From an uncultured Prevotellaceae bacterium (lineage in GTDB: Bacteria > Bacteroidota > Bacteroidia > Bacteroidales > Bacteroidaceae): a DNA stretch of 36,637 nucleotides. The notes under the pieces were generated by a model. The model ran no database searches and was not told the origin of the DNA. It saw only the letters and a list, made by a program, of their open reading frames with translations. Both the position numbers and the translations under genes were made by a program. Of the stretch, positions 1 to 36,637 are shown one piece after another. How positions within the stretch are numbered: the first letter of the stretch is position 1; each line of letters opens with the position of its first letter. The DNA lies in contig CAMWRK010000001.1 in NCBI GenBank assembly GCA_947176655.1, positions 1 to 36,637 on the forward strand, in the 5' to 3' direction.

Positions 1-1559
1 TACTCATCTGTCAGGAGAAACTCTTCGGCACTGTCCTCCGACACTATCCTATCCATATACTTCCGTGCCTCGGCATATTTGCCCTGCATAAACAGTATCC
101 AGGCATAGGTATCCAGATAGGTCTTGTTGTCAGGTTCCGCCTTGATGGTGCGATAGCTCATTTCTTCTGCCTTGTCCAGATTCTCGTTACGCAGAGAGAG
201 ATAGTAAGCGTAGTTGTTAAGACACAGGACATTGTCCTTGTTGTACACCAGAGCAGAATCGTACTCTTCAAACGCTTTCTGCCATTTTCCCTGTTTGTAG
301 TATACATCGCCTTTGACAAGAAAAGCATCTGATATCAAGGCTATGCGTGTCTCCTCCGAACGCAGCCGAAGCCCCTTTTCCATGACCTCCAGTGCCTCGC
401 GCAAGTCGCCCCGCTCAGACAGAATCATGGCAAGGAAATAAGAGTAGGCAAGCTCTTCCGGATGATAGTTGACTCCTCTCCTGCATATTTCTTCCAGAGA
501 TGCCCAGTTCCGGGTTCCGGCATAGTAGCTGAGCAACCAGCGTGTGGCCATGTCATTGTCCGGTTCGACATGCAGTATCCGCGACATGACATCACATATT
601 CTTGCCTGCGGCTGCCTGCGGTAATTAAGATAGGCGGCATACATGGCCAACATATCTACCGACATGGAGTCCAACTGCAGAATCCGCTCAAAACGTGCAG
701 TCACCCCATCTATCTCAGCAGAATCCGCCGAAGCACGCTGTATCATCTGCTGCATCAGCACAGCCCTCTTCTCCGTATCTGTTCCAGGAGCATAAAGAAT
801 GGAATCGCGTACAGCGACATACAGGCTGTCCATCCCCTGCACCGCGTAATAGTCCAGCATGGCCATCTGCAAGGCGACATTGGACGGATCTGTCTTCCTG
901 ACCTCGTCGTATATCTGCAAGGCACGGTCAAAGTCACCGATTTGCTGATAACGATAGCCCATATCTATCCTGAAAGACATGTCCGCAGGATACTCGTCGC
1001 ACAGGCTCTGCAACTCACGGAAAGCCTTCGCGCTGTCACCCATCTGCATGTACAGAGCAAATTTCTTCCCCACCAACTGCTGCATCTTTCCTTCCAGCAT
1101 CTCCAGTCTGTCCAGTGTGGCGACAGCATCCTCCGTGCGTCCGAACCTGTCGTACATGCCCGCGATATGGTACAAGACATCCGACCTGCCGCTCTGCAGG
1201 CGGCTAAGCCGCTCCAACAGCGGCAAAGCCTCCTCTTCACGGCTCTGCCTTATAAGTATAGAGGCCAGAGGCTCTACATAATAAGGATTCATTGAATCCA
1301 GCTCCACAGCCCTGTACAGATACTCCAGTCCTATGCTGTCTTCACGGATGTAGAAACTCATTCTCCCAAGGTGAAACAACGCTTCGGCGGAACACGAATC
1401 AATCTCCAGACAATGGCTATACAAGTCGTGAGCCGCAGACCATTGGCCAAGCATACGTTTCTTTGCAGCCTCGGTCATGAAATAGTCCAGACGCGACTGT
1501 GCAGCCGAAATGCCTGACAGCAGCGACATCAGTATGCAGAATACATATTTCATCCTCAT
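1..1559 (-). CDS. TPR-repeat protein with N-terminal signal peptide (partial; C-terminus lies beyond the left window edge)
   Basis: My own translation of the minus strand gives an open frame from ATG at 1559 ([27 protein letters not shown]...) to position 1 with no stop. It is absent from the ORF track because it has no in-window stop. It contains recurrent TPR-like helical units (..[17 protein letters not shown].., ..[20 protein letters not shown].., ..[32 protein letters not shown].., ..[24 protein letters not shown]..). The start overlaps the dut stop as ATGA (1556-1559). Confidence 0.75.
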
Positions 1560-1993
1560 TTCACGCCGCTATGACCGAAACCTCCTGCACCACGTTCCGT
1601 CTCGTCCAGAACATCCACATTGACGACATCAACCTGCTCGTACCGCGCTATTACCATCTGGGCTATCCTCTCACCGTCTCTTACGACAAAATCCTCCTGC
1701 CCCAGATTTACCAGTATCACGCATATCTCGCCTCGATAATCGGCATCTATGGTTCCAGGAGTATTCAGCACCGTTACACCATGTTTCAGTGCCAGCCCGC
1801 TACGTGGCCTTACCTGAGCTTCATATCCTTCCGGCAAGGCCATGAACAGTCCCGTAGGAATAAGTGCACGCTGCAACGGCCCGACTACGACCGGAGCGCT
1901 GATATTGGCTCTCAGATCCATGCCTGCACTGCACGGTGTAGAGTACTGCGGCAACGGATGGCGCGATTTGTTGACAATTTTTATCGACTTCAT
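1556..1993 (-). CDS. dut: dUTP diphosphatase (dUTPase)
   Basis: The ORF 1556..2077 contains classic dUTPase motifs ([41 protein letters not shown]). I placed the start at the internal Met ([10 protein letters not shown]..., cat at 1991-1993), giving about 145 aa, the typical length. The longer N-terminal extension would overlap the dgt 3' end. Confidence 0.9.
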
Positions 1994-2018
1994 AAAACAA
2001 ATATTCAGTTGGCGATTA

Positions 2019-3371
2019 CTACAATGTCGGAATGGACATACCGTTGATATTGCGGTACATGTCCATGGCATACACATCCGTCATTCCGGATATATAGTCC
2101 AGCACGGCCATTATACGACCATACAACGTCGGCGCCTTCATGTCATACTGCGTTGAGACGCGGTTTATGAGCAACTGCGACAATGCCTTCTGCGGATGAA
2201 TCACAGCCTGCACCATCAGATCGGTAAGGCTGGTAATGACCTTATAACCCGCTATTTCTATATCCATAACATCCCGGCTGTGGTATATCCTCGAATAGCT
2301 TATCTCCTCACATCTGCGATATGCCTGCCCCGGAATCTCTCCAATATGGTCTATGAGACTCCCTTCAAACTCTCCGTTGAGAATCTTCTCCTCGTTATCT
2401 ACAAAAACCTTCACGCATTCCGTCTCCAACGTGTTTATCACACAGGAACGCAAATACACTATCTGTTCGTTGCGATCCTCAAGTGTCGACATGCGCTCGA
2501 AAATCCTCTCTCTATGCTCCTCGGGGAAATATGCCATCAACAATTCCTTTGTCTCTTCCGTGGTGAGGATTTTCAGCTTGTAGGCATCCTCTATGTCCAT
2601 TATCTCGTAGCAGATATCATCGGCAGCCTCTACCAGATACACCAGTGGATAGCGGGCATAACGCACGGTTCCCTTCGGGCTGTCATAACGTTTGATTCCG
2701 AGTTCTGCTGCAATTTTCATGTAAGAATCCATCTCTGCACGAAAAAAACCGAATTTCCTTTTTCCGGAAGACAGATTGCTGCTGAACGGATACTTCACTA
2801 TCGAGGCCAGCGTACTGTATGTCATCACGAAACCACCTTTGCGCCGTCCGTTGAAATGATGCGTCAGCAGACGGAAGGCATTGGCATTACCCTCGAAATT
2901 CACCAGATCGCTCCATTGTTCCGAAGTAAGCGAATCTCCCGTATCCTCACAAAAATAATCCTTAAGGAAATGTCCGCCTCCCTCGCTGAAGTACGTGCCT
3001 ATCGCCCTCTCACCACTGTGACCGAAAGGAGGATTGCCCAAGTCGTGGGCAAGACAGGCAGCAGAAACGATGCTGCCCAACTCCATCAGATGCGTGTCCC
3101 TCAGATGCGGATGACGCTCGACAAGTGCACGGCTGACATCATTGCCCAGCGAACGGCCTACGCTGCTGACCTCCAAAGAGTGCGTCAGCCTGTTATGCAC
3201 AAAGATGCTGCCAGGCAGAGGAAACACCTGTGTTTTGTTCTGCAAACGGCGAAACGGCGCCGAAAATATCAGCCGGTCATAGTCACGCTGAAACTCCGTC
3301 CGGTCATCTACCTTGTGCGGTTGCTGCTCCTGACCGAACCTTTTGTTGGAGAGTAATTGTTCCCAGTTCAT
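2019..3371 (-). CDS. dgt: dGTP triphosphohydrolase-like HD-domain protein
   Basis: 450-aa ORF. The N-terminus ([27 protein letters not shown]) and the HD motifs ([34 protein letters not shown]) are typical of the Dgt-like dNTP triphosphohydrolase family. Confidence 0.85.
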
Positions 3372-3436
3372 CTAAAAATATCCCGTCCGTTTATACTTGG
3401 CAAAAATCATTGCCTGTCAGTGTTACGTTCTGCCGG

Positions 3437-4435
3437 CTATTTTCCAGTTCCATCCACAGGATAAAACAATTTGCTCGCTCCCGATGTCACACGTATCAGT
3501 TCTGGATGCTCGGCAGCAAATGTATCAATGTGGCGCATACGCTTCTCATGCAGTATCTCGTCCACGGCAATCAGTATTCCTGTTTCCTCCACATTGCCGA
3601 AACCATCGTTTATGGCAGTTCCGAAAAGTTTCATCGTGGGCGACAGCCCCATGTAGGCATTCACCAGCGGCGGGATGTTCAGGCCACGGTCACGCACTGC
3701 CTTGTTCAGTATTCTGTAGTCTTTTTTGAAATCTTCCTCTACAAAGAGAGACTCGAACTGTTTGGGGTCATGCTCGTACTGCAACGGTACAAGCGGCTCT
3801 ATCAGACAGTCCGGATCCGGAAAATGCTTATGCAGGAAGTACAGAATCATGTCTCTGCTGAGACGGTCATACGACGGATACATCGTAAACTTGCCGAAAA
3901 GATAGCGTACATTAGGTTCTATGACTGTCACCGCTCCCAGTCCGTCCCACAGATTATCCAGAGCGAACAGGCCTTTTGTACCCATACGGCTGCTCTGATA
4001 TTCGAGAGTAACGAAAGAACGTCCCAATTCTATGGTCCACGGCGCATAGTCACGCATGAAAGTCTCAGAAAAATGGAACATGTGGCTTGTGGCAAGTAAG
4101 GGCTGGCCGTCCTTGCCGATTTCCCAGTCACTGCCAAGTATATATCTGTAGCCTCCCAGTATCTCCTCCTCCTCCGGATCCCACACGATAAGTTGCTTGT
4201 ACGGGTTGTCGCATGTATCGAACTCATCCAGATCCATGCTCTTGCCTGTGCCGCCGCCGGCTGCCCTGAAAGCAATTTCACGAAGACGGCCTATTTCACG
4301 AAGAGTGTTCGGCGAATCCTGCCACGTTACTATATATATATCATTCCCACTCTTGTTGGTACGCCGCAATCTGTGCTCTTCCGTAAGCTCAGCCTTTATC
4401 AGTTCTCGGGGAATCTTCGCGATAATATCTTCCAT
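3437..4435 (-). CDS. GNAT-type N-acyltransferase of the 'hemolysin-like' N-acyl amino acid synthase family (glycine-lipid/commendamide-type)
   Basis: 332-aa ORF. REIGRLREIAFRAAGGGTGKSMDLDEFD and LIVWDPEEEEILGGYRYI match my recollection of Bacteroidales GlsB/Cbeg12-like N-acyl glycine synthases. The size is also typical (~330 aa). This assignment is recall-based, not searched. Confidence 0.7.
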   Translation of the reverse strand: MEDIIAKIPRELIKAELTEEHRLRRTNKSGNDIYIVTWQDSPNTLREIGRLREIAFRAAGGGTGKSMDLDEFDTCDNPYKQLIVWDPEEEEILGGYRYILGSDWEIGKDGQPLLATSHMFHFSETFMRDYAPWTIELGRSFVTLEYQSSRMGTKGLFALDNLWDGLGAVTVIEPNVRYLFGKFTMYPSYDRLSRDMILYFLHKHFPDPDCLIEPLVPLQYEHDPKQFESLFVEEDFKKDYRILNKAVRDRGLNIPPLVNAYMGLSPTMKLFGTAINDGFGNVEETGILIAVDEILHEKRMRHIDTFAAEHPELIRVTSGASKLFYPVDGTGK

Positions 4436-4436
4436 A

Positions 4437-4829
4437 TCAATACTTATGCAATGAAGGCAATTCTTTCCGTAATTTAATAGTTATCAACCTACCGTTGATA
4501 AAGTACCGCCCTTCGGGCAGGCCGTTAAGCCAGTTGGTTCCTTTATTCAGGCGCATAATCAGATAAAATGCTCCGTTATCAGTATATATCGGCAATATCT
4601 GTGGTTCCTCGCTCTGCACACGAACCGAACTGCCCACGACATGCAACTGAACAGGATGGACAGAATGGCTCATCTTGTGTTGCACCACACGGTTCCCTTC
4701 AATGAATACTGTTCTCGGTATAGTGTCCTGAGTCTGCCGCTGACGTTCTCCGTATGACATGTCGGTCGGCGCTACTGCCATTACCAGCAGAGCACCGACC
4801 GACATTATTATGGACAATATACCTTTCAT
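4437..4829 (-). CDS. small secreted protein of unknown function with a T9SS C-terminal-domain-like tail
   Basis: 130-aa ORF with a hydrophobic N-terminal signal (MKGILSIIMSVGALLVMAVAP). The C-terminal segment (ILPIYTDNGAFYLIMRLNKGTNWLNGLPEGRYFINGRLITIK) resembles Por/T9SS sorting domains. Its stop abuts the downstream GNAT gene start (4437 vs 4435). Confidence 0.5.
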   Translation of the reverse strand: MKGILSIIMSVGALLVMAVAPTDMSYGERQRQTQDTIPRTVFIEGNRVVQHKMSHSVHPVQLHVVGSSVRVQSEEPQILPIYTDNGAFYLIMRLNKGTNWLNGLPEGRYFINGRLITIKLRKELPSLHKY

Positions 4830-4909
4830 TCAGATTATCTCGTTTCCGCGCCACAAATCCTTTTATTTAGGACAACGTCAAGGCGGAAACGTTTATCCTT
4901 TCTATCCTT

Positions 4910-6337
4910 TTATCTGACCAGCAGACCGGAAGCTTCATACTTTTTGCCGGCCTTTACGATAACTATACGACCGTTTGCGATGAACTTGCCATCGGTCTGT
5001 ACATCAGCGGCGATAACGGCATCTATGCCATCAGCCACCTCCTTGACAATATCGGCTTCGCTGCGGGGACAAATCTGAAGCTGGTTGAAATATGTCACCA
5101 CACCGGTAATGCTATAGACCGCATCTTCCTCCAGTTCAGGCAGAGTCATGAAAGCGTTGTACGGAGTAATGACATCCTCTCCCTGATAGAACTTGCCTCC
5201 CTTGTATGTCACACTCTTCAGTGCAACCACGGCACCCTGACTGGCAGCAGAGAGGTCGGAGATGTTCTTCTCCAAAACAGGAGTCTCCTGACCGGGAGTA
5301 ACTGTCAGACCCTCGGTGTTGGCTTTCAGGTTCTTCAGTTCTGCGGCTCCGTTGTAGAGTGTCAATGTTGTAACAACAACACCGGAAAGTTTGTCGCCCA
5401 CATTAAAGCCATGGCCGTTGGAATATACCAAGATACCCTTGCCCGTACCGTCCGTAAAATATACATTGCTGGTTCCCCTGACACCTGTACATATCAGACC
5501 TTCGGTATCCATAGCGATACCAGTATCTGTCTTTGTCGCAGCCTCCAGAGCCTCGCTCAGAGTCATAATCTTGAGAATAGTGTATGTCTGCGAAACCACC
5601 ATGCTGGCCTTGCCGTCCAGAACTGCTATAGCCTTTATTGTCGTTGTCTCGGCAAGGCTGATAGGCTCCGTGTACTCGGCGCTTTCCTCCGTAGGTTCGC
5701 TACCGTCAAGCGTATAATATATCTTGCAATCCTCTCCAGCAGAGAGTTCTACTGTCTGAGTACCCACATAGCTGCCGCCCTCCAGGCTGAACACTGGAGA
5801 GTCCACAGTACCTTCCGGCAATGTACCATAGAAGTCAATTCTCTCCACTTCGACATATTGGTTGCTTGAACCTGATGTCGTGACATTGAATACCAGCCTA
5901 TAATATGCTCCTACGGAGGCGTTTACTTCAAACACCGTTTCATCGTCAGCCTTAACTTCACCGACTACATATTCCTCGGCATTATCAAAATCAGCATTAT
6001 CTGAAACATACAGCGTTGCACTGTTTACCGTCAGATTTATGCGATACGTCTTCAGAACTACCTTGTCCACAGAACCAATCATGGGGGTTAAGCTTGTACA
6101 TGCGCGGTCTTGGTCGGTCAGTTTCTTACCTCCGATACGATACAGTTGCTTGCCATCATAGGAATAATTGGTATTACCCTCTATTTTCCATTCAATTCCA
6201 TTGCACTTCATGATTCCGCTGCCGCTGTAATCCGTATTCTTACCGGCAACAGGTTCCATACTGTAAATCAACGTTGACTGAGCCATTGCTGTCAGACCGA
6301 CCAGCATCACTGCAAATGAGAGTAAAAGTTTCTTCAT
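4910..6337 (-). CDS. secreted multidomain surface protein with a chitobiase/beta-hexosaminidase-C-like (Fn3-like) module and a possible T9SS tail
   Basis: ORF 4910..6400. I placed the start at the internal MKKLLLSFAVMLVGLTAMAQ (cat at 6335-6337), which gives a canonical signal peptide. The segment SPVFSLEGGSYVGTQTVELSAGEDCKIYYTLDGSEPTEES is a typical CHB_HEX_C-like motif. The C-terminus (DGIDAVIAADVQTDGKFIANGRIVIVKAGKKYEASGLLVR) resembles short Prevotella-type sorting tails. Confidence 0.7.
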   Translation of the reverse strand: MKKLLLSFAVMLVGLTAMAQSTLIYSMEPVAGKNTDYSGSGIMKCNGIEWKIEGNTNYSYDGKQLYRIGGKKLTDQDRACTSLTPMIGSVDKVVLKTYRINLTVNSATLYVSDNADFDNAEEYVVGEVKADDETVFEVNASVGAYYRLVFNVTTSGSSNQYVEVERIDFYGTLPEGTVDSPVFSLEGGSYVGTQTVELSAGEDCKIYYTLDGSEPTEESAEYTEPISLAETTTIKAIAVLDGKASMVVSQTYTILKIMTLSEALEAATKTDTGIAMDTEGLICTGVRGTSNVYFTDGTGKGILVYSNGHGFNVGDKLSGVVVTTLTLYNGAAELKNLKANTEGLTVTPGQETPVLEKNISDLSAASQGAVVALKSVTYKGGKFYQGEDVITPYNAFMTLPELEEDAVYSITGVVTYFNQLQICPRSEADIVKEVADGIDAVIAADVQTDGKFIANGRIVIVKAGKKYEASGLLVR

Positions 6338-6428
6338 AAGCTTTATATATTTAAGTGTTAATATTAATTCAAGCCATCCGCACAGCAACAGGCACTTCAA
6401 TACGAATATTTCTCCCGTATTTTACGTG

Positions 6429-6459
6429 CAAAATTACAAAAAAAGATAACAACGGCAAA
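6429..6459 (-). promoter_or_regulatory. Bacteroidetes sigma-A-type promoter (TTTG-N19-TAATTTTG) for the 4910..6337 gene
   Basis: The minus strand reads TGTTTGCCGTTGTTATCTTTTTTTGTAATTTTGCACG. The -33 TTTG lies at 6456-6459, followed by a 19-nt spacer and the -7 box TAATTTTG at 6429-6436. The box sits about 90 nt upstream of the ATG at 6337. Confidence 0.45.
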
Positions 6460-6520
6460 CAAAAAAACAGAAATATCCGCCATCCGTGTCCGCTCACAAG
6501 CATCCGCCAGGTCTGTGTTG

Positions 6521-7693
6521 TCACGCCCGCCTCTTCTGCTGCAGAAAATCATCCAGACTGCAGCCCTCTATACATTCGAACCAGTAGCGTGCCGTTTTTA
6601 CTGCTCCGAACCCCACAATCTCGCAGTCGGCTACCGATGCCACCTTTCCGGAAAGAATCAGACGCTTCAGTTCCGCGACACGGTAGGCAGCAATATATTC
6701 GTGAACATTATTGTGCCCGCGGCTACGCAGGCACTGCAGGAGCAACTGACGGTTCAGCCCTGTCTCCGCACACAGTCTGTCGCGTGTAAAGGTACTGTTC
6801 ATCCATACCTCCTTATGCCCCAGCATCCAACTCTGCACACATACATACCGTTTGTGGTTCATCTCGTTGAAGTCAGCGCGCCGTTTGTCCTCAGACTGCG
6901 CTTCCTTGTTCCGGACATCATCTGCCACTGAATCCACAGCATCCGCCGACTCCAAAACGATATCAGGATGTGACACTTTTACTATCAATGTCTTCATGGA
7001 GTGGCATACCCAGAAAAAATTTACTATTGTGAACAGCAACATGTACGCACACAGCAACATCGGGGTATAGCGCAATGCGGTGTAGAGATACAATATCACC
7101 GACAGCACCAGAACAGCGGTGTAGGTTATCAGAGACATAGGGAGACTGGTTCTGGAAGCCAGACGGCGCGGCAGGAAAATGATATTCACCACGTAATACC
7201 CCCCCAGCAACAAAGCCATCACCCTCAGCATAAGATCTGCCGACAATATATTACTGAAAAACTCATCGGCAGAATACACCTTGGTAAGTTGCTCCGCCGG
7301 GAACATTGCCACGATATATACCCCTGCCAATACAAACACCGGACTGGCGTATTTCAACATGCGCCCCCACTGCAGGAAACCTGGCATGACTATTCCGAAA
7401 GAGTATATACTTTGCAGATATGCCCCCACGACAAGCATCAGCAACATATAGGGATTCAGTATGCCTGGCCTACCCGCGACAACCACATCCCCGAACATGG
7501 CCACAATGGCCGTTACAGCAGAAAATATTGCCAGTATCCATGCCAGGCTGAGGTACTGCACACGATGGCGCGCCAATATTCCCATGACACACAGACCCAC
7601 GAAATGCGCTGTCGCACAACAGGCAAATACTACGGTCACTATGGTCGCATCAATGCTCATTGCAGGCAAAAATATGTAAAAAATGTGGAACAA
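6521..7693 (-). CDS. polytopic membrane protein with C-terminal AraC-type HTH DNA-binding domain
   Basis: 390-aa ORF. The N-terminal ~250 aa consist of consecutive hydrophobic segments. The C-terminal ~100 aa (FTRDRLCAETGLNRQLLLQCLRSRGHNNVHEYIAAYRVAELKRLILSGKVASVADCEIVGFGAVKTARYWFECIEGCSLDDF) follow the AraC/XylS double-HTH pattern. The start could instead be the Met at 7660 (MSIDATIV...). Confidence 0.75.
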   Translation of the reverse strand: MFHIFYIFLPAMSIDATIVTVVFACCATAHFVGLCVMGILARHRVQYLSLAWILAIFSAVTAIVAMFGDVVVAGRPGILNPYMLLMLVVGAYLQSIYSFGIVMPGFLQWGRMLKYASPVFVLAGVYIVAMFPAEQLTKVYSADEFFSNILSADLMLRVMALLLGGYYVVNIIFLPRRLASRTSLPMSLITYTAVLVLSVILYLYTALRYTPMLLCAYMLLFTIVNFFWVCHSMKTLIVKVSHPDIVLESADAVDSVADDVRNKEAQSEDKRRADFNEMNHKRYVCVQSWMLGHKEVWMNSTFTRDRLCAETGLNRQLLLQCLRSRGHNNVHEYIAAYRVAELKRLILSGKVASVADCEIVGFGAVKTARYWFECIEGCSLDDFLQQKRRA

Positions 7694-7791
7694 CCAAGCA
7701 TTGGCCTACAGTTTTCACCCGATATAAGTTAGATTCATCAGCTACTCACTGTGGACAGTCATCCGCCGGCAACCCGACTGTCCAGTTTGCC

Positions 7792-8766
7792 TCAAGCGGC
7801 CACTGCATAATTTCCAGGTTTCCGAAACGTAATGGTATATGTGTGCTTGTTCTCCGGAGCCTCACTGATGTTCTCGCCTTTTACTATGATTGTCAGGACT
7901 GCGGTTCCTTTGTCGTACTCTGCAGTATATGTGGCAGCGCGACCTGTCATGTCAACACCGGTGAACAGAGCCGGATCATAAACCTCGTCCACAGTGCTGC
8001 CCATGGCAACTTTCCGCCCGTTGTATGTGATAGCCGTAGCCTCGCTGTGGTAGAGCATTTCCATGTCGTCGATGAACATATAGTCGTTCTTATTACCTTT
8101 TCCGGGCTTTGAACTTGTGGCTATGTATACCAAAGCATAATACGGTTTCTCATTAGTCTCTTCATTACCAAACGGAATGATGTACTCTGTCCATTTATCG
8201 TTGCTTTTGATATCGTCCTTGATGGCTTTGGATACCAACGTTGCGGTGATTTTACCTGTATTCACATAGGGATCCTGATAATACCCTTTCGTGGTTAAGA
8301 ATACGGAAACCTTGGCCCTGTTAGAGCCCCGGAACTTTAGCCAGACACGGACAGCATCGGGACGCCCGCTGAAACGCATGGCCTGATCCTCGCGAGTCTC
8401 ATTGATATAATTGTAATTGCCGCTGCCGTCGGATGGATTCATGGAAGACATATTCACGCAACCTGTAGTAAGATTACCCTGTGCGACAACAAAAAATACG
8501 TTGCGGGCATGTATTCTTGCCGAATACCGCCCTGACGTTCCCGGGCGCAACTCCCTGGAACTCTTCTCCAATTGTATTGCACCGGCCATACTCTTATAGC
8601 CACCTGTACCATCCATAAAAGAGCTCCATCTCACAGGCTCTTCCCCCCTTTTGCCACCGTATGCCACCGTCTCCCACACCTCAAAGTCGGAATTGGCAAC
8701 CTGATATTGTGCGGCAGCGGTCAATGTCATTCCCATGGCAAATGCCACAAATAACGCGTTCTTCAT
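7792..8766 (-). CDS. secreted PCMD-like domain protein (last gene of the lipoprotein operon)
   Basis: ORF 7792..8796. I placed the start at MKNALFVAFAMGMTLTAAAQ (cat at 8764-8766), a signal peptidase I-type signal rather than a lipobox. The mature N-terminus (YQVANSDFEVWE) and the segment KNDYMFIDDMEMLYH parallel the PCMD-like modules of the genes at 11303 and 13950. Confidence 0.75.
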   Translation of the reverse strand: MKNALFVAFAMGMTLTAAAQYQVANSDFEVWETVAYGGKRGEEPVRWSSFMDGTGGYKSMAGAIQLEKSSRELRPGTSGRYSARIHARNVFFVVAQGNLTTGCVNMSSMNPSDGSGNYNYINETREDQAMRFSGRPDAVRVWLKFRGSNRAKVSVFLTTKGYYQDPYVNTGKITATLVSKAIKDDIKSNDKWTEYIIPFGNEETNEKPYYALVYIATSSKPGKGNKNDYMFIDDMEMLYHSEATAITYNGRKVAMGSTVDEVYDPALFTGVDMTGRAATYTAEYDKGTAVLTIIVKGENISEAPENKHTYTITFRKPGNYAVAA

Positions 8767-8809
8767 AAAGCCGGCTAATGGAACTCTACGTCTCAATTAT
8801 ACCATTCGG

Positions 8810-9475
8810 TCAGTTGTAATAATACCGTATATTATATATCTTGCCTGCCTCCTGATCCGATACCGTCACCTCTGTCGTCTGGTGCACGACTCCATCTGTA
8901 TTTGCGGTCATCAGATTATAGGCAAAACCGTTGTCCGCGCTGAAATAGGCAGTCTGCCCATCCTCCAACGATACGGTTCTGTCAGCACTATGGACTGTAA
9001 ACGTATACTCCGGAAACAACAAAGCAAAGCGTTCCGGAAGTGTCAGGCACACACCGTAATTGATCATTGGCACCTTATAGCGGCAGTAGGCCGTGTTATC
9101 TTCTTTTATCTGAACCACAGTATCTCCGAAGAGACATGCCTCACCGAGTCCGCCGTTTGCCGTAGCCCATGAAGACTGATTGTCCGTATAAGCACGAAGC
9201 GTGTACCTTCCTACCGGCAGGTCTATCACCTGAGGAATCTGACCGCTCTGATACTGTCTGACCACCGAAGCCTCGCTATCCAGAATCATCACGGCAAATT
9301 GGACTTCAGAGTCCGAAGAACGTACAACCACCGGCTGTGTGGCATCCAGCAGTGTCAGGCATAATCTGCCACAAGACGGTTTGTCTGCTGTCATGTCCCC
9401 GCTGCTGCAAGAAGACATGAGTAAGAGCACGGCAAATGCATACCCCAAAAGACATGTAAGAAGACTATTTCGCAT
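8810..9475 (-). CDS. DUF4493-like lipoprotein (paralogue 5; FimA-like N-terminus)
   Basis: ORF 8810..9523. I placed the start at MRNSLLTCLLGYAFAVLLLMSSC (cat at 9473-9475), which gives a lipobox. It shares the paralogue motifs GRLCLTLL...VVVRS, PVGRYTLRAYT and NYGVCLTL. The start overlaps the upstream stop by 11 nt. Confidence 0.7.
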   Translation of the reverse strand: MRNSLLTCLLGYAFAVLLLMSSCSSGDMTADKPSCGRLCLTLLDATQPVVVRSSDSEVQFAVMILDSEASVVRQYQSGQIPQVIDLPVGRYTLRAYTDNQSSWATANGGLGEACLFGDTVVQIKEDNTAYCRYKVPMINYGVCLTLPERFALLFPEYTFTVHSADRTVSLEDGQTAYFSADNGFAYNLMTANTDGVVHQTTEVTVSDQEAGKIYNIRYYYN

Positions 9476-11306
9476 ATTTGTACGAGAGTTTGTGTATGAA
9501 GCTTTTGGTTTGGCCGGAACCATAGCTGTTATTGGCTTTTACACTGGTAGCATCGGCATTGAGAGTGAATGTGACATGGTCGTCATACTTGTTGTACACA
9601 CTACTGAAGAATTTGGTGCCGGAATCCTTGGAAAAATAGGTATAATCGCCCACCGACAGAGTAAGCGTGGTACCAACAGTGGCACCATTAGTGGCAACGG
9701 TATAAGGACAGTCCATCCGTGTTCCTGCCGGTATGGCAAAGCGGTCGGACGTAATGTACTGCGGTTGTGATGTGGTGTTTTGCCCCAGGCGTACGCACGA
9801 CATGCCACTGTCCGAGACATCCCAATTGACAGTACCATGACTGTTCCATCCTGCATCTCTGGTTGGCGGAGCATATTCGGCGGGAAGACCGGTTATGCGC
9901 ACATCCTTCTGCGTCATGACTGTTATGTCTGCAAATGTTGCAGTGCATGACAGTGTGTACTCCGTCAGCGATGGAGCCAGATTTGTCACGTCAGGATATG
10001 AGATACGACTACCGTTCATGGTTCCGGAAAGTGTTGTCTCGTTGACGGTTGTCGTGACAGATGGCGCATACGTCGGATTGTTCAGAAGAGACGGAGCAAT
10101 TCCAATGTTTACGGATGGGGCATACAATGTATAGGCATCACAATTGTTCGCGCCATCCACATCGCCGGACAAGTATTTTGAATATGAAGTGTATCCATCC
10201 GCCACAATATCGACCGTAGGCTTTGTCACGTTGAAATCGCGTGCACCGGTTTCGCTCTCAATGCCGTCCCTGATTACATAGAAGACAGCCCGATACTGAC
10301 CGGAAGGAAGATACGGATATTCCATGCCCTGTTCATCGTGTCCCGATGCTAACGCCCCGTCTCCCTGTACACTGCGCATGACAGCATTTGCAGAGTTCTC
10401 CACGACTGCCTTCCATTCAAATCCCGGATACCCGTTGCCGAAATCGATATCTGTTCCGGCAAGCCGGCCTTCCGCGTCGAATGCATGATGGACCTGTACA
10501 CCGGGAAGCGGCAACCATGACAACGGGATTGTCTGCTGGAGAGTCACTTCCTCAATCTCTACAGCAGAAATCTCTATCGCCATAAGGCTCTGCGGATCGG
10601 GCAATGACAGCGTAACAATGGCATGTTCGGCAGGGGCAAACGATGACGGGAAATCTGTTTGGGAAAGATCCAGCATAGCGCTGACATGTCTGCCGTCCTC
10701 TTTAAGAACGCCAGTAAATTCCAGTGAGACACTGCTGCCGGAACGGAAATATACGCTTTGGTACGATTTCTTGTCTGAAACAGTTGCATAATACCCATCC
10801 ACATGCACACGGACAGCATAACTGTCATACAAACGCGAGAAACGTTCCTGCTCCTGCACATCACGTCCAAAGCGTACAGAGACCAATGAGTTGGCAACGC
10901 TGCATGCCACGTCTACCTGCGTGTTCTGCCCATGTTCTACACTGACATTATCCGCCGTGCCGAGATAGTATGGCTCATCTATGGCTATAAGCGGATTGTC
11001 ACCGCATGAAACAGACACTTCATAAAGCCCTGTCGCAAGCGGTATGGCGGTATCTGTCAGCTTGTCCCGATAACATATCATTCCGTCCTGATTTCTCACG
11101 ACAAGTGAAAACCTGTCCAATGACGGTGCACCGATTTCCACCGGTGTACTGCGTGTCTCAATTTGTGATGACACATTGTTCAGTCTGACATTGAGTGTTC
11201 CCTCTTCCCGTTGAGGTAAATCAGCCTCCGTCTGACATGCTGTAAGGATCAATGCAAATAGCAGTGCAGGGATGTTATTTATGATGTTTGCTTTTTTTAT
11301 GATCAT
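9465..11306 (-). CDS. DUF4493-like lipoprotein with ~370-aa C-terminal extension (paralogue 4)
   Basis: 613-aa ORF with lipobox LILTAC followed by QTEADL. Paralogue motifs: GTLNVRLNNVSSQIETRS, TGLYEVSVSCGD, EPYYLGTA and QVDVACSVANSLVSVRF. ATGA overlap with the upstream gene at 11303-11306. Confidence 0.75.
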   Translation of the reverse strand: MIIKKANIINNIPALLFALILTACQTEADLPQREEGTLNVRLNNVSSQIETRSTPVEIGAPSLDRFSLVVRNQDGMICYRDKLTDTAIPLATGLYEVSVSCGDNPLIAIDEPYYLGTADNVSVEHGQNTQVDVACSVANSLVSVRFGRDVQEQERFSRLYDSYAVRVHVDGYYATVSDKKSYQSVYFRSGSSVSLEFTGVLKEDGRHVSAMLDLSQTDFPSSFAPAEHAIVTLSLPDPQSLMAIEISAVEIEEVTLQQTIPLSWLPLPGVQVHHAFDAEGRLAGTDIDFGNGYPGFEWKAVVENSANAVMRSVQGDGALASGHDEQGMEYPYLPSGQYRAVFYVIRDGIESETGARDFNVTKPTVDIVADGYTSYSKYLSGDVDGANNCDAYTLYAPSVNIGIAPSLLNNPTYAPSVTTTVNETTLSGTMNGSRISYPDVTNLAPSLTEYTLSCTATFADITVMTQKDVRITGLPAEYAPPTRDAGWNSHGTVNWDVSDSGMSCVRLGQNTTSQPQYITSDRFAIPAGTRMDCPYTVATNGATVGTTLTLSVGDYTYFSKDSGTKFFSSVYNKYDDHVTFTLNADATSVKANNSYGSGQTKSFIHKLSYKYAK

Positions 11307-12994
11307 TCGTAAAGTAGTTTCATATTGTCAAGTTGCAGCAACGACTTATCGCCACCGAGAAAATAATCACCGTATTTGCTGCTGGAGGCAACGATTATAA
11401 TATATTTCGGAGTGCGGTTTCTATGCCTGTATTCTATCTGTATGGTGTGTGTCGTCCATTGGGTTACGTCACAATCCTGCGTAAGCTGGCCATAAGCTAT
11501 CACATTGTCACTCTGCGGGTCGAACAGTTTAAGTTCCGACGGACGGGTACGTATTACATAAGGGTAAACTGTTCCTTCGAATTCTTCCTCGTCCGCATCA
11601 CCGATGAGAGCCACATACACCTGGCACATGTCAGGCTTGCCGCGCAATCCCTCGTATACCTCACGACTGATGTAACGTGCATAGGACTCCTCCCATTTTG
11701 TGCCGCCCTTGTTTATTATTGACGAGTAATAACGGAAATCAAATTGCAGATGTGTCGGAAAACTGTTGAAAGGCCTGCCAAAGCCTAAAATGCCGTTTGT
11801 TCCGTCCGTCTTGAGATATTTACCGGTAAAGATGCTGCCGGCAGCAAACTTGATGACAATGTATTTGGACTGCAGATTGGCAAATGTACGCCCGTCTTCT
11901 GTAACACCGGTAGTATTGCTTGCACCTACAGTGGTTGCACCACGGTTACCGGTATCCCAGTAAGCGGTCTGTCCGTCTGCCCATGGCCTGTACAATATCT
12001 GATTGCCCGCACCTTCCTGACTCCAAAAATCAAAACTGCCGTTTTCTATCTGTATTGCAGGCGCAGTGGTAAAACACTTGACCGCAGTCGCTGTCTCTCC
12101 CGAAACAACCTGCAGTTCATATTCCGTACCCGGAAGCAAGCCATCCACCTCCGCACTGTATTCTGTCTGGGATGTGACAACCTTTTCCGCAGGCAATACA
12201 CACCACTCCGCCTCACCAGTCTGACGATACTGAACCTTGGGCGTAGTGCCGTTCTGTTTTTCACCACTTACGAATGCCCTGACCGAGTGGGCAAATACGG
12301 ATGCTGTCGTGGACAGGTGGCTGTCTGCATTGTATACATACACATTCCACGTCTCCAACTCCGTCTTCCAGGCACATCTCACAGAGAAAGTCCTTCTCAT
12401 GCTGAAATCCAGCGTCTGCCCCGTAGGATCGGGAGTGACCGTACCGTGAATGCCTCCGAGCACCATCTTATTGACCTTTACAGCCGAAAGATTCTGCGAG
12501 GGTGACACATAGACCACAACATTATTGTTGACGGTATCTATGACAGCTGTCCCCACCTGGTTCTCTACCTCAACCTCACGCACGACGACCTGATGTACAC
12601 GTATCTTCCATTCATACTTCTGGTACGTTACAAGTTCAAAGACTACCTCCTGCGAGAAGTCCAATGTAGGCATGAGACCTTGGCTGGGCTTAAAGGAAAT
12701 GTCCGTACCCTTAACCCTGACAGTGGCGTCATTACTGACATCCATACTTCTGATGTACAGTTTGCTGACATCTACCCTGTCATCGACATAAATGTCCACC
12801 GTCCGCTTTTCCTTGTCTATCAAAGCCACAGGTTCGCCCTGTCCATTAGGAGAGCACTGACCCTCAATGAGTATATCGGTTATCTCACTCTTTACCAAAG
12901 GCAAAGGCAGGTCATCCTTTATGGTGCAGGAATGCAGCAACAGTATTGCCAGCAGAGAATGGTATATTATGAATGTGTATATGCTGCGTTTCAT
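11303..12994 (-). CDS. lipoprotein with a distinct N-terminal region, an FN3-like module and a PCMD-like C-terminal domain
   Basis: 563-aa ORF with lipobox LLHSC followed by TIKDD (a K-D-D export-signal-like motif). FN3-like segment: PKVQYRQTGEAEWCVLP...LLPGTEYELQV. PCMD-like segment begins AIQIENGSFDFWSQ and ends KYGDYFLGGDKSLLQLDNMKLLYE. ATGA overlap with the upstream gene at 12991-12994. Confidence 0.75.
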   Translation of the reverse strand: MKRSIYTFIIYHSLLAILLLHSCTIKDDLPLPLVKSEITDILIEGQCSPNGQGEPVALIDKEKRTVDIYVDDRVDVSKLYIRSMDVSNDATVRVKGTDISFKPSQGLMPTLDFSQEVVFELVTYQKYEWKIRVHQVVVREVEVENQVGTAVIDTVNNNVVVYVSPSQNLSAVKVNKMVLGGIHGTVTPDPTGQTLDFSMRRTFSVRCAWKTELETWNVYVYNADSHLSTTASVFAHSVRAFVSGEKQNGTTPKVQYRQTGEAEWCVLPAEKVVTSQTEYSAEVDGLLPGTEYELQVVSGETATAVKCFTTAPAIQIENGSFDFWSQEGAGNQILYRPWADGQTAYWDTGNRGATTVGASNTTGVTEDGRTFANLQSKYIVIKFAAGSIFTGKYLKTDGTNGILGFGRPFNSFPTHLQFDFRYYSSIINKGGTKWEESYARYISREVYEGLRGKPDMCQVYVALIGDADEEEFEGTVYPYVIRTRPSELKLFDPQSDNVIAYGQLTQDCDVTQWTTHTIQIEYRHRNRTPKYIIIVASSSKYGDYFLGGDKSLLQLDNMKLLYE

Positions 12995-13950
12995 AAATAG
13001 AATGTCAGTCCGAGATTGACACTGAATATATTGAACCTGAAGTTGGCTCCGCCACTATTGCTTTTTCCCATCTCATATTCCGTAGCCCCGGGATGCAGGT
13101 TCTTGTATTTGGTCCACTGGTAATTTATACCCATAACACCGATAGAGGTCTCTACTGCCAGAAAGTCTGTAACAAACACGCAAATGCCGGGAGAAACACC
13201 CAGCTGCACTGCATGAGCTGTTACATACGAGCCGTCCAATGTATTGATACCATTGCTCTCGTCCCTTATTCCGGTACTGTTCTTACCCTGCGCATTGGCA
13301 TAAGAGAATCGTGCTTCGGCAAAGCATCCAAAGATCTTGCTTCCGAACAATGGAGTGTAATATCGCATGAAAACAGCAGCCTCATGTTTATGCTCCAGAT
13401 CGTACAGATCCTTGAGGTTTATGTTAAGATCCTCTCCGAGACTCAGCTCCAGACTCCCCAGGTCGAAATATTGCCTGCTGTAGTTATAGCGGGCTCCGAC
13501 AGCCAGATTATCGGCAAAGAAATATCCCACTGCAGGGGAAACGCTAAGAATGTGAGCCTTCAGGTCAAGGTTCTTGAGCACTACAAAGTTGATGTTCTCA
13601 TTATCCCACTCACGATAGTTCGCAGAAAGTCCGGCCATCCACGTTCCCTTCGGAATAAACACAGCCTTGAGTTCACTACGGTCAACACGCTGTATACGGC
13701 GCGTCGATTTGGGACGCCGTGGTTTCTGCTTCAACATCCGTATCAAGTCCTGTACCGATATTGAGTCATGTATCGACATCAGTTTCTGCACCGATATTGA
13801 ATCATGCTGCACTATCGAATCCCGAACCGCCACAGAGTCCTGTATCGCCACAGAATCCTGTATATCTATTGAATCCTGTGCTGACACTGCCACATATCCG
13901 AAGATAAATAGCAGTGTCAGTAAAGAAGATTTGATGATGTTTATTTTCAT
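12991..13950 (-). CDS. small outer-membrane beta-barrel (porin-family/OMP_b-brl-like) protein with N-terminal hexapeptide repeats
   Basis: 319-aa ORF with a signal peptide (...GYVAVSA|QD). After a repeat region and a basic linker (KQKPRRPKSTRRIQR), the rest shows alternating hydrophobic beta-strand patterns (AVGARYNYS, AAVFMRYYT, AEARFSYA, ANFRFNIFSVNLGLTFYL) with an aromatic-rich C-terminal strand. Confidence 0.75.
   Translation of the reverse strand: MKINIIKSSLLTLLFIFGYVAVSAQDSIDIQDSVAIQDSVAVRDSIVQHDSISVQKLMSIHDSISVQDLIRMLKQKPRRPKSTRRIQRVDRSELKAVFIPKGTWMAGLSANYREWDNENINFVVLKNLDLKAHILSVSPAVGYFFADNLAVGARYNYSRQYFDLGSLELSLGEDLNINLKDLYDLEHKHEAAVFMRYYTPLFGSKIFGCFAEARFSYANAQGKNSTGIRDESNGINTLDGSYVTAHAVQLGVSPGICVFVTDFLAVETSIGVMGINYQWTKYKNLHPGATEYEMGKSNSGGANFRFNIFSVNLGLTFYL
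13735..13878 (-). repeat. about 8 degenerate tandem 18-bp (hexapeptide) repeats inside the barrel gene
   Basis: The protein reads QDSIDI QDSVAI QDSVAV RDSIVQ HDSISV QKLMSI HDSISV QDLIRM. The DNA shows the matching 18-nt periodicity (e.g. gagtcctgtatcgccaca / gaatcctgtatatctatt / gaatcctgtgctgacact on the plus strand). Confidence 0.8.
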
Positions 13951-15743
13951 TATTGCAGAGTTGGTTCACCGTATTCGAATGAGAAGTCATCTACATACAT
14001 GACATTGCTGTCTGAACCGTAGAAGTAGTCACCCCACTTGTTGGCACTACATACAATAAGCATGTATGCGGGCTTTTTGTTCGTGACATGATACCTCAGT
14101 GGTATGGTAAACTCTTCCCACTGACCATTGGTACCGGTATTCCTCGTCAATTCTCCGTAAGCTATTACGCGCGGGTCTTCCTCCCAGTTGATGACGGTAC
14201 TCTTCTTGTACTCGCCACTTTCCGCATTGCCACCGACCTTCAACTGCTCTGTCAGCAATGCGCAGAAAATCTGGCAGGCATCCATCTCGCCCTTGGCCGG
14301 AGCACCTGCACCAGAAGGCTGGTTTCCACGATTGATTGCGCCCGGAGTAAACGCGAAATAACCCTTCAAAGCACTGGGACGTGAAACAAACGGGACACCC
14401 CAATCCAGTTTGGCACCGCTTGTGCCTATCAAGTCTACGCATTTTCCAGTAAACAGGCTGGCAGCGGCAAGTTTGATGACAACATATTTTGTAGCCAACT
14501 TGGCCGAATATGTACCGCTGTGAACCATTTCCGTACTGCGTGTAGTGACATTGTACGATTCGCCCATAGTTGTTGCGCCAGGATTACTTGAATCCCAATA
14601 AGTGCCACCCTCAGCATTGGGATACCACGAATTACCGCCCTTGTACCAATTCTCGAAGCTGGCATTCTCAATAGCGGTCTGGCTTTCGGTGACGAACTCC
14701 ATCTCGTTGCTGTTCACTCTGGTCTCTCCGTTATTGTAGCTCATACGGTATACGTAGGTCTTGGCCGGAGTCAGTCCGCTAAGATGATAGGTGTATCCAT
14801 CAGCACCATCGGATACAAGCTGAGAATAAGGAATCTCAGTCCATCCCGGCGCTGTCTTCAGACGGTACTGCATTGTAAGTTTTGTAGCGTCAAACTCAGA
14901 GGTCTTGGCTGTTACCGAACCAGTAAGGTCAGCAAACGTGCTCCAAGCATTGGCCGTCATAACCTGTAAAGACGTAGAACTCTTTCTGGGAACCTCTATG
15001 TTGAACGTGTATGACTGCGTAGCGTCGTCCACAGACACGGAAACACCGCCCATATTGCCGGCCTCGGCAATCTTGTAGTTGACGATATAGTGGTCGCGCG
15101 CCTTCACACCTGTCACGTCTCTTGACATGGAATGCTCCTCTCCGGCCATATTCGTAACAGCCAGCAGGAAGTTGAGGTTGCCGACAGGGAAATAGGCCGA
15201 ACCGACTGTCTGGTAACCGAAACGACGCATTGCAACGCCCTCTACAGCCGAACTTACGATACAGGATGCTTCGCGGAAATATTTGCGGAAATTCTCGTCA
15301 AACTTGACACTCACCTTGACATTGGCCTGCGTCAGAGTAAGGGTAGCCTTGGTCAGTGTCTTGGCCGCTATCGTCACTCTTGTGAAGCCGTCATAGTACG
15401 GTGCACCAAAACCTGAGCCAGAACCGTCCCAACCTGCGGAACTGCCGTGGATGGTGTACGAACCCTGCGGAAGAACGATATTGCCCTTGAACGCATCGTC
15501 GTTGCTGACATCTTCCGTTGACATCACCACCTTGCCACTGTTGTTGTCCGTAATCTGCACACTTATCTTTTTGGGATTGTAGCCCTCGGGCTTGTCTGCA
15601 CGCGTGTTGGTGGACGTAAGGGTATTGAGTTCCAGACGCAGATAGCCTGCGCTGTTCATCATCTCCAGTTCTTGCCCGTTATCGCATGATGCAACAAGCA
15701 TGGAGACGGCACACATAATCAGTATATATATTCTTGTTTTCAT
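13950..15743 (-). CDS. DUF4493-like + FN3-like + PCMD-like fusion lipoprotein (paralogue 3)
   Basis: 597-aa ORF with lipobox LVASC followed by DNGQELE. Paralogue motifs: GYLRLELNTLTSTNTRA, QGSYTIHGSSAG, APYYDGFT and ATLTLTQANVKVSVKF. FN3-like segment: LTMQYRLKTAPGWTEIP...LTPAKTYVYRM. PCMD-like segment begins AIENASFENWYK and ends KWGDYFYGSDSNVMYVDDFSFEYG. TAATG overlap with the barrel gene at 13950. Confidence 0.8.
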   Translation of the reverse strand: MKTRIYILIMCAVSMLVASCDNGQELEMMNSAGYLRLELNTLTSTNTRADKPEGYNPKKISVQITDNNSGKVVMSTEDVSNDDAFKGNIVLPQGSYTIHGSSAGWDGSGSGFGAPYYDGFTRVTIAAKTLTKATLTLTQANVKVSVKFDENFRKYFREASCIVSSAVEGVAMRRFGYQTVGSAYFPVGNLNFLLAVTNMAGEEHSMSRDVTGVKARDHYIVNYKIAEAGNMGGVSVSVDDATQSYTFNIEVPRKSSTSLQVMTANAWSTFADLTGSVTAKTSEFDATKLTMQYRLKTAPGWTEIPYSQLVSDGADGYTYHLSGLTPAKTYVYRMSYNNGETRVNSNEMEFVTESQTAIENASFENWYKGGNSWYPNAEGGTYWDSSNPGATTMGESYNVTTRSTEMVHSGTYSAKLATKYVVIKLAAASLFTGKCVDLIGTSGAKLDWGVPFVSRPSALKGYFAFTPGAINRGNQPSGAGAPAKGEMDACQIFCALLTEQLKVGGNAESGEYKKSTVINWEEDPRVIAYGELTRNTGTNGQWEEFTIPLRYHVTNKKPAYMLIVCSANKWGDYFYGSDSNVMYVDDFSFEYGEPTLQ

Positions 15744-15769
15744 AGTCTTGTCTTTTTATGTATGTTAGG

Positions 15770-17038
15770 TTAATTTACCGTAAGCGTCAGTGAACCTTCC
15801 TTCTTACCACCCTTCATGTCTGTTATCACCAAGTCAAATGTATGTGCTCCGGGCAATACTTGCAGCAGACTGAAGAAATTGCCTATCGGGAAGGTATATT
15901 CCTTGTCGCCCTGAGCAGGAACTGTCAATGTCTGGCCAAGTTCGGTAAACAGATTTACCATTTGTGTATTGCCGACAACCTCTGCACCGTTTACGAAATC
16001 CACGTGATACCCGTCCTCAAGGTCTGCCAATGAAGAGAGCATATCCTCACTGGTTGAGGACATCTTGACTACGATGCTCTTGATTCCGTTCTCGCACTTT
16101 ATGTACGTATTGCCCAATGACGGATCCGTGCCTGGTGCCAGTACCATGTTCTGGGGAAGGTTCAGGAGAATCTTGGAATCATCGTTGCCAGGCTCATCAC
16201 CACCTTGGTTGCCACCCTCCTCAAATCCGGGCTTGTCAACGACAATGACTGTTACTTCCTCGTTCGTTTCGGTAAATGTCACATTGGCATTTATGCTGAT
16301 GGCGTTTATCTTGCCGTCCGTAGATTCTGTCGGAGAAAAATTGAGGGTCAGAGCATCACCTCCGCCGAAGTTCTCTCTGTCATCATCGTAACTTTCATCA
16401 GCCTGGTCTTTTGTCAGCAGGCTTCTGGACGTTATTCTGCTGCCGTCTGCTGTCATACCACGGAAATTCACCGTAAGTTCTTTTGCTCCCTCCTCACCAA
16501 AATACCAGTATACGGCATTCGTAAACTCTGTGTTAGTGAAAGACAGGACTGTCTCGCTGCCGTCGCTTATGGTGATTTCCCATGATTGGAAGACATCGCG
16601 GAACTCCTGACTGTAATTCACCGTAATCAGACTGTTCTGCATTTTGCATACAATATCGACATTTGATGTCACGCCTTTCAGGATTTCCATAGTTTCCGTT
16701 CCACTGTAATACGGGTCGGACATTCTCTTCTGTATTATGCCTGGGGTATGTGATTGTACGACATAATTGCCCACAGCCATCACCACCTGTTCGGGAATCT
16801 CCGATATCGCATTGTAGGACAGAACCTGTTTTCCTTCCGCATCGTAGACATCGAGAGGAAAGTCCGTAACCTGAGAAACGGCACGCGTTTCCGTCTTCTC
16901 CGGAGTTTTTACCCGGACATTGAATACGGCTGTTCCCTCACCCTGAGCTGAGCGGTCTATATCTATGGTCTCAGTGACACACGATGTAAAAAGGACAGTG
17001 CAAAGAACACCTATCTTGAATTTATTCAGGAATTTCAT
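15770..17038 (-). CDS. DUF4493-like lipoprotein with C-terminal extension (paralogue 2)
   Basis: 422-aa ORF with lipobox LFTSC followed by VTETIDID. Paralogue motifs: GTAVFNVRVKTPEKTETRA, VGNYVVQSHTPG, DPYYSGTE and NVDIVCKMQNSLITVNY. It has an acidic Gly-rich linker (GFEEGGNQGGDEPGNDD). Confidence 0.8.
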   Translation of the reverse strand: MKFLNKFKIGVLCTVLFTSCVTETIDIDRSAQGEGTAVFNVRVKTPEKTETRAVSQVTDFPLDVYDAEGKQVLSYNAISEIPEQVVMAVGNYVVQSHTPGIIQKRMSDPYYSGTETMEILKGVTSNVDIVCKMQNSLITVNYSQEFRDVFQSWEITISDGSETVLSFTNTEFTNAVYWYFGEEGAKELTVNFRGMTADGSRITSRSLLTKDQADESYDDDRENFGGGDALTLNFSPTESTDGKINAISINANVTFTETNEEVTVIVVDKPGFEEGGNQGGDEPGNDDSKILLNLPQNMVLAPGTDPSLGNTYIKCENGIKSIVVKMSSTSEDMLSSLADLEDGYHVDFVNGAEVVGNTQMVNLFTELGQTLTVPAQGDKEYTFPIGNFFSLLQVLPGAHTFDLVITDMKGGKKEGSLTLTVN

Positions 17039-17074
17039 AAGTATAATTATTTCTAATAATGTATAGAAAGCTTG

Positions 17075-17914
17075 TTAGAGCCATGTCACGGGAATCTCGT
17101 ATGTTATCTTCTTGTCGTTAGTGCTTTCATCTATGGTGATTCCTAACTGCAGACCACCATCGGTGGTCGGAGTATAGCTTGGCCTGATTGTAAGCTTATG
17201 CGCCTTGTTGCGCTCCAGTCTGAATGTTCCTGTTGCAGAACCGTTTGCCACTGTGCCGCCATTGCCCTGTGTGAGATAGTCTTCCTTGGCTTTCAGACTG
17301 ATTGTATAGTTGATGTTCTCGCCATTCTTGTCCAAGGCTATATACCATGGCTCGACATCTGTCTTGCTCCAGGCAATGGTGCTTGAACCCAACATCTTGG
17401 TTCCGCCAAACGTTACGTTATAGTCGTCAAAATATGTTGCCATTGTCTGGTCAAAGTCAACAGACACCTTTCCGCATGTGGGCGAACAGTTCACCACAAC
17501 GCTCTTTTCCTCCTTTGCCTTGAGGGTGACCACCGTCGAACCGCTCATGAAGAACTCGTCACGGCTTGCATCATGCTCTGCACCGTAGGTGGCAGTAATC
17601 TTGTAGCTGCCGATGTCAAATGTCTTCGGGAGATAGGAACCCAGCTCATAAGCCTTGCATTCCAGCAACACATTGTCGTTGGAGGCATTTATTATCTGAA
17701 CCGTATATTCACTTGTGAGCATATAATTGCTCTCATTCAGCGAACGCGTACCTTCACTAAAAGAAGGATCGGGATTAAGATTTATACTCAGCGTCCCTTT
17801 TCCCAACTCATTTGGCGGGGAAACCAAATTCAGATTCTTATCATTCGCGCTACAAGAAGCAAGTGCCAATGATGCAAGAATACCAAAACGAAAAAAAATG
17901 TTTCTTCTTTCCAT
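17075..17914 (-). CDS. DUF4493-like lipoprotein (paralogue 1; first gene of the operon)
   Basis: 279-aa ORF with lipobox LALASC. Paralogue motifs: GTLSINLNPDPSFSEGTRS, IGSYKITATYG, DEFFMSGS and SVVVNCSPTCGKVSVDF. Confidence 0.8.
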   Translation of the reverse strand: MERRNIFFRFGILASLALASCSANDKNLNLVSPPNELGKGTLSINLNPDPSFSEGTRSLNESNYMLTSEYTVQIINASNDNVLLECKAYELGSYLPKTFDIGSYKITATYGAEHDASRDEFFMSGSTVVTLKAKEEKSVVVNCSPTCGKVSVDFDQTMATYFDDYNVTFGGTKMLGSSTIAWSKTDVEPWYIALDKNGENINYTISLKAKEDYLTQGNGGTVANGSATGTFRLERNKAHKLTIRPSYTPTTDGGLQLGITIDESTNDKKITYEIPVTWL

Positions 17915-18006
17915 AACTTACATTAATTATTGATTTATATTTTCTATGTCTGTCATTACACCGTGCGTCATGCGCACAGAGGATTCCATGCCAACTTAAC
18001 TGCATG

Positions 18007-18014
18007 CAAAATTA
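18007..18014 (-). promoter_or_regulatory. candidate -7 promoter box (TAATTTTG) for the DUF4493/PCMD operon
   Basis: The minus strand reads GGTAATTTTGCATGCAG, a perfect TAnnTTTG about 93 nt upstream of the ATG at 17914. Only an imperfect -33 element is present (TTTC, 23-nt spacer). Confidence 0.35.
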
Positions 18015-18125
18015 CCTTATTTATATTATACGCGCGCGAAATATTGGTAAAACCTTGCATTTTACCGAATCTTCCTCAAAAATACACGGTTTCATCGCAA
18101 TGACAGCAAGTGCAAAAAACATTTT

Positions 18126-18845
18126 TCACTTCATCGCCGCCTCGGCATCCTTGCTGAGACGTTCCACCGAGGCACGGATGATGACCACATCCTCCAGCGG
18201 TCTGTCGTTGGTATCGGTGGGGCATTTCTGTATCTTTCCGACAATATCCAGTCCCTCTATGACCTCGCCGAAAACAGTGTACGCACCGTCCAAGTGCGGT
18301 GTGCCCCCATACATCTGATAGTCGCTTATCATGAACCTGTCAAGTTCAATTCCTCTTTCAGAAAGGTAAGATATAGCCTTCTTCAAATCGGCAGGAGCCA
18401 TCTTGCGCCCCCATACTATATAGAACTGCGAACCGCTGCTGCGGAAGTCGGGATTGACATCATCGCCCTCGCGTGCCGCCGCCACAGCGCCGCGCACATG
18501 GTACAGGTCTGGAAACACTATCTCTGCCGGCAGAGTGTAGTCCTGTCCGCCCTCGCCGAGAAGCGAATCCTTGTTGGCATTGCGGCTGTCGGGGTCACCG
18601 CCCTGAATCACGAAGCTCTCTATGACTCGGTGAAAGAGAAGTCCGTCGTAATATCCCGATGCGGCAAGACGCAGGAAGTTGTCCCTGTGCACCGGTGTCA
18701 TGTCGGACAGGGCTATGCGGATGTCGCCAAGCGAGGTCTCAAGATGTACCACACTGCGTTTCTCCTTACGAACTGCAAGAGCGGATACCGGCATCATGAA
18801 CAACAAGGCCAGCAGGCCGGCAAGAAAAGTTGATAGGCGTGTCAT
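18126..18845 (-). CDS. secreted cyclophilin-type peptidyl-prolyl cis-trans isomerase
   Basis: 239-aa ORF with a signal peptide (LLALLFMMPVSALA). Cyclophilin motifs: YYDGLLFHRVIESFVIQGGDP, GSQFYIVWG and LDGAYTVFGEVIEGLDIV. Confidence 0.9.
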   Translation of the reverse strand: MTRLSTFLAGLLALLFMMPVSALAVRKEKRSVVHLETSLGDIRIALSDMTPVHRDNFLRLAASGYYDGLLFHRVIESFVIQGGDPDSRNANKDSLLGEGGQDYTLPAEIVFPDLYHVRGAVAAAREGDDVNPDFRSSGSQFYIVWGRKMAPADLKKAISYLSERGIELDRFMISDYQMYGGTPHLDGAYTVFGEVIEGLDIVGKIQKCPTDTNDRPLEDVVIIRASVERLSKDAEAAMK

Positions 18846-18879
18846 CTGTTCTTTGGTTTATTTGTTACATAATGGCAAA

Positions 18880-18887
18880 CAAATGTA
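18880..18887 (-). promoter_or_regulatory. candidate -7 promoter box (TACATTTG) upstream of the PPIase gene
   Basis: The minus strand reads TTATTTACATTTGTTTGCC, a perfect TAnnTTTG about 35 nt upstream of the ATG at 18845. No clear -33 TTTG is present. Confidence 0.3.
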
Positions 18888-19018
18888 AATAATTTCCGTG
18901 AGATTTCCGCATTGACGGATTTAAAGATAAGAGATCGACATCTTCGGGGACACGAAAAGGCATGGCGACTGATTTGGATTGGCCAGAAATTGAAATTGTG
19001 TCAACAAAAACAGCCATA

Positions 19019-20659
19019 TTAATCTACCAGAACATCATTGCCCCGGATTATTCGATGATGCAATCCATCGCATCCGACAAATGCATCTCTGGCAATATGT
19101 TTCACGCCATGCGGAATAATTACAGTAGAAAGTTTTCTGCATCCGGCAAAAGCGTACCGGCCAATGTCACATATCCCATCCGGAAGGACAAGAACTTCAG
19201 GAGTGTTGACAAAAGCATACGAACCTATGGCAGTCACTTCTGGCAGGAAACGCGTTGTGGCACAGCCGAGAACCAGTCTGCCAGTCCTTCTCTCAACGAT
19301 TGAGTTTGAACCGTCAGATTTGTAGACCGTATTGTCTTTGGCAACTGTTATGGCCACGCATCTCTCACTGTAACGGAATGCCGTGGAATCAATGCCAGCC
19401 ACCGAAGCTGGGATGTCAATGGATGTAATGCCGCTTCCCTCAAATGCAAAAGCGTCTATATACCTGACTCCGTCCGGAATGACCGTACCGTTACATCCTG
19501 CCAACAATGCGCCGTTCGATGTCCGGATGATGGCGTTGCAATTGTTACGGGAATCATAGTATCTATTCTTCGGATCTACAACAATAGAGTGCAACGATAC
19601 ACAACCGGAAAACATACCGTTCCCCAGTTCCTTGACTCCATCCGGAATATAAATGCTGTCCAATGACGTGCAGTCTCCGAACTGCCCTCCCTTTTCAAAG
19701 CATGTCAGTGTGCATGGCAGAATGACACGCTTTAGCGAATGACATCTCCAGAAGGCATCAGCACTGACAGTAGCCACACCCTCCGGTATCGTTATGCTAT
19801 GCAGGTTGATGCAATACTGAAAGGCACTCTCGCCAATGACATCCACGCCGGAGGGAATTACTGTTGTGCAGCAACCTCTGACGAGACAACCTCCCTCTAT
19901 TATCGCATTGCAGTTTTCTCTTGAGTCGTAAACCCCATTCCTTTCGTCCACAGTTATTGATGTAACATTTGGACAATAGTAGAATGCTTCCCCGTCAACC
20001 ATTTCCACAGTAGACGAAATATGTATCTTTGTCAGATCGGGACACCTATAGAAAGCGTACTTGCAAATGTTTTTTATTCCTTCGGGAATGATAACAGAAT
20101 CAACAAGACAACCGTCGTAGGCCGCTCCGCGTATACATTCGACGGAAGAAGGAATTTTTGTTCCCTTGCATCCATAGACAAGGCCATTGCTTCTTGTTAG
20201 GATTATAGCGTTGCACCTGTCTCTGCTGTCAAATATCCTGTTGCCGTCATCTACGTAAATCGACGACAAAGCGATGCAGTAAGAAAAGACATATTCGCCT
20301 ATAACCCTCACACTGGCAGGAATATGTATCGCCTCCATGTCCGTACAAGCACAGAAAGCACTGTCGCATATCTCTTCTATACCGTTGCTTATGTCGACTT
20401 GCCTTATGCTACTGCACCGGGCAAACGCAGAATTCCCAATACCTCTTACATAATATGTCTTACCATTGTGGCGAATCTTGGCTGGAATATTCAGGACAGC
20501 GTCCTTGAATGGATACCCATCATTCCATGCCACAATATTGACGGAATCCTTGCAGATAACCTTGTACTGAAAACCTGATTCGACAAAAGTGGAATCAGCC
20601 TTTGCACACAGTATCGGAAATAATACCGCAAGGCAAAATATGTACAGCCTTTTCAACAT
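19019..20659 (-). CDS. BspA-like leucine-rich-repeat (LRR_5-type) surface protein
   Basis: 546-aa ORF with a signal peptide. It has many repeats of the pattern IP.GV..IG..AF..C..L.SI.IP and recurring NCNAII / YDSR(D/E/N) motifs, characteristic of BspA-type LRR proteins. Confidence 0.85.
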   Translation of the reverse strand: MLKRLYIFCLAVLFPILCAKADSTFVESGFQYKVICKDSVNIVAWNDGYPFKDAVLNIPAKIRHNGKTYYVRGIGNSAFARCSSIRQVDISNGIEEICDSAFCACTDMEAIHIPASVRVIGEYVFSYCIALSSIYVDDGNRIFDSRDRCNAIILTRSNGLVYGCKGTKIPSSVECIRGAAYDGCLVDSVIIPEGIKNICKYAFYRCPDLTKIHISSTVEMVDGEAFYYCPNVTSITVDERNGVYDSRENCNAIIEGGCLVRGCCTTVIPSGVDVIGESAFQYCINLHSITIPEGVATVSADAFWRCHSLKRVILPCTLTCFEKGGQFGDCTSLDSIYIPDGVKELGNGMFSGCVSLHSIVVDPKNRYYDSRNNCNAIIRTSNGALLAGCNGTVIPDGVRYIDAFAFEGSGITSIDIPASVAGIDSTAFRYSERCVAITVAKDNTVYKSDGSNSIVERRTGRLVLGCATTRFLPEVTAIGSYAFVNTPEVLVLPDGICDIGRYAFAGCRKLSTVIIPHGVKHIARDAFVGCDGLHHRIIRGNDVLVD

Positions 20660-20677
20660 ACCGTTACAAATTATGTT

Positions 20678-21088
20678 TTATTTAGATGGTTTAAATATAA
20701 CGCCTACTATTTTCCAACCATTCTGAAAATTTCCATTAGGTTTTATTTTGCCTCCGTCATAAGATGTCTTTTGTGTGTCGAAAATGCTGTATCCAGTGAA
20801 ATTTATTTGGCCTTTGCTGTAAGATTTGACATATGCCATATGGCCATTGCCATTTTCATCTTCGAGCAAAATACCATTTATTGATTTACAATTGTTATCA
20901 TCACAAAAAAATGCGTTTGCTTCATTAGCAGAAGAAAATGTCTCGTAACCAGAGAAAAGTTTTTTTGTAGTTGTTGTGCCATCAGAATTCTTAGTAGTTC
21001 CTATTGGGAATCTATCATTCAATTTCATTAGTGTGCTAATGGACATTGATGAACTTTCCGGTGTCCAACTGTAGAATCCAACAGCCAA
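20678..21088 (-). CDS. AT-rich orphan ORF, unknown function (possibly a 5'-truncated gene)
   Basis: 136-aa ORF in a segment visibly poorer in G+C than its flanks. It has no signal peptide. The segment ILLEDENGNGHMAYVKSYSKGQINFTGYSIF is faintly reminiscent of the His-containing strand of CHAP/NlpC-type amidases, but I see no matching catalytic Cys context. It abuts the end of the IS30 remnant. Confidence 0.4.
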   Translation of the reverse strand: MAVGFYSWTPESSSMSISTLMKLNDRFPIGTTKNSDGTTTTKKLFSGYETFSSANEANAFFCDDNNCKSINGILLEDENGNGHMAYVKSYSKGQINFTGYSIFDTQKTSYDGGKIKPNGNFQNGWKIVGVIFKPSK

Positions 21089-21095
21089 TGCAAAG

Positions 21096-21660
21096 TTATG
21101 TAATATTTTGCATAGAACTATTCAATGGTGTATCAAAATTAAGTTTTTCTCTGGGTCTTCTGTTCAATTTCTTCTGAATCTTCCTGATATTCCCATCCGT
21201 AAAGTCTGCGAAGTTCGCTTTCTTGGGTATATATTTCCTGACGTGCTTGTTTGCATGCTCAATGGCTCCCTTCTGTCATGATGCATACGAATCCGCAAAA
21301 TACACTATGACCTTTTTCTCTGTTCTTCAGCCGTCATCTGCACTCACAAGCCTTCCGGAGTGCCTTCGCTGGGACGTCTTCCGCTCTTCGGCATGGACAC
21401 ATTTCTGTCATTATATTTCCTGAATGCCATCGGGCATTCCCAAGAGACCCCAACCAGTCTCTCCCATGCCCCTTCACAGCCTCCGGGACACATCCTCGCG
21501 ATGTCCCGGTTCAAACATCGTGGTCTTGGAGGCGAAGACCATTGAGCTTGGCCTCCAAGACCACGGTCTTTCGACCCGAAGACCACGGTGTCTCTGGCGG
21601 GGGTATGCGAGATGTCCGACACAGGATGTCATTACGTGCCTTCACCCGCCGATGGCATAT
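21096..21660 (-). pseudogene. IS30-family transposase remnant (decayed; in-frame TGA and frameshifts)
   Basis: The minus-strand translation ending at TAA (21096-21098) reads KVIVYFADSYAS*QKGAIEHANKHVRKYIPKKANFADFTDGNIRKIQKKLNRRPREKLNFDTPL. This matches the IS30 C-terminal signature (YFa.PY.sWqrG.nEn.NgllRqY.PK...lN.RPRk.L.f.TP), with TGA (21276-21278) where the conserved Trp should be. Upstream, only fragments are recognisable in shifted frames (..ARDTVVFGSKDRG.. resembles ..EGDTvvGk.hkG..). The left boundary is well supported. The right boundary near 21660 is approximate. Confidence 0.65.
21519..21565. repeat. 15-bp perfect inverted repeat (hairpin, 17-nt loop) inside the IS30 remnant
   Basis: CGTGGTCTTGGAGGC (21519-21533) and GCCTCCAAGACCACG (21551-21565) are exact reverse complements. 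The core AAGACCACG recurs as a direct copy at 21579-21587. Confidence 0.85.
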
Positions 21661-22003
21661 CATAGCAACGCCCTATAATACAACAAGATATAGCAAGTCA
21701 AGAACAAGCAACAGAAGACACCATGAGCGTTGGAACCCCACATGGTCTGTCATGTCTCCTTCTGTTTTACACACGGTCTCCGACTTTTATACTGACGACA
21801 CCGGCCAAGCCCAACTGACTACACCGCTAACGTGTAAAGATTTTTTTTGATAGAAACACCCTGTATACAAAAAGCCCCCCCCTCTTCACTCAACGCTCAT
21901 CAGCTCATCCATATATATAATGTATACACCTACCAGCCGCACCAATATCCGCCGCTTCCCCGATTTTTTATCCCTTACGTGCCGAAATCCGAAGTTTTTT
22001 GTC

Positions 22004-22011
22004 TAAATTTG
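22004..22011 (+). promoter_or_regulatory. candidate -7 promoter box (TAAATTTG) immediately upstream of the C11 protease gene
   Basis: GTCTAAATTTGCAGACATG contains a perfect TAnnTTTG ending 5 nt before the ATG at 22017. That implies a leaderless or near-leaderless transcript if the box is used. Confidence 0.3.
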
Positions 22012-22016
22012 CAGAC

Positions 22017-23243
22017 ATGAAGAATATTGTACACCTTTTTATATTATTTATATCCGGCATACTCATTCCAACCCTGTTCATGACTTCCTGCGGCGACGAA
22101 CTGCCATATCCAGACGAAAAACTCGGAGGAAACACCGTAATCATATACATGGGAGCGGACAACAGCCTGTCCGGCAACGCGTACTCCGACCTCGAAGAGA
22201 TGCAAAGAGCCGTGCGCGACATTCCGGACGATTGCCAACTGGTGGTGTACAAGGACGGAGAACTGAAACCCGCGATATACCGTTTCACGAACAAAGGCAG
22301 GACAACATGGAAAGAGTTTGGGGAGGAGCACAACAGTGCTGATCCGGCCACGGCACGGAGCATCCTGCAGGACATCGTCAGAGATTTCCCGTCCAGGAAA
22401 TATTCGCTGATTCTGTGGAGCCACGGTTCCGGATGGATGGCTCCGCCGACCAGTTCCCCGCAGAAAGCCATCATACAGGACAAGAACACGGGCAACACGC
22501 AGACAGGTGGCACATCGTCACAGGGCAGCTGGCTCGGCATCGATGAGCTGGCCGACATACTGGCAACATTGCCCCGCATGGAGTACATCATGTTCGACGC
22601 ATGCTACATGCAGAGCGTGGAAGTCGCGGCAGAGCTGTACAGCTATACGGACTACATCATCGGCTCGCCGACAGAGATTCCGGGAGCCGGAGCACCATAC
22701 CACCTGACACTGAAGGCCATGTGCCGTGCCGACATACAGGGCATCATAGACAATTATGCGGCTGCATATCCGGGAAACTACGGTGTGCTGCTCTCCGCCG
22801 TGTCATGTGCTGAGTTTCCGGCTTTCTGCGAAGCCACGGCAAAATGCATTCCCCTCGCCTTCAACAAGGAAAACATGCCATCTCTGGCCGGAATACAGAT
22901 CTATGCTCCGGCCTTCGGTACGTCCCTGCCATATCAGAAAAGTATGCCGGTGCCATACGACATGCGCTCCGCCATGCACCGCGTGCTTCCGGACGAGACC
23001 TGCGAGATCTGGGAGAAACAGTGGAGAAAGACCATCCTGTACCCTGTAAAGGCCGAAGGATGGGTAAGCATCTACGACAGCTACAGATACGGCCACTTCC
23101 ACTGCACCATGACTGACCCGGAGCACTACGGAGGCATCTCCATGAACATCCCGGACAGCAAATACGACACCAAGGGGTGGAACAAGGAGTTTGCACAGAC
23201 AGAATGGTACAAGGCCGGCAGCTGGGAGCAGACAGGATGGTAG
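22017..23243 (+). CDS. clostripain-family (peptidase C11) cysteine protease lipoprotein
   Basis: ORF 21999..23243. I placed the start at MKNIVHLFILFISGILIPTLFMTSC (ATG at 22017), which gives a lipobox. C11 catalytic dyad contexts are present: LILWSHGSGW (His-Gly) and YIMFDACYMQS (Ala-Cys). The N-terminal VIIYMGADNSL is typical of the family. Confidence 0.85.
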   Translation: MKNIVHLFILFISGILIPTLFMTSCGDELPYPDEKLGGNTVIIYMGADNSLSGNAYSDLEEMQRAVRDIPDDCQLVVYKDGELKPAIYRFTNKGRTTWKEFGEEHNSADPATARSILQDIVRDFPSRKYSLILWSHGSGWMAPPTSSPQKAIIQDKNTGNTQTGGTSSQGSWLGIDELADILATLPRMEYIMFDACYMQSVEVAAELYSYTDYIIGSPTEIPGAGAPYHLTLKAMCRADIQGIIDNYAAAYPGNYGVLLSAVSCAEFPAFCEATAKCIPLAFNKENMPSLAGIQIYAPAFGTSLPYQKSMPVPYDMRSAMHRVLPDETCEIWEKQWRKTILYPVKAEGWVSIYDSYRYGHFHCTMTDPEHYGGISMNIPDSKYDTKGWNKEFAQTEWYKAGSWEQTGW

Positions 23244-23379
23244 GAGCCGGGACGGGGGAATCTGCGGCGACATGCCCAATACGGAGACTTTCGCAATATT
23301 TAACGGACAGCCCTCGGTATTGTCGGAAAATAACATTAAATTTGCACGGGAATATTCATTAAATTCAAATCGTATATCT

Positions 23380-24780
23380 ATGCTATTCGACAGAGAGACA
23401 TACATACAACGCCGCCGCGTGTTGCGCGAACGTATCGGCAGCGGACTGATTGTTATGACAGGCAACAACCTGTCACCGGTCAACTATCCGGCCAACGCAT
23501 ACCGTTTCCGTCAGGACAGCACATTCCTGTACTACTTCGGGCAGCACCGTGAAGGACTCGTTGGTGTCATCGATGCCGACAGTGGCAGCGAATGGCTCAT
23601 CGGCAACGACATAGACATAGAGGACATCGTGTGGTTCGGTAGCGTGGACAGCGTGGCAGACATGGCACGGCAGAGCGGCGTGGCCAACTCCGCCCCTATG
23701 GCCAGACTGAAAGAACTGACGGACAAAGCAGCGAAACAGGGACGCAGGCTCCACTTCCTGCCCCCATACCGCCACGACCTGATGATACAACTGATGGACC
23801 TCACCGGCATACACCCGTCCGAGCAGAGAGCCAAGGCAAGCACCGAACTCATCATGGCCGTAATAGACCAGCGTGCCGTAAAGTCGGCAGAAGAGATTGC
23901 CGAAATAGAACGTGCATGCGCCATAGGTCATGAAATGCACACCACGGCCATGAAGATGGCACGCCCGGGAATCACGGAACAGGAGATATGCGGTCGCATA
24001 TCCGGCATAGCATCGGCCAAGGGGTGCATGGTGTCATTCTCGCCAATAGTGACAATGCACGGCGAGATCATGCACGGATACCCCAGCACGGCACCTCTGG
24101 AACAGGGACGCCTGCTGCTGTGCGATTGCGGTGCAGAGACCAATGAGAACTACTGTTCCGACCATACGCGAACGACGCCGATTGGCGGACGCTACACACA
24201 ACGCCAGCGCGAGATATACAGCATCGTGGAGGAATGTCACGATCTGGCTCTCTCCGTTGCCGCACCGGGTGTCAAATGGCTGGACGTACACATGGACGTA
24301 TGCCGTCTGATGGCCACACGCCTGAAGGAGCTGGGGCTCATGAAGGGCGATGTGGAAGAGGCCGTGCGTCAGGGCGCACACGCCATGTTCCTGCCCCACG
24401 GACTGGGACACATGATGGGAATGGACGTGCACGATATGGAGGGTCTGGGACAGACCTTCGTGGGTTTCGACGACGAGGTGCGCCCCAACACCGAACAGTT
24501 CGGCACCAACTGTCTGCGCTGCGGACGCAGGCTTCAGGAGGGATGGGTCATGACGGACGAACCGGGCATATACTTCATCCCGGCCCTCATCGACGACTGG
24601 AGGGCACGCGGGCTGCACAAGGACTTCATCAACTATGACCTGCTGGAGACGTACAAGGACTTCGGCGGCATACGCATAGAGGATGATATTCTCATCACCG
24701 GAGACGGATGCCGCTTCATCGGCGACAGGCTGATTCCTTATCACATGGACGAGGTGGAAGCGTTTGTTAATCAACAATAA
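23380..24780 (+). CDS. pepP: Xaa-Pro aminopeptidase (peptidase M24B)
   Basis: ORF 23191..24780. I placed the start at MLFDRETYIQRRR (ATG at 23380). The longer form would overlap the C11 gene and has an Arg/Gly-rich non-protein-like N-terminus. The N-terminal creatinase-like region contains YRFRQDSTFLYYFG. M24 metal-ligand contexts: LCDCGAE, HGLGHMMGMDVHD, EPGIY and GGIRIEDD. Confidence 0.9.
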   Translation: MLFDRETYIQRRRVLRERIGSGLIVMTGNNLSPVNYPANAYRFRQDSTFLYYFGQHREGLVGVIDADSGSEWLIGNDIDIEDIVWFGSVDSVADMARQSGVANSAPMARLKELTDKAAKQGRRLHFLPPYRHDLMIQLMDLTGIHPSEQRAKASTELIMAVIDQRAVKSAEEIAEIERACAIGHEMHTTAMKMARPGITEQEICGRISGIASAKGCMVSFSPIVTMHGEIMHGYPSTAPLEQGRLLLCDCGAETNENYCSDHTRTTPIGGRYTQRQREIYSIVEECHDLALSVAAPGVKWLDVHMDVCRLMATRLKELGLMKGDVEEAVRQGAHAMFLPHGLGHMMGMDVHDMEGLGQTFVGFDDEVRPNTEQFGTNCLRCGRRLQEGWVMTDEPGIYFIPALIDDWRARGLHKDFINYDLLETYKDFGGIRIEDDILITGDGCRFIGDRLIPYHMDEVEAFVNQQ

Positions 24781-24847
24781 TATGTAGAGCGGCTTTCCAT
24801 ATTAATACATTAATTCCACCATTAGCTATATCACTCAAAACTGTAAC

Positions 24848-25195
24848 ATGAAGAAAATACCATTTTATATTGCAGTATTATATTGCATTTGTCTTCATTT
24901 ATATTTGAAGCAACAACATTTAATATCTGCATTTGAGCAAAAAACACCTATATTTTCACAAAATATAGAAGCATTAACACTTGAAGAAGAAAAAGCAGGC
25001 TATGAACGCAGGATTTCTACACTTACCGAAAATATTCGGTATGTCATAAACCCAGAAACGGGAAAAGATTCGGCTGTACTAAATGGTTACATTCATGATG
25101 TTGAATGTAAAGGATTCGGCAACCTTAACTGTAATAGTTTTTCGGACTTCCATGACAAAGACGAGCCGAACAAATGCAAATTCACATGGCTGTAG
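24848..25195 (+). CDS. NVEALA-family-like small membrane-anchored/secreted protein
   Basis: 115-aa ORF in an AT-rich segment. It has an N-terminal hydrophobic anchor (MKKIPFYIAVLYCICLHLYL), then the motif NIEALT-LEEE (nt 24962-24979) at the position where this family carries NVEALA. The C-terminal part contains three Cys (VECKG, LNCNS, NKCKF). Family assignment is recall-based. Confidence 0.6.
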   Translation: MKKIPFYIAVLYCICLHLYLKQQHLISAFEQKTPIFSQNIEALTLEEEKAGYERRISTLTENIRYVINPETGKDSAVLNGYIHDVECKGFGNLNCNSFSDFHDKDEPNKCKFTWL

Positions 25196-25226
25196 CGTTA
25201 TGTAATCATACACGTCTTCTTAACAC

Positions 25227-26393
25227 ATGAGCATGAATACCAAGACATACATTACTGCATTAATCTGCATTATATGCGCGGTATATGCCTGTACAGAAGC
25301 ACGCCATAGCGAAGCACGCATATGTGAAACGGTCAGCAACACACAGTCCAGCGATTATTGTGCAGATACGTTGCTATTCCATGAATGCATGGAAATACAC
25401 TTACAGGACTCCGTACGAGAAGCCTTTGTCAGCAGAATTGACAGGCTTATCATAACTGGCGACACTCTCTATATCACTGATACCAAACAGCGCTCTGTAG
25501 TGGCGTTCAACACCAAGGGAGAATACCTGTTCCGCATCAATCACCGCGGACATGGAAACAAAGAATACACCGATCTGATAGACGTGGCCTACGACAAATG
25601 GAAACATGAACTGCTGTTCCTCGTATACCCCAAGGCAATCTTTCACTACACTCCTGACGGTCGGCACATACGGACAACTCCCGTTGAAGAGGCATACACA
25701 GACATATGCGCAGACTCCACATTCTACTATCTGGCAGAGGAGACGTATACAAATGGGATAATGACAGACAAGGCTCTGGCCATAATGAACAAAAACAGTC
25801 TGAACATAACACGCACTATTGACATCGAACACGAACAAGCTCCGTTCTGCTCCTTGGGGCGTAAGTTGTACTCCGGAGTTGGAGACCGTATATGGTTCAC
25901 ACGCAAGTTCGATTACACGCTATACTCTTTCTCCAATGGCATTGCACTGTCGGATGTTATCGTCAATTATGGCTCCAGGGAGATGGGGTGTCAGGACAGG
26001 AGCACACGATGGGACTGCATGGAACTGGCACGGTATGCAAACGAAAATAACTACGTGTATGGCATGCACAATATCTGTGACGGACAGCATACTATGGTGT
26101 TCTCTACCAATCAAAACGATATTAATGTCATGGACAAGAAGAAGCATAGCAGCATATCATACCGGGGGATAGTACAATCAACATACGGCACCCAGTTGAG
26201 GCACTATGCCGTGATTGACGGTTCCGACGCCAAATGTGTATTCTTCTTTTGGCCGGAAGAGTACGACAGTGCACGCCGATCACTCCGGGAGAATCCGGAT
26301 ATAACCATGAAAGTGAGCACGGAGTACCTTCGTCTGTTGGCGACAACCGATGGACGGCACAATCCGGTTCTCTTCATATACACTCCCAGATAG
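25227..26393 (+). CDS. 6-bladed beta-propeller lipoprotein (BF3164/DUF5128-like), the usual partner of NVEALA genes
   Basis: 388-aa ORF with lipobox AVYAC. The segments GDTLYITDTKQRSVVAFNTKGEYLFRINHRGHGNKEYTDLIDV match my recollection of the G.GP.E-type blade motif of Bacteroides 6-bladed propeller lipoproteins. It sits directly downstream of the NVEALA-like gene. Confidence 0.6.
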   Translation: MSMNTKTYITALICIICAVYACTEARHSEARICETVSNTQSSDYCADTLLFHECMEIHLQDSVREAFVSRIDRLIITGDTLYITDTKQRSVVAFNTKGEYLFRINHRGHGNKEYTDLIDVAYDKWKHELLFLVYPKAIFHYTPDGRHIRTTPVEEAYTDICADSTFYYLAEETYTNGIMTDKALAIMNKNSLNITRTIDIEHEQAPFCSLGRKLYSGVGDRIWFTRKFDYTLYSFSNGIALSDVIVNYGSREMGCQDRSTRWDCMELARYANENNYVYGMHNICDGQHTMVFSTNQNDINVMDKKKHSSISYRGIVQSTYGTQLRHYAVIDGSDAKCVFFFWPEEYDSARRSLRENPDITMKVSTEYLRLLATTDGRHNPVLFIYTPR

Positions 26394-26433
26394 TGCAACC
26401 TTACAACACAAAATACGCCATATAGCACCAGAA

Positions 26434-26459
26434 CACAGACACAGACACAGACACAGACA
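26434..26459. repeat. hexanucleotide microsatellite (CACAGA)x4.3
   Basis: The sequence cacaga cacaga cacaga cacaga ca lies in the 88-bp spacer between the propeller gene stop (26393) and the C1 peptidase ATG (26482). It causes the HRHRHRHR and CVCVCVCV artefact ORFs in the six-frame track. Confidence 0.9.
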
Positions 26460-26481
26460 ACAAACAAAATATCAAAAACCA

Positions 26482-27693
26482 ATGAACAAGTACCTTTTCA
26501 TGGCAGTTTCCGCGATATGCGCCCTGCCCGGAACAGCCCAAGAGGCCAAGAAAGAGATTCCTGCCGATTCTCTCGTATTCACGACAGTACTGGCAAATCC
26601 CGTAACAAGCATCAAGAACCAGAACAACTCCGGTACATGCTGGAGCTACTCAGCTCTGGCTTTTCTGGAGAGCGAGGCTCTGAAGAAAGACCCCTCCAAG
26701 ACCGATCTGGACCTGTGCGAATCATTCCTTGTAAGCAAGACCTACACCGACCGTGCAGACCGTAACGTGCGTACACACGGCGACGCCAGCTTCAGCCAGG
26801 GCGGTTCTTTCTACGATGCCATCTTCTGCATGGAGCGCTACGGTCTGATTCCCGAAGGTATCATGCCCTACCCCATCACCCCCTACGGCGACTCTCTCTT
26901 CAACTTCACAAATTTCTTTCCCCCCATGGAGGCATACGTCAAGAGCATAGCCACAAGCAATGCCAAGAAAATCAACCCCATCTGGAAAAAGGACGTGCAG
27001 GGCATGCTGGACAACTACTTCGGCAAGTGCCCAGAGGAGTTCGAGTATAAGGGCAAGAAGTACACTCCGCAGAGTTTCGTCAAGGAATACCTGAAACTGG
27101 ATCCCAACGACTATGTGTCCCTGACCAGCTATACGCACCACCCCTTCTACACCCCCTTCATTCTGGAAATTCAGGACAACTGGCGCTGGGCGTCAAGCTA
27201 CAACCTGCCTCTCGATGAGTTCATGCGCGTCATGGAGGAGAGCGTAAAGAGCGGCTGGACATTCGCCTGGGGTGCCGACGTGAGCGAAGACGGCTTCAGC
27301 CGCCGCACCGGCAAGAACAAGTGTGTGGCCACCGTGCCCGACACCAAGACGACAAGCGGTGTGGGCAGCGACCAGAGCCGCTGGACTGGCGAGAAGGCCG
27401 GAGCAAAAATTTCACAGAACGACGCTGCCGGCGAAAAGACCATCACCCAGGAAATGCGTCAGGAGGGCTATGACAACTGGACCACGACAGATGACCACGG
27501 TATGCAGATATACGGCATTGCCAAGGACCAGAACGGCAAGGAATACTTCATGATGAAGAACTCATGGGGCGAATACGGCCCCTACAAGGGCTTCTGGTAC
27601 GTGAGCAAGCCCTATGTCGCATACAAGACAATGAACATCGTCATAAACAAGAATGCCATTCCCAAGGACATCCGCAAGAAACTGGGCATATAA
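26482..27693 (+). CDS. secreted papain-superfamily (C1; aminopeptidase C/bleomycin-hydrolase-like) cysteine peptidase
   Basis: ORF 26350..27693. I placed the start at MNKYLFMAVSAICALPGTAQEA (ATG at 26482), a signal peptide. Catalytic Cys context: IKNQNNSGTCWSYSALAFLE. C-terminal His/Asn region: DHGMQIYG...YFMMKNSWG. Confidence 0.85.
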   Translation: MNKYLFMAVSAICALPGTAQEAKKEIPADSLVFTTVLANPVTSIKNQNNSGTCWSYSALAFLESEALKKDPSKTDLDLCESFLVSKTYTDRADRNVRTHGDASFSQGGSFYDAIFCMERYGLIPEGIMPYPITPYGDSLFNFTNFFPPMEAYVKSIATSNAKKINPIWKKDVQGMLDNYFGKCPEEFEYKGKKYTPQSFVKEYLKLDPNDYVSLTSYTHHPFYTPFILEIQDNWRWASSYNLPLDEFMRVMEESVKSGWTFAWGADVSEDGFSRRTGKNKCVATVPDTKTTSGVGSDQSRWTGEKAGAKISQNDAAGEKTITQEMRQEGYDNWTTTDDHGMQIYGIAKDQNGKEYFMMKNSWGEYGPYKGFWYVSKPYVAYKTMNIVINKNAIPKDIRKKLGI

Positions 27694-27711
27694 GACACAA
27701 CCTGCTGCACA

Positions 27712-29436
27712 ATGAACTACATTTGGCACTACAACGAGCCAGAGCGTGACAGTCAGGAAAAAGCCATTTCACTTGCCAAGGAGCTGGGCATCGACCCAGC
27801 CCTTGGCAAACTTCTGCTTGATAGAGACATAACCACGGCGACAGAGGCACGCCGTTTCTTCCGCCCTCAGCTTACGGAACTTCTGGATCCCTTCCTGTTC
27901 AAGGACATGGCTGTGGCCGTAAAGCGTTTGAACGATGCATTGGGACGAAAGGAGAGAATACTGGTATACGGAGACTACGATGTGGACGGTGTGACAGCCG
28001 TGGCGTTGGTATACAAGTTCCTGCAGCAGTACTACTCCAACATTGACTATTACATTCCGGACCGTTACGAAGAGGGATACGGAGTCTCCCGACAGGGAAT
28101 AGACTATGCGGAGGAGACCGGTGTCAGACTGATCATAGTCCTGGACTGTGGAATAAAGGCTATCGAGGAGATAAAGTATGCCCGGGACAAGGGTATAGAC
28201 TTCATTATATGCGACCATCACGTACCTGACAAGGAACTGCCTCCTGCCGTGGCCATACTGAACGCCAAGCGGGAGGATTCGACGTATCCATACGGGGATC
28301 TGTCGGGATGTGGCGTGGGATTCAAACTGATACAGGGTTTTGCAAAAAACAACGGCATAGCGTTCTCGGAACTGATACCGCTGCTGGATCTGTGCGCTGT
28401 CAGCATAGCATCGGACATAGTGCCCATAATGGGCGAGAACCGCATTCTGGCCTTCCACGGCCTGAAACAGCTGAACCAGACGCCCAGCGTGGGCATGAAG
28501 GCCATAATAGATATATGCGGACTGACCGGCAAGGAGATAACGCTCTCCGACGTCATATACAAGATAGGGCCGCGCCTGAATGCCTCTGGAAGGATAGACA
28601 ACGGTCGCGAATCGGTGGAACTGCTGATATGCAGAGATGAGGAACAGGCGGCACACAAGGCGGCTCAGATAAACCACTACAACGAGCAGCGCAAGGATTT
28701 GGACAAGGCCATGACGGAACAGGCCAACCAGATTGTGGAGTCGCTGGTGCACAGGTCGGAACACAAGGCTATCGTCATATACAACGAAGAATGGCACAAG
28801 GGGGTCATTGGCATTGTCGCATCCAGACTGACGGAGATATACTTCCGCCCGGCTGTGGTACTGACACGCGACGGAGATGTGGCCACAGGTTCTGCGCGTT
28901 CCGTGGCCGGTTTCGACATATACAAGGCCATAGAGAGCTGCGAGGACATACTGGAGAACTTCGGTGGCCATACCTACGCATCCGGCCTGACTCTGAAGGC
29001 CGAGAACGTCGGGGAGTTCAAACGCCGTTTCGAGGAATATGTGGACAGCCATATACTGCCGGAACAGACCGACCCTACGCTGGAGGTGGACGGCATGATG
29101 GACTTCAAGGACATCACACGGCAGTTCTTTCTGGATCTTAAACGCTTCCAGCCTTTCGGCCCGGGCAACCCAAAACCGCACTTCTGCACGCACAACGTGT
29201 ACGACTACGGCACAAGCAAGGTAGTTGGACGTGACCAGGAGCACATCAAACTGGAACTCGTGGACAGCAAGAGCGACAACATCATGAACGGCATTGCCTT
29301 CGGGCAAAGTTCGCAGGCAAGATACATCAAGACGAAACGGTCGTTCGACATCGTATACACTATGGAGGAGAATACGTACAAGCGCGGCGAGATACAGTTG
29401 CAGATAGAGGACATAGCACCGTCCGAACAGGACTGA
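27712..29436 (+). CDS. recJ: single-stranded-DNA-specific exonuclease RecJ
   Basis: 574-aa ORF. DHH motifs: ILVYGDYDVDGVTA, DCGI and ICDHH. DHHA1 motif: GGHTYASG. The RecJ N-terminus is typical (LLDRDITTATEARRFFRPQLTELLDPFLFKDM). Confidence 0.9.
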   Translation: MNYIWHYNEPERDSQEKAISLAKELGIDPALGKLLLDRDITTATEARRFFRPQLTELLDPFLFKDMAVAVKRLNDALGRKERILVYGDYDVDGVTAVALVYKFLQQYYSNIDYYIPDRYEEGYGVSRQGIDYAEETGVRLIIVLDCGIKAIEEIKYARDKGIDFIICDHHVPDKELPPAVAILNAKREDSTYPYGDLSGCGVGFKLIQGFAKNNGIAFSELIPLLDLCAVSIASDIVPIMGENRILAFHGLKQLNQTPSVGMKAIIDICGLTGKEITLSDVIYKIGPRLNASGRIDNGRESVELLICRDEEQAAHKAAQINHYNEQRKDLDKAMTEQANQIVESLVHRSEHKAIVIYNEEWHKGVIGIVASRLTEIYFRPAVVLTRDGDVATGSARSVAGFDIYKAIESCEDILENFGGHTYASGLTLKAENVGEFKRRFEEYVDSHILPEQTDPTLEVDGMMDFKDITRQFFLDLKRFQPFGPGNPKPHFCTHNVYDYGTSKVVGRDQEHIKLELVDSKSDNIMNGIAFGQSSQARYIKTKRSFDIVYTMEENTYKRGEIQLQIEDIAPSEQD

Positions 29437-29473
29437 CACACGACTTGGCAAGCAGCCACTAAACACGACACTT

Positions 29474-31408
29474 ATGCCCGAGACCACTAACACACACAGC
29501 CCTTCCGCCCCAGACTGGGCGGAGGGGCTGCTTCGCAAATACTGGGGACATGACTGTTTCCGGGGTATACAGCGCGAGATAATAGACAGTATCCGCGCCG
29601 GCAGAGACACGTTGGGCCTTATGCCTACGGGAGGAGGCAAGAGCATAGCATTCCAGATACCTGCACTGGACATGCCTGGGACGTGTATAGTGGTGACACC
29701 GCTGATAGCATTGATGAAAGACCAGGTGGCGAGACTGCGCCAGCTTGGCATCAAGGCCACGGCGATATACTCGGGAATGAAGCACGACAGCATTATCGCT
29801 GCCATGGAAAACTGCATACTGGGTGACTACAAATTCCTGTACCTGTCACCGGAACGGCTGACCTCGGAACTGTTCCTGGCAAAACTCAGACACATGACAG
29901 TGTCTTTCGTCTGTGTGGACGAGGCGCACTGCATATCGCAATGGGGCTATGACTTCAGGCCGAGCTATCTGGCTCTCGGCATGCTGCGCAAGGAGATACC
30001 GGGAAAAACTTTCCTGGCTCTCACTGCCACGGCAACACCGGAAGTGGCGGACGACATACAGGAGAAACTGGGCTTCGCACGGAAGAACATGTTCAGGATG
30101 AGTTTCGCACGCCCCAACCTTCACTATGCCCTGCTACGCATTTACAACGAGGAGGAGGGGTTGGAACATGTACTCGGAATGTATCAAGGCTCTGCCATTA
30201 TATACACGACACGCAGGCAGAAGGCGGAAGAGACGGCATCCATGCTCTGCCGTAAGGGATATACCGCAGCATTCTTCCACGCAGGACTGCCGGACATGGA
30301 GAAAGACTACCGGCAGCGGGACTGGATAGAGGGGAAGACACGCATAATGGTGGCTACCAACGCCTTCGGCATGGGCATTGACAAGCCGGACGTCAGACTG
30401 GTGGTGCATCTGGAGCCGCCAGATTCACTGGAACAATACTATCAGGAGGCGGGACGCGCGGGACGGGACGGAAAACCATCGCATGCCATACTCTTCTGCA
30501 ACGGCAAGGAAACGGCATCGCTTCAAAGACGCCTGCAGAGAGCCTTCCCTCCGAAAGAAAAAATAGCGGAACTCTATGACCACATCTGCTATTACCTGCA
30601 AATAGCTGAGGGGGACGGCTGTGAACGTGTCAGAGAGTTCAGAGTACACGAGTTCTGCACTAACTTCCACCACAGTTTCGGCGAAGTGCAACCGATGCTG
30701 GCCATTCTGGAACTGGCCGGGTACCTGCGCTTCACCGATGAGGAGGAGACTGCATCGCGTCTGTATATCACCGCCACACGCTCACAGCTGTACTATAATA
30801 TACACGGCGATACGGAACGGCTGTTCAACTATCTGCTGCGCAATCATACCGGCATCTTCCAGGAATTCGTCTACATCGACGAGGCATCGGCGGCAACAGC
30901 CACCGGCATGTCGGCAAGGGAAATATACGAACAGCTTGTTGCGCTTGCCCAGAGACATATAGTAAGGTATATACCGCGCAAAAAAGTCCCCTACCTGACA
31001 CTGACGCGACCGCGCGTGGAGGGCAAGGACATATTCATACCGCCACATGCCTACGAGGACAGGTACGGACGATACAGGAAACGCATCGACAGCATCATCG
31101 ATTACCTGAACGACACGGAACACTGCCGCACATCCATGCTCCTGGAATACTTTGGAGAACATGCCGCACACCGGTGCATGAACTGTGACAACTGTGACAA
31201 GCTGAACCCTCCATCCGTTTCTGATGATACTTACGATGACATTCAGAAGGATATACGTGCACAACTGAGCCAAGGTTCCAAATACGGTTATGCCCTTAAC
31301 CTGTCAAAATACAGGCCGGAGGACATAGAGCACGTCATAAGGGTAATGACAGAAGACGGGGAACTTGTACAGGACGGTCTGAAACTACGGCTTATGGTGG
31401 CAAAATAA
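29474..31408 (+). CDS. recQ: RecQ-family ATP-dependent DNA helicase
   Basis: 644-aa ORF. Motif 0/I: FRGIQREII...MPTGGGKSIAFQIPAL. DEAH box: VCVDEAHCISQWGYDFRPSY. Also LTATAT, VATNAFGMGIDKPDVRLVVH and QEAGRAGRDG. Zn-finger: CRTSMLLEYFGE...CMNCDNC. Confidence 0.85.
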   Translation: MPETTNTHSPSAPDWAEGLLRKYWGHDCFRGIQREIIDSIRAGRDTLGLMPTGGGKSIAFQIPALDMPGTCIVVTPLIALMKDQVARLRQLGIKATAIYSGMKHDSIIAAMENCILGDYKFLYLSPERLTSELFLAKLRHMTVSFVCVDEAHCISQWGYDFRPSYLALGMLRKEIPGKTFLALTATATPEVADDIQEKLGFARKNMFRMSFARPNLHYALLRIYNEEEGLEHVLGMYQGSAIIYTTRRQKAEETASMLCRKGYTAAFFHAGLPDMEKDYRQRDWIEGKTRIMVATNAFGMGIDKPDVRLVVHLEPPDSLEQYYQEAGRAGRDGKPSHAILFCNGKETASLQRRLQRAFPPKEKIAELYDHICYYLQIAEGDGCERVREFRVHEFCTNFHHSFGEVQPMLAILELAGYLRFTDEEETASRLYITATRSQLYYNIHGDTERLFNYLLRNHTGIFQEFVYIDEASAATATGMSAREIYEQLVALAQRHIVRYIPRKKVPYLTLTRPRVEGKDIFIPPHAYEDRYGRYRKRIDSIIDYLNDTEHCRTSMLLEYFGEHAAHRCMNCDNCDKLNPPSVSDDTYDDIQKDIRAQLSQGSKYGYALNLSKYRPEDIEHVIRVMTEDGELVQDGLKLRLMVAK

Positions 31409-31456
31409 CTACTCCTAAACACGCTCTTTCGTTCCATTTTGCAACATGGAGCCAGG

Positions 31457-31480
31457 AAAAAAAACGAAAAAAAAAAAAAA
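31457..31480. repeat. split poly(A) tract A8-CG-A14
   Basis: ggAAAAAAAAcgAAAAAAAAAAAAAAtg lies in the recQ-to-pilus-operon spacer, about 50 nt upstream of the candidate -7 box. Confidence 0.9.
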
Positions 31481-31527
31481 TGCACATTTATTAAACTAAA
31501 TCTGTGTCCGTTATGCAAGATTTTTTA

Positions 31528-31535
31528 TACTTTTG
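31528..31535 (+). promoter_or_regulatory. candidate -7 promoter box (TACTTTTG) for the type V pilus operon
   Basis: TTTTTTATACTTTTGCAC contains a perfect TAnnTTTG 73 nt upstream of the ATG at 31608. No exact -33 TTTG is present at the canonical spacing. Confidence 0.35.
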
Positions 31536-31607
31536 CACTTAATTATGTACATCTTATATTAAAAAAGAGTACAAGGGTAGTACGGTAAAAACAGCATTCG
31601 TAAGACA

Positions 31608-32876
31608 TTGATGACGAGAATCACCATAGCCTATGTGATTGCATTCTTCACAGTCCTTGCCGCGTTTGGCCAAAATACGGCCGACTCGACAAGGGTATAC
31701 TTTCGCGTAGGCGAGTGTCGGATTGATTCTGTACTGGAGAACAACCGGACATCATTGGAAGACTTCGTTGGAAAAGTCCGGAACGCTGTTGATGCCAACA
31801 ACATAGATCGTATCGTTGTACGCGCATACGCATCGCCGGACGGTTTCAACGCCACCAATGTGCGCCTGTCCGGACTCAGGTGCGACGCACTCGTAAAATA
31901 CATCATCGAAAACTCCGGTGTCAGCCCGGATCTGGTAGAAGCCGTTCCAGAAGGAATCGCCTGGACAGGATTACGCAACCTTGTTGAAGCAACGCCGGAG
32001 GTTCCGTCACGTGAAAAAATACTTGATGTTCTTGACAATACCCCGCTATGGGTGTTCGACTCCAGAGGCAGGGTAATCGACGGACGCAAGAAGCAGCTTA
32101 TGCAACTGGCTGCCGGTGTGCCATACCGATGGATGCAGGACAACCTTTTTCCCGCACTGCGCAATGCCGTAGCACTCGCTGTATATCTCAAACCTGCCGG
32201 CATCGTAACCACGGATACCATCATGACAGACAGTCTGCCACAACCGGAAACGGCTATTCACACAGATACACTGGTCATGACCGAAATAGCCGACACAACC
32301 GCTATGGCCGGCACACCTGCCCCGACCGGCAACACCACATCTGAACACAGCCATCGCTTCGCGCTCAAGACCAATATCCTGTACTATGCTGTCCTGATGC
32401 CCAATCTTGAATTCGAATGGTTGGTAAACGACCGCTGGTCTGTAGCTCTCGAAGGCAATGTGGCATGGTGGAGCAACGATGCAAAATACAAATACTACCG
32501 TCTGGCCACAATCACGCCGGAAGTGCGCCGCTGGATCAGACCGCGCAAACCGTGGCACGGCATGTACGTAGGCTTCTTTACCGGTGCCGGATTGTACGAC
32601 TTGGAAAACGGAAAGACAGGGTACCAAGGTGAAGGTGTCATGTCGGGGCTTTCTGTGGGCTACATGTGGCCTGTCGGGAAACACCTCTCACTCGAAGCCG
32701 GCATAGGCGCAGGATATATGTACACCAAATATCAGGAATACCTGCCCATTGAAGGACATTTCCTGTATCAGCGCACAAAATCCATGCACTACTTCGGCCC
32801 GCTGAAACTGAAGTTCTCCATTGCATGGCATTTCGGGAATATCAAGAAAACAAAGATAACCACCTCGGATCGATGA
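31608..32876 (+). CDS. DUF3575-like outer-membrane beta-barrel protein with an OmpA-like N-terminal region (pilus-locus associated)
   Basis: 422-aa ORF with a signal peptide (FFTVLAAFGQ). N-terminal segment VVRAYASPDGFNATNVRLSGLRCDALVKYI follows the OmpA-C-like pattern. The C-terminal ~180 aa (FALKTNILYYAVLMPNLEFEWLVNDRWSVALEGNVAWW...GPLKLKFSIAWHFG) match my recollection of DUF3575. The start could instead be the second Met at 31611. Confidence 0.75.
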   Translation: MMTRITIAYVIAFFTVLAAFGQNTADSTRVYFRVGECRIDSVLENNRTSLEDFVGKVRNAVDANNIDRIVVRAYASPDGFNATNVRLSGLRCDALVKYIIENSGVSPDLVEAVPEGIAWTGLRNLVEATPEVPSREKILDVLDNTPLWVFDSRGRVIDGRKKQLMQLAAGVPYRWMQDNLFPALRNAVALAVYLKPAGIVTTDTIMTDSLPQPETAIHTDTLVMTEIADTTAMAGTPAPTGNTTSEHSHRFALKTNILYYAVLMPNLEFEWLVNDRWSVALEGNVAWWSNDAKYKYYRLATITPEVRRWIRPRKPWHGMYVGFFTGAGLYDLENGKTGYQGEGVMSGLSVGYMWPVGKHLSLEAGIGAGYMYTKYQEYLPIEGHFLYQRTKSMHYFGPLKLKFSIAWHFGNIKKTKITTSDR

Positions 32877-33895
32877 AGCCCTCCGGATACCATATAAGTT
32901 CCATTCTGTTCGTCATGATGGCAATGCTGACATCGTGCCGTAATGAGTTATGCTATAACCATTACCACGCTGTCAAAGTAGAGCTTTCATGGGAACGCGT
33001 ATGGGAGCGCGACTATGGCATGTCCCTCGCAGCCCGATGGGATGCCGGAAAGTACGGTTTCGAATACTCGGCCATGAACCCCGCCCTGCCCGAATGGGTT
33101 AACCTTGTGAAATTCAATGGCGACGGCGTTCCCTCGGACAACTTCCTGACAATAAAAGGAGGCGAAATACATATCGAGAACTCCGGCGAAGAATCATTCC
33201 TTCTCTATAACGGCGACACGGAATACATTGTGCTTGAAGACATGGCCTCGCTGACAGATGCGCGCGCAACGACTACATCGCGTTCCCGTTCATCGTTGCA
33301 GTATCTGCAATCTCTTGCGCCGAACACACGCACTGCCAATCCGCCCGACCTGCTTTATGCCGCATACGTCGACAAACTGCCGTCTGTCAACCTCCACCAG
33401 GCCCTGACGATGCCAATAAGAATGCAGCCATTGGTATATACCTATATCATACGCTATGAATTTGAATACGGATTGCAGCACGTGGCAATCGCACGAGGTG
33501 CAATAGGCGGAATGGCAGAGTCCGTGTATCTGCGCAACGGTGTCACATCCGATGAGACGGCAATCCTGCTCTATGACTGCTTTCTTACAGACTATGGCTG
33601 CGAAGCACACGTGAGATCGTTCGGTGTGCCGTCGTTCCCGGACGAATACTACGGCAAGGCAAAAAAAGCACGCAACGACACACCGGTTGCCGTGAATCTG
33701 GAAGTGCGTCTGAAAAGTGGCAAATACATGGAGTTCAACTTCGATGTTTCCGATCAGATAAAGAATCAGCCTCGTGGCGGCGTTATTAATATAAAAGGTA
33801 TTCACATAGAGGACGAAGAAAACAAAGTGGACGCAGGATTCGATGTTGACGTATCGGGCTGGGACGACCCGATAAATATTGAGCTACCAATGTAA
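32873..33895 (+). CDS. DUF5119-like lipoprotein (pilus-locus accessory protein)
   Basis: ORF 32825..33895. I placed the start at MKPSGYHISSILFVMMAMLTSC (ATG at 32873), which gives a lipobox and an ATGA overlap with the upstream stop. The DUF5119 assignment is recall-based and uncertain. Confidence 0.6.
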   Translation: MKPSGYHISSILFVMMAMLTSCRNELCYNHYHAVKVELSWERVWERDYGMSLAARWDAGKYGFEYSAMNPALPEWVNLVKFNGDGVPSDNFLTIKGGEIHIENSGEESFLLYNGDTEYIVLEDMASLTDARATTTSRSRSSLQYLQSLAPNTRTANPPDLLYAAYVDKLPSVNLHQALTMPIRMQPLVYTYIIRYEFEYGLQHVAIARGAIGGMAESVYLRNGVTSDETAILLYDCFLTDYGCEAHVRSFGVPSFPDEYYGKAKKARNDTPVAVNLEVRLKSGKYMEFNFDVSDQIKNQPRGGVINIKGIHIEDEENKVDAGFDVDVSGWDDPINIELPM

Positions 33896-33975
33896 ATAAA
33901 TGAAAAACGAACAAAAACTGACATCACACATAGATTTATAACTTTAACTGATTAACCATCATAAACAAAAAAGCA

Positions 33976-35070
33976 ATGAAAAAAACATTTCTTGTAGCTT
34001 GTATGGGTGTTACCGCCATCACAAGTTGTACATCAACAGATGTAGTGGACCAAAGCGTACAGAGCAATGCCATCAGCTTTGAAAATGCAATCAAAAAGCC
34101 GTCACGTGCCGTTAGCGGTGATTTGACCCAGACTAACTTCGACCAGTTCTCAGTCTATGGTTACTATACCAAAACTGGCATGGAGGGGCATCCTATGCAG
34201 ATCTTCACCGGTGATTTGGTAAACAAAACAACAACTGATGGAAAAACATCATGGACTTATAATTCTGTCCGTTACTGGGTGCCAGATGCCAAATTCCATT
34301 TCTATGCCTACAGTTGCGGCGATATCGCTCTCGGTACAGGAAAGGGAAACGCATCTATGGTTTTGGCAGGAAGCAGCATGGATGACAGGGCACTGAAAAT
34401 CAATGACTATGTTTGTGACGCTGATCATCAGCATGACCTCATCACAGCAATGGCAGAAAACATTACCGGTCAGACCAGCGGAAACACGCCTGTGAAGTTT
34501 GTCTTCAAACATGCCCTTTGCAAAGTAAGTGCTGATTTTGTCAACGATTTTCCTGCCGGATACGACATTTATATTTCTGACGTGAAACTCACGAACTTCT
34601 ATGACAAAGCTAACTGCAGCCTGCGCAGCACAGTCACAACAGGCGATGACAATCGTGTCGTTGGAAACGTGTGGAGCAACCAATCACGTTCTGCCGACAA
34701 CAAGATAATTGCCATGGATTTAAAGACTGATAACAAGGCTACCTCTACAACAGAATATGGTGATAAGGCCACTAAAGTGGAGACACACGCCATATTTATG
34801 ATTCCCGTAGAGTACAACAACGCCAACGTAAACATTGAATTTACACTTTCTGTGAAACAAGGCGACGACGAGTTCCTGAACCGTACTATCAAAGGTACAT
34901 GGAGACCCGTTTGGGAGCCAGGAAAGGCATATAACTACATAGTACATATTACAGGAAACACCGCTCAGCTTGAGCCTATCGTATTCGAGGCCTCACACGA
35001 CATCACCGATGTCTCATCTCCTGACGGCTGGAATGCGGACATTATGACTGACATGAACTTCTCAATGTAA
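33976..35070 (+). CDS. fimbrillin-family (Mfa-like/FimA-like) type V pilin lipoprotein
   Basis: 364-aa ORF with lipobox AITSC. N-terminal strand plus conserved Arg: NAISFENAIKKPSR|AVSG (R44). The segments FSVYGYY, HDLITAMAENI and FVFKHALCKV are typical of Bacteroidales fimbrillin-family proteins. Confidence 0.8.
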   Translation: MKKTFLVACMGVTAITSCTSTDVVDQSVQSNAISFENAIKKPSRAVSGDLTQTNFDQFSVYGYYTKTGMEGHPMQIFTGDLVNKTTTDGKTSWTYNSVRYWVPDAKFHFYAYSCGDIALGTGKGNASMVLAGSSMDDRALKINDYVCDADHQHDLITAMAENITGQTSGNTPVKFVFKHALCKVSADFVNDFPAGYDIYISDVKLTNFYDKANCSLRSTVTTGDDNRVVGNVWSNQSRSADNKIIAMDLKTDNKATSTTEYGDKATKVETHAIFMIPVEYNNANVNIEFTLSVKQGDDEFLNRTIKGTWRPVWEPGKAYNYIVHITGNTAQLEPIVFEASHDITDVSSPDGWNADIMTDMNFSM

Positions 35071-35092
35071 TAATAGTATAAACAATCAAAGG

Positions 35093-35130
35093 TTGCGCCA
35101 CTCCTGACCATCGGGTGGCGCAATCTTTTT
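35093..35130 (+). terminator. rho-independent terminator after the fimbrillin gene
   Basis: TTGCGCCAC (35093-35101) and GTGGCGCAA (35115-35123) form a 9-bp stem with a 13-nt loop. The tail is TCTTTTT. Confidence 0.75.
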
Positions 35131-35214
35131 ATAAGTCGAATCATGAGCAGAATTGCCTTCTCCAGAAATGGCTCAGAACCGCCATGCAGAACCGTCCCGG
35201 CACCATTGCAATAG

Positions 35215-35373
35215 ACTTCTGTTTCATGGAACGTAGGTTATGACCTGAGCAACATACTTGAAAACGAACTGTACGACCTGCCGGCAATGCCCATCCTATA
35301 CCTTCTGGATAGCGACAAACGGGTACTTCTCAAAGATCCTGACGTCAGTCTTCTTTGCAGACAGACACGTTGA
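35215..35373 (+). pseudogene. 3' fragment of a thioredoxin-fold (TlpA/DUF5106-like) gene
   Basis: The frame ending at TGA (35371-35373) reads TSVSWNVGYDLSNILENELYDLPAMPILYLLDSDKRVLLKDPDVSLL. This resembles the C-terminal ..W..gyD....Yd..aiPtlYLLD.dk.vilKd end of Bacteroidales thioredoxin-like lipoproteins. The frame is closed by TAG at 35212-35214 and has no start or N-terminal half. Confidence 0.4.
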
Positions 35374-35423
35374 AGCACCACTGCAATGACACCGTTCTAA
35401 CATTTAGACATCCGTACACCCAC

Positions 35424-36173
35424 ATGTTAAAGCAGCAAATATACAATATCATCACTCGCGACAGAAGCGGACAGGCAGCAAGCCATATTTACGAACTGTA
35501 CATGCTCACGATGATTGTCACAAGCATCATCCCCCTGATGTTTGTTGACGACCGCATCATCTTCACCATTATTGAAATAGTCACCGTAAGCGCATTCACC
35601 ATCGACTACGTCCTGCGCTGGTACACATCGGACATAGAGATTCAGAAAGGATGGCACTCCTATCTTATATATCCGTTTACACTCATGGCAATAATGGATC
35701 TGCTCTCCATTCTGCCTGTGATAAACCTTATCAATCCCACGTTCAAGATATTGCGGCTCACGCGTCTGTTGAGAATTTTCAGCCTGATGAAACTCTTCCG
35801 ATATTCGGACAAGACCATAATGTTTCTGCACATACTGAAGAAAGAAAAACATGTCCTTTTGTCTGTTCTAGTACTGGCACTGCTGTATATTTTTGTCACA
35901 GCACTTGTAATGTTCAACGTAGAGCCACATATAAACCCGCACACAGGCAAGGAAACCTTCCACTCATTCTTTGATGCCCTCTACTGGGCTACCGTCACCC
36001 TCACCACCGTAGGCTATGGTGACATCTGCCCCGTTACAGAGACGGGCCGCATAGTCTCCATGCTGTCTTCCCTATTTGGTGTAGCCATCATCGCCTTACC
36101 ATCAGGTGTCATCACCGCCAGCTACCTTGAAGAACTGAAAGAATACCGCAACAGTAACTCCGAGGATGAGTAA
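35424..36173 (+). CDS. voltage-gated potassium channel (6-TM ion-transport family)
   Basis: ORF 35355..36173. I placed the start at MLKQQIYNII (ATG at 35424). S4-like helix: ILRLTRLLRIFSLMKLFR. K+ selectivity filter: TLTTVGYGD. Confidence 0.85.
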   Translation: MLKQQIYNIITRDRSGQAASHIYELYMLTMIVTSIIPLMFVDDRIIFTIIEIVTVSAFTIDYVLRWYTSDIEIQKGWHSYLIYPFTLMAIMDLLSILPVINLINPTFKILRLTRLLRIFSLMKLFRYSDKTIMFLHILKKEKHVLLSVLVLALLYIFVTALVMFNVEPHINPHTGKETFHSFFDALYWATVTLTTVGYGDICPVTETGRIVSMLSSLFGVAIIALPSGVITASYLEELKEYRNSNSEDE

Positions 36174-36543
36174 TATTAAGTTTATTGGTCACATTTATAA
36201 AAAACAAACTCAACGACAAACGTCAACACAAATGCAAGACGCGACATTATTCCAGCGTTAGCGGCATATTTACAGCATTTTGCTGTTCCATGCGACCACA
36301 TGGATTATATAGGGAACAGCCCTACAGAATGTCCATAGAGAGCCCACAGTAAGCCTGCAGAAACAAACAAGGAGAGAGGAGAAACAGAGAAAATAGAGCA
36401 TTCCGACAAATATATCAAGAAGAGCCCTCCGGAGCATTCCACAGAAAGAAAGAAGAGAGAGAAGAAAGAGGTGGCAAGAGATTTCCATGTCCAATCTCTC
36501 GCCGCCACCTCTCCATTCTCACTCCCTTCTCGCTCAAATGACG

Positions 36544-36580
36544 AAAAAAAGAGGCCGCCTGAACTCCCCAGACGGCCTCT
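36544..36580 (-). terminator. rho-independent terminator of the rRNA operon
   Basis: On the minus strand, AGAGGCCG, a 15-nt loop and CGGCCTCT are followed by a T-run. On the plus strand the stem arms are 36550-36557 and 36573-36580, and the A-run is 36544-36549. The element lies about 15 nt downstream of the 5S 3' end. Confidence 0.7.
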
Positions 36581-36595
36581 TCTCTCTCTAAAAAG

Positions 36596-36637
36596 ACGGC
36601 GGCTACCTACTCTCCCGCATTACGGTGCAGTACCATC
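36596..36637 (-). rRNA. rrf: 5S ribosomal RNA, 3'-terminal ~40 nt (partial; the rest is beyond the right window edge)
   Basis: The reverse complement reads GATGGTACTGCACCGTAATGCGGGAGAGTAGGTAGCCGCC. This corresponds to the conserved 5S 3' region (E. coli ..CCGATGGTAGTGTGGGGTCTCCCCATGCGAGAGTAGGGAACTGCC). The exact 3' end is uncertain by a few nt. Confidence 0.8.

Follow-up and report, generated by a model that had tools for sequence, protein, structure and literature searches.

The eight minus-strand genes g1 to g8 of an uncultured Prevotellaceae bacterium probably encode a surface fimbria or adhesin complex that is a divergent relative of type V (FimA/Mfa-type) pili. They occupy about 10 kb of the analysed window, which is the whole stretch of 36,637 nucleotides (Table 1). 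Their products include five lipoproteins with DUF4493 and one beta-barrel; PCMD is clearly present in two proteins, and two further, divergent PCMD-like modules are found (g8 and the C-terminus of g6).

Table 1. Coordinates of g1 to g8 and of further features of the window.
Feature	Position	Strand	Length or evidence	Assignment
g1	17075..17914	(-)	279 aa	minimal DUF4493 lipoprotein; candidate stalk (major) pilin
g2	15770..17038	(-)	422 aa	DUF4493 lipoprotein with C-terminal extension; accessory or tip-like pilin
g3	13950..15743	(-)	597 aa	DUF4493 + FN3-like + PCMD lipoprotein; tip-adhesin-like pilin
g4	12991..13950	(-)	319 aa	small outer-membrane beta-barrel
g5	11303..12994	(-)	563 aa	non-pilin lipoprotein with PCMD
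g6	9465..11306	(-)	613 aa	DUF4493 lipoprotein with long C-terminal region; second tip-adhesin-like pilin
g7	8810..9475	(-)	221 aa from ATG at 9475	short DUF4493 lipoprotein; accessory pilin
g8	7792..8796 or 8766	(-)	334 or 324 aa	secreted non-lipoprotein, divergent PCMD-like
Putative promoter region	18007..18084	(-)	two matches to Bacteroides -7 consensus TAnnTTTG	upstream of g1
Peptidase_C11 (clostripain-family) lipoprotein	22017..23243	(+)	Pfam E 4e-38	candidate trans-acting maturation protease
Canonical fimbrial cluster	31608-35070			DUF3575/OmpA - DUF5119 - Mfa_like_1

An earlier note on this DNA had described eight closely spaced open reading frames between 17914 and 7792 with junctions of -11 to +43 nt, and all of them were found as stated. 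From g1 to g8 the junctions are +36, +26, -1 (TAATG), -4 (ATGA), -4 (ATGA), -11 and +13 or +43 nt, and the 11-nt overlap of g6 and g7 is also present in a 92%-identical relative for which genes had been called independently. The consensus matches upstream of g1, which were identified by motif matching alone, are located at 18007-18014 (TAATTTTG) and 18077-18084 (TATTTTTG). The same motif is found directly upstream of g9 and of the PPIase, C11 and DUF3575 genes and at none of the junctions within g1-g8. The eight genes are probably a co-conserved operon with a single transcript.

About 40 independent Bacteroidales genomes, distant ones included, show the same gene order g1-g2-g3-barrel-g5(-g6-g7), and because of this recurrence the arrangement is far above chance; the gene set is thus co-conserved, as the earlier proposal required. 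The gap between the barrel gene and g5 is 21 nt or less in 36 of 39 loci, and distant loci contain two barrels in tandem. The gene g8, which is missing from 41 of 41 genome loci and was found only in 92%-identical relatives, is a lineage-specific addition. The strict co-conservation of the five paralogues in a fixed order suggests a hetero-oligomeric structure.

Six products (g1, g2, g3, g5, g6 and g7) begin with lipoboxes, in agreement with the earlier description, and the lipobox Cys is kept in 100% within every orthologue group. The other two, g4 and g8, start with ordinary signal peptides. Neither a characterised enzyme nor an ATPase, a TonB-dependent transporter or a SusD domain was found by Pfam among g1-g8, which is what had been stated before. 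No module belongs to a characterised enzyme or Sus family. The proposal of a surface complex rather than a metabolic pathway is supported, and the locus is not Sus-like.

The paralogous module shared by five of the products corresponds to Pfam DUF4493 (E 1e-15 to 1e-45; g1 1.1e-42, g2 1.2e-45, g3 9e-42, g6 1.3e-29, g7 1.2e-15). Pairwise homology of the five modules is given a probability of 98.9-99.8% by all-vs-all hhalign, and the landmarks reported for them correspond to true columns of the alignment, with G102, Y104 and G125 invariant. No literature mention of DUF4493 was found, consistent with the view that no function is assigned to it, and the family is missing from a published survey of P. 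distasonis surface structures.

The most informative feature of the locus is one Arg/Lys column, which is located 28-36 residues past the lipobox Cys and is conserved in 90-100% of orthologues in all five paralogues. In g1 (Cys21, anchor strand 39-48) it is Arg57, with R/K in 100% of 30 orthologues. The corresponding residues are Arg52 in g2 (Cys20; 96% of 27 orthologues), Arg48 in g3 (Cys20; 96% in the cleaned set, n=27), Arg52 in g6 (Cys24; 92% of 24) and Arg52 in g7 (Cys23; 95% of 19). The site reads T-[RK]-[AS] and is positioned in the predicted beta1-beta2 loop. In FimA (Cys19, site Arg46-Ala47) and Mfa1 (Cys20, site Arg49-Ala50) the site likewise lies in the beta1-beta2 loop past the anchor strand (PMC13655056). 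The earlier note did not mention this column.

The AF2 model of g1 (pLDDT 79.5) consists of two beta-sandwich domains of about 7-8 strands each, and the Arg/Lys column falls into a low-confidence loop following the first strand. The top 16 Foldseek matches of this model are all Bacteroidales structures of the FimA/Mfa superfamily, i.e. type V pilins (probability 1.00, E 3e-7 to 2e-5), with 4h40, 3up6, 4rdb, 3gf8, 3pay, 4gpv, 4k4k, 5cag and 4qdg at the top and 3r4r, 4eps and Mfa1 (5nf3) lower in the list. The TM-scores are low (0.28-0.43), and Gram-positive pilins and other tandem beta-sandwich proteins are also listed with E-values just about 100-fold worse. As far as can be judged from the model, DUF4493 shares both its fold and the architecture of its maturation motif with type V pilins. 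The term "undescribed assembly system", which had been used for the locus, is therefore overstated, and a reading as divergent branch or variant of an already known type of pilus fits best.

Several properties are shared with the type V pili of P. gingivalis (FimA-E, Mfa1-5) and the FimA/Mfa-like ones of Bacteroides and Parabacteroides: lipoprotein precursors with a two-domain beta-sandwich fold (predicted here), the basic residue at this spacing in the loop between beta1 and beta2, five pilin-like genes per operon (fimA-E, mfa1-5), some subunits with additional, putatively ligand-binding C-terminal domains as in tip adhesins, an Arg-specific surface protease family in the genome, and confinement to Bacteroidales. 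Unlike these pili, g1-g8 share no sequence homology with P_gingi_FimA, Mfa_like, Mfa2 or DUF5119; neither Pfam nor profile comparison with PDB sequences connected DUF4493 to recognised type V pilin families, and hhalign against Mfa_like_1 and DUF5119, deep profiles included, revealed no homology. In contrast to canonical type V operons, g1-g8 embed a barrel and a non-pilin PCMD lipoprotein, with PCMD as the presumed adhesin module, and they have one stalk-like subunit versus four tip- or accessory-like ones. Because the Arg/Lys site is present in all five paralogues, the canonical lipid-retaining anchor pilin, which is free of a cleavage site, is missing.

Alone among the paralogues, g1 stops right after the pilin fold. 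It ends in a conserved tail (I-x-[IV]-P-x-x-W) which is amphipathic, is modelled as disordered by AF2 and is a candidate donor strand; P275 is found in at least 90% of 30 orthologues, and P275 and W278 are invariant in 55 closer ones. The DUF4493 match of g7 spans profile positions 3-196 of 226, so that the last 30 or so positions, i.e. the C-terminal tail region, are missing, and g7 is an accessory pilin without a donor-strand candidate. Extra C-terminal domains are present in g2, g3 and g6, two of them putatively lectin-like. The extension of g2 (about 157 aa) matches Big_9/Big_13 weakly and may be Ig-like, while the C-terminal region of g6 (350 aa) ends in a domain which is probably related to PCMD (hhalign 97%, E 5e-11, with an uncleaned orthologue set).

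The PCMD-like module that had been noticed in three of the proteins is recognised by Pfam in g3 (E 5e-41; PDB relatives 4jrl and 4het) and g5 (E 6e-35). The protein g8 has no Pfam match above threshold, yet its residues 23-249 can be aligned with g3 over the full PCMD domain (BLASTP E 7e-9), and it ends in a C-terminal domain of about 85 aa. In g5 the Cys23 is part of a conserved motif (C-[AT]-I-E-N-D-I-P-Y-P) and is followed by two tandem domains of about 100 aa (internal duplication with 98.7% probability), an FN3-like domain and PCMD. This protein is unrelated to DUF4493 (probability 0.3%) and has no Arg/Lys column at the pilin position, its sole R/K-rich column (position 64, 85%, cleaned set) being off the pilin spacing; it is therefore predicted to remain lipid-anchored.

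According to a review (PMC12632263), surface clostripains take part in cleaving type V pilins and in the shedding of lipoproteins, and acidic residues past the Cys are the export signal of surface lipoproteins. Such residues follow the Cys in most orthologues and also in the C11 lipoprotein (MTSC-GDELPYPDE). The C11 gene lies outside the operon, 4 kb away, and is not co-conserved with it in other genomes. Neither this protease nor the DUF3575-DUF5119-Mfa-like cluster of the window appears in the earlier note; 5cag is a solved relative of the DUF5119 pilin of that cluster.

From these observations we infer a route of surface exposure, cleavage and polymerisation. The five DUF4493 lipoproteins would be flipped to the cell surface, with the first beta-strand (the anchor strand) as tether to the lipid, and an Arg/Lys-specific surface protease, plausibly the C11 lipoprotein, would cut at T-[RK]-[AS]. 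The g1 protein would then be the stalk subunit with its tail as putative donor strand, and g2, g3, g6 and g7 would be accessory or tip subunits, with the probably glycan-binding PCMD-type domains of g3 and g6 at the distal end. The barrel g4 and g5, which is predicted to stay uncleaved, may together serve as a base or partner module in the outer membrane, and this module may stand in for the missing lipidated anchor pilin.

Counted against a pilus is that a basic residue after the lipobox is also expected from simple lipoprotein shedding by fragipain-like proteases. Like fragipain/doripain (C11) substrates, the predicted surface lipoproteins of this locus carry an export signal and, close to the lipid anchor, a basic site, and a C11 lipoprotein gene is nearby; unlike those substrates (released toxins and assorted secretome proteins), g1-g8 contain a paralogous pilin-fold family in a fixed operon. 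It is conceivable, if rather unlikely, that the proteins are non-polymerising, glycan-binding surface lipoproteins (SGBP-like lectins), in which Arg/Lys would serve only for clostripain release to the medium or OMVs and the barrel would be a membrane partner or receptor. The missing anchor pilin and sequence homology, the tip-like character of four of the five pilin-like proteins and PCMD as putative carbohydrate-related domain would fit. The strand-exchange architecture, i.e. a two-domain pilin fold with R/K past the anchor strand, argues against it, as do the fixed order of the paralogues and g1, which has no ligand-binding domain, yet, as the first gene, is best conserved and ends in a conserved tail. 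SusE/F-like PUL lipoproteins are also tandem beta-sandwich surface proteins with putative carbohydrate-binding ends; in contrast to them, g1-g8 have no SusC/D or regulator at the locus and g1 matches pilins, not SusE/F.

The small barrel in the middle of the operon, which had also been predicted before, is seen in a weak Pfam match of g4 (OMP_b-brl, E 0.012), in an AF2 model with a barrel of about 10 strands (residues 104 to 318) and in Foldseek matches to OmpA, OmpW, OprG and Pla. It is preceded by a signal peptide, a disordered linker of 18-bp/hexapeptide repeats (DS[IV]xxQ-like) and a conserved basic segment (R88, D90, R91), and ends in the beta-signal TFYL. As in DUF3575-associated Mfa-like clusters, a small outer-membrane barrel gene stands beside genes for type V pilin-fold lipoproteins. 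Unlike there, g4 is found mid-operon and not first, has no OmpA-like domain and has a PCMD lipoprotein as its partner, and no sequence similarity between g4 and the DUF3575 barrel of the window was detected. As far as the literature was searched, no defined function was found for either barrel type.

A dedicated outer-membrane export or assembly machine, which would correspond to the "undescribed assembly system" of the earlier note, is improbable. In it g4, with g5, would be an operon-specific translocon or insertase that brings the paralogous lipoproteins to the surface (Slam-like) or would nucleate their assembly. The barrel is single-copy, central, the most conserved gene and in this window translationally coupled to g3 and g5; its family is large and has no Pfam model (1182 clusters at 50% identity, E<=1e-3), it occurs in tandem in distant loci, and the apparatus by which lipoproteins of Bacteroidales are flipped to the surface is described as unknown (PMC12632263). 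Chaperone-usher pili and Slam translocons likewise combine several paralogous surface subunits with one barrel in an operon, the former with a donor-strand logic as proposed here. In contrast to them, no chaperone is found and the subunits are lipoproteins. With its predicted 10 or so strands and its resemblance to OmpA, OmpW, OprG and Pla, g4 is too narrow to translocate folded proteins and differs from ushers (24 strands) and Slam/DUF560 (14 plus a TPR domain); it has no periplasmic chaperone-like, POTRA or TPR domain, and no usher or DUF560 Pfam match occurs in the locus. Canonical type V pili, moreover, assemble in vitro from pilin and protease alone (recombinant Mfa1 and RgpB).

It is highly improbable that the locus serves carbohydrate processing, with PCMD domains as glycoside hydrolases and DUF4493 domains as carriers or spacers: the sole solved PCMD relatives (4jrl, 4het, 3s30, 3hbz) are deposited as "putative glycoside hydrolase" and the PCMD alignment has two invariant Asp, but these names are structural-genomics guesses without functional evidence, no Glu column is invariant, the coding capacity is mostly pilin-like, and no SusC/SusD, characterised CAZyme domain, sugar-sensing hybrid two-component system or ECF/anti-sigma pair was found at the locus.

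A divergent type V pilus-like complex would bring in DUF4493, a protein family without previous link to pili. If this is true, g1-g8 would encode a sugar-binding surface fibre of gut Bacteroidales with a small dedicated outer-membrane barrel.

On the evidence presented here, the eight tightly packed minus-strand genes g1 to g8 most likely encode a type V pilus-like system that is widespread, a sequence orphan, and accompanied by non-canonical accessory genes; cleavage, polymerisation, glycan binding and the role of the barrel are putative. All eight ORFs were found exactly where the earlier note had placed them, and the short junctions described there could be reproduced, with gaps from g1 to g8 of +36, +26, -1, -4, -4, -11 and +13/+43 nt. 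The same layout, including the 11-nt overlap, is present in a 92%-identical relative, for whose contigs the genes were called independently. Six lipobox-bearing products had been claimed and six are confirmed; g4, the small outer membrane beta-barrel, and g8 carry ordinary signal peptides. The Pfam scan assigns DUF4493 (PF14900) to g1, g2, g3, g6 and g7 with 58-157 bits (gathering cut-off 27 bits) and PCMD (PF13201) to g3 and g5 with 141 and 121 bits (cut-off 28 bits), while g4 yields a weak OMP_b-brl match. In agreement with the statement that the operon lacks enzymes, ATPases, TonB-dependent transporters and SusD, Pfam gives none of its genes a catalytic, ATPase, TonB or SusD domain.

Features of the operon and of the remaining window (residue numbers refer to the lipobox cysteine and the conserved arginine)
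Feature	Positions	Strand	Description	Cys / Arg	Spacing (residues)
g1	17914-17075	-	ORF, 279 aa	C21 / R57	36
g2	17038-15770	-	ORF, 422 aa	C20 / R52	32
g3	15743-13950	-	ORF, 597 aa	C20 / R48	28
g4	13950-12991	-	ORF, 319 aa
18-bp tandem repeats	13746-13863	-	in g4; encode DS[IV]xxQ-like hexapeptides; disordered N-terminal linker
g5	12994-11303	-	ORF, 563 aa
g6	11306-9465	-	ORF, 613 aa	C24 / R52	28
g7	9475-8810	-	ORF, 221 aa	C23 / R52	29
g8	8796/8766-7792	-	ORF, 334/324 aa (two possible starts)
-7 box TAnnTTTG	18007-18014 and 18077-18084		motif matches upstream of g1
g9	6521-7693	-	multi-pass membrane protein with C-terminal AraC-type HTH_18; directly downstream of g8
CHB_HEX_C_1/Fn3_assoc protein	4910-6400	-	flanks the operon
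BspA-type leucine-rich-repeat protein	19019-20659	-	LRR_5, E 3e-74
Clostripain-family (Peptidase_C11) lipoprotein	22017-23243	+	acidic residues after the lipobox Cys
DUF3575 + OmpA-like barrel protein	31608-32876	+	canonical type V fimbrial-type cluster 31608-35070
DUF5119 pilin-family lipoprotein	32825-33895	+	same cluster; related to PDB 5cag
Mfa_like_1 fimbrillin	33976-35070	+	same cluster

Besides the two -7 box matches upstream of g1, none was found at any internal junction from g1 to g8, and a further match at 7667-7674 belongs to the downstream gene g9. Scans for E. coli-type promoters and terminators were uninformative. An intrinsic terminator 3' of g8 was rejected, as the hairpin at 7784-7752 is no better folded than shuffled sequence (z -0.89). 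A phase-variable inverton was likewise rejected: the sole candidate, an AT-rich inverted repeat of 13 nt (17894-17906/18114-18126, 92% complementary), flanks the entire upstream intergenic region of g1, has one of its arms within the coding sequence of g1, and is probably due to chance. Neither Rfam nor tRNA scans gave a match in the window.

The five DUF4493 modules are mutually homologous (hhalign probability 98.9-99.8%), and the recurrent sequence landmarks noticed earlier for this module correspond to invariant alignment columns. In an AlphaFold2 model of g1, built from 55 orthologues (pLDDT 79.5), the first strand spans 39-48 and leads into a floppy loop; two beta-sandwich domains follow, and the C-terminal tail is disordered. 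The model thereby matches the two transthyretin-like beta-sandwich domains, NTD and CTD, of type V pilins. When this model was searched with Foldseek against the PDB, the top 16 matches were all members of the Bacteroidales FimA/Mfa superfamily, among them 3gf8 (DUF1812/Mfa2-type) and PG0181 (4rdb), and no SusE/F-like matches appeared. BDI_3522 (3r4r, deposited as 'fimbrial assembly protein') and Mfa1 (5nf3) follow lower in the list, and another match, 5cag, is the solved structure related to the DUF5119 pilin from the canonical fimbrial cluster of the window. The matches reach a probability of 1.00 and E-values down to 3e-7, with TM-scores of 0.28-0.43, and due to these modest scores the likeness of g1 to pilins is a fold-class assignment and not a proof of homology.

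By none of the methods used does the DUF4493 operon show sequence homology to a recognised pilin family. Pfam gives no match to P_gingi_FimA, Mfa_like_1/2, Mfa2, DUF5119 or Fimbrillin_C above threshold in the operon, and in a permissive scan Fimbrillin_C appears below threshold in just 3 of the 55 orthologues. Neither phmmer nor the DUF4493 profile retrieved a pilin from the PDB sequences, hhalign probabilities of DUF4493 against the Mfa_like_1 and DUF5119 proteins of the window are 1-7%, and deep profiles of DUF4493 (127 sequences) and DUF5119 (61 sequences) showed no link. A tie to known pilins by sequence was therefore rejected; its sole traces are the few Fimbrillin_C cases and a faint resemblance of the C-terminal tail (probability 2.9%).

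Type V pilin subunits are made as lipoprotein precursors that bear an SPII signal peptide and a lipobox cysteine, and g1, g2, g3, g6 and g7 likewise have lipoboxes. The maturation of type V pilins proceeds from a lipidated cysteine on the anchor strand, and the protease site is in the beta1-beta2 loop that comes next (PMC13655056). This site lies about 27-29 residues past the cysteine, with Cys19 and Arg46-Ala47 in FimA and Cys20 and Arg49-Ala50 in Mfa1 (PMC13655056). The DUF4493 paralogues share this layout. Their lipobox cysteine shows 100% conservation throughout the orthologue groups, one arginine is invariant in the alignment of all five paralogues, and a single Arg/Lys column with the consensus T-[RK]-[AS] and 90-100% occupancy in each of the five groups follows 28-36 residues past the cysteine. 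The predicted g1 model places this residue on the loop that follows the first strand, and a corresponding putative protease site is suggested by alignment and model. The sole lipoprotein of the operon without an equivalent Arg/Lys column at the pilin position is g5, which is not pilin-like (hhalign 0.3%).

In Bacteroides, type V pilins are reviewed to be cleaved by surface clostripain (PMC12632263), and acidic residues after the cysteine are described as the Bacteroidales signal for surface lipoprotein export (PMC12632263). Such residues follow the cysteine in most orthologues. A clostripain-family lipoprotein is encoded 4 kb from the operon, with a TAnnTTTG motif directly upstream of its gene (22004-22011). 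It is predicted to be surface-exposed because of the acidic residues after its own lipobox cysteine, and it is a candidate protease for pilin maturation or lipoprotein shedding; other genomes do not conserve the gene together with the operon. The main alternative to a fibre is shedding without polymerisation, in which clostripain would simply release the surface lipoproteins, and the same Cys...Arg layout would suit such a release too.

If the operon is read as encoding a type V-like fibre, g1 would be the stalk subunit and its C-terminal tail the donor strand. It is the first gene and the only DUF4493 paralogue whose chain stops directly behind the pilin fold. Its tail (residues 266-279, with the pattern I-x-[IV]-P-x-x-W and the invariant residues P275 and W278) is conserved and amphipathic, and the monomer model leaves it disordered. 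Tip pilins of type V carry C-terminal ligand-binding domains (PMC12632263). Extra C-terminal domains are likewise seen in g2, which has a C-terminal extension, in g3 (DUF4493, an FN3-like domain and PCMD) and in g6 (DUF4493 followed by about 350 aa with a PCMD-related end), where a binding function is putative. The gene product g7 lacks the last ~30 positions of the DUF4493 profile, in which it resembles type V accessory pilins without donor strands (PMC13655056), and the five pilin-like genes together parallel fimA-E and mfa1-5 (PMC13655056). One subunit differs: in type V pili a lipid-retaining anchor pilin without protease site terminates assembly (PMC13655056), whereas every DUF4493 paralogue has a putative cleavage site, so that such an anchor pilin is missing among them.

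In contrast to canonical type V loci, a small barrel gene stands in the middle of this operon, tightly coupled to g5. The barrel is predicted to have about 10 strands in a region of about 215 aa with a C-terminal TFYL beta-signal, preceded by the disordered hexapeptide-repeat linker and a conserved basic segment. Among homologues, which total about 240 to 570 aa, the repeat linker varies in length and sequence. Foldseek finds likeness limited to generic small barrels (OmpA, OmpW, OprG, Pla). The family has no Pfam model and comprises 1182 clusters at 50% identity (E<=1e-3). It shows no sequence relationship with the DUF3575 barrel (PF12099) of the neighbouring canonical cluster; this identity was rejected as g4 has no PF12099 match and BLASTP against the DUF3575 protein of the window finds nothing. 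The partner g5, predicted from its sequence to be an uncleaved lipoprotein, consists of a tandem pair of ~100-aa domains together with an FN3-like domain and PCMD, and its lipid-proximal motif, C-x-I-E-N-D-I-P-Y-P, is highly conserved. A cryptic pilin at the g5 N-terminus was rejected: initial hhalign values of 96-98% against the g3 DUF4493 module fell to 0.3% with clean sets, and had arisen as an artefact because mis-binned g3/g5 proteins contaminated the orthologue groups.

It is speculation that g4 and g5 could be the membrane base or a partner of the structure. That they form an integral outer membrane base of a type V-like fibre, either as a replacement of the anchor pilin or as a dedicated surface-export/assembly factor, we regard as rather improbable. 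A role of the barrel as a translocon for the lipoproteins seems less likely, as the barrel is predicted to be small and without periplasmic domains, and recombinant Mfa1 assembles in vitro with the protease RgpB.

The PCMD domains offer few functional clues. Their profile reaches only four uncharacterised structural-genomics PDB entries labelled 'putative glycoside hydrolase', so that a lectin function is putative and an enzymatic activity conceivable; the idea of a glycoside-hydrolase locus has these deposit names as its whole basis. In the literature PCMD was found only in expression tables. The secreted protein g8 has no Pfam match, and it aligns with the full g3 PCMD domain (BLASTP E 7e-9). 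The C-terminus of g6 is probably PCMD-related, with an hhalign value of 97% as the one line of support.

With the barrel as single-copy anchor, 41 genome loci were retrieved from Parabacteroides, Bacteroides, Phocaeicola, Mediterranea, Caecibacteroides and MAGs labelled Prevotellaceae, Muribaculaceae or Bacteroidales. Cultured carriers are P. distasonis strains like NM39_I3, Mediterranea massiliensis, Caecibacteroides pullorum and Bacteroides caecigallinarum. The order g1-g2-g3-barrel-g5-g6-g7 is kept in about 30 of the loci. The closest locus (L001) ends after g5, which defines g1-g2-g3-barrel-g5 as the minimal core. Distant loci have two tandem barrels and keep three DUF4493 genes, the third with PCMD, followed by the barrel(s) and the PCMD lipoprotein. 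The junction between barrel and g5 is at most 21 nt in 36 of 39 loci, and that between g3 and the barrel is more variable. Only in the nearest relatives is the operon accompanied by g8, g9 and an upstream cyclophilin (PPIase). No protease, recombinase or usher is co-conserved in the flanks of the 41 loci, and the sole recurrent flanking gene encodes a divergent AraC-type regulator (11 loci). This soluble protein, upstream of the operon, is a different gene from g9; both may regulate the locus.

The tandem duplicated barrel genes, two paralogues with retained flanking DUF4493/PCMD genes, occur in L030-L038, L046 and L047 (distant Bacteroidales/Muribaculaceae-type loci) and hint at a hetero-oligomeric or two-barrel base. 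A complete Bacteroidales-type operon was also found on a contig labelled Agathobaculum sp., a Firmicute (L027, CAVJQR010000006.1), which is most likely a binning error.

Other known surface systems fit less well. Chaperone-usher pili require a periplasmic chaperone and an ~800-aa usher of 24 strands, whereas the operon contains neither domain and its barrel has about 10 strands. The SusC/SusD pair of Sus-like polysaccharide utilisation loci is absent from the operon and from its co-conserved flanks. DUF4493 is mentioned nowhere in the searchable literature, in keeping with the earlier note, which knew of no assigned function for DUF4493/PCMD clusters. A dedicated in-silico survey of the surface structures of P. 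distasonis, a carrier species, does not list the operon.

The neighbourhood of the operon is rich in cell-surface functions. The canonical cluster at 31608-35070 means that the segment bears the classical small-barrel-plus-pilin set as well as the DUF4493 one. Within a ~0.9-kb stretch without convincing ORFs, beside a low-GC segment, lies an intergenic array (21497-21591) whose units (GGTCTT..GAAGACCA-like) have a period of 22 nt, are partly palindromic and form long imperfect hairpins; it has no Rfam match.

Type V pili are the chief adhesive fibres known from the Bacteroidales, an order that is dominant in the gut microbiota, and surveys based on Fim/Mfa homology would miss the DUF4493 family entirely. 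If DUF4493 operons encode type V-like fibres, the adhesin repertoire of the Bacteroidales gains a widespread family, with over 1,000 clusters (50% identity) for the barrel alone, and DUF4493, PCMD and the unnamed barrel family would receive their first functional context. The candidate glycan-binding PCMD tips would be relevant to mucus, diet or inter-bacterial attachment. How type V fibres are retained in the outer membrane, and which role small barrels adjoining fimbrial genes have, are questions that become tractable through the absence of the anchor pilin and the obligatory pairing of barrel and lipoprotein. Should g4 and g5 indeed form the base, the small barrels beside Bacteroidales fimbrial genes (the g4 family and DUF3575) would be the missing outer membrane component of type V pilus and surface-lipoprotein biogenesis.

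Follow-up and report, generated by a model that had tools for sequence, protein, structure and literature searches.

The closest described systems are the type V pilins, FimA-E and Mfa1-5 of P. gingivalis, together with the Bacteroides Fim/Mfa-like pilins (Xu et al., 2016); PDB entries 4q98, 6kmf, 5nf2, 4rdb, 3pay and 3gf8 are among their structures. Type V pilins are lipoprotein precursors with two transthyretin-like beta-sandwich domains, in which a first strand (beta1) is followed by a flexible loop and a conserved Arg or Lys about 25–37 residues past the lipidated Cys, and a conserved Trp lies near the C-terminus of the module. There are five paralogous subunits per operon, some with C-terminal ligand-binding domains, which are typical of tip pilins (PMC12632263). 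The known cleavage sites are FimA R46, Mfa1 R49, Mfa3 R43 and Mfa4 R54 (PMC5789003); in the PDB, the first residue of the FimA precursor (6jzk) is the Cys and that of polymerised FimA (6kmf) is A47, which directly follows ...KTSNSNR46. A surface clostripain cleaves the pilins of gut Bacteroidales, and fragipain, with orthologs throughout the phylum, cuts and releases numerous surface lipoproteins (PMC12632263). In these gut bacteria one type of clostripain site serves both pilus assembly and lipoprotein shedding.

The window analysed here is a stretch of 36,637 nucleotides from an uncultured Prevotellaceae bacterium. It contains a canonical type V locus (31608-35070) encoding a DUF3575 outer-membrane protein, a DUF5119 protein and an Mfa_like_1 fimbrillin and, on the minus strand at 17914..8810, an operon encoding five lipoproteins of the DUF4493 family (g1, g2, g3, g6 and g7). 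Both loci combine a barrel-type outer-membrane protein gene with lipoprotein pilin-type genes, but the canonical one belongs to other Pfam families, has two pilin-type genes only and has no PCMD domains; no similarity was detectable between its DUF3575 protein and the barrel protein of the operon (g4). In sequence and models, the DUF4493 proteins share the precursor type, fold, prosegment layout, Trp and ligand-binding extensions described above, five paralogs per operon included, and differ in lacking a Pfam fimbrillin match and in having a smaller module (~240 amino acids). No mention of DUF4493 was found in the literature searched; the first-pass annotation of this DNA knew of no description of the family as pilins.

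Gene content and order of the cassette

All five proteins scored well above the Pfam gathering threshold of 27 bits for DUF4493 (PF14900), with 146.8 (g1), 156.5 (g2), 143.8 (g3), 104.1 (g6) and 58.1 bits (g7). Their genes belong to a seven-gene cassette, g1-g7, the strict order of which is kept in about 80 Bacteroidales species from gut and rumen, with five pilin-like genes per cassette and tight or overlapping intergenic spacing; 43 loci were complete and the remainder lay on truncated contigs or had extra paralogs. Carriers include Parabacteroides distasonis NM39_I3, Bacteroides ndongoniae Marseille-P3108 and Mediterranea massiliensis. The five paralogs are only 16–22% identical in pairwise comparisons, and just seven alignment columns are invariant across them; three of the seven fall in the prosegment, namely its Cys, its Gly and its Arg.

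The first gene, g1 (17075..17914), encodes a 279-amino-acid lipoprotein consisting of the pilin module alone (DUF4493 E 1e-42), a candidate stalk-type subunit with a free, conserved C-terminal strand (...ITYEIPVTWL). The 422-residue g2 product (15770..17038; DUF4493 E 1e-45, residues 33-264) carries a C-terminal domain of ~150 amino acids without any family match. In g3 (13950..15743; 597 amino acids) the DUF4493 module (9e-42) is followed by FN3-like and PCMD (5e-41) domains, the PCMD part matching PDB 4jrl/4het, annotated as 'putative glycoside hydrolase'. The g6 product (9465..11306; 613 amino acids; DUF4493 1e-29) has a module terminating in ...TIPLSWL, then a P-x-P linker and a C-terminal extension of ~350 amino acids that in orthologs matches PCMD weakly. 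The fusions to FN3 and PCMD-like domains proposed by the annotation are therefore present, g6 being the weaker case, and both proteins are candidate tip/adhesin subunits. PCMD (PF13201; PDB 4jrl, 4het) is a beta-sandwich domain that in g3 and g6, unlike in other PCMD-domain proteins, is fused behind a pilin-like module. The short g7 (8810..9523; DUF4493 1.5e-15, profile positions 3-196 of 226) encodes 237 amino acids from the first ATG, or 221 if translation begins, as is likelier, at 9475. The final strand of the module, the one with the Trp, is missing from it, and in all orthologs its C-terminus is truncated compared with g1, g2, g3 and g6.

The remaining two genes, also on the minus strand, encode proteins of other types. 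The g4 product (12991..13950; 319 amino acids) is a beta-barrel protein of the outer membrane, found at the same place in essentially every cassette; it has an SPI signal peptide, a weak Pfam OMP_b-brl match and a barrel-type C-terminus (...GmTfYL). Hexad repeats of the form DS(I/V)x(I/V)Q make up its N-terminal extension, with 18-nt tandem repeats at 13746-13863, and strand-like D-(S/T)-phi-x-phi repeats are often present in this extension across cassettes. The place of g5 (11303..12994) is likewise conserved; its 563-amino-acid lipoprotein has an N-terminal region of ~240 residues, not DUF4493-like by hhalign, then FN3-like and PCMD (6e-35) domains, and no DUF4493 module.

The prosegment and its R/K site

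In all five precursors the lipidated Cys is followed by an acidic linker, beta1, a flexible loop and an R/K with a small residue behind it, the Arg lying 28–36 residues past the Cys. In g1 (17744..17854) the segment reads C21-SANDKNLNLVSPPNELGK-GTLSINL-NPDPSFSEGT-R57, with counterparts in g2 (16883..16981; C20...GTAVFNVRV...TETR52), g3 (15600..15686; C20...GYLRLEL...TNTR48), g6 (11151..11237; C24...GTLNVRL...IETR52) and g7 (9320..9409; C...GRLCLTL...VVVR), all on the minus strand. The PF14900 domain model itself begins at the G-x-phi-x-phi-x-phi strand. The distance from Cys to cleavage site is similar in FimA, Mfa1, Mfa3 and Mfa4.

Conservation was assessed in ortholog sets of 64–83 sequences per paralog (~370 in total, from ~80 species). 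The lipobox Cys of the SPII signal, invariant in the five paralogs, is conserved in ~100% of the orthologs of each, and the Cys-to-Arg distance ranges from 25 to 37. Acidic residues after the Cys are conserved and match the Bacteroidales surface-export signal, so that the proteins are probably flipped to the cell surface. Arg or Lys occupied the site in 83/83 aligned residues for g1, 79/79 for g2, 74/76 for g3, 70/71 for g6 and 59/64 for g7. For every paralog, 92–100% of orthologs have the T-(R/K)-(A/S) site within a variable, indel-rich loop; the P2 Thr and P1' Ala/Ser carry 3–4 bits of information, the adjoining loop columns ~1 bit with many gaps. Conservation and structure extend to the residues directly behind the Arg (TRA(V/L)NE..Y in g1, a helix in the model). 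Among 144 representatives of the wider DUF4493 family, clustered at 50% identity, the lipobox was present in essentially all, Gly in 135, Thr/Ser in 138, R/K in 136 (R 107, K 29) and Ala/Ser/Thr in 130. Arg to Lys was the only common exchange at the site, in the five paralog families and in the wider family alike.

The five N-termini quoted in the first-pass annotation were found exactly as written, and the layout of lipobox Cys, beta-strand and Arg that it had read from them proved to be conserved in the five ortholog sets and the 144 representatives. The second strand ending in D/N..G after the Arg is present. The annotation had likened the layout to FimA, rightly according to 6jzk and 6kmf, although the letters it quoted (KTSNPNR, YKGEQ) were off by one or two residues. 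It had also extended the layout to the fimbrillin of the window (33976-35070; Pfam Mfa_like_1, C...strand...K..SR|A), and in 55 homologs of this protein C18 was invariant and K41 and R44 were at least 90% conserved.

Substrates of fragipain/clostripain (C11) in B. fragilis and P. dorei are, like the DUF4493 proteins, surface lipoproteins with an accessible Arg past the lipid anchor. Neither a pilin fold nor a conserved beta1 characterises those substrates, whereas the DUF4493 site sits in a family-wide structural module. The window encodes a clostripain-type C11 lipoprotein at 22017-23243; in 83 related loci no such gene was syntenic with the cassette.

Relationship to the type V pilin superfamily

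An AF2 model of g1 (mean pLDDT 79.7, pTM 0.73) contained two beta-sandwich domains. In a Foldseek search of the PDB the 17 best matches were without exception Bacteroidales type V pilins (E 3e-7 to 1e-4, probability 1.00), including 3up6, 3gf8, 4gpv, 4rdb (Mfa4), 3pay, 4k4k, 3r4r, 4qdg and 4eps; the putative anchor pilins 3pay, 3gf8 and 4qdg were among the closest, and Mfa1 and transthyretins ranked lower. TM-scores against pilin structures were low (0.28–0.45). The beta1 strand (residues 39-48) was modelled with a pLDDT of ~92 and the loop with R57 at ~67. Cutting the prosegment from the model left 3 matches at E<=1e-3, against 31 before; beta1 thus contributes to the resemblance to crystal structures of precursor pilins.

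Sequence comparisons gave a weaker signal. The DUF4493 proteins matched no Pfam fimbrillin family (P_gingi_FimA, Mfa_like_1/2, Mfa2, Fimbrillin_C, DUF5119) by hmmscan at E<=0.1 and had no match in a sequence search of the PDB. Using hhalign, ortholog sets with signal peptides included aligned with the Mfa_like_1 family of the window at a probability of 69–94%. The Cys residues and the beta1 strands came into register, as did TR|A of DUF4493 and SR|A of the fimbrillins, and the alignments from four independent ortholog sets were colinear. The strand at the domain junction, V.V.C.PTCGKVSV.F, was paired with N..V.F.FKH.L.KI.A.F (probability 79%, E 1.6e-5). A domain-only profile-profile comparison with the fimbrillin family was not significant (probability 3%). 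At the level of sequence profiles the link to true fimbrillins is accordingly borderline.

That DUF4493 is remotely related to the type V (FimA/Mfa) pilin superfamily is well supported by fold homology, as judged from the model. The suggestion that the operon encodes a divergent type V-like pilus thus gained on the side of the superfamily relationship, from the predicted two-domain fold and its matches as from the colinear alignment, and lost on the domain-only comparison and on the anchor discussed below. That the resemblance is coincidental, with a Cys...strand...Arg arrangement to be expected in any beta-rich Bacteroidales lipoprotein and DUF4493 unrelated to pilins, could draw on the borderline sequence link, the lack of a PDB match by sequence and the low TM-scores. 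It is very improbable, and effectively refuted, given structural matches drawn from one superfamily only, position-specific conservation in ~370 orthologs and 144 representatives, and the colinear alignments.

Proposed maturation and assembly

The cassette probably builds an undescribed adhesive fibre or a shed adhesin complex, likely for glycan-directed adhesion; a pilus function is plausible. Judging from the sequence, each DUF4493 protein is made as a lipoprotein precursor and probably exported to the surface; in the model beta1 packs confidently into the N-terminal sandwich, ahead of a flexible loop bearing the near-invariant T-(R/K)-|-(A/S). A surface Arg/Lys-specific protease would probably cut after the R/K; in gut Bacteroidales it could be a clostripain-type C11 lipoprotein such as that of the window. 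The cut would free the protein from its lipid and let beta1 leave. More tentatively, the emptied groove might then accept a strand from a neighbour, so that a short fibre of several subunit types forms. In it g1 would be the subunit that repeats or serves as adaptor; g3 and g6 with their FN3/PCMD lectin-like heads, and perhaps g2, would be distal adhesins, and g7, which lacks the terminal strand, the cap. The g4 barrel and the g5 PCMD lipoprotein may be accessory, possibly providing membrane attachment since there is no uncleavable anchor pilin. For this explanation as a whole, in which the five proteins are a divergent and so far unlabelled line within the Bacteroidota type V pilins, cleavage and strand-exchange fibre included, we see even chances.

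The C-terminus of g1 can be read in two ways. Its strand (consensus ...I-x-I-E-V-P-V-T-W-I) has P275 and W278 invariant in 57 orthologs and a pLDDT below 50, as would be expected if the strand did not pack stably within a monomer. In a model of mature g1 the last 15 residues again stayed below 50, with no sign of the C-terminal strand entering the groove and no signal of self-complementation. In g2, g3 and g6 the matching strand is internal, with further domains behind it; it may thus belong permanently to the fold and not act as a donor.

These last observations suit the main rival, in which the fold derives from pilins and T-R/K-A is a clostripain (fragipain-type) release site for shed adhesins. 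The proteins would then be released or loosely associated, soluble or non-filamentous glycan binders acting through PCMD heads, with no strand-exchange polymer. The freeing of many surface lipoproteins by fragipain and the spread of its orthologs through the phylum (PMC12632263), the presence of the site in all paralogs with no anchor, and the clostripain-like lipoprotein gene in the window fit this account, which we nevertheless hold to be somewhat unlikely. A mere release site needs no conserved, confidently packed beta1 at a fixed distance before the cut, nor does release require five co-conserved paralogs in fixed order; moreover, the fold matches specifically polymerising or pilus-associated proteins, and the g1 C-terminus is conserved yet unpacked. 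Quite unlikely, in our view, is an uncleaved complex in which the Arg is structural (for example, through a salt bridge where the mature fold begins) and the lipid-anchored proteins form a fixed outer-membrane glycan-binding or -utilisation complex with g4 and g5. Strict co-conservation of a barrel protein and PCMD 'carbohydrate metabolism' domains with the pilin-like genes would agree with it, as would the structured residues past the Arg and the putative uncleaved anchor pilins among the closest structures. The restriction of exchanges to R-to-K, the invariably small P1' residue, the location in a loop that varies in length and was modelled with lower confidence, and the use of the same motif as a documented cleavage site in homologous folds all speak against it.

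Counting against the fibre, besides the low TM-scores and the non-syntenic protease gene, is the matter of the anchor. Unlike a canonical type V operon, the cassette has no Mfa2-family gene and always includes a beta-barrel protein and a PCMD lipoprotein. No DUF4493 paralog without R/K was found, not even among the additional copies that some other species have downstream of g7, and since every paralog carries the cleavage motif there is no uncleavable Mfa2/FimB-type anchor. We know of no canonical type V operon with PCMD-only lipoproteins. An anchor-less type V-like fibre, with all pilin-type subunits protease-matured, g4 in place of a lipidated Mfa2/FimB pilin holding or terminating it, and the lectin-like PCMD heads of g3, g6 and perhaps g5 on display, is conceivable but improbable.

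A further gene, g8 (7792..8796, minus strand), lies 13 nt downstream of g7 and encodes a secreted PCMD-like protein of 334 amino acids. With no ortholog in the 83 related loci, it is an add-on specific to the window and outside the conserved cassette; hhalign matched it to g5 and g3 in their PCMD regions (probability ~92%, E ~5e-7).

Organisation and conservation of the DUF4493 cassette

The region 17914..7792 constitutes a single operon on the minus strand, in which neighbouring genes are separated by short gaps or have overlapping stop and start codons. It begins with g1 (17075-17914; 279 aa), which encodes a DUF4493 domain only, followed by g2 (15770-17038; 422 aa; DUF4493 and about 150 aa without family assignment), g3 (13950-15743; 597 aa; DUF4493, FN3-like and PCMD domains), g4 (12991-13950; 319 aa; a weak outer-membrane beta-barrel match), g5 (11303-12994; 563 aa; a lipoprotein with an unassigned N-terminus, FN3-like and PCMD domains), g6 (9465-11306; 613 aa; DUF4493 and about 350 aa) and g7 (8810-9523; 237 aa; DUF4493, profile positions 3-196 of 226). 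A g7 start at 9475 is likelier, because the ATG at 9523 overlaps g6 by 59 nt. All five DUF4493 assignments were above the Pfam threshold, and no NCBIfam family matched any of the cassette proteins. The candidacy of g5 as a sixth pilin module was rejected, as hhalign indicated that its N-terminal region is not DUF4493-like; the hhalign match between g6 and g5 was weak, gappy and unconvincing.

Loci of 80 GTDB species, together with three metagenome or MAG loci, supplied the orthologues, which phmmer assigned to g1-g7. The order g1-g2-g3-g4-g5-g6-g7 was preserved in every locus long enough to show it; the exact seven-gene order was present in 43 loci, the others ending at contig edges or having extra DUF4493 genes after g7. 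Carriers included Parabacteroides distasonis, Bacteroides ndongoniae, Mediterranea massiliensis, Proteiniphilum, numerous MAGs from rumen and gut, and many MAGs of the Prevotellaceae/Bacteroidaceae. The barrel of g4 was conserved, with a C-terminus typical of barrels, and showed no similarity to DUF3575. Its N-terminal extension varied greatly in length among orthologues, often had strand-like D-(S/T)-phi-x-phi repeats ahead of a stretch rich in Lys and Arg, and was missing in several species; in the window, residues about 25-70 (13746-13863) contain DS(I/V)x(I/V)(Q/R) hexads (6 aa) encoded by 18-nt repeats.

Directly after g7, g8 (7792-8796, minus strand; 334 aa) encodes an SPI-type secreted protein without a Pfam match, which was PCMD-like in hhalign (probability about 92%) and weakly matched the BT_4411 hyaluronic-acid-binding family of NCBIfam (E 0.008). 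No orthologue was found in the 83 related loci, and g8 looks like a lineage-specific addition to the cassette. Scans for promoters, terminators and inverted repeats gave no signal above background; a 13-nt AT-rich inverted repeat (17894-17906 and 18114-18126, 12/13 complementary), whose arms enclose 207 nt upstream of g1 and of which one falls within the g1 coding start, is probably due to chance. The gene immediately preceding g1 on the same strand encodes a secreted cyclophilin-type PPIase (18126-18845, minus strand) and occupied this position in only seven of the 83 related loci, distant ones included; upstream of it lies a gene for a BspA-type leucine-rich-repeat surface protein (19019-20659, minus strand).

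The prosegment and its predicted cleavage site

Among Bacteroidales of the gut, mouth and rumen, type V pili are the chief adhesive fibres known; their great sequence divergence delayed their recognition. The first-pass annotation proposed that all five DUF4493 proteins have a FimA-type N-terminus, comprising a lipobox Cys, one beta-strand (beta1) and a conserved Arg after which FimA is cut. The FimA layout was borne out by the PDB, in which the precursor entry 6jzk starts with the Cys and the chain from the polymerised pilus, 6kmf, starts with A47, directly after residue 46. Cleavage sites have also been reported for Mfa1 (R49), Mfa3 (R43) and Mfa4 (R54), while the Mfa2 anchor is without one; in processed pilins the beta1-beta2 loop is long and flexible, and three or four hydrophobic side chains hold beta1 in place (Hall et al., PMC5789003).

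Translation confirmed the five quoted N-termini and their coordinates. The paralogues share only 16-22% identity and seven invariant columns, three of which are the lipobox Cys, the strand-opening Gly and the Arg. The Cys was kept in essentially all orthologues, and the Arg column held R or K in 83/83 g1, 79/79 g2, 74/76 g3, 70/71 g6 and 59/64 g7 sequences. Cys-to-Arg spacing ranged from 25 to 37 residues across orthologues and the linker after the Cys was variable yet acidic. Within this gap-rich loop, at about 1 bit per column, T-(R/K)-(A/S) formed a sharp information peak of 3-4 bits. The restriction to basic residues, the small residue that follows and the flexible, indel-rich context form the pattern that a protease site, not a structural residue, would be expected to show.

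Among 1.84 billion representatives, searching with the profile (E<=1e-3, clusters at 50% identity) identified 3,984 DUF4493 family members, with the domain almost always directly behind the signal peptide. Among the best 144 of the 3,984, the lipobox was present in practically all, and the motif positions were occupied by G in 135, T/S in 138, R/K in 136 (R 107, K 29) and A/S/T in 130. Conservation of the prosegment motif is thus far beyond chance. The extra DUF4493 paralogues also contained G-phi-x-phi-x-phi...TRA, so there is no uncleavable anchor type in the family. One protein of 5,167 aa had 22 matches to positions 33-82 of the DUF4493 N-domain profile; part of the module is therefore also found tandemly repeated in giant proteins.

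Fold and sequence relationship to type V pilins

AlphaFold2 modelling of g1, with 57 orthologues as input, gave a mean pLDDT of 79.7 and a pTM of 0.73, with beta1 (residues 39-48) at about 92, the R57 loop at about 67 and the last 15-25 residues below 50-60 despite invariant P275 and W278. In a Foldseek search of the PDB, the 17 best matches were all Bacteroidales type V pilins (E 2.9e-7 to 1e-4, probability 1.00), including 3up6, 3gf8, 4gpv, 4rdb (PG_0181; Mfa4), 3pay, 4k4k, 3r4r, 4qdg, 4eps, 3ufi and 5cag. Three of these, 3pay, 3gf8 and 4qdg, are putative anchor pilins (Hall et al., PMC5789003). Lower matches were to further type V pilins (3t2l, 4dgu, 4jrf and Mfa1 5nf3), Gram-positive pilins and transthyretin. 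TM-scores against the pilin structures were low (0.28-0.45), and the relationship is therefore remote, with a different domain orientation. When the predicted mature form (S58-L279) was modelled alone (pLDDT 84.7), type V pilins remained the top matches, with a best E of 1e-4 and three matches at E<=1e-3, compared with 31 for the precursor, which indicates that the prosegment strand adds to the likeness with precursor-form crystal structures.

At the sequence level, no DUF4493 protein matched a Pfam fimbrillin family, and sequence searches of the PDB gave no meaningful match for g1, g2 or the g1 family profile and none for g5. The Mfa_like_1 fimbrillin of the window (33976-35070) does have the prosegment layout ascribed to it, with C18 invariant and K41 and R44 at least 90% conserved in the family alignment. 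In hhalign comparisons with the Mfa_like_1 family, g1 orthologues gave a local match at the domain junction (probability 79%, E 1.6e-5), and the g2, g3, g6 and g7 sets gave N-terminal matches that aligned Cys on Cys, strand on strand and TR|A on SR|A (probability 69-94%, signal peptide included in the scores). A domain-only alignment of 371 DUF4493 sequences was not significant (probability 3%). A TRA-on-SRA pairing that happens to occur in a greedy global alignment was discounted as evidence. We regard the sequence evidence as consistent but weak; it is the fold search and the motif architecture that carry the case for homology. Remote membership of DUF4493 in the type V pilin superfamily, with the precursor architecture retained, is well supported. 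We found no mention of DUF4493 or PF14900 in the 8.3 million papers searched, although a Pfam clan or structure-based databases may already contain the link by fold. The cassette locus does not feature in an in-silico survey of P. distasonis pili, and g1 relatives are annotated as 'DUF4493 domain-containing', 'hypothetical' or 'CopC'.

Proposed maturation and assembly, and neighbouring loci

Proteolytic maturation of the DUF4493 proteins at the predicted T-R/K|A site is likely. Gut Bacteroidales pilins are cut by a surface clostripain, and the same protease, fragipain, also frees many surface lipoproteins (Comstock 2025 review, PMC12632263). A clostripain-family Peptidase_C11 lipoprotein is encoded 4 kb from the cassette (22017-23243, plus strand), its lipobox ...FMTSC being followed by acidic GDELPYPDE, and is a candidate maturase as a fragipain-type surface Arg-specific protease; its gene was found in none of the 83 related loci, and in other genomes it is not linked to the cassette.

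Chance resemblance of the DUF4493 N-termini to pilins is effectively excluded. In mature Mfa1 the C-terminus can take the beta1 position (PMC5789003). Polymerisation of the DUF4493 proteins by strand exchange would be plausible, though somewhat less likely than not. The cassette shares pilin-like subunits with type V pilus systems but differs in its own family, fixed seven-gene organisation, PCMD heads, obligatory barrel protein and want of an anchor pilin, the last of which speaks against polymerisation. The mature-form g1 model may also count against it, in that the C-terminal strand gained no confidence and gave no sign of entering the vacated groove. The two closing strands of the module, ...ITIDES... 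and ...I-x-I-E-V-P-V-T-W-I, are terminal in g1 but internal in g2, g3 and g6, a further argument against. In g7 the final Trp strand is missing in every case; most orthologues run on for 11-28 residues, which comprise a strand of the GG(V/I)DI(E/V)ITDDMET type and an acidic tail, and the window g7 stops right after ...IYNIRYYYN, without this tail of about 25 residues. The strongest rival, in which clostripain would use the site to shed lectin-like proteins, accords with the lipoprotein release known for fragipain and is rather unlikely; a fixed complex of the uncleaved proteins with g4 in the outer membrane would fit the constant barrel protein but leaves the protease-site pattern aside, and is less likely than shedding.

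DUF4493 is a large family without functional label. Its placement in the pilin superfamily offers the seven-gene cassette of Bacteroides, Parabacteroides, Mediterranea, Proteiniphilum and many Prevotellaceae/Bacteroidaceae MAGs a concrete, testable function, and raises the mechanistic question of how a type V-like assembly is attached without an anchor pilin when a barrel outer-membrane protein is always present. Should the proteins prove to be released without polymerising, the cassette would instead be a clear example of a pilin fold put to new use in secreted lectin-like proteins.

The window also contains a small canonical type V locus (31608-35070, plus strand) encoding an OmpA-like and DUF3575 barrel protein, a DUF5119 lipoprotein and the Mfa_like_1 fimbrillin, whose annotated relatives are mostly from Muribaculaceae, hinting at the taxonomic neighbourhood of the window. 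Unrelated to the DUF4493 finding, a Peptidase_C1-like cysteine protease gene (26350-27693, plus strand) adjoins that of a DUF5128 six-bladed beta-propeller protein (25227-26393, plus strand), the pair lying between genes for an M24 aminopeptidase and recJ.
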